This document shows positions 1 to 64,000 of a stretch of DNA of 64,000 nucleotides, one piece after another. The notes below the pieces were generated by a model. It had not been told where the DNA came from, did no database searches, and was given only the letters and a program-made list of their open reading frames with translations. Made by a program: the position numbers and the translations under genes. Numbering within the stretch: position 1 is the first letter of the stretch; each line of letters opens with the position of its first letter. Source of the DNA: Candidatus Jorgensenbacteria bacterium (lineage in GTDB: Bacteria; Patescibacteriota; Minisyncoccia; UBA6257; GWB1-50-10); contig JAUSHK010000001.1 in NCBI GenBank assembly GCA_030648515.1, positions 9,688-73,687 of the forward strand, written 5' to 3'.

Positions 1-341
1 TGAAATATAATCGAAATTCTTCGGAAATTTCAAGGTAAGACTCCTGTTTTCCAGTGAAGGTTCTCCAATATACTAAGGGCTCTATTCCTTCTTCAGAAAA
101 ACGATAATATTCGGTTATTGGTTTTTTCCTAGCATGATGTGTGCAGAATCCAGGACGCCCTCCATCTATTCGTAGATCCCACCCGTGGTTTTCGAGCACA
201 TCCTTGACTTTGTCATTTGCGATTAATGCGGAAAAGTAAGTACCTCTATCAATGTCTGCAGGTGAATCCAAGAATTCAAAAACAGAAACCCATTCTGTTT
301 TCCCCAATTTATCTTCAATATTCCTTCTCAAATCAACAAAT
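1..341 (-). CDS. Hypothetical protein, 3'-partial (runs off window start); last gene of the HTH operon
   Basis: Own translation of the minus strand from the ATG at 339-341: MDTKDLTFVDLRRNIEDKLGKTEWVSVFEFLDSPADIDRGTYFSALIANDKVKDVLENHGWDLRIDGGRPGFCTHHARKK... It stays open to position 1. It is absent from the ORF track only because no stop falls inside the window. Confidence 0.5.
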
Positions 342-387
342 GTCAGGTCTTTTGTATCCATATGTATCCATAGGTTTTTTGGGAGAA

Positions 388-570
388 TCAAAAATGTAGA
401 CGAGTATCATTATTGGTACTACTTTGATCCTTTTTACTAATTTCGATAAGTAACTTGAAAAAATCAACAAGATTCTGAGCTATCTCGTGGGCCTTTTGTG
501 GAGCAAGCGCAGTGTTATATTCATCCAACATGACCTCTCGGAACTCTTGGATTAGTTCCTTGCTGATCAT
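388..570 (-). CDS. Small helical protein (60 aa), translationally coupled to the upstream HTH gene
   Basis: Its ATG (568-570) overlaps the TAA of the HTH ORF as ATGA. No recognisable domain. Confidence 0.5.
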   Translation of the reverse strand: MISKELIQEFREVMLDEYNTALAPQKAHEIAQNLVDFFKLLIEISKKDQSSTNNDTRLHF

Positions 571-875
571 TAAGCAGACGATATGTCTTGTGGGTCGGTT
601 TGTAAAGCATCAAGCTCCTGGGGTGTGTGGCGCTCTCTCTGCGCACGGAGAGACGCTATAAGGTCAGTAAAAAGGGCTTCTACGGGTACTTCATACAGAA
701 GGGAGAGGCGGATAACACTCACGATATTCGGGAGCGACGTTCCGTTTTCCCAGCGGGAGAGGAGAGCGGTGTCTTTGAGACCCAATTTGGCTGTGACTTC
801 CTTTTGGGAGAGGCCATTCTGCAGCCGGCAGAGCTTCAAGGCATTCGGAATGCTTTTGTATGTTTGGTAGTTCAT
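570..875 (-). CDS. XRE-family helix-turn-helix transcriptional regulator
   Basis: HTH_XRE core LKLCRLQNGLSQKEVTAKLGLKDTALLSRWENGTSLP. The track ORF starts at 1007, but its first 44 codons overlap a terminator hairpin and look non-protein-like. The start at M45 (873-875) is preferred; the start remains uncertain. Confidence 0.7.
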   Translation of the reverse strand: MNYQTYKSIPNALKLCRLQNGLSQKEVTAKLGLKDTALLSRWENGTSLPNIVSVIRLSLLYEVPVEALFTDLIASLRAQRERHTPQELDALQTDPQDISSA

Positions 876-978
876 GGAATCAGGATAGCGTGAGCGGGAG
901 GGAGGGCGTAAGACGGGAACTATTGCCGTTTTTGGCAACCAAAGTTCGGGTCCTATCCCCTTGTAGGCACAGGACAAA

Positions 979-1004
979 CAAAAAAGCCTCATTTTATTGA
1001 GGCT
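979..1004 (-). terminator. Rho-independent terminator after the AbiEii-like gene
   Basis: Minus strand reads GAGCCTCAATAAAATGAGGCTTTTTT. Confidence 0.45.
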
Positions 1005-1496
1005 CATTTGACTATCTAGTCAGCTGGCTAGATGGGATGAGTTTCGAATGACGAACTGGGCAAGTTGCTTTGATGAGCCGGAGAAAAGTTTAGAGGTAAT
1101 GCGGGGTTTGCTCGGTTCATGAGTTTAGGGTAGCAGGAGGAAAATACAGAAGAAAGTATGGGGTTTGTGTTAGAAATGACAAGTCACATTTCAATAGGCT
1201 CATCACTGTAAGCTAAACTTTGAGGACAATAGTGCTACGTCTTTCCCATTATTTCTTTTCTCCAAAGAACATAAAATCTTCTTCTCCGTCTCTGGCGTCC
1301 AATATATTTTCAACTTTTCTCTCGCTCTCGGGATAAGAGATTCTGTGATAACAAGCCTCTTTCTGAATCGTCAAATTTGCGAATATTGGCGCAAATTACT
1401 TCATCAATATCCAGTATCTTACTGTCAATTATGTTCATACATATTTGATTCCTATTCAAAATTGAGAACTATCTTAATCTGCTATGAGATATTATT

Positions 1497-2927
1497 TCAA
1501 TATTTTGTATCCACATAGTATCCGTGCCTGCCTCCGCAAGGATAGCCGTTTTTGTCCTTGTGTTTTCTTATGCTGTTGTTTTGCTTGCTTTTTGTAAATT
1601 TTTTTCCGCAATAACTGCATTGATAAATATATTTCGGCCCAAACGTTGAACGTCTTGGTTTTCTTGTTCCGCGTCGACGCGGGGCAGCAGTTGGCCTATT
1701 TGGGTCAAACAAATATGGATTTTCTGGCTTTTCGCCGGCTTTAGATAGTTCTATCGGAAATTGTGGCGTAAACTTTTCGTCCGTGTTTTGTATTGACTCG
1801 ATTTTCGCTGCCACAAAACATCTGATGCCAGGTCGGTTTTCCCCGCCACTTCTGTTAAATACATAGAAATATTCTTGCTCCGCGCCATCTTTCCTTTGTA
1901 AATATTTTAATGAATACGGCTCGACTATTCTGTCCGAACCTTTGTAGCGGACTTTTAAAAGAGTTTGTTCTCGTCCTGCTTTCATTATTGGCTCTCTCAA
2001 TTCGGGGCTAAAATAGGCAAATTGCGCAAAGCCGTTATCAGGATAAAAGCCGAACAGCACCTCTAAATCAGCAATAAATAAATTTATCGCTTCATCCACA
2101 CCAAACAAAAATTGTTTTGTGCATATAACAGTTTTGGACCAGAACTCCTTAAAATAATCAAACGGCATTTTGCTTAGAATATTTTTCAAAATATGCGGAT
2201 TTCTTCCAAAAATGGTTTTTTTCACAAAAGTTCTGACAACCTCTTCCTTGTTCAATTCACCTCCCAAAAGTTTTATTGAATACGCATAATCAAACAAATC
2301 GGGGGCATGCTGTCTCTGTAAAAGACACTTCAATTTCGTGGCAATAATTTCTTCAAGTTTCATGCATCGAATTTTGCAGGCAACTTTGTCCGCATCCGAA
2401 TATGGATGGATTAGGTCAACAGTTTGAACTGGTAAAAGGACTTTATCAAAACGGGTAATATCCATTGAAATTTTGATTTTAATATGCTCCGAATTTCCAT
2501 AAAAATCTTTAAAATAAATTCGTGCTTCATAAACGCGCAACCCAGGTATTGGAGCTTCGGTAGCCGAAAACTTTTCTTCAATTTTATTTTGTTCTTTTAT
2601 AAAGGAAACGCCAGCTTTTTCCTGAATAAAATCGCATACTTTATTTATTTCATCAAGCAAGACAACTTGGGTTATATCGCCAGGGATTCCAAAATCCAAA
2701 TCGGACGAAAAACGAGTGTTTTTGAAGTATCCCTTGCGCAAAGCATTCCCGCCCTTCAAAAATATGGTGTTTTTTAGACTGCTGGTTGTAAAAATCCCAA
2801 AAATCAACCATCCAAAAACATAATCCCGCTCAACATTTGCTTCGTGGATTTCGAATTCTTTTGCCTTAGTTTTAATTTCATTCTTGGAAATCATGACAGA
2901 ACCTGGTATTTTCCATATTTGAATCAA
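1497..2927 (-). CDS. AbiEii/DUF1814-type nucleotidyltransferase fused to a WYL-like domain and a C-terminal zinc ribbon
   Basis: N-terminal LKGGNALRKGYFKNTRFSSDLDFG matches the AbiEii NTase signature (hLKGGtAL...RfSeDiDf). Around residues 310-390, RIVEPYSLKY...EYFYVF...IRCFVAAKIESIQ fits the WYL-domain pattern. After a basic linker (RRRGTRKPRRS) the C-terminus reads YQCSYCGKKF...H...PCGGRH. Confidence 0.7.
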   Translation of the reverse strand: MIQIWKIPGSVMISKNEIKTKAKEFEIHEANVERDYVFGWLIFGIFTTSSLKNTIFLKGGNALRKGYFKNTRFSSDLDFGIPGDITQVVLLDEINKVCDFIQEKAGVSFIKEQNKIEEKFSATEAPIPGLRVYEARIYFKDFYGNSEHIKIKISMDITRFDKVLLPVQTVDLIHPYSDADKVACKIRCMKLEEIIATKLKCLLQRQHAPDLFDYAYSIKLLGGELNKEEVVRTFVKKTIFGRNPHILKNILSKMPFDYFKEFWSKTVICTKQFLFGVDEAINLFIADLEVLFGFYPDNGFAQFAYFSPELREPIMKAGREQTLLKVRYKGSDRIVEPYSLKYLQRKDGAEQEYFYVFNRSGGENRPGIRCFVAAKIESIQNTDEKFTPQFPIELSKAGEKPENPYLFDPNRPTAAPRRRGTRKPRRSTFGPKYIYQCSYCGKKFTKSKQNNSIRKHKDKNGYPCGGRHGYYVDTKY

Positions 2928-3007
2928 ATACTTTTTTACTACAAAAATTACTAATCAGAGCTAAAAAAGCAATCACAAAATATGGCAGCTGATGTATGAA
3001 TCTAAAT

Positions 3008-3808
3008 TTACATAATAACTGAGGATAATTCCTTTCCTCGTTGGATCAATCTTTTTACGTCTTCCTCTTGAATATTCTCTTTTGGATGGGCGCAGTAATT
3101 TCCAATTTTAAATAGGCTCTCTAATTCAGATTTCTGGATTGCATTTATGACTGTTTCCTGCTCCAATGTATTAAGAATATCACTTACGCCAGGCTTCTTT
3201 TTTGACGGAGGATTGACCCCAATCGTTAAGGAGCGACTATTCACTACGGTTAACAAATGTCTTTCAAGCGCAACACGGGCAATTACCCCGCTTGCTCTAA
3301 TAGCAACTTCAATGAGTGGATAAGATTTCAATATTTCTTCGGCACTGGTGAATTCATCACAAGCAACGTTGAAACTAAGTTGAGTAACAACTTCAAGCTC
3401 TCTTGAACAAACTTCCTCCGCTAAACTTAAAAGTAATGAGCGAGCTCTCTGAAAGTATTCGGAAAAAAGGCCAAAACATTCTTCTCCTTGCACAAACGGT
3501 GGCCACGTAATTTTCTTCCCATAGCAATTAGTTCCAATATTAATATATTGTTGAATATCTGTAAATGATCTCCGACCTTGTTTATCATTTTTGGAACTAT
3601 CATAACAACCATCGAATTCTTCGACGCCGGAAAAGTGCTGTTGGACCAATAATTCTCTTACTCCGCGATACCATCTCTGTCCCTTAACAGATAAATCTGG
3701 CTGAACAATCTCGCCCTTACTTAATCTTTTGGCCAAGCTAAAGACCTCATTTGCTAATTCCTCTAATTCTTGAGCTCTTTTTGTTAATTTTATCAACTTT
3801 GATTTCAT
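3008..3808 (-). CDS. DUF4145-domain protein, co-operonic partner of the AbiEii-like gene
   Basis: C-terminal ~95 aa (AIRASGVIARVALERHLL...SDILNTLEQETVINAIQKSELESLFKIGNYCAHPKENIQEEDVKRLIQRGKELSSVI) follows the DUF4145 pattern R..LE..L...L...I..L...I...L..iGN..AH...i..ed. It lies 80 nt upstream of the AbiEii-like gene on the same strand. The N-terminal half is unrecognised. Confidence 0.55.
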   Translation of the reverse strand: MKSKLIKLTKRAQELEELANEVFSLAKRLSKGEIVQPDLSVKGQRWYRGVRELLVQQHFSGVEEFDGCYDSSKNDKQGRRSFTDIQQYINIGTNCYGKKITWPPFVQGEECFGLFSEYFQRARSLLLSLAEEVCSRELEVVTQLSFNVACDEFTSAEEILKSYPLIEVAIRASGVIARVALERHLLTVVNSRSLTIGVNPPSKKKPGVSDILNTLEQETVINAIQKSELESLFKIGNYCAHPKENIQEEDVKRLIQRGKELSSVIM

Positions 3809-4004
3809 ATAGCCTCGATGACTGATTTTTGCATATTCTTAAATCTTCAAGATTACCTTGATTTTGAGAAAATGTCTCAGACTACTAATGAGTTATAATT
3901 ATGAGGATGCCAAACGCGCAGTGGAGTTCTCATCCACAATTCGTTTGTAAGCATTTAAAACAATATCCATAACCATTCTGTTGGCCAGATGCAGTCTTAA
4001 TATA

Positions 4005-4038
4005 TTGAGGAATTATATTCTTTCTAATTTATTCCTCA
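4005..4038 (-). terminator. Hairpin terminator overlapping the stop of the PHP-ATPase gene
   Basis: TGAGGAAT...ATTCCTCA inverted repeat followed by a T-run on the minus strand. Confidence 0.45.
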
Positions 4039-6920
4039 GGAAAACTGTACTTTTGTTCGCGCTTCTGAAATGCTTCCTTACCACCCTCTAAAATCTCACA
4101 CACATGTTGCCGAATGCCCTTTCGGAACAAAATTGCCGGCTGCTGTGTTGCGCTCAGTTCAAAGGCGTTTTCGAGAGCACCCGAAACGTACTCGAAGTGA
4201 TACTTTTTGTTATCTCTGCCGACCTCTTGCCCAGACTGATTTGCAACGACAGACTCTTCTCCGTCTGCTCCGACAACAAGGTTAGGGTTATGTGTTACAA
4301 TAATAATTTGTCGCTTGAGCTTCTTCTTCTTTAAGAATTCTACTAGATCATCGTAAACAGAACGGTTGTCGAGATCGTCCTCGGGTTGGTCAAGTAGAAT
4401 CGGCCATTCTTCGTTGCTCAAGTTAATGAGTAATTGCAAAAGAACAAGCCCCTTCTTGCCGGGCGACATTTTATCGAGAGAGTCATTTTTGTAAAAAATC
4501 CGGAAATCAAGGTAAAAATAATCATCGAGCAACTTTGTCACAGCATCCTTTGCTTGGCGATTTTTCACTGTGTTAATGGTACCGTCAATCAGTCCATCAA
4601 ACATAGCAGTGATATTTGTTAAATGTTTTGTTGGATCATATCGATATACAAATTCTTCGCCCCATTCCGCCTCAGCGATAACTCGTTTAAGGTCGCGCTT
4701 ACTGAGAAATTCCTTGATTACATTTGAATTAAATGAGTCGTCATTAAAGCCGACATGCACGCCCAAGGTAATATCACCGAACCTGCTTTCAAATGTTTTA
4801 AACTCATTCCGTATTCCTTCATATTTGGCGATGATCTGCTTATAGGAGTCAATTATTGCTTTGGCTTTCTTCTCATGGGAAGTCTTTTTTGCTTTGAGAT
4901 TGTTTCTCTTAATAGCGATCTCATTCAGCTTCTGCTGTTCTTTATTGATGGCGTCGGATTTCTGCCGCAATTCTGATTGCAATTGAACTTTTGCAAGCAA
5001 CGGACCAAGTTCTGCGTTGATTCTTGTTAATTCGAAATTGTGTGTTGTGATTTTTGCATCAACTGCATTAAGCAAATTGGAAATAGCTGATTCCACTGTT
5101 GGCGCAAAGGAATCCAAAGCTTTTAGCTCCGCCTTGAATTTTGCCTTTATGTCTGTGTCATTGAGATAGGTTTCGTATTCACTGGTAATGGACTGTATTC
5201 CGGTGACTTGTTCAAGTATAATTGAGCGCAAATTCCTGACCATCTTTTTATCTTCTTCAAGATGAGAAACTTGAGCATTTATAGTTTTTTCTTTGTCTAC
5301 CAATTCTCCATACTGTATGATCTGTGCATCAGAAAGTCCGGATTTTAATTTTATCTCATCTGCCTGTTTCTGTAGTGTTTGAATGTAATTTTCAATACCT
5401 TTCTCGTCGCCAGTCTGTTTTAGTTCTTCTTCTATCTTTTTAATATCATCCTGATCAGAGAATAGCTCATTAATCGCGGTAGGAATGGACTTCGCCGTTG
5501 TCTTGATTTCTCGAACCGTTTCCTGATATTTCTCGTTAATAGTTAGATCTTGCAGAATTACACTTAAAACGAATTCGTTAAGGGCCTCACGGCTGCGAAT
5601 ATTGGATTCCGATAGTGTATTAAGATACCGTTGAGGAATATAAAGTATTTTCCGTTCTTTTGATTCGCCTTCTGCGGAATCCGTTGGTGCATTCAATAAC
5701 GTGCGTTGACCATCCAGCCAGGTAACTTCAAAATTAAAACCCGGTGAATTGTCGAAGTCGTATTGTACCGGAATTCCGCTGTCCACCATCCGATTTTTTA
5801 CTTCCTGTTTATCAATGGTTTTTGCTATATAGTAAAGCAAAAGCGACTTGCCAGTTGATTTACCACCGATGATGGTCGTGAGATTTTGATTAATTTCAAT
5901 CGGATCACTACCGAATTTTATATCACTACTATTATCTAAAAAACGCACTTTATCAATAATGAAATATGACTTCTTTTCCTCAGGTCTCTGCAACCCAACA
6001 AAAATGCGTTGTTCCGGCTCATAGATGATCTGTTTTAGGCCCTCAAAAGTGGGGTCTGCTTTAATCCACAAATAATTGCCATCCTGATCGCTTCTACCAT
6101 AATCATGCAACGACCTTGCATCAGAACTGATATGGCAACAAAATTTTGCAACCAATGACGTGTTGCTTTTTATGTATTCAGAAATCACTATTGATGATCT
6201 GTGATGTTGAGACTGAAGAAGGTTTATCTTTTGATGATTAAAAATATCAGCCAAGTGAGTTCTATCCATACTCGTTCTTGCCTGAAATAATCCGTTAGTG
6301 CTGTTGCAGTGAGGGTAAATTACTATGCCATTGTTTCTTTTTGCCTCATCGAGAATATCCTTGATGTCTGCGGAAGTGGTGGTAAGCACTCCATTGGTAT
6401 TTGTACGGTTATTAATATTAAATTTCACTAAAAACGCATGGATTCCATCAGAAAAAGTTGATTTTTGATAAAGCTTGTCCGGGAAGAACAAGAGCATGTG
6501 AATCCCTTGGCAGTTTATCTCAACACCGGGGATTACTTTGCATTGCGTCCTTTTGGAGTACTCGATAAAGGTATCAAGCAATTGCTCATCAAAATAGTTG
6601 TGATCCGTGATACCGATGCATTCAAGCCTTGGGTGAAAGACATCCAAATATGCAAAAAGGTTGCGAACGTAATTCTGACAGCGCTCGTTTTTCGCAAGAT
6701 TGGCATCGTTGAAGTACGTTTTTGAATCGTACAAAATGGCATTTGTTTCGCCACCAACTTTGCCAATGAATTGCTGCCATCCAGCGAGATTCACCTCCTT
6801 AATACTTTTGTAGTATTGGTCAAGCGACACATAATCATCGTCCAAGATTGTTTGCACATGCAAGTCCCACTGTCGCCAAACTGATCCTTTTGGATATGGA
6901 AAATTATTCATAAGATTCAA
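4029..6920 (-). CDS. PHP-domain phosphoesterase fused to an SMC/Rad50-like ABC ATPase (PplA/TrlF-like)
   Basis: N-terminal PHP motifs DLHVQT, GITDHN, IPGVEI, HMLLFFP. Then Walker A GGKSTGKS, a coiled coil of several hundred residues, a signature-like SPGKKG, Walker B ILLDQPEDDLD and an H-loop VTHNP. It sits 79 nt downstream of hsdMS on the same strand. Confidence 0.7.
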   Translation of the reverse strand: MNLMNNFPYPKGSVWRQWDLHVQTILDDDYVSLDQYYKSIKEVNLAGWQQFIGKVGGETNAILYDSKTYFNDANLAKNERCQNYVRNLFAYLDVFHPRLECIGITDHNYFDEQLLDTFIEYSKRTQCKVIPGVEINCQGIHMLLFFPDKLYQKSTFSDGIHAFLVKFNINNRTNTNGVLTTTSADIKDILDEAKRNNGIVIYPHCNSTNGLFQARTSMDRTHLADIFNHQKINLLQSQHHRSSIVISEYIKSNTSLVAKFCCHISSDARSLHDYGRSDQDGNYLWIKADPTFEGLKQIIYEPEQRIFVGLQRPEEKKSYFIIDKVRFLDNSSDIKFGSDPIEINQNLTTIIGGKSTGKSLLLYYIAKTIDKQEVKNRMVDSGIPVQYDFDNSPGFNFEVTWLDGQRTLLNAPTDSAEGESKERKILYIPQRYLNTLSESNIRSREALNEFVLSVILQDLTINEKYQETVREIKTTAKSIPTAINELFSDQDDIKKIEEELKQTGDEKGIENYIQTLQKQADEIKLKSGLSDAQIIQYGELVDKEKTINAQVSHLEEDKKMVRNLRSIILEQVTGIQSITSEYETYLNDTDIKAKFKAELKALDSFAPTVESAISNLLNAVDAKITTHNFELTRINAELGPLLAKVQLQSELRQKSDAINKEQQKLNEIAIKRNNLKAKKTSHEKKAKAIIDSYKQIIAKYEGIRNEFKTFESRFGDITLGVHVGFNDDSFNSNVIKEFLSKRDLKRVIAEAEWGEEFVYRYDPTKHLTNITAMFDGLIDGTINTVKNRQAKDAVTKLLDDYFYLDFRIFYKNDSLDKMSPGKKGLVLLQLLINLSNEEWPILLDQPEDDLDNRSVYDDLVEFLKKKKLKRQIIIVTHNPNLVVGADGEESVVANQSGQEVGRDNKKYHFEYVSGALENAFELSATQQPAILFRKGIRQHVCEILEGGKEAFQKREQKYSFPEE

Positions 6921-6999
6921 TTTGTTATCTGCCTAAAAAGTGGTTTTATCAAAAAGTTGTACTTTTTATTTCTTTGATTATCTTGATGAGCCTATTTCC

Positions 7000-9429
7000 T
7001 CATTCGCCCCAAACTTCTGCGATTTTTGATTTAATCTTTTGCTCAGATAATTCAATGATTCTACGATTACCGTCAACGAAATCTTGCTCTTTTTCAATCT
7101 CAGTCAGAATTCTTAATTGTTCGTCAACTGTTGGTTTCGGGATATTAATGTTGATGCAATCATCAATACTAAAAGAAACATTTGATGTGCCATACATGAG
7201 ATTAGTGAAAAGATTGTCTTTTTCTTGAGAAAATAAATAGTAGAAGAATTTAGGAATTACTTGTTTATTTTTTGGCAACATTGCCATCAATATGTTACCA
7301 ACAGCAAACTTCCCCTCTACATAATAGATTCTCTTGAGAGTTGCTTTTCCGTGCCCAGCCGATGAAATCAACGGAATGATAATTGCCTTTTCATCAAACT
7401 GATAAGAATCTGAAGTAGAATAAGATTCTCCAGTGGTAACCAGAGGATATTTACCGGGTTTTGTTTTCTCTATCGGAGTTAGTCCCTTCTCCAATTGGAA
7501 ATAATTTCCCAGCTTCACTTTTTGCCACGTAGGATCAATTTTTATGTAGGGACAGTATTCGGTCAAAACACGCTTTGCGCTTCTAATTAAGTGATAATCA
7601 TGTTTGAAACTCACTTGAACAGACTGCGGAGGTATCGGAATTTCTAGTTTAATTAAATCATTGAAATTTAATGTTTGTCTAACAGCTCCTGCCGCTAACA
7701 AATTGATTTGTTCAAGCCCTTTTCTGCTTTTTAGCAAGTAATAAAGATACTCTGGTACCAATTGGGAGCCATCTTTTATTTTAAAGACCGTGTACATGGG
7801 GCTTACTAAGCCCCGCATCCCATTAGAGTTGATTGCTATGGATCCAACATTTATACGGGCGGGGTTGTAGACAAAATTATTTACATCAACCACCTTATAG
7901 TTATCAAGATTTCTTGAGCTAACTGTTTCATTAAAATAGTCGTCTGAGTTAATTAGTCCCTGCTCATTAGAAACTGAGAAAACAATAGGACTCTCCAGAT
8001 TGTTTTTCTTTTTTACTTCTTCAAGATGTTCAGCAAGAGGTTCCAGTGGAAAGGCAAGATCGCGAGATACGCCAATTTTATATTTATTACCTCTTAAAAT
8101 ATAATCCCCATCGCTTTTAATATCTTCTTTCGTTACACCGAAGACGGAAGCATGATGTGAAAACCAACTTTTAATTTTGGTTGGACTATTTTCTGTTACT
8201 TCCTTATAGGAACATATAGTTTCCAGGACTTTTGGAATGTCGTTTTTCTCTATAACTCTTTTTCTATTCCCACCCTCAAATCCATCAAAGCTTATGTCTG
8301 CAAATAAAATCCAAGGGGATAATTTTGCCAGCTGCTTATCAAAAAAAAGTATGCTTGTTTTAACGTCGGCGTATGGCTTAAAAACTCCAGGATGTAAAGA
8401 TACTACAGCATAAACTATGTCATCTTTAATAAGCATTTTCCTAAGGGCAATATATGCAGCGGAATTCTTATTTGATACTACTCCGTCTGGTACAATTACA
8501 GCACCCTTACCCTTTGAATTAAGATGTTCAGTAATATAATCAACAAATAGTATTTCTGAACGATTTGCCCGTACCATGAAGCGTTTATGCGGACGGATGC
8601 CGCCCTTTGGTGTCATGAATGGAGGATTTGCCATAATGACATCAAAACGCTCATTCCATTTTTCTTCGCTTGTGAGTGTGTCGTATTCGTGAATATTAGG
8701 GCTTGGGAAGCCGTGTAGGTACATATTAACGCGGGACAGCTTTACCATATCCGGCGAAATATCATAACCTGTCAAATTGGTCATCAAGCGCTTTTTCTCG
8801 TCAGGAGAAAGAGGCCGGTCTTTGGTTGCCTTCAAAATATGCTTGTAGGCAGAGACTAAGAATCCGGCCGTGCCGCATGCGGGGTCAAGGATGGTCTCAC
8901 CTTTTTTCGGTTCAACTACCTCAACAATGAAATCAATAATGTGCCGCGGCGTACGGAATTGTCCAGCGTCGCCCTGCGATCCAAGAACCGAAAGCAGATA
9001 TTCAAAAGCGTCTCCTAAATTTTCGCTATGATCATAAGTAAACCCATTGATCTCTTTCAGAAATAGGTTGAGCGTTTCCGGGTCACGGAATGGGAGGAAG
9101 GCATCTTTGAAAATGTCTCTGAAAAGTTGTTGTAGGTGCGGATTTTGAGACATCTTGGTGATTGCCTCACTATAGAGATTGAGCCTATCATGTCCGCCTA
9201 GTTTTGGATCCATTAATTTGTTCCAGGCATATTTCTCATAACCATTCGTAAAAAATTGTGCCTTGCCTCTGGGCAACGACATGGATTCCTTATCCATATC
9301 ATCCATGAATTTGTAAATCAGCGCAGTAGTTATTTGCTCAACCTGTGCCTTTGGATCGGGAATTTTACCAACAAGAATATCCCGCGCTGAATCAATCTTC
9401 TTTTTTATCTCTTGGGTCAACATGGTCAC
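7000..9429 (-). CDS. hsdM: Type I R-M fused HsdM-HsdS subunit (N6-adenine methyltransferase plus two target-recognition domains)
   Basis: The methyltransferase half has GTAGFL (SAM binding) and NPPF. The C-terminal ~400 aa carries two HsdS-like TRDs, each ending in a conserved spacer (LEIPIPPQ...; NINIPKPTVDEQLRIL). Its ATG overlaps the hsdR stop (ATGA). Confidence 0.8.
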   Translation of the reverse strand: MTMLTQEIKKKIDSARDILVGKIPDPKAQVEQITTALIYKFMDDMDKESMSLPRGKAQFFTNGYEKYAWNKLMDPKLGGHDRLNLYSEAITKMSQNPHLQQLFRDIFKDAFLPFRDPETLNLFLKEINGFTYDHSENLGDAFEYLLSVLGSQGDAGQFRTPRHIIDFIVEVVEPKKGETILDPACGTAGFLVSAYKHILKATKDRPLSPDEKKRLMTNLTGYDISPDMVKLSRVNMYLHGFPSPNIHEYDTLTSEEKWNERFDVIMANPPFMTPKGGIRPHKRFMVRANRSEILFVDYITEHLNSKGKGAVIVPDGVVSNKNSAAYIALRKMLIKDDIVYAVVSLHPGVFKPYADVKTSILFFDKQLAKLSPWILFADISFDGFEGGNRKRVIEKNDIPKVLETICSYKEVTENSPTKIKSWFSHHASVFGVTKEDIKSDGDYILRGNKYKIGVSRDLAFPLEPLAEHLEEVKKKNNLESPIVFSVSNEQGLINSDDYFNETVSSRNLDNYKVVDVNNFVYNPARINVGSIAINSNGMRGLVSPMYTVFKIKDGSQLVPEYLYYLLKSRKGLEQINLLAAGAVRQTLNFNDLIKLEIPIPPQSVQVSFKHDYHLIRSAKRVLTEYCPYIKIDPTWQKVKLGNYFQLEKGLTPIEKTKPGKYPLVTTGESYSTSDSYQFDEKAIIIPLISSAGHGKATLKRIYYVEGKFAVGNILMAMLPKNKQVIPKFFYYLFSQEKDNLFTNLMYGTSNVSFSIDDCININIPKPTVDEQLRILTEIEKEQDFVDGNRRIIELSEQKIKSKIAEVWGE

Positions 9430-11939
9430 ATGTACGAGTTAAGTGAAACGTAATCCTTTACGTAATCCGGCACTACCTCAATCCATTTATTGAGTTCTCG
9501 TAAATCAGATAGAGTAAGCTTTGGGTTCGTCGCAAGCCTGGGATATTCTCCTCTCTCAATAATATCGCGTATCTCATTATCGGTTATGTATGCTTTAAGA
9601 TAATTTTTGAGTGGCAAAACATATTTACTCTCAGGTTTATGGATTGCAATAAATTTCTCGAATTCTTCTTCCAAGAGCTCATCTTTAGACTTGAAGCGAA
9701 CAATTCCTCCAAGAATTTTCTCAATAAACTCCCGCAAACTTATACGACGGTCAGATTTTATTGCTTTCCTCAGTTTTTCTAGATTGAAGTAGTCCTCTGG
9801 TTTATCAAATATTTCACCACGAACGTAATCCTCAACAGTCTCCAAATCACCTTCTTCATACTTTTTTTGAATGAACGGATCATTCTTGACCGTTGATTCG
9901 AATTTCTCAAACAGCTTCCTATCAATCTTCATCCCCTCAAACCCAATAGTCTTTTCAGCGAAGGTTTTCAGCGGGTCTGGTTGGAAGACTGAAACTTCAT
10001 TAATGGGCACACCGTCCACGTCACCGCCTCCTGCTCCTGTAATCGCGGGCAATCGGATGATTTCGTCATAGTTGTACTTTTCCTCGAAATACTCACAGTT
10101 CGCGAAAAAGTCAAAAAGCTTGAACTTTTCTTTCTCTACCTTCGCTTCTTGAATGCTATCGGCATTCTTTTCTTTGTGCACGAAGGAATATCTGCGGGTG
10201 CCGCGCCCTTTAATTTGAATAAAATCTGTCGGCGAAAAGATCGGGCGCATCATGCAAAGATTCAGAATATCCTCGCAGTCGTATCCGGTGGTCATCATGC
10301 CTACGGTGACGCATACCCTCGTCTTGCTGGACTGGTACCCCTCCAAGAATCTTGTTTGCCCATTGAGATTGTTATTGGCAAAGCTTACCGTGAACTGCTG
10401 AGCATCCGGGATGTTTGATGTAATCTGTACTGCAAAATCGGAATTGTATTTTCCTGGATACAACAGGTCTACAAACTGGTTTAGAATCTGGGTAATTTTC
10501 GATGCATGTTTTTGACTCACACAAAATACGATGCTCTTGCCGATTTCTCCGGTAATCGGGTCTCGTAAGGCATTTTCGAAAAAGGTTTTGCAAAAAATCT
10601 GGTTGGTTTTATCCGAGAAAAACTTCTTCTCAAAGTCGGTGTAGAAAAAGATTTGCTCTTCTTCTCTGCCTTCTTCTGTTTCTACCATGAGAGCATAGCC
10701 CTTTTCCGAGAGAAGTTCAGTTGTGATCTCTGTTCTTGCGTCGGCCACAATTGGATTAATCAGATAACCGTCTTTTACTCCATCAAGGAGGCTGTAGTGG
10801 AACGTCGGCTCACCAGATTCGCAGCCAAATGTTTTATAGGTATCCAAAAGCTGCCTGCGTTCCCATGCTCTTGGGTCCCTGTCATTGAGTTTCTCAGGAT
10901 CAATGCCTTTCAGGTAATTTTTGGGAGTTGCGGTAAGTCCCAGCTTGAAGCCTACGAAATATTCAAAAACTGCACGACTGTTACCGCCGATAGAGCGGTG
11001 GGATTCATCGGAAATGAGGAGGTCGAAATCTGTTGGAGAGAAAAGATGTTGATACTTGTTATTGAAGGAGAGGCTTTGAACGGTAGAAACAACAATCTCC
11101 GCTTTGCGCCAATCATCACGATTTTCTTTGTAGATAACCGTCGTGTAATCCTCGGCGAGCCATTTTTTGAAATTCTTCCATGCTTGTTGTTCCAGTTCAA
11201 TCCGGTCAACCAGGAATAGAACTCTCTTTGCATTGCCCGTCTTGAGAAATAACTTGATTATGGCGGCTGAAACAAGCGTTTTACCCGTTCCGGTTGCCAT
11301 CTCAAAAAGGTAGCGGTCATGACCCTTGGCCGCCGATTCTTGGAGTGCGTGGATGGCGCGAAGCTGGTAGGGGCGGAGAAACTTCAAACCCTCCGTCTCA
11401 GCGAATTCCTTCCGTTCCGCCTCGCTCGCCCAACGGGGATCATTTTTATATTCCAGCTTCTGCGTGAGGACAATATAATCCTCTTCGATCTTCTCGCCTG
11501 CAAGCCGCTTGTGGTCAGGTTTAAACTGCTCAACATGCACAAGGGAGTCAGGAGTGGGAAAAGTTACAATGACCGCAGGATTGCCGTGTTCCAGATCCCA
11601 AAAGTAATGGAGGTTGCCATTGGAAAGAATGACAAAGCGGACATTTAGGGATTGAGCATAGCGCCGGGCTTGCTCTTTACCATCCAAAGGATTTTTGTCC
11701 TCAGATTTGGCTTCCAATACGGCATACGGAAATCCATTTTTGTCTAAGAGCAAAAAATCAACATACCCATTTTTTGTTTTTTCAAAATCATTTCCAAGGG
11801 CATCGATGTCCTTTTTAGTCAGCTTAACATTGCTTTCCAACGCGACATTCGCCTTGCCGTCTTCATCATCAAAAAACCTCCAGCCGGCTTTCTGGAGAAT
11901 GTTGTTGATTTTTATGCGAGCTCTGGCTTCTTTTTTCAT
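9426..11939 (-). CDS. hsdR: Type I restriction enzyme HsdR (endonuclease/helicase subunit)
   Basis: N-terminal PD-(D/E)xK nuclease (DFLLLD...AVLEAKSED). SF2 helicase motifs MATGTGKT, DESH and GLTATP. Confidence 0.85.
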   Translation of the reverse strand: MKKEARARIKINNILQKAGWRFFDDEDGKANVALESNVKLTKKDIDALGNDFEKTKNGYVDFLLLDKNGFPYAVLEAKSEDKNPLDGKEQARRYAQSLNVRFVILSNGNLHYFWDLEHGNPAVIVTFPTPDSLVHVEQFKPDHKRLAGEKIEEDYIVLTQKLEYKNDPRWASEAERKEFAETEGLKFLRPYQLRAIHALQESAAKGHDRYLFEMATGTGKTLVSAAIIKLFLKTGNAKRVLFLVDRIELEQQAWKNFKKWLAEDYTTVIYKENRDDWRKAEIVVSTVQSLSFNNKYQHLFSPTDFDLLISDESHRSIGGNSRAVFEYFVGFKLGLTATPKNYLKGIDPEKLNDRDPRAWERRQLLDTYKTFGCESGEPTFHYSLLDGVKDGYLINPIVADARTEITTELLSEKGYALMVETEEGREEEQIFFYTDFEKKFFSDKTNQIFCKTFFENALRDPITGEIGKSIVFCVSQKHASKITQILNQFVDLLYPGKYNSDFAVQITSNIPDAQQFTVSFANNNLNGQTRFLEGYQSSKTRVCVTVGMMTTGYDCEDILNLCMMRPIFSPTDFIQIKGRGTRRYSFVHKEKNADSIQEAKVEKEKFKLFDFFANCEYFEEKYNYDEIIRLPAITGAGGGDVDGVPINEVSVFQPDPLKTFAEKTIGFEGMKIDRKLFEKFESTVKNDPFIQKKYEEGDLETVEDYVRGEIFDKPEDYFNLEKLRKAIKSDRRISLREFIEKILGGIVRFKSKDELLEEEFEKFIAIHKPESKYVLPLKNYLKAYITDNEIRDIIERGEYPRLATNPKLTLSDLRELNKWIEVVPDYVKDYVSLNSYM

Positions 11940-12257
11940 AATAATACGGTGTAGCTTTTTGGGTTCAACTATGTCCGGTTAAGACTCTCTTCAAGGTATC
12001 CGTCAAGCTCAAATGTCAGTTTACACCGATAGTCCGCAATTATCAAAACACTTGGCATATCTTGAATTTGAGTGCCATGAACGGCACACGTAGGCAGAAA
12101 GATAATACTCACAAAAAATATAGAAATTGTTTTTGAATGTACGCAATAGAATCCTATAAGTAAAGCAAAAAATAAGGGTTAGACTTTAAAAATCAAGATA
12201 TAAAAATGGAAGCACTAATAATTGGATATCTGAACAATCTATTCGCGATGCACGAAA

Positions 12258-12298
12258 AGAAAAGGGTTGCTGATGTGCTTGCGATCAGCAACCCTTTC
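12258..12298. terminator. Bidirectional hairpin terminator
   Basis: AAAGGGTTGCTGAT...ATCAGCAACCCTTT, a perfect 14-bp stem. Confidence 0.5.
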
Positions 12299-12318
12299 GC
12301 ATGTTTAGGACCTCAACT

Positions 12319-13962
12319 CTAAAGCATGTTGATCAAACGTTTGGCTTCTTGCGTTGCGTTTGCCGCATACGCTTCAAAACTTTGCTGTCGCGCGAGTTTT
12401 CCATTGGAAAGAACGTAGATATCTGTGGCATGGAATTTTTCAAGAAAATACCGGTCGTGCGACACAAGAATGATAGTGCCCTCATAATGCGCAACCGCTT
12501 CTTCAAGAGCTTCAAGTGCCTCAAGATCGAGATGGTTTGTTGGCTCATCCAGCAAGAGCACGTTTGCCGAGAGTGCCGAGAAAAATGCAAACAGAAGCCT
12601 TGCCCTTCCACCTGGCGAGAGTGCGCCGATTTCTTTCTCAATTTCGGATGCCTTGAAACCGTATTTTACAGCCAAAGCATAAGCGTCCTGATTGGAAAGG
12701 CCCGCACGCTTTCTGAGAAAGTCCATTAAGGTTTGCGATCGAGGTAAGTTATCATGTTCCTGCATGAGATTACCCACAACGAGTGAGTTCCCTACTTCAA
12801 CTTGGCCACTGAGGGCTTCCAGTTCACCGTTGATGGCTTTGAGCAACGTTGATTTTCCGGAACCGTTTAATCCGAGGATAACAATCCGGCTACCGTAGGG
12901 AATTGCAAGAGATATCGGCCCAATTTGGAATCCGTCATCGGCATATCCAGCCACTACATCCTTAAGAACAATCTCACGGGACCCTTGAGGTTTTGTTGGT
13001 TGAATTTGGATACGAAACGCATCCCGCTCAATCGGCTTTTCCACAATCTCTATCTGCTCAATGCGCTTCTCGATAGCTTTAGCTACCTTTCCGGATTTTG
13101 ACGACTGGTCACGCTTGAATCCGCGAAGAAACTTGTCGTTGTCTGTCCCTTGGAAATGCGATCCCCGCATGGCAGCCGCCTTCTTATCTCTCACCGTCTC
13201 CGTGAGCCTTTTAATTTCTTCTTGTTGAGCTTCGTACTCTGCTCGTTGCCGTGCGCGTTCTTTTTCTTTTCTCACCAGATAATCGGAATACCTGCCGTTC
13301 GTAATGGTGAGTGTCCGCGTACGCCAGTCAATTTCAAATATTTTCCTTACCACCCGATTAAGAAAAAGCCTGTCGTGCGAAACAACGATACAAGCGGAAT
13401 CGGACTGCATAAGGAAGTCTTCCAGCCAGATGAGTGCGGGCAGATCGAGATTGTTCGTCGGTTCATCGAGAAGCAGAACATCGGGATCAGAAAGCAGTAC
13501 TCCTGCCATGAATACCTTGCTTTTTTGACCTGAGGAAAGGGCATTGATTTGTCCATTGCTTGATGCTCCGTGCAGGCCGAAGCCGGCAAGTGTTGCCTCC
13601 ATGCGGTGATCAAAGGCATAGCCATTCCTGCGTTCATACTCCGCCACCGCTTCCGGCGAATGTTCAAGACGTTCTTCAAGTACCCTGATGCCCGACACGC
13701 GCCGCAGGTATGCGCAAATCGTTTCATTGCTAACAAGACTCGTGTCTTGCGGCATATAGCCGATAACTGCGTTCTTCTTCACCGTAACCGACCCGCCGTC
13801 CGGCTCAACAATCCCCGCTAAAATCTTGAGAAGTGTGGACTTGCCGGCACCGTTATTGCCAACCAAACCCACTTTCTGGCCTTTCTCCAATGAAAAAGAA
13901 ACGTCCTCAAGGACGGTGATCGTGCCATACATTTTATGGATGTGTTCAGCTTTCAGTTCCAT
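12319..13962 (-). CDS. ABC-F family ATPase (two ABC domains, EttA/Uup-like translation factor)
   Basis: Two Walker A motifs (GNNGAGKST, GLNGSGKST), signature motifs and two LLLDEPTN Walker B motifs. The track ORF starts at 14091. An AAGGAGG RBS lies 8 nt upstream of the internal ATG at 13960-13962 (MELKAEH...), which is taken as the true start. Confidence 0.85.
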   Translation of the reverse strand: MELKAEHIHKMYGTITVLEDVSFSLEKGQKVGLVGNNGAGKSTLLKILAGIVEPDGGSVTVKKNAVIGYMPQDTSLVSNETICAYLRRVSGIRVLEERLEHSPEAVAEYERRNGYAFDHRMEATLAGFGLHGASSNGQINALSSGQKSKVFMAGVLLSDPDVLLLDEPTNNLDLPALIWLEDFLMQSDSACIVVSHDRLFLNRVVRKIFEIDWRTRTLTITNGRYSDYLVRKEKERARQRAEYEAQQEEIKRLTETVRDKKAAAMRGSHFQGTDNDKFLRGFKRDQSSKSGKVAKAIEKRIEQIEIVEKPIERDAFRIQIQPTKPQGSREIVLKDVVAGYADDGFQIGPISLAIPYGSRIVILGLNGSGKSTLLKAINGELEALSGQVEVGNSLVVGNLMQEHDNLPRSQTLMDFLRKRAGLSNQDAYALAVKYGFKASEIEKEIGALSPGGRARLLFAFFSALSANVLLLDEPTNHLDLEALEALEEAVAHYEGTIILVSHDRYFLEKFHATDIYVLSNGKLARQQSFEAYAANATQEAKRLINML

Positions 13963-14133
13963 AGATAATTCCTCCTTATTGTATCCCGGATTTCTCATCC
14001 AGGAAACGTTGTTAATGTGCCGTCTCCCGATATCTGAAATACCAGGACCAGTCTCATTTTTACCAATATCCGCCGCCATTGTCAATGGCATAAAAAAGCA
14101 ACCCCCTTCATTCCAAAGAACGAGGGGGGTAGG

Positions 14134-14830
14134 TTACATACCACTTTTGATTGTTGATTTGTAATACTCTGTGAAATGATCTGACGCACAACTGCACTTT
14201 TTTATTTCCTGGGCTGCTGCTGAAAGTTTTTCGAGAAGGTTTACTGTTTTTCCCGTGTTGCTGCGGAATATCTCAAGCACACTCTTCATCGATTCCGGTT
14301 GCATTGAGATTGTGCTTGGCACACCGACGTCGTAATCGGTCACGGTGGCAATAGCTCCGTAACAGATACCAAGCTCACGGGCAAAGTAGCACTCCGGGTA
14401 CTGCGTCATGTTGACGATATCCCCGCCCACATAAGCATACATTTTGCTCTCGGCAATAGTTGAGAACCTTGGGCCTTGAATGACAACTACGGTGCCGTGA
14501 GCTTGGCATGGCATCTTCATCATTCCAAGTTCACGGGCAATTATGCTTCGCACATGTTCGCAGTAGGGCCTTGCCATCGGCAGGTGGATGAGCTGGCGGT
14601 CAATATCAAAACTGTCATCTCTTCCCCATGTGAGATTGATGAATTGGTCCGGAATCACGAATGTACCCGGTTCAATCTCTTTCCGAAGGCTGCCCACAAC
14701 ACACGTTCCGATGACGTGCCGCACTCCAAGCGACTTCAGTGCGGCAAGATTCGCTTTGTATGGCACCTTATGTGGCGGGTGAAGGTGGCAACCGCCGAAT
14801 ACTATATCCGGCAGCTTTCGGAAAACGTGC
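14134..14830 (-). pseudogene. mtnP: 5'-truncated S-methyl-5'-thioadenosine / purine nucleoside phosphorylase gene
   Basis: The product aligns to MTAP/PNP family 2 from about residue 68 of human MTAP onward (HVIGTCVVGSLR...IPDQFI...GPRFST.AES...GGDIVNMT...ELGICY...ATVTDYD). The ~65 N-terminal residues, including the phosphate-binding GxxGGSG loop, are absent. The reading frame dissolves at ~14790-14830, exactly where the recombinase remnant begins. Confidence 0.55.
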
Positions 14831-15936
14831 GAAAGGGACTCAAAGAGAAGCTTGCACAGGGATGGCTCCCCACAAGACCGCCGCTAGGTTATATGACTAT
14901 TGGCGAGAGTGGGCACAAGGTGCACGTCATTGATCCCGTAAAAGCTCCGCTTGTGCGGAAAATGTTTGAATTCTATGCAACGGGTGAGTATTCTCTCAAA
15001 AAACTAATGGACGTGATGTATAAAAACGGATTGCGTGCCCGCAGCGGCAAGATGGTTGTGAAATCAAGAGTGGCAACCCTTTTGAGCGACCCCTTCTATA
15101 TTGGCAAAATTCGGTACAATGGTTCCGTCCACCCCGGATCGCATGAATCGCTCATTTCAAAAGAACTATATGAGAGCGTGCAGCGAAGACTTCTTGGCAA
15201 AGCGATTCCCCGATTCAGAAAACATTTTCCGTTATTCAAATCGTTGATTCGGTGCGCCATTTGCTCTGGTCTGATAACCTGGGAGGTGAAGAAAGGACAT
15301 TGGTACGGGCATTGCAACGGGTACAGGGCTTGTACCGCGCGAAAGTATGTAAGACAGGAATCCATTGAGCAACAACTGATACCCTATTTTGATAAAATTG
15401 TGATTAGAAGCGAACGCTTGGTTAATTGGATTAAGCAGGGATTGAAGGAGAGTCATCATGACCGAATCGCCTATAGCTCGAGTGCGAGGGATGAGCTTGG
15501 CAAACGTTATGAGGCAACGCAGAAGCGATTGGATATGCTCTACGACGACAAACTGGATGGTAAGATATCAGAAGATTTCTACCAAAGGAAATTGGCCCAA
15601 TACACAGCCGAAAAAGAAGAAATCTTGAGTGGGCTCAAACGCCATGACGCTGCCAATACTAGCTATTATGAACTCGGAGCGTGCATCCTTGATCTTGCCT
15701 ATAGAGCAAGAGCCATGTTTACAGACCCAAATCGCGCCACCGTGGATCGTAGGGCGCTACTGAACGTTATTTTTTCGAACCTGACGCTTAAGGACGATAA
15801 ACTCAACGTTTTTTACACCAAAGCGTTCGAAATAGTGTCGGAAGTGGTTCCGCTGTGGAATGAGAAATTCGAACCTTCAGAAACCCGCGCCATTAAAGGG
15901 GAAAATGCAATTTTAGGTACCGCGCGTCCTGTTATG
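14770..15936 (+). pseudogene. Large serine recombinase remnant lacking the N-terminal catalytic domain
   Basis: The ORF 14476-15996 shows serine-recombinase homology only from ~14775, starting within the E-helix (ATAEYYIRQLSENVRKGLKEKLAQGW). It continues through the recombinase domain, a zinc ribbon (CAICSG...CNGYRAC) and a coiled coil. The first ~100 codons of the track ORF are antisense to mtnP and are not coding. The catalytic Ser region is absent. The 3' end reads through into tRNA-Gln. Confidence 0.6.
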
Positions 15937-16008
15937 CTGGGAGACCAGGATTCGAACCTGAATTCACGGCTTCAAAGGCCGCTGTCCTACCATTAGACGA
16001 TCTCCCAA
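15937..16008 (-). tRNA. tRNA-Gln(UUG)
   Basis: Manual fold: U1:A72 acceptor stem (TGGGAGA/TCTCCCA), G73 discriminator, D-stem GTCT/GGAC, anticodon loop CUUUGAA, T-arm TCAGG-TTCGAAT-CCTGG. U1:A72 with G73 matches the E. coli tRNA-Gln identity elements. Confidence 0.8.
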
Positions 16009-16068
16009 TTTTGAGCAATTTTACCACGAAATTTTTATTTTGGCTACTTAAAAGAGTATAATAAACTC

Positions 16069-16209
16069 ATGAGAAATAAAAACTGGTATCTCGGGTTTTT
16101 GGGTTTCTTGGGGTTCTGGGGAATCAGCGCGCTTTTCGCGCAGGACTGGCCCAACGCGGTTTGGATTATCTGGTTTGTCTGGTTTATTTATTTCTTCCGC
16201 CGCAAATAA
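16069..16209 (+). CDS. Small hydrophobic peptide (46 aa, MRNKNWYLGFLGFLGFWGISALFAQDWPNAVWIIWFVWFIYFFRRK)
   Basis: Below the ORF-track cutoff. Followed directly by a hairpin terminator. Speculative. Confidence 0.3.
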   Translation: MRNKNWYLGFLGFLGFWGISALFAQDWPNAVWIIWFVWFIYFFRRK

Positions 16210-16246
16210 AAAAGCCGCACTCGAATTAAATGAGTACGGCTTTTAA
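16209..16246. terminator. Bidirectional terminator between convergent genes
   Basis: AGCCGCACTC...GAGTACGGCT stem flanked by A/T runs. Confidence 0.45.
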
Positions 16247-16260
16247 ATATTTAGCGAGGA

Positions 16261-16956
16261 CTAAGTAGTTCTCTGTTCTCGCGCCCAACCGCGTGAAGGC
16301 AAATAATACATAGTTAAATTTACTCCTATTAATAAAAACGCGAGCGGATTGAATACGGCAAGCGGCCAGTTTCCGATGCAAAGAGCGATTATAAACCACA
16401 CCGCATTTGTTGCCATAAAAGAGACCAGAAACCTTGGCTCAAGCGCGATAGGTTTATCAGCCCTGCCGGAACGTCTTAACTTAACATAGGACCATGTGTC
16501 AAGGGTTTGCTTTACAAGGGTGGCAAGAATCCCTAGAAGGCAAATCATAAGGAAAACTTCCTGCGGTTCTCCGTCTAAAATAAAAAACGCGGGGACCATA
16601 GTAGAAAACGCACCGAGTAAAATCCATTCATTTCTTGTAAATCCCTTGAACTTCAGAAGGCCGGCGAGAATTGGAATATGAACAAATCCGAGTACTCCAT
16701 TAAAAACCATTGCAATACTCCATTTTTCAGCGCCGTAAACCAGAAAAGCGAGAAAATAGAACGTCGCGTAACTGAAAAATGTCACAGATATCGATTCTCC
16801 CGAACGCTCGCGCCAAATTCGCCTACCCTGCATTAAAACACCATACCCCTGAAGAACCGTAAAAATAACAGTTGCAACCGCGCTGATAAACAACTCGTTA
16901 AAACCGAAATTTTGGTACTCCAGTGTTTTCCTAAGAATCTCAAGAAACCATTCCAT
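16261..16956 (-). CDS. Polytopic membrane protein (about 7 TM, function unknown)
   Basis: Hydrophobic segments throughout. No confident family assignment. Confidence 0.5.
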   Translation of the reverse strand: MEWFLEILRKTLEYQNFGFNELFISAVATVIFTVLQGYGVLMQGRRIWRERSGESISVTFFSYATFYFLAFLVYGAEKWSIAMVFNGVLGFVHIPILAGLLKFKGFTRNEWILLGAFSTMVPAFFILDGEPQEVFLMICLLGILATLVKQTLDTWSYVKLRRSGRADKPIALEPRFLVSFMATNAVWFIIALCIGNWPLAVFNPLAFLLIGVNLTMYYLPSRGWAREQRTT

Positions 16957-17056
16957 CTAACACCTCCATCCATATTTAAATGACAAATAACCTAATTTTT
17001 ATCTAATTAGATTATATATCGCTTTTTAAATTATGTCAACTAAAACACCGCAACAA

Positions 17057-17827
17057 CTAAACCACTTCTTCGTCGTCTTTGAGCGTCCTAAGCGCTTCTT
17101 TCACGGTCGTCATAAACTGCGCGGGGAAAATAATCGTGGAGTTCTTTTCCGTGGCAATTTCCGCCATGGTTTGGAGCGTGCGAAGCTGGAGAGCAACTGG
17201 ATGAGTGGCAATAATGTCAGCCGCTTGCCCCAGCTTTTCAGCCGCCTGAAATTCGCCCTGCGCGGCGACAATCTTCGCTCTTCGTTCGCGCTCGGCCTCT
17301 GCCTCCTTTGCCATAGCCCGCTGCATATTATCAGGAAGAGTAACGTCCTTGATTTCAACGGCAGTAACCTGAATACCCCACGGCTCTGTGTGGACATCTA
17401 TCACGTTTTTTATTTTTTCATTAATATCGATTGTCTGCGACAAAAACTGGTCAAGCATAAACTGACCCACGACGTTTCTCACGGTCGTCTGGCTTATCTG
17501 ATTCACTGCATCGTAGACATTTTCAATCGCGACCACGGACTTCTGAGGATCCACAATGTGATAGTACGCAACCGCCGCTATGTCTATTGAAACATTGTCC
17601 TTGGTGATAATTTTTTGCGACGGAATATTCATTGTAATGGTACGAAGCCCGACCCGCACCATTCTCTCAATAATTGGAATAACGTAGATGAGACCAGGCC
17701 CGCGTGCTCCGACGAGGCGTCCGAGGCGGAAAATGACCCCGCGCTGGTATTCCGTCACAACCCGTATCCCGGAAAGCAAAAAGAGAACGATTATGGCGAT
17801 AAAAATATTCATGGCGTTATAGTACAA
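17057..17827 (-). CDS. SPFH/band-7 (stomatin/prohibitin-like) membrane protein
   Basis: N-terminal TM followed by an SPFH domain ([10 protein letters not shown]...[11 protein letters not shown]...) and a C-terminal AEAERE-rich coiled coil. Confidence 0.85.
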
Positions 17828-17970
17828 CTATCATTGGGTTTTAACAATAGGGGCCCTAATCTAGAACACTGCCTGTCAACGCCACTTATTTGCACTGGAA
17901 AAAATAATCAAATAAGCTATACTGACTCCATTCGCCTATTACGGCAAAAAGGTCTATAAATATACCATAT

Positions 17971-18396
17971 ATGAAAAAAATTATCGTCGTCCTTATCGCA
18001 TTTCTCATAGTCGCGTTTGTGTTTGTAACTATGGCAACCCGCGTCGCAACGCAGAACGCGGAAAACGAAGTGCCCACTATCAATGTAAAAGCATCGTCGC
18101 TTGAAACGACGGTGAACGGACAGTTTATCGTGCAACTGGATTCAAACCCGACAACGGGCTTTTCGTGGGGCACTTCATACGACAAAGACGCGCTTGAGCT
18201 TGTCGCATCAACTTTCATTCCCCCGTCTGACACGAAACTCCTCGGTTCGGGAGGTATGGACACCTTTACATTTAAGGCGCTCAAAGCAGGAGAAACAAAA
18301 CTCAAATTCTCCTATCTCCGCGCATGGGAAAGCGTGCAGCCGCAAGAAGTAAAAGAGTACACGGTCAGTGTTAAAGAAGCTTCGGCTAAAAACTAG
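17971..18396 (+). CDS. Secreted chagasin-family (I42) cysteine-peptidase inhibitor
   Basis: Signal peptide plus the chagasin signature NPTTGFSW. Confidence 0.7.
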   Translation: MKKIIVVLIAFLIVAFVFVTMATRVATQNAENEVPTINVKASSLETTVNGQFIVQLDSNPTTGFSWGTSYDKDALELVASTFIPPSDTKLLGSGGMDTFTFKALKAGETKLKFSYLRAWESVQPQEVKEYTVSVKEASAKN

Positions 18397-18425
18397 GTTC
18401 GGTTCTCATTGCCACGGAATTAAAA

Positions 18426-18455
18426 AACAGGGGCCGATAAGCTCCTGTTTTTATG
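18426..18455 (+). terminator. Hairpin terminator after the chagasin-like gene
   Basis: AACAGG...CCTGTTTTTAT. Confidence 0.45.
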
Positions 18456-18473
18456 TTTTTATATTCCATTACC

Positions 18474-18815
18474 CTATCTTTTTGGATTCGTGGATTTAGG
18501 CAGTGTTGCCTTGATAGTAGTGATGAAACCGCCCTCGATTCTTTTCTCTTTGTATTCTCTTACAAGAAAGCTCGACAGCGTCCTATCGGAAATTGTTGAA
18601 GAGTCCAAAAACTCTAAAAGTTTTTTTATCGCGTTTGTTCTCGCAAAATCTCTTGCTTCGCTAATCGTATTCCCTTCTCCGTGCCCAGAAACAACCCAAT
18701 ACTCGACGCCGCTGATATTTTCCAAATTAACACGGGAATAATCCGTGGACATTTTACTTGAAGCACAGCTTGAAATCATCAGCCCAAACAATACAACAAT
18801 AATCAAATTCTTCAT
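18474..18815 (-). CDS. Lipoprotein (lipobox LMISSC), function unknown
   Basis: Signal peptide with cysteine lipobox. Confidence 0.5.
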   Translation of the reverse strand: MKNLIIVVLFGLMISSCASSKMSTDYSRVNLENISGVEYWVVSGHGEGNTISEARDFARTNAIKKLLEFLDSSTISDRTLSSFLVREYKEKRIEGGFITTIKATLPKSTNPKR

Positions 18816-18838
18816 TGCTTACCTCCATCCGATTGTTT

Positions 18839-19039
18839 TTAGGTTTTTACATTTTCCGTAAGATTGCTCTTTTTTGCTAATGCCTCTGTCCTTCCTTTTT
18901 CCATTATCTCACGCGCCATTTGGTTCCGTTCCTCAGGACTTTTCTCAAAACATTCATCACACATTCCGTGCGTGATTCCTTCCTTTTTGGGCTCAGTCTC
19001 GCCTAAATCCTTCTCACAAAATGAACATACCCTTTTCAT
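18839..19039 (-). CDS. Small CxxC...CxxC zinc-ribbon protein
   Basis: CSFCEK ... CDEC. Confidence 0.45.
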   Translation of the reverse strand: MKRVCSFCEKDLGETEPKKEGITHGMCDECFEKSPEERNQMAREIMEKGRTEALAKKSNLTENVKT

Positions 19040-19153
19040 ATTAAACCCCGCGTTTTAAATTTTTAATAAAACTATCAGTTTTAACTGGCGCAAGTATATC
19101 ACATAAAAACACCCCTGTCAATGCAGGAATGCGCGACGGAAAATCCGTAAACA

Positions 19154-20059
19154 CTATGTTTTCAGATACCGCCGGATTGCGATTGAGCTTGAAAGAATAC
19201 CAACAATAATACAAAACAAGAGCTGGTAGAAGAAAAGCAAAACGTACGAATTGCGGAAATACACGGCAAGATCCAGCTCGGGAATAAAGCTGTGCAGGTA
19301 CGGCGAAAGGAAACCAACAATCGGAATAAGAATTACAAAACTGATGACCGCAGAAATAAATCCGTAAAAGCACCCCTCAACGATATACGGCCCCTGAATA
19401 AACTTATTTGACGCACCCACGAGCCGCATGATGCTCAGCTGTTCGCTGTTTGAAAAAATCGCAAGCCGGATGGTATTAAAACTGACCATGACGGCAAGGA
19501 AAGCGAAAAAGATTGTGAGAAGAATACCGGCGCCTTTCAAGGTATCCACGAGCGCGATGAGCCGTTCAATGACCGTCTGATTTTGCGCATAGGTGATTTT
19601 TTCCGTGTTGTCTTTCAAACTTGGATTTTGGAGATAATCCGCTATTGTGCTGTACTCGTGCGGATCTTTCGCTTTAACATTGAGCGACGCAAGGAGCGGA
19701 TTAGAAGTCAGTTCATCAAGCGCCTGCTTAATTGCGTCATCCGTCGCGTGCTTCGCCTTAAAATCCTCAAGCGCCTGCTCGCGCGAGATATATTCAGCGC
19801 TTTTCACTTCATTAAGCCCCTCGAGCGACCGCTTTATACCCAAGATTGTGTCCTCGGGCGTGTTGCTCTTGAAATAAACACTGATATCTATTTTGTCCTG
19901 GATGGACTGAACGGCGCTTTTCCCGACAACGTTAAAAATAATGAGCCCTTCAAAAACGAGCGCGGCTAAAATCATCACAGAAATCGTGGACGCCGAAAGT
20001 AAGCCATTGCGCCAGATTGCCTGCAAGCCGTATTTGATTATTCGCGAAAGTGTGACCAT
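19154..20059 (-). CDS. ftsX: Cell-division ABC transporter permease FtsX
   Basis: FtsX topology, with a periplasmic loop between TM1 and TM2 and a C-terminal TM bundle. Located directly downstream of ftsE. Confidence 0.85.
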   Translation of the reverse strand: MVTLSRIIKYGLQAIWRNGLLSASTISVMILAALVFEGLIIFNVVGKSAVQSIQDKIDISVYFKSNTPEDTILGIKRSLEGLNEVKSAEYISREQALEDFKAKHATDDAIKQALDELTSNPLLASLNVKAKDPHEYSTIADYLQNPSLKDNTEKITYAQNQTVIERLIALVDTLKGAGILLTIFFAFLAVMVSFNTIRLAIFSNSEQLSIMRLVGASNKFIQGPYIVEGCFYGFISAVISFVILIPIVGFLSPYLHSFIPELDLAVYFRNSYVLLFFYQLLFCIIVGILSSSIAIRRYLKT

Positions 20060-20065
20060 GATTAA

Positions 20066-20105
20066 TTTAGTATCTAGTATTTAGTATAAAGTATCTAGTA
20101 TATAT
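20066..20105. repeat. Heptanucleotide tandem repeat (TAGTATN)x5 in the ftsE-ftsX spacer
   Basis: TTAGTATC TAGTATT TAGTATA AAGTATC TAGTATA TATC. Confidence 0.7.
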
Positions 20106-20154
20106 CTTTTCTGTTTTGCATTCATACGTGATACTTTCTACTTGATACATGCTA

Positions 20155-20841
20155 CTACCCAATGAGAAACCTCCCGTGTTCCTCGTCGCGTACAACCTTT
20201 CCGTCTTCAAGCGTGATGACCCGCTGGCCAAGCGTGTTTACAATTTCCTTGTCGTGCGTGGCAAGAAGCACGGTGCTCCCCAACTCGTTGATTTTCATTA
20301 AAATCTTTATAACCTCCCATGTGTTCAGTGGATCCAGGTTTCCGGTCGGCTCGTCGGCAATAATAAGGTCTGGGCGGTTAATCATCGCGCGGGCAATTGC
20401 AACGCGCTGGCGCTCCCCTCCTGAAAGTTCTGTTGGAAAGTTCTTTGCCTTGTCTGTGAGTCCAACCATCTCAAGAACCTGCGGCACAAATTCGTTTATC
20501 TCGCGTTGCGGTCTGCCGGCAACCTCAAGCGCGAATGAAAGATTTTCAAACACCGTTTTCCGCGTGAGAAGACGAAACTCCTGAAAAATGACGCCGATAT
20601 GCCGCCGGTATTCCGGCATGTCGCTCGGCTTCAACTTATTGACTTCGTACGAACCAAAAAAAATCTGCCCCTTGTCGGGCTTGTCTTCGCCAATTAAAAG
20701 TTTCACCACGGTTGACTTACCCGCTCCCGAACGGCCGACAATAGAAACAAACTCGCCGTGCTGGATTTTGAAGCTGACTTTGTCCAAAGCAACCGTCCCG
20801 TGGTGGTTGTACTCCTTGGTTACGTGTTGAAAGATGATCAT
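20155..20841 (-). CDS. ftsE: Cell-division ABC ATPase FtsE
   Basis: GRSGAGKST, LSGGERQRVAIARA, IIADEPTGNLD. Confidence 0.9.
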   Translation of the reverse strand: MIIFQHVTKEYNHHGTVALDKVSFKIQHGEFVSIVGRSGAGKSTVVKLLIGEDKPDKGQIFFGSYEVNKLKPSDMPEYRRHIGVIFQEFRLLTRKTVFENLSFALEVAGRPQREINEFVPQVLEMVGLTDKAKNFPTELSGGERQRVAIARAMINRPDLIIADEPTGNLDPLNTWEVIKILMKINELGSTVLLATHDKEIVNTLGQRVITLEDGKVVRDEEHGRFLIG

Positions 20842-20978
20842 TTCAAAACAAAACTACTCCTTGTGGGAATATATGGATGTATTATAGCACAAAGAGGAAC
20901 GCCTAACAATAAAAAGGGCCCGCAACAAATTATTGCGGGCAAATGTAATAGGGAAAACTAGTAAAGATATTTCTTATA

Positions 20979-21380
20979 TTACCAGTCGATAGTAAAAACA
21001 AGAAAGTGGGTTCCACCGGAAGTTTCACTGGATACATGCCCACGTTCTGAAGTTACACGAAAACCGAGTTCTTCAAGAATTTTGGCCATTGCCGCAAGAA
21101 ATTCTGTTTCATCTAATTTCTCTTCCTTATGAATCTCTGATATAAAAAGAGTTTTATAACAACCGCCCCAATGATGCCAGTTTTTCCTGTAAAATTCTAT
21201 ATACGCATGGTTGAAACCCCGATTAGAATTTTCCTTTATAATCGGCAAAATCTTCTCTTGAACTATCCTTTCAGCTAAAGGTTTCATTTCCGCAATTCGC
21301 TTAGTTGCTTCTTCTCCTTTTTGTTTTTGTATAGCGGCAGTTATGCTTTTTGCTTTGTCGGCATTAAAAATATCGCTCAT
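20979..21380 (-). CDS. Hypothetical protein
   Basis: ORF only. Confidence 0.4.
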   Translation of the reverse strand: MSDIFNADKAKSITAAIQKQKGEEATKRIAEMKPLAERIVQEKILPIIKENSNRGFNHAYIEFYRKNWHHWGGCYKTLFISEIHKEEKLDETEFLAAMAKILEELGFRVTSERGHVSSETSGGTHFLVFTIDW

Positions 21381-21474
21381 GGCTTCTCCTTTATTTATTT
21401 TTAAAAAGAATCAAAAATTATTCTACTAACAAGAGCGTAGCATTAATTCATAAATTTGTCAAAGTATCGTTTTT

Positions 21475-22194
21475 CTAATTCTTGACGCCTATCAATAAAT
21501 CCAAATCCCCTGCTAAAACCTCCTCAACGCGCGAGATCTTCTTGCCGGTAGCGTGTTCTTTTACCTGCTTATACGGGTGTAAAACATACGAGCGAATTTC
21601 GTGCCCCCATTCCGGCTTGACCTTCACGCGCAAATTCTCGAGCGACTGCTCGTGCTTTTCCTGCATTAAAATAATGAGCCTTGCCTTAAGCAGATTCATC
21701 GCCTTATCGCGATTTGACGCCTGTCCACGCTCAGCTTGCGACGCGGCGACGAGCCCCGTCGGGATATGCACAACACGCACGGCGGTTTCAACTTTATTGA
21801 CATTCTGCCCGCCTGGACCGCCAGCGCGATAAAACTCAACTTTAATATCTTTTTCAGGAATCTGCACACGCGACGCTTCAACCGCCGGCAGTTCCGGCAA
21901 GACCTCAACGAGCGCAAACGACGTGTGGCGCAAACCTTTCGAATCAAACGGCGAGATGCGCACAAGTCGGTGCACGCCATATTCTCCCTTGAGCCGCTCA
22001 TACGCGCCGTCTCCTGAGATTTCAAGCGTAACGTCGTTTATAAGGCGTCTCTTCCACCCGCGCTTGTCCGCATAGCGCAAGTACATGTTTAAAAGCATCT
22101 GCGCCCAATCTTTCGCGTCGTCGCCACCGGCGCCAGCCAAAACTGAGATTATTACAATCTTAGAGCTTATTGTCATGTCTTTATTTAGACCCAC
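21475..22194 (-). CDS. prfB: Peptide chain release factor 2 homolog lacking N-terminal domain 1
   Basis: SPF tripeptide (RISPFDSKGLRHTSFA) and GGQ (AGGPGGQNVNKVETAVR). The protein begins at AGAGGDDAKDW, which corresponds to about residue 128 of E. coli RF2. The 158-nt upstream spacer was translated in all three frames. It has no RF domain-1 coding potential and no CUU-UGA frameshift site. Confidence 0.75.
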   Translation of the reverse strand: MGLNKDMTISSKIVIISVLAGAGGDDAKDWAQMLLNMYLRYADKRGWKRRLINDVTLEISGDGAYERLKGEYGVHRLVRISPFDSKGLRHTSFALVEVLPELPAVEASRVQIPEKDIKVEFYRAGGPGGQNVNKVETAVRVVHIPTGLVAASQAERGQASNRDKAMNLLKARLIILMQEKHEQSLENLRVKVKPEWGHEIRSYVLHPYKQVKEHATGKKISRVEEVLAGDLDLLIGVKN

Positions 22195-22352
22195 TTTACC
22201 CCGTTAGAAATAGAACGCGAACTATCACATTACTACCGCAAAAAAACACCGTACGGCTATTGTATCAGGGTAGATATACAAGTTACAAACAGGCGTTCGT
22301 GATTTCTAATTGGGTCTATCAAAAATCCCGACTAATGAAAACCGCCATTTAT

Positions 22353-23153
22353 TTATTCCTTATCAGTAAATACCACGAGCCGCTCAGAATAACTTTTAGA
22401 AACCTTATTCCAAACTCCTTCGCACGTAATGAGATTAAGGTGCGCTTTCCCATCGCTTGAGCTAAACACATCAGAGGCATCTTCATTTTCACCGTACGTC
22501 CGAAGCTCGCGCACTATAAAAGTGACAGTCGCTCCTTTTTCATCTTCAACATACAATTTGTCTCCCTTACGCAATGTATATAAATAATCAAATACCGCCG
22601 GTATGCCATTTTTCCAGCCGAAGTGCCCGACAATGATAGAGTTCCCCTTTTCCCCGGGACGAGGCCCGAGATCAAGCCAGGCAGCGTTACCGGGGTCTTT
22701 CGGCGCCCCAACTGCCCCCTGAGGCGTAATGCCAACATATTCAAGTTTAGAATCAACGTTAATTTTGGGAATCTTGAGACGAACCGGAAGTCCAGAGTTT
22801 GCTTGTTCGCCTTGCTGGAATCCTGATAAAGCGGTTTGGTTAGATGAACTTACTTGTTCCCCAAAAACAATATTCTTGATGGACTCAATCGCCGCACCGT
22901 TAGTCAGGCCTTGCGAGGTCTGATTGCTGGTAGGTAAAACTGGTTTTGCATAAAAACCTCGAACCGGCAAATTAAGATTTGGGAAAAAAATGACTATCAA
23001 AGAGAATGCGAACACCACGGCGCCTAGAGCAACTAATAATAGCCACAGCGAGGCCTTTAACCGAGCATACTTTCCAAAAGATTTGTAACGCAAAGACCCC
23101 GCTTTAGCAGGGCCTTTCGGCCGAGTATATTTATTTGTCCCGTTCATTAACAC
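22353..23153 (-). CDS. Sortase (transpeptidase)
   Basis: N-terminal TM anchor, catalytic His region (IIVGHFGW) and Cys motif NLITCEG. Adjacent to two LPNTG substrates. Confidence 0.75.
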   Translation of the reverse strand: MLMNGTNKYTRPKGPAKAGSLRYKSFGKYARLKASLWLLLVALGAVVFAFSLIVIFFPNLNLPVRGFYAKPVLPTSNQTSQGLTNGAAIESIKNIVFGEQVSSSNQTALSGFQQGEQANSGLPVRLKIPKINVDSKLEYVGITPQGAVGAPKDPGNAAWLDLGPRPGEKGNSIIVGHFGWKNGIPAVFDYLYTLRKGDKLYVEDEKGATVTFIVRELRTYGENEDASDVFSSSDGKAHLNLITCEGVWNKVSKSYSERLVVFTDKE

Positions 23154-24500
23154 TTAAACTGAATTGCGTGTTTTCTTAAAAACTGCGACAAATAAAACTG
23201 AGACGAGTAAAAGAATAACGGCCAGCACGATAACATCAAGTGGGGTACCTTTTTCAACGGGAGATAATCCTGTATTAGGAAGGCTGGGCGCAGACACAAG
23301 GACGGTGGCGAAAGCATAGCCTATTGCGGTAAAACCATTTGCCTCGCCCTCGGCCGTAGCTACATTTCTGGTTGAAACTGGAACATTTGTTTTGCAGGTA
23401 TATGTCCATATTTCTCCTGGATCAAGCAAATTATTACTATTAGCATCACCGCCTGACACGCGGGAAACCGGACCGCATTTATCGTCAGTAACAGTAACAC
23501 CGCTCATCGCAACCACACCCGGGTTCGTTACGGTGTATGTATATGTAACATTACCTCCCCCAAATGAAAACGGGGTAAGACGACTCGGCACTTTTATAAT
23601 GTTAATAAGCGGAGGCGTTAACGGCTCGCCGACAACAACCGTGGCAATCGCAGTAGCGATTGCGACCTGGCGAAACCCGTCATCGCTGTATCCAGTTGCA
23701 ACTGCTGTGTTTGTAGTTGTCTTTGATAGAGTTTTAGTGCAACTGAATTTCCAAATTTCGCCTGGATCAAGCTTGTTATTACTGTTCAAATCACCAGAAA
23801 GCAGAACTATAGGACTGCACGTATCTCCTTTTATTGAAACATCGGTCAATGCTTGCTTGCCCCCAACATTCCAAACCGTGTAGTTGTACGTAACCGGACC
23901 AAATCCTCCGGGCAAAGCAAGCGGCGTAGGAACTTTAAGTATTCCAATTAATGGGGTCCTAATAACAGAACCGCCTCCGCTACCGCCGCTAATAGGATCT
24001 GATGCTACCTCGGGCAAGGGCGGAACATACGTGTTAGTAATTGTACAAGTTTTATCCTGACCCGCAGAAAGTGTTACGCTACCGCCAGAATTACAGCCTC
24101 CGCTCAAGATTCCTGTATACGAGGTTTTGGCATCTTCGCTTACTATATATGTGCCAGCAGAAAGTGAGTATGAGGTTCCAGGATCATCAGTCCCTGCTTG
24201 CGGACTTCCTGAAACTTCAGCTCCTCCTGAGAGCGTCACATGCAAACTAAAGTTGGCCGGAAGCGCTGTGCCACCGCCAGTATTCACCACCGCCTTAATG
24301 ACATGGAGGGTAGCCAAAGTTGAAGCAATGGTAACGGTAGCTGAAACGCCCGAGCTATTTGACGAAACAACTATGCCGGACCCGGCTACCGCATCGGTAG
24401 TTGCAACAAGCCGCGCCGTTAAAGTGTTCCCGCCGACAACGCCTGATCCGAGATTATATGAATACAAAATATTTAATGTAGAATTGGACGCAATTTGCAC
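23154..24500 (-). CDS. LPNTG-anchored surface protein with two DUF11-like repeat domains; no signal peptide at the annotated start
   Basis: C-terminal LPNTG, hydrophobic segment and KKTRNSV tail. Two ~100-aa repeats (VTY.YTV.N.G...SGD.NSNN.LDPGEIW.Y.C). A stop lies 3 codons upstream of the ATG in frame. Confidence 0.65.
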   Translation of the reverse strand: MQIASNSTLNILYSYNLGSGVVGGNTLTARLVATTDAVAGSGIVVSSNSSGVSATVTIASTLATLHVIKAVVNTGGGTALPANFSLHVTLSGGAEVSGSPQAGTDDPGTSYSLSAGTYIVSEDAKTSYTGILSGGCNSGGSVTLSAGQDKTCTITNTYVPPLPEVASDPISGGSGGGSVIRTPLIGILKVPTPLALPGGFGPVTYNYTVWNVGGKQALTDVSIKGDTCSPIVLLSGDLNSNNKLDPGEIWKFSCTKTLSKTTTNTAVATGYSDDGFRQVAIATAIATVVVGEPLTPPLINIIKVPSRLTPFSFGGGNVTYTYTVTNPGVVAMSGVTVTDDKCGPVSRVSGGDANSNNLLDPGEIWTYTCKTNVPVSTRNVATAEGEANGFTAIGYAFATVLVSAPSLPNTGLSPVEKGTPLDVIVLAVILLLVSVLFVAVFKKTRNSV

Positions 24501-24607
24501 CGGGCTTGAAAGTGTAAATACTGTTTTTACATTATCTCCAGTATATGTTGCTGGTGTTTTCTCTAGCAGAATATCCGCTCCATCTATCGCGCCTAAGGTT
24601 CCGTTAT

Positions 24608-25366
24608 CTATGAGAACTTAGTAGCAGAAACCTGAGTGGTATCATTCTCGGTTCCAGCTGGAGTAATCGCGAACGACACAATGGAATCTGATGTAGCCGC
24701 CGCAGCAATCGATAACTGTTTAACAACAACTCCGGTTTCGCTTGCAATTGCTGTTTTTGCGATAGGATCGCTTGCGCCGTCAGTAATGGAGAGCGACGGA
24801 GCAGTATCGCTCGCGGTAAGAGGATCTGTGTTTAATTTAGGAAAGCTTCCGGTATCAACGGCAACAGTGCCCATTAAAATATCAGTGCCTAATGCCATTG
24901 ATAACCTGAAAATCTGTGCGTTTCCAACACTAAGCCCGTCCGCCGTAATCAAAACTGACGCAGACCCGCCAGCCGGAACAACTACATCAGTAATATCGAA
25001 AGCTTGTTTTGTGTTATCTGATGCAAAAGCAGCAGACGCCCCAAGATTTGTATCGCCCTGGTCAACGAATCCGTTATTATTTACATCCTTATAAAAATGC
25101 AATGTAATAACAGTATCGTTTACATCTCCAACAGGCGTCGGAGTTAGTGAAGTGATTGTATCTTGGGCGTCTCCCGTATTTGTGATGTGCAATCTGTATA
25201 CCGACACTCCTTTAAATGTCGTGTACTGCGTTCCAGGGGTTACGTTGGTATTCGTCGCCGTATTAATCGCTGCCGCGTTCGCAACGGCTGGCGCGACAAA
25301 ACCAAACACAACAAGCACAAAGAAAACTGCCAATATAGTTGTTATTGAATTTTTACTGAACTTCAT
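24608..25366 (-). CDS. Secreted protein (signal peptide, no anchor), possibly the 5' half of a split surface-protein gene
   Basis: Start taken at MKFSKNSITTILAVFFVLVVFGFVAPAVANA. The track ORF extends to 25459, but that would overlap the upstream gene. Confidence 0.5.
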   Translation of the reverse strand: MKFSKNSITTILAVFFVLVVFGFVAPAVANAAAINTATNTNVTPGTQYTTFKGVSVYRLHITNTGDAQDTITSLTPTPVGDVNDTVITLHFYKDVNNNGFVDQGDTNLGASAAFASDNTKQAFDITDVVVPAGGSASVLITADGLSVGNAQIFRLSMALGTDILMGTVAVDTGSFPKLNTDPLTASDTAPSLSITDGASDPIAKTAIASETGVVVKQLSIAAAATSDSIVSFAITPAGTENDTTQVSATKFS

Positions 25367-25380
25367 ATATTTCTTGAGAA

Positions 25381-27003
25381 CTAAATTGCCCACTCCTTTC
25401 GAGCAAGGAAGAACGAGAGCAAGCCAACAAGTACCACTATTGGAGCAACAGTACCCCATGGAATATTGTCGTCAGAACCAATTCCTGTATTTGGCAATTT
25501 CGGCGAGGTTACCACAACAACAGCAGTAGAAGAATCGGAAGTGGTTAAGCTATTGGCGCCTCCGGTTGCCGTAGCTGTGCTTATAGTATTTGTCGTTGGA
25601 TTTGTCTGACAGGTATATGTCCACGTCTCCGAAGCATCGAGCATATTATTATTATTGACGTCGCCAGAATGACCAGTAATCGGGCTGCACTTATTATCGG
25701 AAATACTCACATTGCTTAAGGCGGCTGTGCCGGGATTGGTTACCGTGTACGTATAAGTAACTGCTTTGTTGGACGGAAGAACGAACGCGTTCGGCTTTAC
25801 TACAAGATGAATTAATGGGGGCGGTACTGCTGCCGCACCGACGACAACCGTTGCATTTGCGGTATCAATCGCGGTGAGGCTGTTAGCCTGACCAGTCGCG
25901 GTAACGGTGTTTGTGGTGGTTTGCGTGAGTGTTGTTGCGCAGCGGTATTTCCAAGTTTCACTGATATCAAGCTTCGAATCGCCATTAGTGTCGCCCGAAA
26001 CAAAGCTTATAGTTGGACATTTATCATCGGCGAGCACGACATTACTCATTGCGACTGCTCCGACATTCAAAACCGTATAATCATACGTAACTAATCCGGA
26101 TCCGCCCGGCAATGCCAGCGGAGTTGGAATTTTAGTAACATTGATTAATGGCGGGACAAGTGTTGTGGTAGGAGTTGGAGTTGTAGTCGGGGTTGGTGTG
26201 GGAGTCGGGGTTGGAGTCGGAATAGGAGGAACAACCGAACCAACAGGGACTGAAACTGCGCTTGCATCAAGCGTAACCGCGGTCTGCGCAAGCGCTCTGC
26301 CGTTTAATGTTGCGCCGGTATTTAGCGCAATAGCTGTCTGATCTAATATATTTCCATTGAAAACGGCTGTCGTCCCGATTGTTGTTTGTCCAGCAACCTG
26401 CCAGAAAATATTAGCTGCCTGCGCACCGCCAGTCAGATTAACATGGGCTGCGGAACTCACAGTGAGATTTTGCGCTACCTGGAAAATCCAAACATCACTT
26501 GCGCCGCCTGAAAGAGTAACATCGGTTGGTATGGTAACGTTAGTGCTCCACTTATAAAGCCCTGGCGCAAGCGTCATTCCGCCGATATTTCCTGAACCAA
26601 GCTCAGTCGCGGTCGGGTTTGTTCTTCCCGCGGCATCAGTGTAGGCAGTTTGCATGTCGCTTACGGCCGTGGTCATCGTAGTTGGAGTAGGAACCGCGTA
26701 GTCAGCCGCATATACTCTTCCAGTTACTAACGGCGACGTCGAAAACGCGTTTGAGGTATCTATTATCAATCCAAATCCGGTTATTGCACTTGCGGCAATT
26801 GGACTCACCCCGATGTTTCCGGTAATTAAAGTGGTTCCCGTGGTTGAAATCCCCGACTTTGCAAGAATTACAAAACTACCTGCCGACCCGAGATTTACTG
26901 CCGCCGGACCGGCCGCGAACGCGGCGATTGGCGCGAGCGAACCAAGCGCCAAAGAAACCGACAGTATAGTTACTACCAACGAATTCTTATTGAATTTTTT
27001 CAT
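25381..27003 (-). CDS. LPNTG-anchored surface protein: DUF3494 (ice-binding-like) domain, Pro/Thr linker, two DUF11-like repeats
   Basis: The N-terminal ~250 aa matches the DUF3494 pattern (GSAGSFVILAKSGISTTGTTLITGNIGVSP...GGMTLAPGLYKW...VWIFQV...NIFWQV...NGRALAQTAVTL). A PTPTPTPTPTPTTTPTPTTT linker follows, then two repeats as in 23154-24500, then LPNTG and a TM segment. Confidence 0.7.
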   Translation of the reverse strand: MKKFNKNSLVVTILSVSLALGSLAPIAAFAAGPAAVNLGSAGSFVILAKSGISTTGTTLITGNIGVSPIAASAITGFGLIIDTSNAFSTSPLVTGRVYAADYAVPTPTTMTTAVSDMQTAYTDAAGRTNPTATELGSGNIGGMTLAPGLYKWSTNVTIPTDVTLSGGASDVWIFQVAQNLTVSSAAHVNLTGGAQAANIFWQVAGQTTIGTTAVFNGNILDQTAIALNTGATLNGRALAQTAVTLDASAVSVPVGSVVPPIPTPTPTPTPTPTTTPTPTTTLVPPLINVTKIPTPLALPGGSGLVTYDYTVLNVGAVAMSNVVLADDKCPTISFVSGDTNGDSKLDISETWKYRCATTLTQTTTNTVTATGQANSLTAIDTANATVVVGAAAVPPPLIHLVVKPNAFVLPSNKAVTYTYTVTNPGTAALSNVSISDNKCSPITGHSGDVNNNNMLDASETWTYTCQTNPTTNTISTATATGGANSLTTSDSSTAVVVVTSPKLPNTGIGSDDNIPWGTVAPIVVLVGLLSFFLARKEWAI

Positions 27004-27074
27004 ATATATTTTATTTATTATTTAGTTAATGATTTGAGCGAATTGTTCACCAATTCGAACCGAGACAAAACCGA

Positions 27075-27215
27075 TTATTTTCCCCTGATAATCCGAACAA
27101 GAATCACGATAACGGCTATTAAAAGAAGGATGTGAATAAGCCATCCCATAACGGGGAAAATGATGAACCCGATAAGCCATAGTGCTATGAGCACAAGTCC
27201 GATAGTTAAAAGCAT
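27075..27215 (-). CDS. Lmo0937-family small membrane protein (46 aa)
   Basis: MLLTIGLVLIALWLIGFIIFPVMGWLIHILLLIAVIVILVRIIRGK. Below the ORF-track cutoff. Confidence 0.5.
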   Translation of the reverse strand: MLLTIGLVLIALWLIGFIIFPVMGWLIHILLLIAVIVILVRIIRGK

Positions 27216-27370
27216 GCGTGATTAGTTTTGAATGAGATTATATTTCTAAAGTACAGACGACCTTTTATAATTACTTTCATTATAGCACCTTCCACCCCTA
27301 TTACCTAATGGGGATAACTTTCCTGTAAGTACAAGGGAATTCAAAAAAGACTTAATTTATCTATACTTTT

Positions 27371-27446
27371 TGGAGCCACCTCCCGGATTCGAACCGGGGA
27401 CCTTTGCTTTACGAAAGCACTGCTCTACCAGCTGAGCTAAGGTGGC
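27371..27446 (-). tRNA. tRNA-Thr(CGU), CCA encoded
   Basis: Manual fold GCCACCT/AGGTGGC, D-stem GCTC/GAGC, anticodon loop UUCGUAA, T-arm CCCGG-TTCGAAT-CCGGG. Confidence 0.8.
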
Positions 27447-27449
27447 AAA

Positions 27450-27490
27450 CTACCAGCTGACCTGCCTGCGCAGGCAGGGCTAAGGTGGCG
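27450..27490 (-). repeat. Partial duplicate of the tRNA-Thr(CGU) 5' end (22 nt) split by an 18-bp palindrome
   Basis: Minus strand reads GCCACCTTAGC-[CCTGCCTGCGCAGGCAGG]-TCAGCTGGTAG, 3 nt upstream of the intact tRNA whose first 22 nt are GCCACCTTAGCTCAGCTGGTAG. Confidence 0.7.
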
Positions 27491-27526
27491 GATATCAAAA
27501 ACTCTACCACGAAGGGCAGAGTTTTT

Positions 27527-28054
27527 GAAGTAAGTCATAAGCCGGATTCTGTTTATACAATAATTTATCTGGGACCACGATTACTCGCGGACTCGAGCGG
27601 CATTTCCAGTGAGTAGTTAGTAGTTTGTAGTTTGTAGTTGCCTACTCACTACTCACTATTTACTACAAACTAGACACAGCCTTGCACTCAGGTAAGGATT
27701 TAGCCGTTTCATTTCCGCTTTTTTATCCCTATAGCGGAATTAGGCCACCTAGCTTGGGATTGGGCCTCCGCGTAAAGCTTTCGCTACGCGGCGTCACTGC
27801 TCGCACCTCTATCCTTGTCCGGCCTAAACCGCTTTCGCGGTCGGCTTAGGACTTGAGACGACGGGCGTTACCCGCTACCCTTTCCGATACCACTTTTGTA
27901 ACCAAGACACTGGCAAATATGCAACCTCTACTAAAACTAAAATTCGAATTGTCTTTCCATACTCAGTTACAAAAGCGGTACCGGATAAGTGTCCGGACTT
28001 TCCTCTCCTCAGCTCGCTCTGAGCTTGCCGAAGAGCTATTGCTTGACTTACTGG
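27527..28054 (-). ncRNA. rnpB: RNase P RNA (bacterial type A) carrying a heptad-repeat hairpin insertion
   Basis: P1 pairing AGTAAGTCA/TGACTTACT, P4 strands GAGGAAAGTCCGGAC and ACAGAATCCGGCTTA, and other conserved blocks (GGGTAACGCC, AGGTGCGAGCAGTGACGCCGCGTAGCGAAAGC). About 528 nt, longer than the usual 350-400. A terminator hairpin lies at 27495-27526. Confidence 0.8.
27608..27673. repeat. Inverted pair of (TNNGTAG)x4 heptad repeats forming a ~66-nt hairpin inside rnpB
   Basis: TGAGTAG TTAGTAG TTTGTAG TTTGTAG followed by its near-reverse complement CTCACTA CTCACTA TTTACTA CAAACTA. Confidence 0.75.
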
Positions 28055-28093
28055 ATATAGTGTAGCACAACACGCAGAAAAAAGCAATACCTG

Positions 28094-28531
28094 TTAAAGA
28101 AGCGTATCAAGCGCGCGGTTTACCAAACTGTCCGCTGTGGTGTTATGCTCGCGCGGCACGTGCGAAAACGAGACGTTTTTGAAATCCTGCTTTAAATTCC
28201 AGATTTCTATAAAAAATGGCTTCAGTTCCTCATCTTTTAATTTGTATGTTCCATTGAGCTGGCGCACGACAAACTCACTGTCGGATTTTATTTCAATTTC
28301 TACTTCATTTGCTTTATCCCCTCCTAAAAGCAGCTTTGCCTTTTTGAGCGCAAAAATAACCGCTTTGTATTCCGCAACATTATTTGTTGTTCTCCCGATT
28401 GTCTCGGAATAGTGCTTCGCTTTAAACCCCATCGCGGGATTTTCATTAATAACAACGCCGATTCCCGCAGGGCCCGGATTGCCACGCGCGCCGCCGTCTG
28501 TGTAAATAGTTAGCTTATTATTCTCTTCCAT
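28094..28531 (-). CDS. rnhA: Ribonuclease HI
   Basis: TDGGARGNPGPAGIG ... AEYKAV ... SHVPREHN..AD. Confidence 0.85.
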   Translation of the reverse strand: MEENNKLTIYTDGGARGNPGPAGIGVVINENPAMGFKAKHYSETIGRTTNNVAEYKAVIFALKKAKLLLGGDKANEVEIEIKSDSEFVVRQLNGTYKLKDEELKPFFIEIWNLKQDFKNVSFSHVPREHNTTADSLVNRALDTLL

Positions 28532-29349
28532 GGGAATTTACCTATTGCCTTAATAGTAAACCCCGCGGCATTCTTATGTCCACCGCCTTCGCCATACTTT
28601 TGCGCAAGCTTTGCTACGTCAAAATTTCCAATAGAGCGCAAAGAAACGCGTATATCTCCATTTGTTTCGTACCATATGATTCCAAATTTGAACTGTTTCG
28701 CTATCTCGTGCCCAATGCCGGACGCAAGACTTTTAGATGGGCTGTTTGCCGCAAGCGTCTTTTTTCCGTGGAAAAGAACTAGTTCAGCTTTTCTGACCGC
28801 GTCCCGCACAAGTTTCTCCTGGTATTTGAGAACAATGACTCCCTGCTCTGCACTTTTCTTTATGCCGCCGCGCGTCTCAAGTGTGTCCGCCAACTTACTC
28901 CAAATTTTAAAATCGTATTCATAAGCACTTAGAAACGCCTGTACCTCATTCGTATTTGGAAGCTCGTGCCGCCATAAATCATTATCCTCAATATACGCGA
29001 GTAGGCGCGGAAGCTTTTTTTGAGGAAAGAAATATTTCCACGCAAGCACCGCACCTGAATGATTTAAATCAAAAACGTGTTCCGGAGAGCTTTTCACGTC
29101 ATCCTCGGAACTCCCGTGGTGGTCTATTACAACAACTCGATTTTTGTCCCTCGCGAGTTTTCTCATAATCTCCACGGAATAGCTGTTGTCTAAAACATAA
29201 ATCTCCCTGCTCTGGAGCTTTGTTTTCGGTAAAACGCGCGGAGGAACTGCGATGTATTCCGCCTTATTCCCGAACTTTTTCCATGCAACCCACGCCGCCC
29301 CGAACCCGTCGGGACAGTCCATATGGTATAAAACAACGATTTTTTTCAT
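28510..29349 (-). CDS. DHH-family phosphoesterase (NrnA-like oligoribonuclease / pAp phosphatase)
   Basis: DHH motif VVIDHHGS, DHHA1-like C-terminus with GGGH. Confidence 0.7.
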   Translation of the reverse strand: MKKIVVLYHMDCPDGFGAAWVAWKKFGNKAEYIAVPPRVLPKTKLQSREIYVLDNSYSVEIMRKLARDKNRVVVIDHHGSSEDDVKSSPEHVFDLNHSGAVLAWKYFFPQKKLPRLLAYIEDNDLWRHELPNTNEVQAFLSAYEYDFKIWSKLADTLETRGGIKKSAEQGVIVLKYQEKLVRDAVRKAELVLFHGKKTLAANSPSKSLASGIGHEIAKQFKFGIIWYETNGDIRVSLRSIGNFDVAKLAQKYGEGGGHKNAAGFTIKAIGKFPWKRIIS

Positions 29350-29351
29350 TT

Positions 29352-30479
29352 TTATTTCAGCGCCTCCACGCCTGGCAATTTTTTACCCGACAAAAACTCA
29401 AGCATTGCGCCGCCGCCGGTGGAAAGAAACAAATTAGTTGGTAGTTCGTAGTGAGTAGTGAGTAGTTTAAGAGAAGCGAGTGTATCACCGCCGCCGACAA
29501 CTGTGTGGGCTTTTTTATTAGCAAGAACGGCTTTCCAAACTGCCTGCGTCCCCTCTTCGAATCCCTTTTTCTCAAACATTCCCATCGGCCCGCTCCAGAT
29601 AATTGTTTTCGCGCCTCGAATAATTTTCACATATTCTTTTGTAGTTTCGGGCCCGATGTCTAAAACTTTCGTCCCTTTCATTTCTACGTCCGTCGGTAAA
29701 ATAACATCCGGAGAAAACGCGTATTTTTTCACTTCATCAAGCGAGTTGTAATCCACAAGCGAATCCCCCATTGGAACTCCTTCCGCCGCAAGCATCGTGT
29801 TTGCCGGCCCTCCACCCAAAAGAAACTTATCAGTGCGCCCCCAAAAGTTTTTGATGACACCGAGCTTATCTGAAATTTTCGCCCCTCCAATAATTACTAC
29901 AAACGGCTTTACGCGTCGTTTCATAATTTTCCCGAGTTCAACTAGCTCTTTATTGAGATGTGGCCCCGCAAATGACGGCAGAAATCGCGTGACACCGGAA
30001 AGCGACGCGTGCGCTCTATGTGAAACGCCGAACGCCTCATTTACATAAAAATCCCCTATGCTGGCAAGCTCTTTCGCGAACTCTTTATCGTTATTTTCTT
30101 CCCCTGACGAATACCTGAGGTTTTCAATAAGAAATAGGCGCGCGGGCGCGCTGCGGACTTCTTTTTTGATATTTTTAAAATTATGTTCAGAGGAAAAGCG
30201 TATCGGCTCCATGAGTTCCTGCGAAAGAAACTTCGACATACTGTGAAATGAGTATTTCTTGTCTCCAAAAAACGCCGGCCGCCCCAGGTGTCCTATGAGA
30301 ACTACGCGCACGCCATTACTTAGTAAAAGTCGGACGGTTTCCATTACCGCTTGAAGCCGCAACGAATTTTTCCGTTCCCTGTCGGGAACATCCAAATCCG
30401 CCCGCAACAAACAAACTTTCCCTTTGTATTGTTTCAAAACCTTCGGAGTCAAAATACGCATGGACTTATAATACAGCAT
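29352..30479 (-). CDS. pgk: Phosphoglycerate kinase
   Basis: Full-length PGK homology. The C-terminal STGGGAMLEFLSGKKLPGVEAL is preceded by a heptad-repeat-encoded KLLTTHYELPTN. Confidence 0.9.
   Translation of the reverse strand: MLYYKSMRILTPKVLKQYKGKVCLLRADLDVPDRERKNSLRLQAVMETVRLLLSNGVRVVLIGHLGRPAFFGDKKYSFHSMSKFLSQELMEPIRFSSEHNFKNIKKEVRSAPARLFLIENLRYSSGEENNDKEFAKELASIGDFYVNEAFGVSHRAHASLSGVTRFLPSFAGPHLNKELVELGKIMKRRVKPFVVIIGGAKISDKLGVIKNFWGRTDKFLLGGGPANTMLAAEGVPMGDSLVDYNSLDEVKKYAFSPDVILPTDVEMKGTKVLDIGPETTKEYVKIIRGAKTIIWSGPMGMFEKKGFEEGTQAVWKAVLANKKAHTVVGGGDTLASLKLLTTHYELPTNLFLSTGGGAMLEFLSGKKLPGVEALK
29434..29467. repeat. (TNNGTAG)x4 heptad repeat inside the pgk 3' coding region
   Basis: TTGGTAG TTCGTAG TGAGTAG TGAGTAG. 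The antisense strand encodes KLLTTHYELPTN. Confidence 0.7.
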
Positions 30480-30541
30480 TCATTCGTAAAACAAAAAACC
30501 GCCTCGGTATTTTCACACGTTGGCGGCACAACACTGATCAA

Positions 30542-30808
30542 TTATTTACGAACGACTAAAATAATATCAAGAAGGGCATTAAGGTCTTCGCGTCCACATC
30601 TATCGTCCACAACAATCGAAACTGTATAAATCAGTCTTTTAATACTAAGGCCATGATAGTGGTTATAATCAACTTTGTGATGTCCAAATCCAAGGTTTTC
30701 TGGTTTCACCTTAACCAATGCGAAGTTTTCCCGGTTTTTCTTATCAATAACAAACTTTTGAATATTTGAGAACTGTTCGGGATCAATTCCTCCAATTTTA
30801 ATAAGCAT
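30542..30808 (-). CDS. Hypothetical small protein
   Basis: ORF only. Confidence 0.35.
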   Translation of the reverse strand: MLIKIGGIDPEQFSNIQKFVIDKKNRENFALVKVKPENLGFGHHKVDYNHYHGLSIKRLIYTVSIVVDDRCGREDLNALLDIILVVRK

Positions 30809-30907
30809 AAAACACCTCCTATGAAATTATGAAAGTTTAGAAAACCGTTTCTTAATTGCTAGTATAAAGAATATCGCAAACACACTATTTTGTCAACTAT
30901 AAATCAC

Positions 30908-30928
30908 TAAGCCCCTCGCGGGGCTTAG
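30908..30928 (-). terminator. rRNA operon terminator
   Basis: AAGCCCCGCGAGGGGCTTA hairpin immediately downstream of the 5S gene. Confidence 0.55.
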
Positions 30929-30943
30929 TTCATTACTAGCAGT

Positions 30944-31064
30944 GAGCTCCTGGCAAAGCTTACTTTCCCTGCCGCCGAAGCGGCCAGTATCATCAGCATT
31001 GAGCGCTTTTACTTCCGAGTTCGGAATGGATCGGGTAGGGCACGCTCAACTAAATCACCAGGAA
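30944..31064 (-). rRNA. rrf: 5S rRNA
   Basis: CCATTCCGAACTCGGAAGT...GATGATACTGG...GGGAAAG...GCCAGGAGC, with helix I pairing CCTGG/CCAGG. Confidence 0.75.
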
Positions 31065-31149
31065 ATCACTGACAGCAATGCTGTCTGTGAATCGAAGCTA
31101 GCTAGTAGTATAACAAAAGCGATTACGTATATGTGCGCCACGTTCATTC

Positions 31150-34670
<3,521 letters not shown>

Positions 34671-34749
34671 TCAACGGAGACGCATAATTGTAATCGCTTT
34701 TATTATTTCTACTTATACACTAGCTTCGATTTTTAAAGTACGCGAACGA

Positions 34750-34772
34750 AAAATCCGCCTTGAGGCGGATCC
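34750..34772 (-). terminator. Terminator after pcm
   Basis: ATCCGCCTCAAGGCGGAT followed by a T-run. Confidence 0.45.
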
Positions 34773-34901
34773 GTACAGCGGAAAAACCCGCAGCGCGATC
34801 AACCTCTATAATGTTGTTTCTGCGTATTCTTCATTTCGCAAGGGCAATTGTAATCCCCCTCATTTCCACTGTCAAGCGTCGCTATATGGGTTATCCACAC
34901 C

Positions 34902-35654
34902 CTATGCAAACACCGTTTTTGAAAACGTGAAGCCAAAATAGCTTGATTTCTTAAATGAATTTTTCCCAGTCTTATCAAGCACAAGAATGCTCTGCCCAAA
35001 CGGCGTCACAAGCCGCCCGCCAACCTTCAAATTATCCTTCCATTTTGGAGGTATGACGTTCGGACAAATAGTTGAGATGATTTTATCGTACGGCGCCTCT
35101 TTGTTATATCCAAAGACGCCGTCGCGGCGGATTACCGCAACGACACCGCCCCTCATAAAACCATACTGCTCTATATTCTTCACCGCTTGTTCGCATATAA
35201 GTTTATTCCTCTCTATTGAAATGACGCGTCCGCGCGGAACAATGGCACTAGAAATAAAAACGTCGCCGTCGTTCGGCGATTCGTGTTCTGCATTGGGCAC
35301 TATCGAATCTTTGTTGTCTGCGTTCGCCATATTCGCAAAGTTGCTTACGAGGCACGCAATTACGGCCGTCTGCCATCCTGATCCAGTACCGACTTCAAGA
35401 ACTTTTTCATCCGGCTTCGGCGCAAGAAGCTCAACCATCTGCGCGGTCGTTGATGGATGAAACATCATTTCGCCGGATTCAAGCGTGAGCGCGACATCCT
35501 GATATATTTCTCCCTCGGAAAATCTGCCGCCGGTAAACTTCGCGCGGTCAATCGCGCTGAACGCCCGCTGAATTTCCGGCGTCACGATATATCCCTCATT
35601 AATGAGATACCGGATAAGTGGGTTCATATGTCGCCTTGCCTTATTCTTGCACAT
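34902..35654 (-). CDS. pcm: Protein-L-isoaspartate O-methyltransferase (with a ~35-aa insertion)
   Basis: SAM-binding LEVGTGSGWQTA and the family C-terminal pattern PYDKII...GGRLV.P.G. Probable start at MNPLIRYL. Confidence 0.7.
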   Translation of the reverse strand: MCKNKARRHMNPLIRYLINEGYIVTPEIQRAFSAIDRAKFTGGRFSEGEIYQDVALTLESGEMMFHPSTTAQMVELLAPKPDEKVLEVGTGSGWQTAVIACLVSNFANMANADNKDSIVPNAEHESPNDGDVFISSAIVPRGRVISIERNKLICEQAVKNIEQYGFMRGGVVAVIRRDGVFGYNKEAPYDKIISTICPNVIPPKWKDNLKVGGRLVTPFGQSILVLDKTGKNSFKKSSYFGFTFSKTVFA

Positions 35655-35794
35655 CGCAATAAAAAAACAAAGCCCGATTCATGTAGCTATGGGAATTAAT
35701 CAGTAAAATGATTAATTGGGTCCATTGCTAACAATATAATATGAATCGGGCTTGTGGGATTGGGAACATCCTGACATAAATACCCTCCTTGCTC

Positions 35795-36100
35795 TTACTC
35801 GTTAAACTCCTTTGACGAAAAGACTGGATTTCCTTCCGCATCGCGGCCGCCACCAATAACGAACAAGTTTTCTTTAGTTATCGTTATTTCGGTGTCTTTT
35901 TTGCCATTATCAACATCCATTGTAACGACGACCGACTCTTCGTCTGGATTGCGTTCGTTGTGGGTAATATTTATTTTTTTGATGTTCCCACTGAAATTGC
36001 GGGCCGGAGTTGAGTTTTTTAAAACGCAGAGCATTGGCAAGGCGTACTTTTTCTTTATTAGTTCCCATTGAGCTATACAAATAGACCAATCCATCTCCAT
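35795..36100 (-). CDS. Hypothetical protein
   Basis: ORF only. Confidence 0.35.
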   Translation of the reverse strand: MEMDWSICIAQWELIKKKYALPMLCVLKNSTPARNFSGNIKKINITHNERNPDEESVVVTMDVDNGKKDTEITITKENLFVIGGGRDAEGNPVFSSKEFNE

Positions 36101-36181
36101 AACCTACCTCCTTTCTTTTTAATGAACAGTAAAATATCACCTATATCGTACCGTATTTTGTATCAAAGTCAACATAATGCT

Positions 36182-37147
36182 CTAATCGCGCAAAGCTGAA
36201 GAAACCAAAATAGCAAGAAGTTTAGGAAATTGAATTCCGGAAGCAAGCGCGGCTTTCGGCAATAAACTTTCTTCCGTAAGTCCCGGAATTGTGTTTATTT
36301 CTAAAACATAGACCTCGCCATGTTTATCAATAATCATATCTGTTCTAGAAAACCCCCGCGCGCCGATAAAACGATGCGCTCCGAGCGCTGCTTGCTGAAC
36401 AGCCCTTGTAAGATGCTGAGGCAACCGCGCTGGAGTAATTTCTTCCGCCGCGCCCGGCTCATATTTAGAGTTGTAATCAAAGAAATGACTTGCGATGGGA
36501 ATTATCTCTGTAGGCAAAAGTGGAAATGCACTTTCTGTCCATCCGTGGTCAAGTACGCCACAGGTAAATTCTCTACCTGGAATAAAACGTTGTACAAGCG
36601 CTTCTCGCGTAAACGTGAATGCGTGGTCAAGCGCGTCTTTAAGTTCGTCTGCTGTTTTTACAATTCTGACGCCTAGACTGGAACCCTGATTGTTCGGCTT
36701 CACAACGCACGGAGAAGAAATATAATTGAACGCCGCGCGCAGGATTTTTAATTTTTCATCCCCTTCCCATGTCAGCTTCGGGATAAGAAACGTGTGCGGT
36801 ACGGAAAATCCGGCGCGGCGGAAAAGCTGGCCGGATAAAAATTTATTCATCGCGAGCGCGCTAACCGCGGCGCCCGAACCTGTATATGGAATTTTGTGGT
36901 CATCAAGCATTGATTGCACGGTGCCGTCTTCGCCGTACGTTCCGTGCATTGCCACAAACGCAACATCGCTTTTGTTTTTGAGTTCCGCGCATGGCAAAAC
37001 CCATTCCCCCGTTTTTGAAATTGTGACTGAGAAAGGTTCATACCGCGCCGCATCAAGGCCGCTAAGAACTTTGCCGCCGCTTTTGAGCGAAACCTCATGC
37101 TCTGACGATGGTCCACCCATAAGCACCGCGACTTTGAGCCTTTTCAT
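36182..37147 (-). CDS. ddl: D-alanine--D-alanine ligase
   Basis: ATP-grasp Ddl signatures (KVAVLMGGPSSEHEVSL, HGTYGEDGTVQ, SSLGV, EINTIPGLT). Confidence 0.85.
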   Translation of the reverse strand: MKRLKVAVLMGGPSSEHEVSLKSGGKVLSGLDAARYEPFSVTISKTGEWVLPCAELKNKSDVAFVAMHGTYGEDGTVQSMLDDHKIPYTGSGAAVSALAMNKFLSGQLFRRAGFSVPHTFLIPKLTWEGDEKLKILRAAFNYISSPCVVKPNNQGSSLGVRIVKTADELKDALDHAFTFTREALVQRFIPGREFTCGVLDHGWTESAFPLLPTEIIPIASHFFDYNSKYEPGAAEEITPARLPQHLTRAVQQAALGAHRFIGARGFSRTDMIIDKHGEVYVLEINTIPGLTEESLLPKAALASGIQFPKLLAILVSSALRD

Positions 37148-37228
37148 ACTAAAATCCTAACAGATTACATAGCTTACGAAAAGAAGCGGGCTTGCCCGCC
37201 GTAGTTCCGATGCCTATCGGGACGAAGG

Positions 37229-37299
37229 CGGGGGCACAAGGAATCGAACCCTGGTCTCTTCTTTTGGAGAGAAGCGGTCTACCACTGACCTATGCCCCC
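37229..37299 (-). tRNA. tRNA-Trp(CCA)
   Basis: Manual fold GGGGGCA/TGCCCCC, anticodon loop CUCCAAA, T-arm AGGGTTCGATTCC. Confidence 0.75.
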
Positions 37300-37420
37300 T
37301 AAAACAATTGCTCCGCAATTGTTTGGGCGACCCAATTCACTTTCAGTGAATCTAGGGTTTAGCCCACTAAATATTAATATAAAACAAAATCCCCCGACTT
37401 GAAAGTCCGAGGATTTTTAC

Positions 37421-37591
37421 TTATTTCTTTCCTTCCTTGTGAAGCGTGTGCTTCCTGCACCAGTCACAGAACTTTTTATACTCGATTTTCCGCTCAACGG
37501 TTTTTCTGTTCTTATGTAAAGTATAATTCACGTGCTTGCACACGGAACACTTCAGACGTATTAGATTTTCATTGAATTTTCCTTGGGACAT
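37421..37591 (-). CDS. rpmG: 50S ribosomal protein L33 (56 aa, below the ORF-track cutoff)
   Basis: MSQGKFNENLIRLKCSVCKHVNYTLHKNRKTVERKIEYKKFCDWCRKHTLHKEGKK, with the Cys4 L33 pattern. Confidence 0.75.
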   Translation of the reverse strand: MSQGKFNENLIRLKCSVCKHVNYTLHKNRKTVERKIEYKKFCDWCRKHTLHKEGKK

Positions 37592-37682
37592 AAATGATTA
37601 ACAGTTTTTAGTTCCTTGGTTAGACAGTGTACTTGCTTTCCGTCCCCGCGTCAAATTATTAAACCAATAAACAAAATTCGTG

Positions 37683-37755
37683 AGCCGATGGTCGGATTTG
37701 AACCGACGACCTACTCCTTACCATGGAGTTGCTCTACCAACTGAGCTACATCGGC
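37683..37755 (-). tRNA. tRNA-Thr(GGU)
   Basis: GCCGATG/CATCGGC acceptor stem, anticodon loop AUGGUAA. Confidence 0.75.
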
Positions 37756-37756
37756 G

Positions 37757-37828
37757 AGCCACCTCTCGGATTTGAACCGAGGACCTTCACTTTACAAAAG
37801 TGTTGCTCTACCGCTGAGCTAAGGTGGC
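37757..37828 (-). tRNA. tRNA-Thr(UGU), 1 nt from the preceding tRNA
   Basis: GCCACCT/AGGTGGC acceptor stem, anticodon loop UUUGUAA. Confidence 0.75.
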
Positions 37829-37918
37829 ACAATACTAAACTATCCTTCAACAAACGCTGAATCAGAATAAAACAGTTGATCCTCATTCACATCGCCATGC
37901 GAAGCGTTGCGAGCGCGG

Positions 37919-37957
37919 TACCGCTGACCTGCCTGCGCAGGCAGGGCTAAGGTGGCG
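37919..37957 (-). repeat. Second partial tRNA 5'-end duplicate split by the same 18-bp palindrome
   Basis: Minus strand reads GCCACCTTAGC-[CCTGCCTGCGCAGGCAGG]-TCAGCGGTA. The GCGGTA D-loop matches the adjacent tRNA-Thr(UGU), not the CGU copy. It lies ~90 nt 5' of that tRNA. Confidence 0.7.
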
Positions 37958-38012
37958 TATCTCATAAAACTATCAAACTAAACCTTAAAAATCAAAAAGG
38001 GCCGGCACTGCA

Positions 38013-38234
38013 TTATGGCCGACCCTTATTACGGAAAAATTTCAAGTACGCCCACCCTTCAACAAGTAGTCCAATAGTGAACAAAACTGCCCAAAAAATC
38101 GGCGGGTTATTATTTCTAATTTGTGGAGGAATAAAATTCGCGCATTGGGAAATCACAAAAACCGAAATCCATAAAACAGTTGTGAAAACAACGGAAAGAA
38201 TAAACACCCTTCTTGATGTCATCATCCACCCCAC
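38013..38234 (-). CDS. Small membrane protein (2 TM)
   Basis: ORF with two hydrophobic helices. Confidence 0.4.
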   Translation of the reverse strand: MGWMMTSRRVFILSVVFTTVLWISVFVISQCANFIPPQIRNNNPPIFWAVLFTIGLLVEGWAYLKFFRNKGRP

Positions 38235-38268
38235 TTTTTATTAGGTTAAATTTTTTAATGAGCTACTG

Positions 38269-38352
38269 TGCGCAGGGGAGGATTTGAACCTCCGTAGCCC
38301 GAAGGCGCCAGATTTACAGTCTGGTGCAATTGACCGCTCTGCCACCTGCGCC
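38269..38352 (-). tRNA. tRNA-Tyr(GUA) with long variable arm
   Basis: GCGCAGG/CCTGCGC acceptor stem, anticodon loop CUGUAAA, variable arm CGCCTTCGGGCTAC. The T-arm is slightly irregular (either an 8-nt loop or one mismatch). Confidence 0.7.
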
Positions 38353-38459
38353 GTCACTAACGGACGACAAATAAAATAATAACTTGATATACGGACATAG
38401 TCAAAGTTAGTAATTTTTCAAAAAAACAAAATCCCCCATTAGTGTGGGGGCTGCGCGTA

Positions 38460-38789
38460 TTAAACGCTTTGATCCTTCTTTTCCTCTTCAACCTCGGCCT
38501 GAAATGGCGATTCTTTTCCAATGCTTTCTTTCTTCATCTCATTCAACTTTTTACCAACAACATTGTCAAGCTTTAAAATAACAACCCGAGTCCTTCGCAA
38601 GAACTTATGAAAAACCGCTGCGATAAACTCGTCAACTTTTTCAAGCCGCCCGACAAGGCCGTGAAACGATAACCGCGACGTAACACGTTCGACTTCCGCG
38701 TCATTAATGCGCGGGAGAATCTGAATTAAAACATAGAGCACTGCGGCAAGCGCCACCATCGCAATAAGCTCTGTAATAAATGTAGCCAT
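38460..38789 (-). CDS. Membrane-anchored hypothetical protein
   Basis: N-terminal TM, helical remainder. Confidence 0.4.
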   Translation of the reverse strand: MATFITELIAMVALAAVLYVLIQILPRINDAEVERVTSRLSFHGLVGRLEKVDEFIAAVFHKFLRRTRVVILKLDNVVGKKLNEMKKESIGKESPFQAEVEEEKKDQSV

Positions 38790-38852
38790 AAACGCAAATA
38801 AAATCCTTTCCTCCGGAGAGGGCGGCTTTATAATATCATAAATCGGCCGGAA

Positions 38853-39293
38853 CTACAGCTCGTAGCGGGCAAAGCGCTCAACACGGATATTCTCCCCTGT
38901 TTTTGCAACAACTTGTTTTATAACATCCTCAACCGTTTTTGACTCGTCTTTTACAAATGGCTGGGCAAGCAACGCTTTAACATCCTCTGGATTCATCGCC
39001 GCGATATGCATCACAAGCTCATGCGCAAGCTCCTGAAACGGGTCCGAGCGGACGACGAAATCAGTTTCGCACCGAAGCTCCAAAAGCACGCCGACGCGAT
39101 TGTTATGAATATATGAACGCAAAAGCCCAGCACCAGTTGAACGGTCTTGCTTCTTTAGAGCCTTCGTAAGGCCGCGCTCCTCAATGAGCTTTACCGCCGC
39201 ATCAAAATCACCGTTCGTATCCTTAAGCGCCTTTGAGCATTCCATCACGCCTGCTCCCGTTGCTTCGCGGAGTTTTTTTACATTATCGCTCAT
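38853..39293 (-). CDS. tsf: Elongation factor Ts (short form)
   Basis: UBA-like N-terminus [16 protein letters not shown], then the EF-Ts core [11 protein letters not shown]. Confidence 0.85.
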
Positions 39294-39313
39294 AAGCCAG
39301 AAATTGATTTTTG

Positions 39314-40072
39314 TTAGTTTATAAATTTATGAGAATCCGCCTCTGCGTCGTGCTTTGTTGAAACGCCAACTGAATCCGCCTGCAACGCGGGCAAATTCTT
39401 TATCTCCCCTTTTATTTTACCAAATACCCACTCTATGCTCTCGCGTCCGCGATCGTTTGCGAAAATCGGATACTCAATAGTATTCGGATCATCATTGGTA
39501 TCCATAATCGCAACGACAGGAATACCAAGCTTCCGCGCCTCGCGGACCGCCGTCATATGCACCTCAGGGTCAACTACAAAAAGCGCGTTAGGTAAACGTG
39601 TGAGCGGAAGAAGACCGTCGAATGACCGCGATGCCGCCGAGACCGCTTTGCTCAGCTCAAGCCGTTCCTTTTTAGTGTACTTCGCAAGTTCATCAGCCCG
39701 CTTTCCGCGCATCTCTTCGTACTGCTTCATCCGGTTTGAAATAACGCTGAAATTCGTAAGCGTGCCGCCGAGCCACCGATGCGTAACATACGGGTATGAA
39801 AATCCCCTCGCAAATTGCTCAACAACTGACTGCGCGGGAGACGTCGTGCCGGCAAACAAAATTATTCCGCCTTTGCCAACAACCTCTTTCAAAAATTCAA
39901 TCGCGGCATTTAAGCTTGAATATGTCGCCGTCGGGTCAAGAAGCTCAATTTCGTTTCGGTTCGCGCCGATAAACTGCTTCATGCGCGGGTGCGTCTTTGA
40001 TTTCTTGTGGCCGAAAATAACGCCCGCCTGGGCCATTTCGCTTACCATGCTGTTATTAGCTTCCATTTCCAT
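39314..40072 (-). CDS. rpsB: 30S ribosomal protein S2
   Basis: [24 protein letters not shown]. Confidence 0.9.
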
Positions 40073-40132
40073 AGAAAAGTAGTCTCAAGTATATATGCAG
40101 AGCGCTGATTTAGTCAAATCTGCATTGGCTTC

Positions 40133-40819
40133 TTATCTGCCGCCGTTGTGCCTATTCCTCCACTCCGCGATTTTCTTGTGATTGCCCAAGAGCAAGACAT
40201 CTGGAACTTTCCACGCTTTTCCTCCTTTGCCAGTCTTAAAAACATCCGGTTTTGTATAGACGGGGTATGATCCTTGTATTTCTTCAAGCGATTCTTGCTT
40301 CCCTAAAACGCCCGGCGCATGGCGCGCGACGGCATCAACGACAACCATCGCCGGCAGTTCGCCTCCCGACAATACAAAATCCCCTATTGAAATTTCTTCG
40401 TCGGCGATATGTTCTGCAACACGCTCATCAACGCCTTCGTACCTGCCGCAAATCAAAATTATATTGTCATACTTCGCGAGCCGACGGGCAGCCGCACTGT
40501 CAAATTTTTTTCCGCGTGTGGAAAACAAAATCACGCGCGTTTTCGCTTTTTTGCCAAGGAGCTTTTTTATGGATTCAATGGCGCGAAAAATCGGCTCAAC
40601 TCTCAAAACCATTCCGTGTCCCCCGCCGTACGGAGAATCATCAAGCGTTCTCCGCCATCCGCCAGCCGGCGGAGCAAGCTTCTTCTTCTCCGCAAAATCG
40701 CCTAGCGCGTAGGCCGCTATTCGTATGGCCTTTTTCGCTTGTGCCTTGCCTAAAATTGACGCGTCAAAATATGAGCGGAAAGCGTCCGGGAAAATCGAAA
40801 GTATATGAAACGTAACCAT
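40133..40819 (-). CDS. trmD: tRNA (guanine37-N1)-methyltransferase TrmD
   Basis: SPOUT-fold TrmD motifs (LSIFPDAF, SPYGGGHGMVL, ICGRYEGVDERV, GDFVLSGGELPA). Start taken at MVTFHILSIFP rather than the track start at 40873. Confidence 0.85.
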   Translation of the reverse strand: MVTFHILSIFPDAFRSYFDASILGKAQAKKAIRIAAYALGDFAEKKKLAPPAGGWRRTLDDSPYGGGHGMVLRVEPIFRAIESIKKLLGKKAKTRVILFSTRGKKFDSAAARRLAKYDNIILICGRYEGVDERVAEHIADEEISIGDFVLSGGELPAMVVVDAVARHAPGVLGKQESLEEIQGSYPVYTKPDVFKTGKGGKAWKVPDVLLLGNHKKIAEWRNRHNGGR

Positions 40820-40882
40820 ACTATTTACTCTAAACAAAACCGCCCCAAGAAACAAACTGGGGCGGCTTTGCAAAATGTAAAA

Positions 40883-41182
40883 TTAGAATTCCGGTTGCGG
40901 GCGTCCGGCTCCGCGAGGACCGCGGGTTGACCCCTCCGGTTCCTCAATTTTAAGATTTATCCGCGCGTTATTCTTAACGCCGACAATTCTGAGAAGCGTT
41001 CGGATTGCCATTGCTGTCGAACCTTGCCGGCCGACAACTTGTCCCATATCTTGCGGGTTTACCTTCAAGGTAAGAAGTACTCCCATTTCATCAACCTTCC
41101 GCTCAACATTTACTTCGTCCGGATGGTCGACAATGGACTTTACAAGATACTCTAGAAATTCCTGGTCTGGGCTCATTGCCAT
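40883..41182 (-). CDS. KH-domain RNA-binding protein (YlqC/UPF0109-like)
   Basis: KH GxxG (VVGRQGSTAMAIRTL). Located between rpsP and trmD as in the conserved rpsP-KH-rimM-trmD cluster. Confidence 0.7.
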   Translation of the reverse strand: MAMSPDQEFLEYLVKSIVDHPDEVNVERKVDEMGVLLTLKVNPQDMGQVVGRQGSTAMAIRTLLRIVGVKNNARINLKIEEPEGSTRGPRGAGRPQPEF

Positions 41183-41200
41183 ATCAATCTTTGAGCAGTA

Positions 41201-41557
41201 CTACGACTGCGGTTGCTCGACCTTTGCCTCTGGCTGCGCCGTTTGTTTGACCGCTACAGTTTCGGCAGGAGCGGATGCGTCTGACTTTGCTTTTGATTTT
41301 GAGTGGACTGCGATTTTCTTTCCCCTTACGATTCCCGTCCTCACAAGGACGTTCCAAACCGTGTCGGTCGGCTTTGCGCCAACCTTGAGCCAATATGAAA
41401 CGCGCTCACGCTTAAGCTCGGTTGTGTCTGTGTGAGGATTTAACCAACCCAAATCCTCCCGCACCGTGCTCTGGAGCTTTGACCGCTTCTCGGCAACAAC
41501 AAGCCGGAACGACCCCTGGCGCTTCTTTCCTATCCGTTGAAGTTTGATGGCTAACAT
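41201..41557 (-). CDS. rpsP: 30S ribosomal protein S16
   Basis: MLAIKLQRIGKKRQGSFRLVVAEKRSK. Confidence 0.85.
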   Translation of the reverse strand: MLAIKLQRIGKKRQGSFRLVVAEKRSKLQSTVREDLGWLNPHTDTTELKRERVSYWLKVGAKPTDTVWNVLVRTGIVRGKKIAVHSKSKAKSDASAPAETVAVKQTAQPEAKVEQPQS

Positions 41558-41594
41558 AATTGGGTTTCAGTTTACAGGCCCGGAGTGCTATCTG

Positions 41595-43751
41595 TCAACT
41601 TAGTTTCAGTGACAGCACTTTTGATATGCCGTCCTCGCCCATGGTAATTCCATAAAGTATATCCGCAACTTCCATGGTGGACCGATTATGAGTAATGATT
41701 ATAAACTGCGTTTTTTGCGAAAATGATTTAACAAGTTCGGAAAACCTCCGCGCGTTATCTTCATCAAGCGCCGCGTCAATCTCGTCAAGCACGAGAAACG
41801 GCGGAGGGCTTACAGCGATTAATGAAAATAACGCCGCGAGTGATACTAAGCTTTTTTCACCGCCCGAGAGCATATCTAAATTCGTTATCTTTCGGCGCGG
41901 CAAATTCAAATCAATCTCAACACCGGCAGTAAGGTCGGCATCTGGCGCATCAATAACTGGCATCACCTCGTCATTTTCATTTAAAACAGGAGCTGGCTCC
42001 TTTTTTACGAGAGCTAGTTTTGCTTTTCCGCCGCCGAACATTAATTGGAAGTAATTATTAAATTCTTTATTAATTGTGTGGAACGCGGACTTGAATTCAT
42101 CGTGGATTTTTTCTTCAAGTTCGCGGATTACGCCGGTTAAATCTTTTGTTGCTTTTTCAAGATCCGAAAGCTCCGCAGTGAGAAATTCATGCCGCTTTTC
42201 GGTTTCGTCCGCTTCTTTCACCATTCCATCATCTATCTCGCCTATCGCGGCAAGCTCGCCGCGCAAACGCAACATTCTTCGCTCGGCATCGGCAACATCG
42301 ATTTCACCCGCGGATTTCGGCAGTTCTTCAAGCGCGGAAACCGGTTTACCTAACGCCCGCCAATCCCGCTCAACATCCCCAATCTTAAGCTGCGCCTTTT
42401 CAAGCTCAAATTGAAAATTTCTCGCCTTTTCTTCAAGCTTACGAAGCGACTCCCGCTCCTTTTCAAGCGCCTCAAAACGCGAGCGCAACTCTGCGTGCAT
42501 TGTGCGCTGGGACGTTAGTATCGCGTCTTCTTCTGCGCGAAGAGCAATGATTTCCTTATCTACGATGTGGAGCGCCGCTTTGAGTTTTTTAATTTCATTT
42601 TCACTGTCATCGCTTTTTGTTTCAATCTCGCTCGCGGGATTGAGTAAAAACTTTATTTTCTTTGCCCACGCGTGCAGCTTCTCTTTTACTTCCGCAAAAT
42701 CCTGCGCGCGAAGCGCGGCATCAATTTCACCTGAAAGCTCGGAGATAAAACTGCGATATGCCTCGGGTGGTTGCTGTGCCGTGTGCGATGCGCGCGCGGT
42801 GATTTCCGCCTGCGCCTCAAGGCGAATAAGTTTCTTTTCCGTATCAGCGCGCTCTTCAAATAGTTTCGTAAGCCCTTCACGGAGTAACGTAACGCGTTTC
42901 GCGTCAAATGCTTTTGCATCTTCTTCTTTCGCGTGCTTTTCGAGCGCGGCAACTTGTTCGTGTTTTCCGCGAAGCTCAGCGTCAAGCGCGTGAAGCGGCT
43001 TTTCAAGTTCATGAAGCTCCGAGCGAAGCGCGTGATACCGGAACCCGAAATAATTTGTCTCAAGCGCTTTGAGCTCATCCGCAATTTCCGAACGCTTGTT
43101 CCATCTGTGTTTCTGTTTTAAAAGAAGCCGCAGATGCGGAGCGATTTCTTCAATGAGCGCGCGAACCTTGTCCATGTTTGCACTGCTTGCCTCAAGCCGC
43201 CGCTCCGCCTGATTTTTCTTGATGCGATATTCGCGCAAGCCCAAAACCTCTTCAATCATTTCGCGCCGCTCCGTTGATGAGCTCTTCACGAACATATCGC
43301 TCTGTCCCTGCCCAATCATGGTGAGTCCCCTCGCGCCGAGTCGCGCGCGGGCAAGCATCGGAACCAAATCTTTAAGTTTTATTTCTGAATCGTGGAGATA
43401 AAATTCCGAAACTCCGGAACGGTCAATTTTCCGCGAAAGCTCGACTTCGGGCGCGTCAATCGGAAACGTGCCATTGCGGTTATCAAAATGTAGTGCAACG
43501 CGCGCCAAACTCACCGCCGCGCGCTTTGTCGTGCCGCCAAAAATAAGATTGCCTAGTGTATCGCCGCGGAGTTGTTTTGCTTCACGCTCGCCCAAAACCC
43601 ACCGCAAGGCGTCTATTAAATTTGATTTTCCTGAACCGTTCGGCCCAACGATGGCGACAACGCGCTCAGGAAATTCAAGGACTGTTTTTAAAGCGAACGA
43701 CTTGAATCCTTGAAGTTCTAGTCGCCGTAAAAAATTACTTGCCATTGCCAT
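41595..43751 (-). CDS. smc: SMC-family chromosome-segregation ATPase, unusually short (718 aa)
   Basis: N-terminal LQGFKSF...IVGPNGSGKSNLIDALRWVLGE. C-terminal LSGGEKSLVSLAALFS...FLVLDEIDAALDEDN...FIIITH. The coiled coil is only ~450 residues. Confidence 0.7.
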   Translation of the reverse strand: MAMASNFLRRLELQGFKSFALKTVLEFPERVVAIVGPNGSGKSNLIDALRWVLGEREAKQLRGDTLGNLIFGGTTKRAAVSLARVALHFDNRNGTFPIDAPEVELSRKIDRSGVSEFYLHDSEIKLKDLVPMLARARLGARGLTMIGQGQSDMFVKSSSTERREMIEEVLGLREYRIKKNQAERRLEASSANMDKVRALIEEIAPHLRLLLKQKHRWNKRSEIADELKALETNYFGFRYHALRSELHELEKPLHALDAELRGKHEQVAALEKHAKEEDAKAFDAKRVTLLREGLTKLFEERADTEKKLIRLEAQAEITARASHTAQQPPEAYRSFISELSGEIDAALRAQDFAEVKEKLHAWAKKIKFLLNPASEIETKSDDSENEIKKLKAALHIVDKEIIALRAEEDAILTSQRTMHAELRSRFEALEKERESLRKLEEKARNFQFELEKAQLKIGDVERDWRALGKPVSALEELPKSAGEIDVADAERRMLRLRGELAAIGEIDDGMVKEADETEKRHEFLTAELSDLEKATKDLTGVIRELEEKIHDEFKSAFHTINKEFNNYFQLMFGGGKAKLALVKKEPAPVLNENDEVMPVIDAPDADLTAGVEIDLNLPRRKITNLDMLSGGEKSLVSLAALFSLIAVSPPPFLVLDEIDAALDEDNARRFSELVKSFSQKTQFIIITHNRSTMEVADILYGITMGEDGISKVLSLKLS

Positions 43752-44442
43752 TACTATATCCCAATTGCGAAAGCGCTGCCTCAGCCGCGCGGGATTCGGC
43801 TTCCTGTTTGAATGACCCTATCCCCTCACCCGCGAGTTTGCTATCAAGATATACTCCGACCAAAAATTGTTTTTCGTGATCGGGCCCTTCTTCTTTAAGC
43901 ACGCGATATACCGGCGTAACTTTCATTTTTTCCTGCGCGATTTCCTGAAGAACGCTCTTCGGGTCGCGATAGAGTTCCTTGCTCATTACTTCATCAAGGT
44001 GCGAAAGTACGATATCTGTAATCGCCCGCTTCGTAACGCCGATACCCTGGTCAAGATATATGGCTCCAATAACCGCTTCCATGGCATTCGCCAAAATAAC
44101 ATCGCGCGCTTTCTTCGTGTCGTTTGCCTCGCCACGCGAAAGGTATAGGAATTTTTCAAGCCCGATATCCCGCGCAATGCGCGAAAGCATAAGGTAATTT
44201 ACAAGCGCCGCGCGGATACTCGTAAGCTTTCCCTCGTCATCTTTTGGAAATTTCGCGTACAAAAATTCCGTGGTAATAAGCTCGAGCACGGCATCGCCCA
44301 AAAACTCAAGCCGTTCGTTATGAGGCGACGACCACGACGGGTTTTCATTAAGGTACGATCGGTGCGTAAGCGCTTCTTTTAAAATCTGCCGATCGCGAAA
44401 TTTTGTACCGAGTATTTTCTCGAGTTCTTCAAGTTGTGCCAT
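43735..44442 (-). CDS. rnc: Ribonuclease III
   Basis: NERLEFLGDAVLEL, plus a C-terminal dsRBD. Confidence 0.9.
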   Translation of the reverse strand: MAQLEELEKILGTKFRDRQILKEALTHRSYLNENPSWSSPHNERLEFLGDAVLELITTEFLYAKFPKDDEGKLTSIRAALVNYLMLSRIARDIGLEKFLYLSRGEANDTKKARDVILANAMEAVIGAIYLDQGIGVTKRAITDIVLSHLDEVMSKELYRDPKSVLQEIAQEKMKVTPVYRVLKEEGPDHEKQFLVGVYLDSKLAGEGIGSFKQEAESRAAEAALSQLGYSNGNGK

Positions 44443-44454
44443 AAAAAATAAATA

Positions 44455-44901
44455 TTACTTCGCGGTGCCCGCTGTTTCTTCTGGTTTCACCATCTCGGCA
44501 TAGACAGTTCCTAGAACGCCATTGATAAACTTCGGCGAATTTGCGCCGCCATAGCTTTTCGCAATCTCAATCGCCTCGTTGATGGCGACCTTCGGCGGAA
44601 CTTCCTCCTTATCGGCATAGAGTAGCTCATAGAGCCCGATGCGGAGCACGTTTCTATCAATAATGGCTATCTGGTCAACGGGCCACTCAGGTGCCGCTTT
44701 TTCAATAATCGCGTCAATTTCTTTTCCATGCTCCACAACTCCTTTTACGATGCGCCACACAAAGTCCGGCTCGTCTATTCCTGGGCCGAACTCTTGTAAA
44801 TTGCGTTCAACAACCGCGGTTAAATCCATCTGGCGCTTATAAAAATCCCATTCGTAGAGGGATTGGAGAACTATTGTTCGAGCGAGGTGCCGTGTCGCCA
44901 T
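44455..44901 (-). CDS. nusB: Transcription antitermination factor NusB
   Basis: [17 protein letters not shown]... Confidence 0.8.
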
Positions 44902-44907
44902 TGATTT

Positions 44908-45090
44908 CTATGATGATGTTCGCGCAACTTTCTTCGGCATCTTAACGTACACTCCGCATTGCGGACATGCGCGGTGTGAAAAAACAGGGCCCTTGCATGC
45001 CGGACAAACCGAAAGTGCCTTCGGTTTCATGGCGAGCTGCGAGCGCCTGCGGCCTACTTTTGATGTTGCGTGATGACTAGCGCGTCCCAT
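44908..45090 (-). CDS. rpmF: 50S ribosomal protein L32
   Basis: KVGRRRSQ...CPACKGPVFSHRACPQCGVY. Confidence 0.8.
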   Translation of the reverse strand: MGRASHHATSKVGRRRSQLAMKPKALSVCPACKGPVFSHRACPQCGVYVKMPKKVARTSS

Positions 45091-45093
45091 AAG

Positions 45094-45744
45094 TTACATA
45101 GTACCGAACTTCCTAATGAAGGTCAATCGGTGAATATCCGAGGGGCCGTATTTCACAAGCGCCGCGATGTGCGCCCGCGTCCCATACCCTTTATGAATAT
45201 GAAAATTATACCGCGGATACTTTTTGTGCAGACGCGCCATTCGCTTATCCCGCGTCACTTTCGCGACAATTGAGGCAAGTGAAATAGCTGGGATTTTCTC
45301 GTCGCCCTTGATGATAGTTTGTAGTTTGTAGTTGGTAGTGAGTAGTTTTGGAAACTTATTAACATAAAGTCCTCCATCTAAGAAAACTCTAGTTCCCGAA
45401 ATGGAGATTTTATGTTTTGTAATGAGTTTTTTAAACGCGCGGGTTGCCGCAAGATTCGCCGCTTGTGTGATGTTTATTTTATCAATAACTCTCGGCGAAA
45501 CACTCGCTATTGCGTATGGTATTTTCTTTTCTTTCACCCATTGAAACCACGTCTCTCTTTGCTCTGGTGATAGTTTCTTTGAATCTCTTAGGCGTATAAC
45601 ACCTTTTTTCTTTTTCTGAATACTAGGTACTTTATACTTTATACTTGATACTCGTCTCGGCAATGCAACAGCCGCGACGGTTACTGGCCCCGCAAGCGGC
45701 CCGCGCCCGACTTCATCAATGCCGATGATCCAATGCCTTGCCAT
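45094..45744 (-). CDS. rnhB: Ribonuclease HII, with two repeat-encoded in-frame insertions
   Basis: GIDEVGRGPLAGPV, DSKKLS, KGD...ASIVAKVTRD. Extra segments VSSIKYKVPSIQKKKKGV and KLLTTNYKLQT are encoded by heptad repeats. Confidence 0.85.
   Translation of the reverse strand: MARHWIIGIDEVGRGPLAGPVTVAAVALPRRVSSIKYKVPSIQKKKKGVIRLRDSKKLSPEQRETWFQWVKEKKIPYAIASVSPRVIDKINITQAANLAATRAFKKLITKHKISISGTRVFLDGGLYVNKFPKLLTTNYKLQTIIKGDEKIPAISLASIVAKVTRDKRMARLHKKYPRYNFHIHKGYGTRAHIAALVKYGPSDIHRLTFIRKFGTM
45318..45345. repeat. (TNNGTAG)x4 heptad repeat inside rnhB
   Basis: TTTGTAG TTTGTAG TTGGTAG TGAGTAG. Encodes KLLTTNYKLQ on the coding strand. Confidence 0.7.
45619..45652. repeat. (TACTTTA)-type heptad repeat inside rnhB
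   Basis: AATACTAGG TACTTTA TACTTTA TACTTGA TACT. Encodes part of the extra VSSIKYKVPSIQ segment. Confidence 0.65.
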
Positions 45745-45784
45745 TAATGTTGATTATACGGCTTAAATTTAAAAACAAAAAACT

Positions 45785-45812
45785 AAGCCCTTATGCAATT
45801 GCATAAGGGCTT
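45785..45812. terminator. Perfect palindromic hairpin terminator
   Basis: AAGCCCTTATGCAATTGCATAAGGGCTT. Confidence 0.55.
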
Positions 45813-45829
45813 ATAATTTTCGAGAATTT

Positions 45830-46351
45830 TCAAAAACCTTTAAGACGGCGACTCTCAAGCATTTTCAAGAGTGCATCGAGACGATCCAACATAATCTCCG
45901 GAATTGGACTTGGATAAGTCATGAATTTTCTGAAGGGCTGTATATAGGCACACAGTGAATCCCGCTGCGCCTTAAGCAAATCAGCCTGGCCGTCTTTCAT
46001 TGCGCTCGCTATCCCACGAAGTAATCGCAAAACAACCCGCTCATTTACTTTTCCGGCCGCGATAGTCGAATCAAGTAATGAGCAAACCACTGAGTCCGGA
46101 AACCAGAATGTCGCGTGCATGGTGTACTTCCCGGATGAAGCGTACTTCTTAGACGAATCCGCTGGCACAGCCGCGTCCAATACATAGATACTGTTGCCAT
46201 TAGTATCAAGAACAATATCCCATCTCTCTATAAGAGAAATAGTATCAATGCCCCGATTCCAAGAGTAGCGCTCATCAACCTGGTTTTCTTTGTAACCACA
46301 ACTCAAACTCAGTGCAACAAAGAGCAGAAAACAAGCCATTCTTTTTTCCAT
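45830..46351 (-). CDS. Lipoprotein, function unknown
   Basis: Signal peptide with lipobox LSLSCG. Confidence 0.5.
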   Translation of the reverse strand: MEKRMACFLLFVALSLSCGYKENQVDERYSWNRGIDTISLIERWDIVLDTNGNSIYVLDAAVPADSSKKYASSGKYTMHATFWFPDSVVCSLLDSTIAAGKVNERVVLRLLRGIASAMKDGQADLLKAQRDSLCAYIQPFRKFMTYPSPIPEIMLDRLDALLKMLESRRLKGF

Positions 46352-46462
46352 CCAAATACTCCTTCTTTTAAATGTTTTTATTATCCAACTACTATTTTAC
46401 AAATAATCTAAAAGCATCCTACACCAAACACAGAGATTTGTCAAGTCACTTTTATTCACCTC

Positions 46463-46499
46463 AAAAATAAAAAGCTCTCGCTGTTATGAACGAGAGCTC
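46463..46499 (-). terminator. Rho-independent terminator after the 73-aa gene
   Basis: GAGCTCTCGTTCATAACAGCGAGAGCTTTTTATTTTT on the minus strand. Confidence 0.6.
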
Positions 46500-46532
46500 G
46501 CACATTTTGTGCAAATTAATGGAGATTAAGAG

Positions 46533-46754
46533 TTAGATAACCTTGTTCCCTTTGTAACGCGTCACCGGCGGCCGAATGTTCTGACTCACTTTCGTTATTC
46601 CACCCCAAGGATTCTTTTTTGACTTCTTCATGCGCCCAACACCAGTTGCAAACTTAATAAAAGCGCTGAAATTACTTTGTGACGTTCCAGCAAAAATCTG
46701 ACTGTCACCTACGCCAGAAAGGTTCCCAAGAAAACGAGATATTCCTAATCCCAT
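46533..46754 (-). CDS. Gly-rich, basic small protein (73 aa) with strong expression signals
   Basis: Consensus sigma-70 promoter, AAGAGGAAAGGAG RBS and a strong terminator. No homology recognised. Confidence 0.55.
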   Translation of the reverse strand: MGLGISRFLGNLSGVGDSQIFAGTSQSNFSAFIKFATGVGRMKKSKKNPWGGITKVSQNIRPPVTRYKGNKVI

Positions 46755-46811
46755 ATAACACTCCTTTCCTCTTATTAATTAATGGCTGAAAAATGAATTT
46801 CTGCTTCCAAA

Positions 46812-46840
46812 AGTATAACTTGTACAAACACATCGGTCAA
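46812..46840 (-). promoter_or_regulatory. Sigma-70-type promoter (TTGACC, 17 nt spacer, TATACT)
   Basis: Minus strand reads catTCTTGACCgatgtgtttgtacaagtTATACTttt, ~55 nt upstream of the 73-aa ORF. Confidence 0.5.
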
Positions 46841-46851
46841 GAATGTTTACT

Positions 46852-46900
46852 CACAACCCGCGCCCGACTTCGTCAATGCCGATAATCCATTTTCTCATCT
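46852..46900 (-). pseudogene. Duplicated 5' fragment of rnhB (first 14 codons, then a stop)
   Basis: ATGAGAAAATGGATTATCGGCATTGACGAAGTCGGGCGCGGGTTGTGA encodes MRKWIIGIDEVGRGL*. About 80% DNA identity to the true rnhB start at 45700-45744. Confidence 0.6.
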
Positions 46901-46993
46901 TCTGTATTCTACTAAAAACTCTGCTTAGTGTAATGTAGTTTAAAAAATAAAACTGCCATGGGGATATGTTTCCCATGGCAGCCTATAAAATTT

Positions 46994-47719
46994 TCACTTA
47001 CAGATTTTTTGCGCAAGTTTTTGAAGAAGCTTGCGCATTGAGTCCGGAGGATTATCAAAAATTTCCTTCGTCACCCATTTAGGAATTTCTGTATCCAATA
47101 TCGCCGGCCGGACAATTTTTACCATCCGCGCCTCAATTAATTTTCGCAACTTGGAACCGGAATATGTACTTTTCCGACGCCTTACGAGCTCGGCATAGTC
47201 AGTGATTGACGGTAGCTGTTCGCGACTGAGTTTCATCATCCGCAATCCAATCTGTTTTGCCAGTATGAAACCATTGGAGTTGAGATGCGAGTCTTTCCAA
47301 CGCCTTGCGAGTTCGGCGTAGTCGGTGCACTGGGCATTAAGTTCTATCATCCGTAACCCGATCTGCTTTTCCAGTTTGGAACCTGGGCGTGAATTTTCCA
47401 GACGCCACGCAAGCTTTCTGTAATCAGCGCACTGGGCATTGAGCTCCATCATCCGTACCTCGATTGACTTTCGAAGTTGGGAATGAGTGGGTAAGTTTAA
47501 CTTACGCGCCATGAGCTCTCCATAGTCAGCGCATTGGGTATTGAGCTCAATCATCCGTACCTCGATTAATTTTCGCAGTTTGGAACTGGGATATAAACTT
47601 TTTCGATGTCTTGCGAGCTCGTCATAGTCAATCATCTCGCTAATTTCGTCTTCTTGAAAGGGAAGGTCCTTGCCTAAAAAATTGGCTGCGGCGCGTTTAA
47701 GACTTTTACTTATCTGCAT
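46994..47719 (-). CDS. Tandem-repeat protein (five ~36-aa repeats of unknown family)
   Basis: Repeat unit DY.EL.RR.K.S..GSKL.K.I..RM.ELNAQC. The repeats are also visible at DNA level across 47160-47640. Confidence 0.5.
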   Translation of the reverse strand: MQISKSLKRAAANFLGKDLPFQEDEISEMIDYDELARHRKSLYPSSKLRKLIEVRMIELNTQCADYGELMARKLNLPTHSQLRKSIEVRMMELNAQCADYRKLAWRLENSRPGSKLEKQIGLRMIELNAQCTDYAELARRWKDSHLNSNGFILAKQIGLRMMKLSREQLPSITDYAELVRRRKSTYSGSKLRKLIEARMVKIVRPAILDTEIPKWVTKEIFDNPPDSMRKLLQKLAQKICK

Positions 47720-47891
47720 TTTCCATACTCCTTTTGTTTAGATTGCGTACAATCTGAATTAAATAAAACTAGGTGCATAATAGCACGCGACTATGTTTAT
47801 GTCAAATATCTACAACATCGAAATTGACTCATAGAAAAAACTTTGAGAATGAACTACAATGCTGACTGAAATAACCAATTACTAATTTCTA

Positions 47892-50800
47892 ATGCCAAAT
47901 GAAATGCCTCTCCCTACGGGAGATGTCCAGAAGGGACATAAATTCATCCACCTCCATGTCCACTCTCACTATTCCCTACTTGATGGGCTGGCAAAAATTG
48001 ATGACATTATAAAGCGCGCAAAAGAACTTGAGATGGACGCGGTTGCCTTAACTGACCACGGCAACTTATATGGCGCGATTGAATTTTATAAAAAAGCGAG
48101 AAAAGCAAAAATAAAACCGATAATCGGAGTTGAGGCGTACATCGCGCCGAACGGCCGTCTCCAGAAACGCGCCGGGGTTGACGATGAGCGCTACCACCTG
48201 ACGCTTCTCGTAAAAAACCAGGCAGGGTGGAAAAACTTAATAAAATTAGTAACGATCGCAAACTTGGAGGGCTTTTACTACAAACCGCGAATAGACAAAG
48301 AACTTCTCGCGGAATACCACGATGGGCTCATCTGCCTCTCTGGATGCTTTGGAAGCGAATTTCAGCGGTTTCTTACCTCGCGGCGTTATGGCGACGCCGA
48401 AGCGCTCGCCTCGTGGTACAAATCAATCTTTGGCGATGATTTTTATATTGAACTCCAACAACATACAAAAAACACGCACGAGGCCGCCATGGCGATTTCA
48501 AAAAAATTAGACATTCCCGTTGTGGCAACACAGGACGTGCACTACGCGTCGCGCGATGACAAGATGGCGCATGAAATTCTTCTCGCCGTCCAAACCGGGG
48601 GAAAACTGGACGATGCCGACCGGCTTACGCTTAAAAATTATGACCTTTCTCTTCTTTCCGCTGACGAAATGATGGAAATTTTCAAAGACATTCCGGAAGC
48701 TGTGGAAAATTCCATAAAAATAGCTGAAAAATGCAATCTTGAGATAGAGCTCGGAAAAACAAAGATTCCAAAATTTATCCTGCCGGACGGAGAAATAAAT
48801 CCGTTTGAATATCTAAAAAAACTCGTCTACGAACGCCTGCCGACGCGGTACCCCGATGCATCAAGCACAGTTGACGACCGCGTAAAGCTGGAACTTTCTG
48901 TTGTTGAAAAAACAGGATTTGCCGATTACTTCCTGATTGTGCAGGACTTTGTGAACTGGGCGAAAATGCATGGCATCGTGGTAGGCCCCGGCCGCGGCTC
49001 TGCCGCCGGCAGTATTATTTCCTATATTCTACGCATTACGAATATTGACCCACTAAAATACGATTTGCTTTTTGAAAGATTTTTAAATCCCGACCGCATC
49101 CAGGTTCCTGATATTGACTTGGACTTTACGGACATTCGGCGCGACGAGGTTGTTTCATACGTGCGCGACAGGTACGGCGCGGACCGCGTCGCGCAAATAA
49201 TTACATTCGGAACTATGGCGGCAAAAGCGGCAATCCGCGACGCCGGCCGCGCCCTCGGAATGTCCTACGCATTCTGCGACACAATCGCGAAACTTATTCC
49301 CTTTAACCCGACGCAAGGCATGAAAGAGGGCTGGCTTGACCAATGTCTTAACGAAGTAAAAGAACTCAAAGATATTTATGACAAAGATCCGGAAGCAAAA
49401 AGATTGATAAATTCAGCGAAAAAACTTGAAGGCGTTGCGCGGCACGCGTCAGTCCACGCGTGCGGCGTTGTGATATCGCCTGAACCGCTTACGAATTTCC
49501 TCCCGCTTCAAAAAGCTCCGCAGGGCGAGGACGCCGTCATCACGCAGTTTGAAATGCACAGCGTTGAAGACCTGGGGCTTTTGAAAATGGACTTTCTGGG
49601 ACTCAAAAACCTGACGATTATTGAAAAAACATTGCGGCTTGTGCGCGACCTCCGCGGGGAAGAAATAAATCTTGAAACGATTCCGCTTGATGATAAGGCC
49701 GTTTTTAAACTCGTCTCGGACGGCAACACGACCGGCGTCTTTCAGTTGGAATCTTCTGGCATGCGCCGCTATCTCAAGGATTTGAAGCCAAGCGAGCTTG
49801 AGGACATGATTGCTATGATTTCTCTCTACCGCCCGGGACCTATGGACCTTATCCCGAGCTACATCGCGCGGAAGTTCAAGCGCGAGCCGGTTACCTATCT
49901 CCATCCGAAACTTGAACCGATTTTAAAGAATACCTATGGCGTCGGCATTTATCAGGAACAGATGATGCGCATCGCGCGCGACCTTGCCGGCTTCACGCTC
50001 GCTGAAGCGGACACGCTCCGTAAAGCCATCGGAAAGAAAATTAAAGAACTGCTTGCGGAACAGCAGGTAAAGCTCATCGACGGCATGATAAAGAACAGCA
50101 TTGACCCGCGCACCGCAAAAGCGATTTGGGAACTTTTCCCGCCGTTTGCCCGCTACGGCTTCAATCGCTCGCACGCCGCATGCTACGCGATGATAAGCTA
50201 CGAAACCGCGTATCTCAAAGCGCATTATACTGTTGAATTTATGACGAGCTTGCTGAACGTTTCCGGCACGGAAATAGAAAGAATTAATTTCTTAATTCAT
50301 GAAACAAAGCATATGGGCATTCAGGTGCTTCCGCCTGACGTGAATCAAAGCTCGCAGGATTTCACGCCTGATGGGAAAAATATCAGGTTTGGATTACTCG
50401 CCATTAAAAATCTTGGCGCGAATATCGTGAACATCATTATCGAAGAGCGCGGAAAAGGCGGGCCGTTCTCCGACTTATCAAGTTTCTTAAATCGGGTTCA
50501 GCACCGCGACCTTAATAAAAAATCGCTTGAGGCGCTCATTAAATCAGGCGCGTTTGATTCGCTTGGCGCCGAGCGCGGACAGATGCTCGCAAATATTGAT
50601 GAACTTATTCACTTCAATCAAAACGCCCGCAGGCTTTCTTCGTCAAACCAATCAAGTTTATTCGGCGGCATGGCGACATTCGCAAGCGTGCGATTGAAAC
50701 CATCGGCGCCGGTCGCTAAAAGCACAATGCTCGTGTGGGAAAAAGAACTTTTGGGCATTTACGTGTCCGAGCATCCAATGGACGCATTTAAAGCGAGCAT

Positions 50801-51107
50801 GAAGGGGAAAACGCGCACAATAAAAGATGTGTTGGCATTTCCTAAAAATGGCGAGGAAAGAAGTCCAAAAGTAAAAATCGCGGGCGTCATATCGGGAGTC
50901 CAGAAAATTCTCACGAAGAAAGGCCAGCCGATGTTGTTTGTGACGCTTGAAGACAGGGACTCATCAATTGAGATGCTCGTCTTTTCTGAATTACTGACGC
51001 AAAAAACAGAGATGTTTTATGAGCACAACACCGTCGCCGCCCGAGGATATATGTCATTCAAAAACGGCGAGCCGAAGTTCATCTGCGACGATATTGAGAG
51101 GCTATGA
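47892..51107 (+). CDS. dnaE: DNA polymerase III alpha subunit (compact form, 1071 aa; TGA stop)
   Basis: N-terminal PHP (HLHVHSHYSLLDG), polymerase core and a C-terminal OB fold. Ends ...DDIERL-TGA. Confidence 0.9.
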   Translation: MPNEMPLPTGDVQKGHKFIHLHVHSHYSLLDGLAKIDDIIKRAKELEMDAVALTDHGNLYGAIEFYKKARKAKIKPIIGVEAYIAPNGRLQKRAGVDDERYHLTLLVKNQAGWKNLIKLVTIANLEGFYYKPRIDKELLAEYHDGLICLSGCFGSEFQRFLTSRRYGDAEALASWYKSIFGDDFYIELQQHTKNTHEAAMAISKKLDIPVVATQDVHYASRDDKMAHEILLAVQTGGKLDDADRLTLKNYDLSLLSADEMMEIFKDIPEAVENSIKIAEKCNLEIELGKTKIPKFILPDGEINPFEYLKKLVYERLPTRYPDASSTVDDRVKLELSVVEKTGFADYFLIVQDFVNWAKMHGIVVGPGRGSAAGSIISYILRITNIDPLKYDLLFERFLNPDRIQVPDIDLDFTDIRRDEVVSYVRDRYGADRVAQIITFGTMAAKAAIRDAGRALGMSYAFCDTIAKLIPFNPTQGMKEGWLDQCLNEVKELKDIYDKDPEAKRLINSAKKLEGVARHASVHACGVVISPEPLTNFLPLQKAPQGEDAVITQFEMHSVEDLGLLKMDFLGLKNLTIIEKTLRLVRDLRGEEINLETIPLDDKAVFKLVSDGNTTGVFQLESSGMRRYLKDLKPSELEDMIAMISLYRPGPMDLIPSYIARKFKREPVTYLHPKLEPILKNTYGVGIYQEQMMRIARDLAGFTLAEADTLRKAIGKKIKELLAEQQVKLIDGMIKNSIDPRTAKAIWELFPPFARYGFNRSHAACYAMISYETAYLKAHYTVEFMTSLLNVSGTEIERINFLIHETKHMGIQVLPPDVNQSSQDFTPDGKNIRFGLLAIKNLGANIVNIIIEERGKGGPFSDLSSFLNRVQHRDLNKKSLEALIKSGAFDSLGAERGQMLANIDELIHFNQNARRLSSSNQSSLFGGMATFASVRLKPSAPVAKSTMLVWEKELLGIYVSEHPMDAFKASMKGKTRTIKDVLAFPKNGEERSPKVKIAGVISGVQKILTKKGQPMLFVTLEDRDSSIEMLVFSELLTQKTEMFYEHNTVAARGYMSFKNGEPKFICDDIERL

Positions 51108-51143
51108 TTGCGCAGTCTGTAAGCTTTATCTATAATCAAGCCA

Positions 51144-52880
51144 ATGCAAAATACTGACAATTTCCGCCATTCGCTCTCGCATCTTCTCGCCGCCGCGGTC
51201 TTAAAAAAGTTCCCGAAAGCGAAATTCGGCATCGGGCCGGTTATTGAAAACGGCTTCTACTATGACTTTGAGCTCCCCCGCCCGTTAACGCAGGAAGATT
51301 TAAACGAACTTGAGAAAGCAGTGCGCGAACTTATAAAGCTCAACCTGTTGTTCTCGCGGGAGGAAATCTCCATCGCCGAAGCAAAAAAACTGTTTAAAGA
51401 TCAGCCATTTAAATTGGAACTTATCGAAGAACTGTCAAAAACAGAAAAAACTGTTTCCATCTACAAAACTGCCGACGTATTCACTGACCTCTGCAAGGGC
51501 GGGCATGTCGAAAATACAAGCGAGATAAACCCCGACGGATTCAAGCTGGATAAGACCGCGGGCGCATATTGGCGCGGAGATGAAAAAAATCCAATGCTTA
51601 CGCGCATCTATGGGCTGGCATTTGCTACAAAGAAAGAACTAGACGAATATGTGGCGCGCGAAGAAGAAGCAAAGAAACGCGACCACAAGAAGCTTGGGCC
51701 AGAATTAGATCTTTTCACATTTTCAGAACTTGTAGGAAGCGGTCTGCCGCTCTGGACACCGAAGGGAACGGTGCTCCGGAATATTCTAGATAACTTCGTC
51801 TGGGAACTCCGCAAAAAGGCGGGATACGTTCAGGTTGATATTCCCCATCTCACGAAAAAAGACTTATATGAAAAAAGCGGCCACTGGGAAAAATTCAAAG
51901 ATGAGCTGTTTAAAATAACGACTCGCGAAGGCCACATCTTTGCGTTAAAACCGATGAACTGCCCGCACCACACGCAAATTTATGCGAGAAAACCCCACAG
52001 CTATCGCGAACTTCCTCAACGCTACGCGACAACGACAAAAGTGTACCGCGACGAGCAAACCGGCGAACTCTCGGGCCTCTCCCGCGTCCGCGCCATCACG
52101 CAGGACGATGCGCACGTTTTCTGCAGAAAATCGCAGATTCGCGAAGAGATGGAAAAGATATGGGATATTATTGAGATATTTTATAAAGCGGTCGGATTTA
52201 CACTTTCAATCCGTTTGTCTCTACGAGATCCTAAACAACCAAAAAAATATCTCGGTTCCGCGAAAACGTGGGATGAATCCGAAAACGAATTGCGCGCGCT
52301 TGTTGCAAAGCGAAAAGTAAAAGCCGAGGAAGCAATCGGCGAAGCAGCATTCTACGGCCCGAAGATTGATTTTATAGGAAAGGATTCGCTGGGCCGCGAG
52401 TGGCAAGTTGCCACAATTCAGCTTGATATGAATATGCCGGAAAATTTTGATCTCACGTGCACAAACGAGGAAGGAAAACCGGAGCGCGTCGTAATGATTC
52501 ACGCCGCCATAATGGGCTCAATTGAGCGCTACCTCGCGATTATCATTGAACACTTCGCCGGAGCATTCCCATTGTGGCTCGCGCCAGTACAAGTTGCGGT
52601 ACTGCCGGTTAGCGACAAACACGTGCCGTACGCAAAAACAGTTATGAAAACTCTTGAAGAGCACGGCATCCGCACAGAATTGCCGGAAGCAAATGAGACG
52701 CTCGGCAAACGCATCAGAGCGGCTGAACTTATGAAGGTGCCGCTTATTGTAGTTGTCGGCGACAAAGAAGCCGGTGATAAATCGGTAAACGTCCGCGAAC
52801 GCGGCATTAAAGAAACGCAGACTATTCCGCTTACTAAGTTTGTAGAAGAAACCGCAAAGCGCGCCGCGGAAAGGAAATAG
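51144..52880 (+). CDS. thrS: Threonyl-tRNA synthetase (no N-terminal TGS domain)
   Basis: HxxxH editing motif (RHSLSHLLAAAV), RDHKKLG, class II core (KPMNCPHH) and an anticodon-binding domain. Confidence 0.85.
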   Translation: MQNTDNFRHSLSHLLAAAVLKKFPKAKFGIGPVIENGFYYDFELPRPLTQEDLNELEKAVRELIKLNLLFSREEISIAEAKKLFKDQPFKLELIEELSKTEKTVSIYKTADVFTDLCKGGHVENTSEINPDGFKLDKTAGAYWRGDEKNPMLTRIYGLAFATKKELDEYVAREEEAKKRDHKKLGPELDLFTFSELVGSGLPLWTPKGTVLRNILDNFVWELRKKAGYVQVDIPHLTKKDLYEKSGHWEKFKDELFKITTREGHIFALKPMNCPHHTQIYARKPHSYRELPQRYATTTKVYRDEQTGELSGLSRVRAITQDDAHVFCRKSQIREEMEKIWDIIEIFYKAVGFTLSIRLSLRDPKQPKKYLGSAKTWDESENELRALVAKRKVKAEEAIGEAAFYGPKIDFIGKDSLGREWQVATIQLDMNMPENFDLTCTNEEGKPERVVMIHAAIMGSIERYLAIIIEHFAGAFPLWLAPVQVAVLPVSDKHVPYAKTVMKTLEEHGIRTELPEANETLGKRIRAAELMKVPLIVVVGDKEAGDKSVNVRERGIKETQTIPLTKFVEETAKRAAERK

Positions 52881-53020
52881 AAAATAAATCCCCGCGCCAT
52901 ATACTCAACTTTTAAGAATCCTCGTAGAGGATTGGGTATTAGTGTGGGAATAAAAAAGCCCCAGTGTCTAGTATATATAATACGGACACCGAGGCTTAAA
53001 ATAGTTGGCCGAGCGGAGAA

Positions 53021-53470
53021 CTACATAGCAGTTATCTGCTGGTTGCAAAAAGTTGATATAATTACCTTTCCACTCCTTCTGCTTATGATAACCTTGGTTT
53101 CTCGCCTATTTTTTGATACTACCATAGCAAGATGTTTCCGACGTCCGTCTTTTTTCAAAACAACAATGTTCGGTTTCCAGGATTTCGGCATTTTGCATGA
53201 GGTTATTTTGCCACCTAAAACTTCCAAAGGAACAGATTTCTGATCAGTATCTTCTCGAGGAATTTCCTCAGCAGAAAGATTGGTTTTGAAATAGGGATTA
53301 TTAACCACCGGGTCAGTTAAAATTTCCGGTAATGGAATTTCCAAATCGATACCATCTACAATCCAATCATTTCCTTGTTTAGGGAGGGTTTTCCAATTCT
53401 TTATGAAATACACAATCCCAATTACCAAACCAACACTAAGAACAAACGTAATAATTAGCCAGCCTTCCAT
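53021..53470 (-). CDS. Membrane-anchored hypothetical protein
   Basis: N-terminal TM. Confidence 0.4.
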   Translation of the reverse strand: MEGWLIITFVLSVGLVIGIVYFIKNWKTLPKQGNDWIVDGIDLEIPLPEILTDPVVNNPYFKTNLSAEEIPREDTDQKSVPLEVLGGKITSCKMPKSWKPNIVVLKKDGRRKHLAMVVSKNRRETKVIISRRSGKVIISTFCNQQITAM

Positions 53471-53549
53471 AATAAACCTCCTTTGTTATTTTGTACTCTA
53501 AGATTAAATTGTTTATAATTCTGTTTACAGAATATCATAAACGAACAAA

Positions 53550-54647
53550 ATGTCAATCCCAACAAAAACCCGTAAACTAATTGTCGTCCTGGGCCCCACA
53601 GCGAGCGGGAAAAGCGACTTGGCGGTTGAAATCGCAAAACACCTGCCTCCTGCATGCGCAGGCATGGCGCAGGCAGGCCTTAACGGCGAGATTATTTCCG
53701 CCGACTCTCGCCAAGTTTACCGCGGAATGGACATTGGAACTGGCAAGGTCCTACGAGATCATCGCACTCATACTAGATACGAGATACTTGATACTAAATA
53801 CTTGTACCGCGGCATTCCCCATCATCTTCTAGACGTCGCGAGTCCAAAACGAACATTCACTGTCGCGCAATACCAAAAACTTGCACGAAAAGCGCTTGAG
53901 GATATTTGGAAGCGTGGTAAGCTCCCGATTATCTGCGGAGGAACGGGGTTTTATATTCAATCAGTCGTTGACGGGCTCGTTCTGCCGGAAGTAGGACCAA
54001 ATCCCCTGCTTCGTAAAAAACTCGCGAAGAAAACAACGGATGAACTTTTTAGAATGCTTAAGAAAAAAGACCCGGCACGCGCAAGAACCGTTGATTCAAA
54101 AAATCGCGTCCGGCTAATCCGTGCCATTGAAATAGCGGAGACACTCGGAAAAGTTCCGAAGCTCAAAACCACACCCGTAGAAGCCGACATGCTCATAGTA
54201 GGAATAAATCCGGATAAAAATCTTCGTCCGGCAAATGATGTAAAAATGGATACCATTTTCCCAAAAAGTTCCAATCCTGAAGGTGGTATGACATGTCATA
54301 CCACCTCCGCATCAATAATTTATAAAACAGAAAATGCGCCCAAACTCCGGAAACGTATCTTGAAGCGGCTCCTGAAACGCATTGATGAAGGAATGATTGA
54401 GGAAATTGTACGCCTTCATAAAAACGGCGTCTCATGGAAAAAGCTTGAATCATTCGGGCTTGAATACCGCTACGGCGCGCTCCTGCTCCAAAATAAAATA
54501 TCGCGCGGTGAATTCATAAAACAGCTTACACACGCCATCAACCAGTACGCCAAGCGCCAAATGACATGGTTTAAACGCGATAAGCGGATACATTGGATTA
54601 AAAACGAGAAAGAAGCGCTCCGACTTACAAAACAATTTGTAAAATAG
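53550..54647 (+). CDS. miaA: tRNA dimethylallyltransferase MiaA, with a palindrome-encoded in-frame insertion
   Basis: P-loop GPTASGKS, then ISADSRQVYRGMDIGTGK. The 11-aa insert PPACAGMAQAG lies between the P-loop helix and ISADS. Confidence 0.85.
   Translation: MSIPTKTRKLIVVLGPTASGKSDLAVEIAKHLPPACAGMAQAGLNGEIISADSRQVYRGMDIGTGKVLRDHRTHTRYEILDTKYLYRGIPHHLLDVASPKRTFTVAQYQKLARKALEDIWKRGKLPIICGGTGFYIQSVVDGLVLPEVGPNPLLRKKLAKKTTDELFRMLKKKDPARARTVDSKNRVRLIRAIEIAETLGKVPKLKTTPVEADMLIVGINPDKNLRPANDVKMDTIFPKSSNPEGGMTCHTTSASIIYKTENAPKLRKRILKRLLKRIDEGMIEEIVRLHKNGVSWKKLESFGLEYRYGALLLQNKISRGEFIKQLTHAINQYAKRQMTWFKRDKRIHWIKNEKEALRLTKQFVK
53643..53678. repeat. Extended variant of the GC-rich palindrome inside the miaA coding sequence
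   Basis: CCTGCC-TCCTGCATGCGCAGGCATGG-CGCAGGCAGG, about 36 nt in frame. GC content is far above the local background. Confidence 0.65.
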
Positions 54648-54649
54648 AA

Positions 54650-54684
54650 AACTCCTGCAGAAAATTTTTCTGCAGGAGTTTTTA
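54650..54684. terminator. Bidirectional perfect hairpin terminator
   Basis: AACTCCTGCAGAAAATTTTTCTGCAGGAGTT. Confidence 0.6.
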
Positions 54685-54690
54685 AATAGC

Positions 54691-56442
54691 TCAGAATGCG
54701 AAACTGAATTCCGCTGTCGCGTTTTTCCAGTTAAAATAATTTAATTTCAGAAACAAACCCCGAGAAGCGGCAAATCTCAGCCCGGCAATATTCCGGAACT
54801 TTCCCTGGATTTTTTCCCTGGCGCCAAAAATATAGAGCCCGGAAACTGGGCTTATGCCTCCCTCAAAGTACCACGATGTAGGATTGTCCACGGCATTGAA
54901 TTCGTGTACAAGCACTGGGTGCGCTTCAAATAGCGAGTAGGTATAGTCAGTAATAAGGCCGATTTTCCGAACACCTTTCTGTACAAAACCAACTACATTC
55001 CCCTTGAGTGCAGAAGTGCCGTACTGAATTCTTCCGATGTATCCTTTTCCGATGTACGCAAGAGAAGACAAAAATAGGCCACTCCGCACTTCGCCTTCTA
55101 TCCCGCTACCATAAAGCGGAATAAGTGCTGCGAGCGGCGTTCCGCCTATTGCAGCATGGCTGTGCGGCGACTGGTTTTTATTTGCAAACAGCCAGTTCGT
55201 TGGCATAGATCCCGCACGCATCGTCACCCCGAAAAAATCCCAGGATATTTGAGCGCAACGGAGAAACTGTTTTTTCCAATCATGCTCAATTTTCCAACGA
55301 ACACTGTCCACTAAGCCGGCCACTGAGACAATTGCATTAGTAAGAACATATTCTCCGCGCTCTTCCGAAAAATTTCCACGAATTTCACCATGAATGCCCA
55401 CATTGCTTAACTGCAACGCCGGCGGCGGATCGCTTTTTGGAAGAGAGACGACTGATCTTGAAGAATCAACAAGCACTGTGTCCCTTTTTGATTTTTTTTC
55501 ACTCGCTTTCGTAACCGAACAAAATGGCAATGATAGGAATGTAAGAAGTAGGGCGCATACAAATGCAAATGTCCCACGCTCAATTGTCCTATCAACTTTT
55601 GCAAGTGATTCCATCGCAACCAAACGCGCTTTCGCTATTTCACCCGTTGAAAGACGGTGGTACCAGCATCCAGGATAAAGCTTAAGACATACTTCCTGCA
55701 CTTTATCTTCAAAATAATCGCGCTCTCCGAATGTAAAGATTGAGAACGGACTTAAGAATCCAGCTACAACTGTTTTCCACCAACCGTACACTAATTGAGC
55801 CTTCAGGCTCCTTCTGTAGAGATACAGATTGCCGATGAGTATAAGTAGACCAAATGGGAAAAAATATAGGTACATTCGGCCTGCCCATTTTCCTAATCTT
55901 AAGAAACTTTCCGGCTTTATCTCTATTGGGACTCCGCCAAATGCAATATTATTAACTGCCCGATTTGCATCGATAAAAACCCCTGAGCGCATGAACTCAG
56001 AACGGGTGTCGATATTTTTTCCATACAGCCGCGTATGAAACGCCATTGCTTTTTGGAATTCCACATCATTGTGTTCAGCCCACGCAAAAAGCCTATCGCG
56101 AGTTTGATTAATCAAGTACTGGCATGTTCCGGCTTCATGGCTACAACCTACTTCCTCAAACTTCATCCTTAGTATGATTGCAAGCGATGTGGCGCTTACA
56201 AATTCATCAGGAGAAAAAACTTTCTTGCCATCAAACCACCTTGAAAGAGAATCAAGTTGTAGACGCAATACAGGAAGTTCTGAGGTTATCCTCGCATATT
56301 CCATTCCCACAACTTTGCTTCTTTCTAACACAAATCTGATAAATGGCGATAAAAGAAACAGCGATGCAAAAACTATGGACACCGCGGTTCTCCATCTCTT
56401 TAAGGAGATTTCCCTTCGTGAACATTCTTGATTATCCATCAC
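54691..56442 (-). CDS. Large membrane protein of unknown function (583 aa)
   Basis: Several TM segments and a beta-rich C-terminal region. No family recognised. Confidence 0.45.
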   Translation of the reverse strand: MMDNQECSRREISLKRWRTAVSIVFASLFLLSPFIRFVLERSKVVGMEYARITSELPVLRLQLDSLSRWFDGKKVFSPDEFVSATSLAIILRMKFEEVGCSHEAGTCQYLINQTRDRLFAWAEHNDVEFQKAMAFHTRLYGKNIDTRSEFMRSGVFIDANRAVNNIAFGGVPIEIKPESFLRLGKWAGRMYLYFFPFGLLILIGNLYLYRRSLKAQLVYGWWKTVVAGFLSPFSIFTFGERDYFEDKVQEVCLKLYPGCWYHRLSTGEIAKARLVAMESLAKVDRTIERGTFAFVCALLLTFLSLPFCSVTKASEKKSKRDTVLVDSSRSVVSLPKSDPPPALQLSNVGIHGEIRGNFSEERGEYVLTNAIVSVAGLVDSVRWKIEHDWKKQFLRCAQISWDFFGVTMRAGSMPTNWLFANKNQSPHSHAAIGGTPLAALIPLYGSGIEGEVRSGLFLSSLAYIGKGYIGRIQYGTSALKGNVVGFVQKGVRKIGLITDYTYSLFEAHPVLVHEFNAVDNPTSWYFEGGISPVSGLYIFGAREKIQGKFRNIAGLRFAASRGLFLKLNYFNWKNATAEFSFAF

Positions 56443-56520
56443 ATACCTCCATTTTTAGTTTTATTAAATTGTTTAGTTTCTGCCTAAATAATAGCAAGAA
56501 ATTACTACAATGTCAATGGA

Positions 56521-57954
56521 CTAAGAAAGCTCCTTTTTGAGTAATTCCTGCAGTTTTGCCGGGTCCGCCTGCCCTTTGGTTTTTGCCATTCCCTGGCCTA
56601 TCAAAAACTGGAGCGCGTTCCCCTTTCCTTTTTTATAATCCTCAACAACTTTCGGATTTTTCTCTATGATATCCAAAACTATTTCTTTAAGTTTTTTCTC
56701 GTCGCTGATTATCGCGACGCCGGAATCCTTCATGAGTTCCTCGGGGTCAATGCCTGTTTCAAACATTTTGGGAAGCATATCCTTTGCGAGCCGGCTTGAA
56801 AGTTTTCCCTGTGCAATAAACGCAACGAGCCGCGCGAGATGCGGCGGCAAAATTTTTACATCGGAAATGCTAATGCTTTTTTCTTTAATAATCCCCTGCA
56901 AGTCGCTCGTGAGATAGTTGTAGAGCGTTTGCGTATCTGCCTTTGGCTCATACTCTTTTAGTTCTGAAACCGCCTGTTCAAAATAATCCGCGAACGGTTT
57001 ATCCGTTATAAGCACTTCGGCGTCCTCGCGCGAAATACCGTAACTTGAAACAAGACGCGATCGCTTTTCTTCTGGAAGCTCGGGCACCGATTCCTTTAAC
57101 GCAGGTAAATCAAGTTCTGATAAATCCATCTCCGGCAAATCCGGCTCTGGGAAATATCGGTAATCGTGCGCGGACTCTTTGCTTCGCTGACTCTTTGTAA
57201 CACCGTTCTTATCGTCCCACCCGCGCGTTTCTTGGATAACTTTCCCGCCGCTCTCAAGCAACGCTTCCTGCCGCTCAAGCTCGTGTTTAATCGCATCATG
57301 AACCGCGCGGAATGAGTTCAAGTTTTTCACCTCAACTTTCGTCCCAAGTTCTCCGCTTTTCTTGCTGACTGATATGTTTGCCTCAACGCGCATTTGTCCC
57401 TTTTCCATATCGGCATCGGAAATTCTGAGATAGCGGAGGATGAGCTGAAGTTCTTTTGCAAATGCAGTCGCCTCCTCCGCATTCTTTATATCCGGCTCCG
57501 TCACAAGTTCCATAAGCGGCACACCCGCGCGGTTATAATCAACAAGCGTATCTCCGTTTACGTGTGCGAGCCTCGCAGTATCTTCCTCCAAGTGAACGCG
57601 CGTAATGCGGACATCTTTTAACATTCCCCCGGAAACAAGCGGAGCTTCATATTGCGAGATCTGATATCCTTTTGGCAAATCCGGATAAAAATAACTTTTA
57701 CGGTCAAAGTGGGACCGTTCGGCAATTTTCCCGTGGAGTGCGTAGCCAAGGCGAATTACGGACTCTATCGCCGCGCGGTTAGCGACGGGGAGTGCTCCTG
57801 GGTGCGCAAGGCAAATCGGGCAGACGTTTACATTCGGCCCCGTCTCTTCCGTCGCGTTCTTGCATTGGCAAAACATTTTCGTGTTTGTACGAAGCTCTAC
57901 GTGAATTTCAAGGCCTATTGTAGGAATATACATAGATTTAAAATACTCTACCAA
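56521..57954 (-). CDS. gatB: Asp/Glu-tRNA amidotransferase subunit B
   Basis: IGLEIHVEL...FCQC, typical GatB. Confidence 0.9.
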   Translation of the reverse strand: MVEYFKSMYIPTIGLEIHVELRTNTKMFCQCKNATEETGPNVNVCPICLAHPGALPVANRAAIESVIRLGYALHGKIAERSHFDRKSYFYPDLPKGYQISQYEAPLVSGGMLKDVRITRVHLEEDTARLAHVNGDTLVDYNRAGVPLMELVTEPDIKNAEEATAFAKELQLILRYLRISDADMEKGQMRVEANISVSKKSGELGTKVEVKNLNSFRAVHDAIKHELERQEALLESGGKVIQETRGWDDKNGVTKSQRSKESAHDYRYFPEPDLPEMDLSELDLPALKESVPELPEEKRSRLVSSYGISREDAEVLITDKPFADYFEQAVSELKEYEPKADTQTLYNYLTSDLQGIIKEKSISISDVKILPPHLARLVAFIAQGKLSSRLAKDMLPKMFETGIDPEELMKDSGVAIISDEKKLKEIVLDIIEKNPKVVEDYKKGKGNALQFLIGQGMAKTKGQADPAKLQELLKKELS

Positions 57955-58004
57955 AAAAACAGGCCCTTGATAAGAGGGCTTGTTTTGTTAAAAACTGTAT
58001 TGCA

Positions 58005-58430
58005 TTAGCCAACCACCTCAATTCCCAAGCTCTTTGCGCTTCCCTCAACAATTTTCATCGCTGCCTCAATATCTTCCGTATTCAGGTCTGGAAGCTTGCG
58101 CTCAGCGATTGCACGAACATCTGCACGCGTTACTTTCCCAACCTTGGTTTTTTGCGCCTCGAGAGAACCCTTCTCAATCCCAGCGGCCTTTTTAAGAAGC
58201 GCGGCAACAGGTGGAGTCTTTAGTTTGAACGCAAAGCTCCTGTCTTGGTATACGGTGATTTCAGCTGGAATAATGTCGCCGACCATCGTTTTCGTTGCTT
58301 CATTAAACTGCTGGCAGAACTGCTGGATGTTTACACCGTGCTGGCCAAGCGCTGGACCAATCGGCGGCGTCGGCGTAGCAGCTCCGGCGGGAATCTGCAG
58401 TTTAAGCATTGCTTTAATAGGTTTTGCCAT
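58005..58430 (-). CDS. rplK: 50S ribosomal protein L11
   Basis: [14 protein letters not shown]. Confidence 0.9.
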
Positions 58431-58432
58431 AG

Positions 58433-58996
58433 TTAAATTTTTTGTACTTGAAGCGAATCAAGCTCAAGGAGTGTATCGCGACCGAAGATAGGAATCAAGA
58501 CCTTCACTTTTCCGTGCTCCTCATCCACCTCCGCAACCTTCCCCTCCTGATCCTTGAATGGGCCGTCGGTAATTTTCACAAGATCATTCGCGCTGACATC
58601 AACTTTAAACTTTGCCTCGCCTCCGCCCGCCTTCGCTAAGATTTCTTTTACTTCGGCGTCAAGAAGCGGCGTCGGCGTCGTGGTATCCGACCCGACAAAT
58701 CCGGTTACGCGCGGCGTATTACGCACCACCGACCACGAATCGTGGTCCAAAATCATTTCAACCATCACATAGCCAGGGTAAAGCTTTTCTTCAACAGTGT
58801 ACCGCTTTCCGCCCTTCACTTTGATTTTTGTCTCCTTAGGAACAATGACGTTGAAAATCTTATCGGTCATCATGAGCGACTCAACGCGCTGTTTTAAATA
58901 GCGCGCAACCGCCTCCTCATAACCAGAGTACGTATGGACAGCGTACCACTTCCTATCCTTAGACCCTTCTATATTTGGCTTATATGACGTTGCCAT
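58433..58996 (-). CDS. nusG: Transcription termination/antitermination factor NusG
   Basis: NGN plus KOW domains ([11 protein letters not shown] ... FKDQEGKV). Confidence 0.85.
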
Positions 58997-59002
58997 AATA
59001 AT

Positions 59003-59191
59003 TTAGTAAGGCATGATCACGCGCTCGAGAGTCTTTAAAAATCCGAAGTCTAAAACGCCTAAAAAGATGCCGAGCGCGAATGAAAAAACGATGATAAAAA
59101 TCGTAAACCGCACCGTGTCTTCGCGGCTTGGCCAACTGACTTTCTTTAATTCTGCCCTTGATTCCTCAAGAAATGTCTGTATGCGTCCCAT
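59003..59191 (-). CDS. secE: Preprotein translocase subunit SecE
   Basis: FLEESRAELKKVSWPSREDT followed by a TM helix. Start taken at M14. Confidence 0.7.
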   Translation of the reverse strand: MGRIQTFLEESRAELKKVSWPSREDTVRFTIFIIVFSFALGIFLGVLDFGFLKTLERVIMPY

Positions 59192-59355
59192 AGATAATTC
59201 AAAAATACCACATGACACGGGACAAATCAACTCAAGCCGGGCGTTTTATGTTTCTGTAGTTAACCGCTACAAGCCTGCCTTCCCACAAAACTTCCCAGTA
59301 AAGAAAAAGTGCCTGGACACAAATGTGTATCCAGGCACTCCCGCAAAAAGGAATT

Positions 59356-59844
59356 TCACCACAGATTTTCAGAACGCTCCAGGTCATTGGCCGCTTCTAC
59401 ACTAAAGTATATTGTACCTCCGTGGTACACCCGACCATTGTAAGAGCGAAGTCCGATGCTAAAAGGCGAGAACTCAACCGGAAATACCCCGGCAGTTCGT
59501 ACTCCTTGATGAGTATACGCTACGACAAAGTATACATTTCCGATACTTGGAACAACCCCTGCGGATTTTTTCCCAAAAATAGCATACCCAGCCGCCTTAA
59601 GCTGTTCAACAAATTTTTCACCAACGGCGTAGAAAACCCCACCACTGTCAGGCGTATAAGCTTTGACGTCAGCCACTCCATCAACGAAATACAGTGTATC
59701 TCCATGCCCAAAACCCACTATCGGGGTTACGATGAATTTTCCGCCAGCATCGACGAACACATCAAAATCGGCGCGGGCAGCCGGAACAAAAAATACCATC
59801 ACAAACAACGCAATAAAAAATGCGAAAAGGGACAAAGCTTTCAT
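59356..59844 (-). CDS. Secreted hypothetical protein
   Basis: Signal peptide MKALSLFAFFIALFVMVFFVPAARA. Start taken at the internal Met. Confidence 0.45.
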   Translation of the reverse strand: MKALSLFAFFIALFVMVFFVPAARADFDVFVDAGGKFIVTPIVGFGHGDTLYFVDGVADVKAYTPDSGGVFYAVGEKFVEQLKAAGYAIFGKKSAGVVPSIGNVYFVVAYTHQGVRTAGVFPVEFSPFSIGLRSYNGRVYHGGTIYFSVEAANDLERSENLW

Positions 59845-59992
59845 TGAAAATCTCCTTTTTAATAGTGAAATGTTAAAGAAATAATACGGGTTTCTTACTA
59901 TGCTAATAGTAGCATACAAGGAACGTATCCGTCAATACCTTAACTCTATCAAGTTTTTGGCAGAACAACGGCTTCTTTCTAATACCCAGTAC

Positions 59993-61909
59993 CTAGATAT
60001 CTAAATTCTTCACTGCTACCGCATGCGCCTGGATGAAATTCTTGCGCGATTCAACCACCTCGCCCATCAGGATATCAAACATCTTATCGGCCTCCTCGGC
60101 ATCTGCCACCGTTACCCGTTTTAGCATGCGCCGCGCCGGGTCCATGGTGGTTTCCCACAACTGCTCTGGGTTCATCTCGCCTAAGCCTTTGTACCGCTGA
60201 ATTGTCCCCTCGCCCTTGAACCCCCGAACGGCCTCATCGCGTTCTTTTTCGGAATACGCGTACTTCGCCTCTTTGCCGCGCTGGACGCGGTAGAGTGGCG
60301 GCTGAGCAATGCAAAGATGGCCCTTCTCAATCACGAGCGGAAAATAGCGGTAGAAAAGCGTGAGAAGCAGGGTGCGTATGTGCGCGCCGTCAACATCAGC
60401 ATCGGTCATGATAATAATTTTGTGGTACCGAAGCTTTGTAATATCAAATTGCTCCGAGATTGCAGTACCAAGCGCAATCACAAGCGATCGGATTTCATTA
60501 TTCGCAAGCATCTTATCAACATGCGCCTTTTCAACATTTAAAATTTTTCCCTTGAGCGGAAGGACTGCCTGAATGCGCCGGTCGCGCCCCTGCTTGCATG
60601 AACCGCCTGCGGAATCTCCCTCGACGATAAATAATTCCGATTCTTCCGGTTTACGCGAGCTGCAGTCAGCGAGCTTCCCTGGAAGCGTAAGTCCTTCAAG
60701 CGCGCCCTTGCGGAGCACGGTGTCTTTTGCTGCTTTCGCTGCCTTGCGCGCTTTTGCCGCCAAGAGGTTTTTCTCTAAAATTTTACGGGCATCATTGCCA
60801 TACCGTTCAAGATATTCTTTCAAGGCATCCGAAACTGCCGTATCAACCGCAGTCCGTGCTTCAGGGTTTCCAAGCCGCGCTTTCGTCTGTCCCTCAAATT
60901 GCGGCTCGCGAATCTTTACTGAAATCGCGGCAACCAGTCCTTCGCGCATATCCTCTCCTGTGAGATTTTCTTCCGACTCCTTAATATATTTTTCCTTGCG
61001 CGCGTAATCATTGAGCGTTCGCGTAAGCGCCGTTCTGAATCCGGTGAGATGCATCCCGCCATCCGAAGTGTAAATGTTATTCGCAAAGCTCATCTCCTTG
61101 CTTTCAACGTCGTCCGTGTAAATAAATGCCGCTTCTATATCAACGCCTTCCGCGTTCACGTGGCAATAAAACGGGTGGTCGTGTAAAACTGTCGTGCGTT
61201 CGCCGACAAGATATTGAATGAATGAATGAAGCCCGCCTTCAAAATAAAAACCGTAGTAAGATGGTTCGTCGCCGCGCTTATCAACCATTTCAATCCTGAC
61301 GCCTTTTGTGAGAAACGCCTGTTGGCGGAGATGGTCTAAAATCCGCTTTGTGTCAAACTCAATTTTTTGGAAAATCGTCGCGTCCGGCTTAAATGTGATT
61401 ATGGTACCGGTGCGATCTGACTTCCCGGTTTTCTTTACGTTGTATTGCGGCTTGCCCTGCTTATATTCCTGCGTGAAAGCGCCGCCGTCGCGATGCACTT
61501 CCGCCTTCATCCACGTGGAGAGCGCGTTTACAACCGAGACGCCGACGCCGTGAAGGCCGCCGGAAACCTTATACGACTCGCCACCAAATTTACCGCCAGC
61601 GTGAAGCGTGCAGAGCGCCGTTTCAAGCGCGGACTTTTTTGTCTTTGGATGGATATCAACCGGAATGCCGCGACCGTCGTCGGTCACCGTTACCATATCG
61701 TCTTTCAAAAGTTCGACGGTGATATTTTTTGCGTAGCCAGACATCGCCTCGTCAATGGAGTTATCAACAATTTCCCAGATAAGGTGATGGAGGCCGTCTA
61801 CGCCGGTTGAACCGATGTACATACCGGGCCGTTTCCGGACCGGCTCCAAACCCTCTAAAACATATATATCTTTTGCGCTATAGGAAGAATCGCTTTTCTT
61901 AGGAACCAT
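59993..61909 (-). CDS. gyrB: DNA gyrase subunit B
   Basis: GHKL ATPase, TOPRIM (EGDSAGGS) and the QPPLY motif. Confidence 0.9.
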   Translation of the reverse strand: MVPKKSDSSYSAKDIYVLEGLEPVRKRPGMYIGSTGVDGLHHLIWEIVDNSIDEAMSGYAKNITVELLKDDMVTVTDDGRGIPVDIHPKTKKSALETALCTLHAGGKFGGESYKVSGGLHGVGVSVVNALSTWMKAEVHRDGGAFTQEYKQGKPQYNVKKTGKSDRTGTIITFKPDATIFQKIEFDTKRILDHLRQQAFLTKGVRIEMVDKRGDEPSYYGFYFEGGLHSFIQYLVGERTTVLHDHPFYCHVNAEGVDIEAAFIYTDDVESKEMSFANNIYTSDGGMHLTGFRTALTRTLNDYARKEKYIKESEENLTGEDMREGLVAAISVKIREPQFEGQTKARLGNPEARTAVDTAVSDALKEYLERYGNDARKILEKNLLAAKARKAAKAAKDTVLRKGALEGLTLPGKLADCSSRKPEESELFIVEGDSAGGSCKQGRDRRIQAVLPLKGKILNVEKAHVDKMLANNEIRSLVIALGTAISEQFDITKLRYHKIIIMTDADVDGAHIRTLLLTLFYRYFPLVIEKGHLCIAQPPLYRVQRGKEAKYAYSEKERDEAVRGFKGEGTIQRYKGLGEMNPEQLWETTMDPARRMLKRVTVADAEEADKMFDILMGEVVESRKNFIQAHAVAVKNLDI

Positions 61910-62014
61910 AAATAAAAAATTGCCCTTTTGCTATACCAAAAGTGTAGCATAAAACCGCCCCGAAAACAAGCGAAGTCGCGCCTATTTTTTACTTGTATTT
62001 CCTACCCTTTTTCG

Positions 62015-62668
62015 CTATAAAATCTTGCGTCTTTTAAGTATTCGGTATGTAATAAAAAGCACGATAATCACAGCGATACCTGTAAGAATCCAGCCGCCAA
62101 CGACGGAAAATTCGTCCGAATACGTTGCATATGTCTCACCAAGCGACCATCCTAAAAGACCAAGTAAAAGCGCGCGCAACATAGTACCCAAAAGCGTCGC
62201 CGTAAAAAACGGGCGTATGGGATAACGGATTACGCCGAATGCGATTGAGATGATGGTGTGCGGAAGAATGGGAAGTACGCGCGTTCCAAAAAGGAGAAGC
62301 TCGTCCCAAAATGTTTTTGTAAACCGTTTCTGCACTTTTTCAATGTCACTCCATGAAACACCGATCCATTTTCCCCACCGCAGAATAGCCGGCTCGCCGC
62401 CGAAATACGCAAGCATGTAGGTAAGCATAAGTCCGATAGTGAGCCCGAGGCCGCCGGGAATCATAATTTTAAAAACGGAATCAAGTAGCACGTGGTCAAA
62501 CGACACTCCGATAGGAATCAGAAAAAAACCGGCCGCAAGAAGAATGAACGACGATGGTACGGGTGAGATGGTTTCTTCAAAAAGCGAAACAAAAAACACG
62601 CCCCATGCTCCATACTCAATAATGAGCGGACTGATGCGTAAAATAAAATCGTGGATGATGCTGTCCAT
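62015..62668 (-). CDS. DedA/VTT-family membrane protein
   Basis: DedA family pattern. Confidence 0.65.
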   Translation of the reverse strand: MDSIIHDFILRISPLIIEYGAWGVFFVSLFEETISPVPSSFILLAAGFFLIPIGVSFDHVLLDSVFKIMIPGGLGLTIGLMLTYMLAYFGGEPAILRWGKWIGVSWSDIEKVQKRFTKTFWDELLLFGTRVLPILPHTIISIAFGVIRYPIRPFFTATLLGTMLRALLLGLLGWSLGETYATYSDEFSVVGGWILTGIAVIIVLFITYRILKRRKIL

Positions 62669-62741
62669 TACTGCTAAGTTTAGTTGATATAAAAAATCTC
62701 GTAAAGAAAGATGCCGGACTCACATAATGAATACCGGCATG

Positions 62742-63032
62742 TTACTTGGTAAACCAGTCCTCGGGGAGGGCGACGTCCTCACCATCTTTAGTAAATATAA
62801 TGGAACAGCTGTTGTAAGTGGTCTTTTTAATACCCCAGACGACGAACGGCCCACGACCATATCTTTCAATATGTCTTTTTTGGACGTCGGCTGCGTCCAA
62901 AGTTGTCGGCCCAGGTCCAAATTTTCCATGAATAGTCTCTGGGTCCTTAAACCACACCTCCTGCAATGGCTGGACGCACCCTCCTTCAACATAAGCGAAG
63001 TCTGCCCATATAGTACTTCCGTTACCGTTCAC
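62742..63032 (-). CDS. Hypothetical protein (96 aa)
   Basis: The most protein-like of three overlapping ORFs here. Confidence 0.3.
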   Translation of the reverse strand: MNGNGSTIWADFAYVEGGCVQPLQEVWFKDPETIHGKFGPGPTTLDAADVQKRHIERYGRGPFVVWGIKKTTYNSCSIIFTKDGEDVALPEDWFTK

Positions 63033-63244
63033 GTGCCCCCCTTTATTTAATATAAAAATAACTGACTTTCTAAAAACAAAATAGCACTGCTAGTGTTATT
63101 TGTCAAATTATATTTTGAAACTTAACTTCATAACCCTAGATTAGAGCCAAATAATCTCCGAACTTAATAACTGGCGTAGCTTTGGAAAAATCTTAGAAAA
63201 TACTACCGCTTCTATTCATTACCAATAAGGTGTGGATAGACTAA

Positions 63245-63958
63245 TTATAACTGCCTCCCTTTCATTAAAAGAAATTGGGCAAATTTTTCAATTTCATTTA
63301 TCTCCTGCCCTTTAACCATTGTAAGAAATTTTCCTAATTCACTTTTGCGTACAAAATCCACACAAAAACTTTGGTTACTCAGTCGACTTGTAACAGCGCT
63401 ACGATATGAATAATTGAGATGAAAAACGATATTTTCAGTAAGTGGCGCTGAATCTAACTTCGAAAAGTCATTGTTTGTAATTTCATATAATCCTGGGACG
63501 CCATCGTATACAACAATTGGATAAAATATCCCTTTTTCATTGCGACTTTCTTTAAAGAAAGCGAGTGACTTCACTGCGCCAGTTAAAGACTTAAATACCT
63601 CGTCATTTTCTTTGCTATCATAAAGTTTTCCAACTGTAGAAGCGCATACATAGTGATGTTTCTCTGCGAACCCAGAATCTCTAAGAATGTTCGCAGAAAA
63701 CCCATTAGTGATAATCGCAGATCTACTCTCTTTTTCTTGATTATCATACATTCTAAACGCAACTCCCTCCTTAAAATACTTGCATTCTATAAAGAGAAAA
63801 ATTTTAAAGTTTGTTTGTCCACGCCCAGGAACCCCGACGGGACAATCTCTTGAAGCAACAATGTCTATTTCCCTTGGTTTGTCAGATATATCATCGTGGT
63901 AATATGTGCTAAGTTCTACGTTCCAACCAAGACTTTTAAGCAACAAAACAACCTCCAT
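63245..63958 (-). CDS. Predicted PD-(D/E)xK nuclease-fold protein
   Basis: REIDIVASRD ... FLFIECKY gives a D...(D/E)xK arrangement. Confidence 0.4.
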   Translation of the reverse strand: MEVVLLLKSLGWNVELSTYYHDDISDKPREIDIVASRDCPVGVPGRGQTNFKIFLFIECKYFKEGVAFRMYDNQEKESRSAIITNGFSANILRDSGFAEKHHYVCASTVGKLYDSKENDEVFKSLTGAVKSLAFFKESRNEKGIFYPIVVYDGVPGLYEITNNDFSKLDSAPLTENIVFHLNYSYRSAVTSRLSNQSFCVDFVRKSELGKFLTMVKGQEINEIEKFAQFLLMKGRQL

Positions 63959-64000
63959 ATGTAGGTTGTTACCACTCTTAAGAACCAGATTTTTTAGTTT

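Follow-up and report, generated by a model that had tools for sequence, protein, structure and literature searches.

Dispersed heptanucleotide arrays in RNase P RNA, housekeeping genes and a spacer of a Candidatus Jorgensenbacteria genome

Heptamer repeats in other bacteria and in the Jorgensenbacteria window

Descriptions of heptanucleotide repeats go back to 1990, yet to our knowledge polymerase slippage is the sole mechanism offered for them, and their origin and role still lack an explanation. The cyanobacterial STRR (short tandemly repeated repetitive) heptamers were reportedly described by Mazel in 1990; the STRR1-3 units are CCCCAGT, TTGGTCA and CAACAGT, and the repeats in cyanobacterial rnpB are said to sit at helix P12 and to be dispensable in vitro. 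Rickettsia palindromic elements (RPEs) are small palindromic repeats of ~100–150 bp that lie in frame, at tolerant sites, in conserved protein and RNA genes. In the survey of Mrazek (2007), as summarised in PMC4679880, heptamers outnumbered every other class of long simple repeat in most of the prokaryote genomes, and slippage was proposed for this excess (PMC4679880; PMC4692102). Vioque (1997, NAR 25:3471) placed STRR heptamers in the rnpB of heterocyst-forming cyanobacteria. Xanthomonas carries heterogeneous (GGGANTN)n repeats, mostly of four units, sometimes inverted and varying between close species (Rehm et al. 2015, PMC4692102), TAACTGA direct repeats occur in Beggiatoaceae, cyanobacteria and Bacteroidetes (MacGregor 2015, PMC4679880), and a REPIN consists of a pair of REPs in inverted orientation that folds into a hairpin (Bertels and Rainey 2011, PMC3116915). 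For CPR bacteria (Patescibacteria), no literature report of heptamer repeats was found.

The DNA analyzed here (the window, 64 kb) belongs to Candidatus Jorgensenbacteria, a groundwater member of the Patescibacteria; the top database hits for its pgk, rnhB and miaA, each at 100% identity, bear that name. A motif-free lag-7 autocorrelation scan detected eight period-7 arrays in the window vs. ~0.1 in shuffles, while other lags gave 0–1 arrays each, except lag 14 (four arrays), which is the second harmonic of 7. The pattern (TACNNNN)3TAC had 11 matches in the window against 0.00 expected, and the three-unit pattern had 18 against 0.12, all 18 falling within the arrays already found. The unit common to all arrays is [A/C]TAC[T]NN in 4–6 repeats; over 40 units, the position weights were T2 in 40/40, A3 in 39/40 and C4 in 36/40, with the remaining positions variable, and the TRF rows (period 7, 3.6–4.9 copies, 81–94% matches) show that the units are heterogeneous. 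The two arms of the rnpB hairpin share 17 identical nt with the pgk array (5' arm) and 20 nt with rnhB array 3 (3' arm), and the arrays of the window form one dispersed sequence family. Half of them (4/8) lie inside protein-coding genes as direct tandem repeats of 35–42 nt, for which no inverted partner was found. The coordinates are collected in Table 1.

The first-pass annotation of this DNA had listed six near-identical heptamer sites, five of which are indeed arrays (rnpB, pgk, two in rnhB, ftsE-ftsX); those it placed at 29434–29467 (pgk), 45619–45652 (rnhB) and 20066–20105 (ftsE-ftsX) were recovered with the limits given in the table, while the sixth, near 52965, is a single TAGTATA unit within a small GTGTC/GACAC hairpin and not an array. 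It had also called a 7-bp unit unusual, which it is not, given the precedents of STRR (also in rnpB), TAACTGA and GGGANTN. The stretch at the dnaE start codon is a doubtful member, which passes only the lenient lag-7 scan and is missed by both TAC patterns. Outside the window, related metagenome loci (0.5 Mb) contained 47 arrays at lag 7 vs. 2–14 at lags 5–12, and a scan of GTDB genomes for MTACNNN x5 returned at least 120 loci, so that arrays of that type are widespread, although the scan pre-selects TAC-containing units and cannot show that TAC is special. Exact-protein look-ups aimed at sequence outside the window had no match for gyrB and, for a 266-aa ORF, led only to a short contig contained in the window.

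Table 1. Positions of the heptamer arrays and of the rnpB gene in the window
Feature	Position	Strand	Remarks
ftsE-ftsX spacer arm, GTAT-type on + strand, (TAGTATN)5	20064..20104	-	
ftsE-ftsX partner arm, ATACGTG ATACTTT CTACTTG ATACATG CTACTAC	20125..20156	-	missed by the first-pass annotation
rnpB, RNase P RNA, bacterial class A	27523..28054	-	RF00010 RNaseP_bact_a match
rnpB hairpin 3' arm (as RNA), CUACAAA CUACAAA CUACUAA CUACUCA	27605..27641	-	closed by a GCAA loop
rnpB hairpin 5' arm (as RNA), GUA-type, CUAGUUUGUAGUAAAUAGUGAGUAGUGAGUAG	27642..27673	-	P16/P17 of the Rfam model
pgk array, CTACTCA CTACTCA CTACGAA CTACCAA CTAATTT	29433..29469	-	codes LLTTHYELPTN, residues about 338-349
rnhB array 3, CTACTCA CTACCAA CTACAAA CTACAAA CTATCAT	45308..45348	-	codes KLLTTNYKLQTI
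rnhB array 4, opposite orientation	45619..45658	-	codes RVSSIKYKVPSIQ
Marginal period-7 stretch, TTACTAA TTTCTAA TGCCAAA	47874..47901	.	overlaps dnaE start codon; doubtful member
miaA array, ATACTAG ATACGAG ATACTTG ATACTAA ATACTTG	53768..53803	+	codes THTRYEILDTKYL; missed by the first-pass annotation

Like the STRR repeats, the window arrays are short, dispersed and built of 7-nt units, and in RNase P RNA they form a hairpin that lengthens a peripheral helix, where close relatives have either no repeats or unrelated ones. Unlike STRR, they belong to a patescibacterium and not to a heterocyst-forming cyanobacterium, have the unit [A/C]TACNNN, affect P16/P17 of rnpB (reportedly P12 in STRR), are degenerate around a fixed core of 3–4 nt, and are in half of the cases translated in frame in housekeeping enzymes. 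With RPEs they share the in-frame location at tolerant sites (+15 and +7 aa in RNase HII and +14 aa in MiaA vs. solved homologues), but the coding arrays are tandem heptamers of 35–45 bp and not palindromic. The outer polarity 5'-GTAG...CTAC-3' recalls REPINs, whose REPs are said to carry GTAG. Further REPIN-like traits are the inverted doublets with variable spacer, the hairpins in single-stranded DNA or mRNA, and the intergenic or intercistronic location (PMC3116915); REPs, however, are extragenic GC-rich palindromes of ~20–40 nt, whereas these are heptad arrays of which single ones lie inside genes, and no RAYT gene was found in the 64-kb window.

The repeat class of Mrazek (2007) has the same head-to-tail tandem 7-nt units and over-represented period 7. 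The GGGAATC/(GGGANTN)n repeats of Xanthomonas and the GGGGA(T/C)T repeats of Nostoc also have variable units around a conserved core, typically count about four units per array and include some inverted pairs, and those of Xanthomonas likewise vary in sequence and length between close species at one intergenic site (PMC4692102). These repeats are G-rich, mainly intergenic and proposed to form quadruplexes, in contrast to the A/T-rich window arrays with their TAC core, located in coding loops and a ribozyme gene. The TAACTGA repeats resemble the window arrays in being direct repeats in sets of 2–6 with a patchy phylogenetic distribution, a few sets of them within ORFs at tolerant positions, where stop codons limit orientation, and a related TAACTCA-type array was found in the pgk loop of one relative (L180). 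The TAACTGA unit itself is absent from the window arrays, of which only the ftsE-ftsX pair is near a start codon, whereas TAACTGA repeats are mostly situated just upstream of start codons or at the protein periphery; their reports describe neither nucleotide-level conservation at orthologous internal loops nor an rnpB case (PMC4679880).

The arrays in their hosts and in relatives

In cmscan, rnpB matched the full RF00010 model (1–367) with 74 bits (E=1.8e-22), which is below the gathering score of 100, and would therefore go unannotated; heptamer arrays lower covariance-model scores. When insertions are excluded, it is 93–95% identical to the rnpB of the closest relative genome (loci L125, L184 and L178, ~77% nucleotide identity in genes). 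The hairpin, whose 5' arm reads CTACTCA CTACTCA CTATTTA CTACAAA on the + strand, aligns to the P16/P17 element, which is flanked by both P15 strands, and folds (101 nt) at -36.4 kcal/mol (z=-3.9), with stems of 4–6 bp alternating with 2x2 or 3x3 internal loops. An inverted pair at 27608–27673 lengthening the RNA by ~70 nt had been proposed: the long hairpin holds (27605–27673), but the net gain is ~34 nt, because the native P16/P17 stem of ~27 nt, which the closest relative keeps without any heptamer hairpin (L125), has been replaced. Another relative (L182) has an unrelated heptamer hairpin likewise at P16/P17 (CAACNAA/TTGTNNG, -58.8 kcal/mol, z=-7.6), and a third (L180) has period-10 ATGCGAA repeats there.

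Both rnhB arrays code for segments at which the pLDDT of RNase HII dips. Array 3 adds 7 aa relative to the E. coli enzyme (7uwe), in agreement with the earlier suggestion that the segment at 45318–45345 is extra, and its loop (pLDDT 63–64) is occupied by (ATACAAG)n in L179 and by a palindrome in the closest relative (L178, L184). Array 4, read in the mRNA as GTATCAA GTATAAA GTATAAA GTACCTA GTATTCA, corresponds to a 15-aa insertion vs. 7uwe (pLDDT 52–59) and has a homologue in L178 and L184, in which 15/15 bases of the GTA core are conserved, while the three fully variable positions per unit differ at 7/15 between the window and L178. The miaA array forms a 14-aa insertion relative to the MiaA structures 3d3q and 2qgn; its loop is absent from P0252 and P0272, and holds CTACTCA-type units in L184 vs. 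ATAC-type units in the window. CPR proteins that are conserved elsewhere thus acquire loops of low confidence from the arrays. Separately from the array, miaA contains small in-frame palindromes, one of which (26 nt) is present as a single copy in the window.

The pgk array codes for a helix end and loop (pLDDT 79–82). As the loop is equally long in CPR orthologues, the array is no insertion relative to these, contrary to what had been assumed. Register and TAC core are identical in L002, L143, L003, L004 and L182, and the six TAC-type orthologues have a constant loop length and register. At third-codon positions of the core, their pairwise difference is 0.13 vs. 0.58 at neighbouring synonymous sites (which are saturated), and the codons with the fixed core encode varying residues (T/D/N and T/I/N/A/K). 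Judged from this sequence comparison, the fixed core looks like the outcome of purifying selection on a DNA or RNA motif, or of a directed process. Other orthologues carry other heptamers in the same loop, i.e., TCTCAAA-type (L125), AATTTCA x5 (L181) or TAACTCA-type (L180). No copy-number variant of any one array was seen, and the pgk array of a second assembly (L001, possibly from the same sample) equals that of the window. Many orthologues show a weak conserved L-x-L...P-x-N pattern in this loop. The peptides KLLTTHYELPTN (pgk) and KLLTTNYKLQT (rnhB), which the first-pass annotation found nearly alike, are correct, but they stem from a sense-strand and not an antisense reading, since both genes are on the minus strand. 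Their likeness is automatic, because 7 is coprime to 3: any [x]TACNNN array reads x-[L/I/V]-[L/P/H/Q/R]-x-T-x-Y in every frame.

The ftsE-ftsX pair lies exactly between the stop codon and the start codon, with the ftsE stop codon TAG within the first GTAG unit of the mRNA. The spacer measures 96 nt in the window vs. 5 nt in L125, and alignment with this empty site revealed neither a target-site duplication nor conserved termini. The hairpin folds at -22.6 kcal/mol (z=-2.1), or, on 101 nt, at -20.8 kcal/mol (z=-3.3). Like the rnpB hairpin, it is absent from the closest relative. The folds of these two pairs have z from -2.1 to -4.1, and 19 further pairs were found in other genomes. The polarity 5'-GTA arm...TAC arm-3' was observed in 21/21 inverted pairs (20 scored across phyla, plus rnpB), which span Saccharibacteria to Acidobacteriota with a gap of 4 to 113 nt between the arms. 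Sense and antisense folds of four hairpins gave -28.5/-24.9, -20.8/-21.9, -32.6/-32.2 and -32.3/-29.3 kcal/mol, energies so similar that they favour neither RNA-level nor DNA-level selection. Across close relatives, then, arrays are gained, lost and replaced, recur at a few permissive places (surface loops of PGK, RNase HII and MiaA, P16/P17 of RNase P RNA, and spacers), and have a core that is constant at the nucleotide level.

Possible origin and role of the arrays

We lean, with caution, towards regarding the arrays as STRR-like heptanucleotide repeats, that is, lineage-typical, degenerate short arrays which are tiny self-propagating DNA at permissive sites and not devices of the host. A 7-nt seed would be amplified by slipped-strand replication, and existing arrays could seed new ones through short-patch templated copying (template switching or ectopic conversion), which would give a uniform core and enable whole arrays to change type together; fold-back during copying may produce the inverted pairs. 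Within genes, selection would keep only arrays adding a multiple of three bases (the gene inserts are 7 or 14 aa, the rnhB array at 45619 aligning as +15 aa) and only stop-free orientations, CTAC-type coding arrays being sense-only because three consecutive GTAG units are enough to bring TAG into each of the reading frames. Coding arrays would be tolerated only by flexible loops, and hairpin pairs would survive only outside coding sequence, as a longer peripheral RNase P helix or an intercistronic stem-loop. This origin is supported by period 7 standing out among the lags, by the single sequence family, the turnover between close relatives, the hot spots with other heptamer types, the tolerant host sites and the known precedents, and by the functionally unrelated host genes; a Pfam scan found no transposase-like gene among the 46 window ORFs. 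Several observations count against it: plain slippage cannot homogenise a coding array at constant loop length, undirected fold-back should yield both polarities, while all 21 pairs point one way, and copy-number polymorphism was not seen.

The GTA/TAC arrays could be functional cis-elements kept by selection, putative sites at which a lineage-specific nucleic-acid-binding factor binds or processes DNA or RNA, although we judge this rather unlikely. Their persistence in essential genes would then resemble that of DNA uptake sequences in coding regions, and the hairpin pairs would be candidate intercistronic stabilisers or terminators. A recognition-site role draws some support from the nucleotide-level conservation, namely the spared synonymous sites of the pgk core under varying amino acids and the unchanged core of rnhB array 4; the strict polarity across phyla and the exact stop-to-start fit of the ftsE-ftsX pair point the same way, and for cold-shock proteins, binding of a single heptamer by each protein has been reported (PMC4679880). 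Yet orthologous sites hold AATTTCA, TAACTCA, TCTCAAA, palindromes or nothing, so any function is not bound to the site; the rnpB and ftsE-ftsX hairpins are missing from the closest relative, the host genes have no functional theme in common, and no candidate factor was found. Moreover, the hairpins fold about equally well in sense and antisense, and therefore show no G-U signature of RNA-level selection. A miniature mobile element moved by a single-strand DNA transposase, as in REP/REPIN-RAYT or IS200/IS605, seems a little less probable again. Here the mobile unit would be the inverted pair, with GTAG/xTAC as its recognition or cleavage motif and the single arrays as decayed halves or footprints. 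In REPs, RAYT binds a conserved 5' GTAG, and the target of IS608 is TTAC, both of which speak for such an element, as do the dispersed copies with identities of 17–20 nt and the ftsE-ftsX pair, which resembles a clean presence/absence insertion of ~91 nt. The fixed polarity also matches the REPIN layout (PMC3116915). It is difficult to accommodate, however, that the ftsE-ftsX site has neither target-site duplication nor conserved termini, that the gap between arms varies so widely, that half of the window arrays are single and intragenic whereas REPs are extragenic, and that the type changes at one site without a change in length, which is not how transposition behaves; nor did the Pfam scan reveal a Y1 or other transposase in the 46 ORFs of the window, the 64 kb of genome covered.

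Two remaining explanations can be given very little weight. Phase-variable contingency loci, in which slippage in copy number switches genes on and off, had been put forward earlier, and tandem units with a length that is no multiple of three are indeed the classic layout of a frameshift switch. We consider them very improbable here: phase-variable repeats are near-perfect and located in or upstream of surface or restriction genes, while these units are imperfect (81–94% matches), a heterogeneity that suppresses slippage, and the hosts are the single-copy housekeeping genes pgk, rnhB and miaA together with rnpB. A change by one unit would shift the frame, the loop length is constant in the six pgk orthologues, and the second assembly shows no difference in the array. 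Still less credible is chance, or a protein-level by-product in which a conserved peptide motif happens to have periodic DNA. The weak pattern in the pgk loop is what might suggest it, set against practically zero expected matches, the same units in non-coding RNA and a spacer, and core third-codon positions that stay fixed as the amino acid varies. Chance resemblance would mean unrelated DNA in the orthologues, a test set by the first-pass annotation, and similar residues there turned out to be encoded by the same periodic DNA.

More tentatively, and with a low probability comparable to that of the cis-element, a dedicated machinery of wide distribution might use the arrays as its substrate or generate them as its product, writing or maintaining [G]TA[G/T]NNN with fixed polarity and a core constant at synonymous sites; a Y1/HUH-type enzyme working on single-strand DNA, or a nucleic-acid-binding protein that reads heptads, would be examples. 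The Pfam scan found no Y1/HUH transposase or reverse transcriptase among the 46 window ORFs. If such a machinery exists, heptamer repeats, which have lacked an explanation since the 1990s, would have to be counted as a new type of genome element under active maintenance. Several of the findings appear to be new: heptamer arrays in CPR bacteria; the rnpB hairpin at P16/P17, absent from the closest relative and matched by an unrelated heptamer hairpin in another; in-frame arrays in the surface loops of PGK, RNase HII and MiaA, with other heptamer types there in relatives; and a TAC core fixed at synonymous sites in six pgk orthologues, along with the one-way polarity of 21/21 pairs. The locus and its relatives amount to a natural experiment, with different heptamer types at the same PGK, RNase HII, MiaA and RNase P sites. 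Undirected slippage is hard to reconcile with shared sites of differing type, a constant core and a strict polarity, and whether a machinery or function lies behind heptamer repeats becomes a question that comparative genomics and simple biochemistry can address.

A HutP/TRAP-like periodic UAG site was also considered and rejected, because the invariant part of the arrays is GTA/TAC and not TAG. Among the window ORFs, the Pfam scan further identified a type I restriction-modification system, an AbiEii toxin and a serine-recombinase-like ORF in a low-GC island.

Heptamer arrays in the window

The window holds heptamer arrays that are real and highly non-random. Arrays were detected without a motif, as 21-position windows in which ≥ 16 bases were equal to the base 7 positions further on. 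At lag 7 eight arrays were found in 64 kb, compared with about 0.1 in locally shuffled sequence, while the other lags from 4 to 15 gave 0-1 arrays each, except for four at lag 14, the second harmonic of 7. The pattern (TACNNNN)3TAC had 11 matches (0.00 expected) and a three-unit pattern 18 (0.12 expected), all 18 inside these arrays. When 40 units were set in one orientation, T occupied position 2 in all of them, A position 3 in 39, and C position 4 in 36; the base at position 1 was either A or C, T prevailed at position 5, and the last two positions were variable. Two sub-types were recognized, CTAC[T/A/C][C/A]A (pgk, rnhB site 3, rnpB) and ATACT[A/T]N (ftsE-ftsX spacer, rnhB site 4, miaA).

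Five of the six sites listed in the first-pass annotation were recovered by the lag-7 and motif scans. The array in miaA and the partner arm in the ftsE-ftsX spacer (20125-20156) were not on its list, and its sixth site, near 52965, holds one lone TAGTATA unit within a small hairpin and is not an array.

Heptamer arrays of the window, the scan that detected them and the peptides they encode
Array	Positions	Detection	Encoded peptide
ftsE-ftsX spacer	20064-20104	lag-7 scan	
ftsE-ftsX spacer, second arm	20125-20156	motif scan (under lag-7 threshold)	
rnpB	27605-27643	lag-7 scan	
rnpB	27638-27666	lag-7 scan	
pgk	29433-29469	lag-7 scan	LLTTHYELPTN (residues about 338-349)
rnhB site 3	45308-45348	lag-7 scan	KLLTTNYKLQT
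rnhB site 4	45619-45658	lag-7 scan	RVSSIKYKVPSIQ (opposite orientation)
marginal array	47874-47901	lag-7 scan	
miaA	53768-53803	lag-7 scan	THTRYEILDTKYL

Array sites in genes, RNase P RNA and spacer

Dispersed repeats lying in frame, as previously proposed, were confirmed by the coding arrays of pgk, rnhB (two) and miaA. Because 7 and 3 are coprime, xTACNNN is read as x-[L/I/V]-[L/P/H/Q/R]-x-T-x-Y in any frame; the resemblance between the pgk and rnhB peptides therefore follows from the DNA repeat and adds no further evidence. GTAG, the reverse of the CTAC unit, brings a TAG into each reading frame over a span of three units, and these stops fit the observation that CTAC-type arrays in genes occur in the sense orientation only, the single antisense array being of the GTAT/GTAC type.

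In comparison with the E. coli enzyme (7uwe), RNase HII has 15 additional residues at the 45619 array and 7 at the 45308 array, the latter in agreement with the extra segment noted earlier, and MiaA has 14 extra residues exactly at its array relative to the structures 3d3q and 2qgn. The inserts of 7 and 14 residues correspond to three and six heptamers (21 and 42 nt). In the AlphaFold model of RNase HII (mean pLDDT 81.5) the two array-coded segments score 52-59 and 63-64, and in the PGK model (mean 89.2) the array-coded segment forms a helix end and a ten-residue loop with pLDDT 79-82. The arrays had been regarded as insertions, which applies to rnpB and the ftsE-ftsX spacer relative to the closest relative and to RNase HII and MiaA relative to the structures, but the pgk array is not a simple insertion, as the loop has the same length in CPR orthologues.

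The most informative comparison is that of orthologous sites, where alignment of the host genes, as suggested in the first pass, found repeat types replaced or missing in pgk, rnhB, miaA and rnpB. Gene nucleotide identity between the window and its closest relative, from Hainich groundwater (L125, L184, L178), is about 77%. A TAC-type array in the window's register occupies the pgk loop of five loci (L002, L143, L003, L004, L182); L002 and L143 share 53% PGK protein identity with the window and have nearly the same units, and L003 (84%) and L004 (67%) carry ATAC units. Other Paceibacteria have AATTTCA x5 (L181), TAACTCA-type (L180) or TCTCAAA-type (L125) units in this loop, L126-L131 have period-10 ACGGAT/ATCCGCG repeats, and non-CPR PGKs have an ordinary short helix-loop. 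Across these six pgk sequences, the window included, picked by a peptide signature that leaves core third positions free except in the Tyr codon, the third-codon pairwise difference was 0.13 inside the TAC core vs. 0.58 in both the rest of the array and the flanking codons, and the core T or A stayed constant while the amino acid changed (ACT/GAT/AAT and ACT/ATT/AAT/GCT).

In rnhB, array 4 is common to the window, L178 and L184, its GTA core being identical at 15/15 bases between relative and window, with 7/15 differences at the three fully variable unit positions. At array 3 the relative (L178/L184) has the palindrome TCCGCCAGCTGGCGGA instead, and L179 has (ATACAAG)n in the same loop. In miaA the window has ATAC-type units where those of L184 are CTACTCA-type, and the array loop is wholly absent from two MiaA orthologues (P0252, P0272). 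A third rnhB array, TTAC-type, was seen in L184 at residues about 105-117. Elsewhere in CPR, the loops and helix that carry heptamers hold other small repeats (including period-10 ACGGAT/ATCCGCG and ATGCGAA/TTCGCAT inverted repeats and the palindrome TCCGCCAGCTGGCGGA), in frame where coding.

Coding sites carry single arrays, while the non-coding sites (rnpB, ftsE-ftsX spacer) are inverted pairs. The rnpB arms, closed by a GCAA loop, fold as a rod of 4-6 bp stems with 2x2 or 3x3 internal loops between them (-36.4 kcal/mol over 101 nt, z = -3.9), placed by covariance-model alignment at the P16/P17 element, between the two P15 strands. This hairpin lengthens the RNA, as claimed, but relative to L125 the net gain is 34 nt instead of about 70 nt, a native 27-nt P16/P17 stem-loop having been replaced; rnpB identity to the closest relative is 93-95%. 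At the same element L182 carries a heptamer hairpin that is independent of this one (CAACNAA/TTGTNNG; -58.8 kcal/mol, z = -7.6), and L180 has period-10 ATGCGAA repeats (15360-15466, with ATGCGAA/TTCGCAT inverted repeats). Identity extends over 17 bases between one rnpB arm and the pgk array and over 20 between the other arm and an rnhB array, which suggests copying between arrays. Because the arms (27608-27677) admit several offset pairings (inverted repeats I8, I9, I11), the rod is structurally slippery. Relative to the flanking RNase H gene and tRNA, the window rnpB (27523-28054) is inverted compared with that of L125 (3965-4530); a 65-nt insertion in the L125 gene (alignment A3, columns 214-278) is absent from the window.

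The ftsE-ftsX pair occupies all 96 nt from the ftsE stop codon, itself the TAG of the first GTAG unit, to the ftsX ATG, vs. 5 nt in the closest relative, and folds at -22.6 kcal/mol (z = -2.1). Polarity was counted for pairs within 150 nt in loci L005-L184, from several phyla, and in the window (20069-20155 and 27613-27666): 20/20 TAC-type inverted pairs, or 21/21 with the rnpB pair, read 5'-GTA arm...TAC arm-3', none the opposite order, with gaps of 4-113 nt. As this arrangement is unchanged by reverse complementation, it is not an orientation artefact, and it is hard to explain by undirected fold-back. Sense and antisense strands of four hairpins had similar folding energies.

Distribution and proposed origin of the repeats

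Metagenome loci recovered with a PGK query (about 0.5 Mb) contained 47 arrays at lag 7 vs. 2-14 at lags 5-12; unit types differed contig by contig and many arrays were inverted pairs. MTACNNN x5 was found at ≥ 120 loci in GTDB genomes, the matches listed including Bacteroidota, Acidobacteriota, Cyanobacteria, Planctomycetota, Saccharibacteria and others, although the pattern pre-selects TAC and thus indicates only wide occurrence.

Dispersed tandem repeats of heptanucleotides are already known, and the window arrays are of this kind; a unit of 7 bp is therefore nothing unusual. Its supposed rarity is contradicted by the report that heptamers are the most abundant long simple repeat class in most genomes, with slippage of the polymerase on a 7-nt contact as the proposed cause (Mrazek et al. 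2007, as cited in MacGregor, PMC4679880). Some TAACTGA repeats lie within ORFs, at tolerant positions, with stop codons limiting orientation (MacGregor, PMC4679880); Xanthomonas has heterogeneous (GGGANTN)n arrays, mostly of four units, sometimes inverted and variable between close species, and Nostoc has GGGGA(T/C)T repeats (Rehm et al., PMC4692102). STRR heptamers occur inside rnpB of heterocyst-forming cyanobacteria (Vioque 1997). The window arrays differ from these in units, host and rnpB helix, and were rejected as STRRs in the strict sense. Cyanobacterial rnpB STRRs reportedly lengthen P12, are dispensable in vitro, and can be unrelated between close strains. Membership tests also rejected a Rickettsia palindromic element and a REPIN (REPINs being hairpin-forming inverted REP doublets, PMC3116915), and made the contingency loci suggested earlier unlikely.

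On balance, the best explanation is a self-propagating simple-repeat family, in which slippage would amplify heptamer arrays, short-patch templated copying would spread units between them, and reading frame, stop codons and structural tolerance would filter the survivors. Two facts strain this account, namely the core kept at the nucleotide level in coding arrays of constant length and the pair polarity. The same two facts keep alive a candidate functional cis-element, which we consider unlikely, and mobilisation by a putative single-strand DNA transposase, which is rather improbable. No transposase was found among the 46 ORFs scanned in the 64-kb window. The CPR setting appears to be new (a literature search found no description of heptamer repeats in Patescibacteria), as do the hot spots, recurrent in coding loops and at P16/P17, where repeat types turn over, the core conservation at synonymous sites, and the inverted-pair polarity rule.

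Host and other content of the window

The window belongs to a Patescibacterium (CPR): the PGK, RNase HII and MiaA encoded there match NCBI proteins named Candidatus Jorgensenbacteria at 100% identity. Rfam at the gathering threshold identified 23S rRNA with a group I intron, 5S rRNA and six tRNAs; class A RNase P RNA (27523-28054, minus strand, 74 bits, E = 1.8e-22) is below the gathering score of 100 and appears only in a permissive search. The 23S gene (31157-34658, about 3.5 kb) has further expansion segments besides the intron (31452-31670, RF00028, 51 bits), with a PCMT gene upstream and no adjacent 16S gene; the 23S of L143 and L181 likewise have introns or a LAGLIDADG ORF.

Positions 1-16000, low in GC (36-40% as far as about 10 kb), look like an integrated defence island: they encode an HTH protein, an AbiEii toxin, a type I R-M methylase and specificity subunit fused into one protein, and a type I R subunit, and a serine-recombinase-like ORF there abuts the tRNA at 15937-16007. 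The regions 25381-27003 and 23154-24500 include a large secreted-type protein with an ice-binding-like domain (PF11999, E = 4e-79) and DUF7507; the neighbouring sortase and SpaA-like protein point to a cluster for a pilus or surface proteins.

The GC-rich palindrome CCTGCCTGCGCAGGCAGG occurs three times (27447-27486, 37925-37958, 53645-53678), twice within a roughly 40-nt unit resembling the 5' end of the neighbouring tRNA (GCCACCTTAGC-palindrome-TCAGC...) and once as a degenerate doubled copy in miaA, where it adds 12 residues in frame (LPPACAGMAQAG) compared with PDB MiaA. With up to one mismatch, CCTGCGCAGGC had 6 matches vs. 0.83 expected. At residues about 222-263 (about 54213-54340) MiaA has some 40 extra residues in frame that are specific to the window, present in 0/12 aligned orthologues; this insertion holds a perfect 26-nt palindrome, AGGTGGTATGACATGTCATACCACCT, unique in the window.
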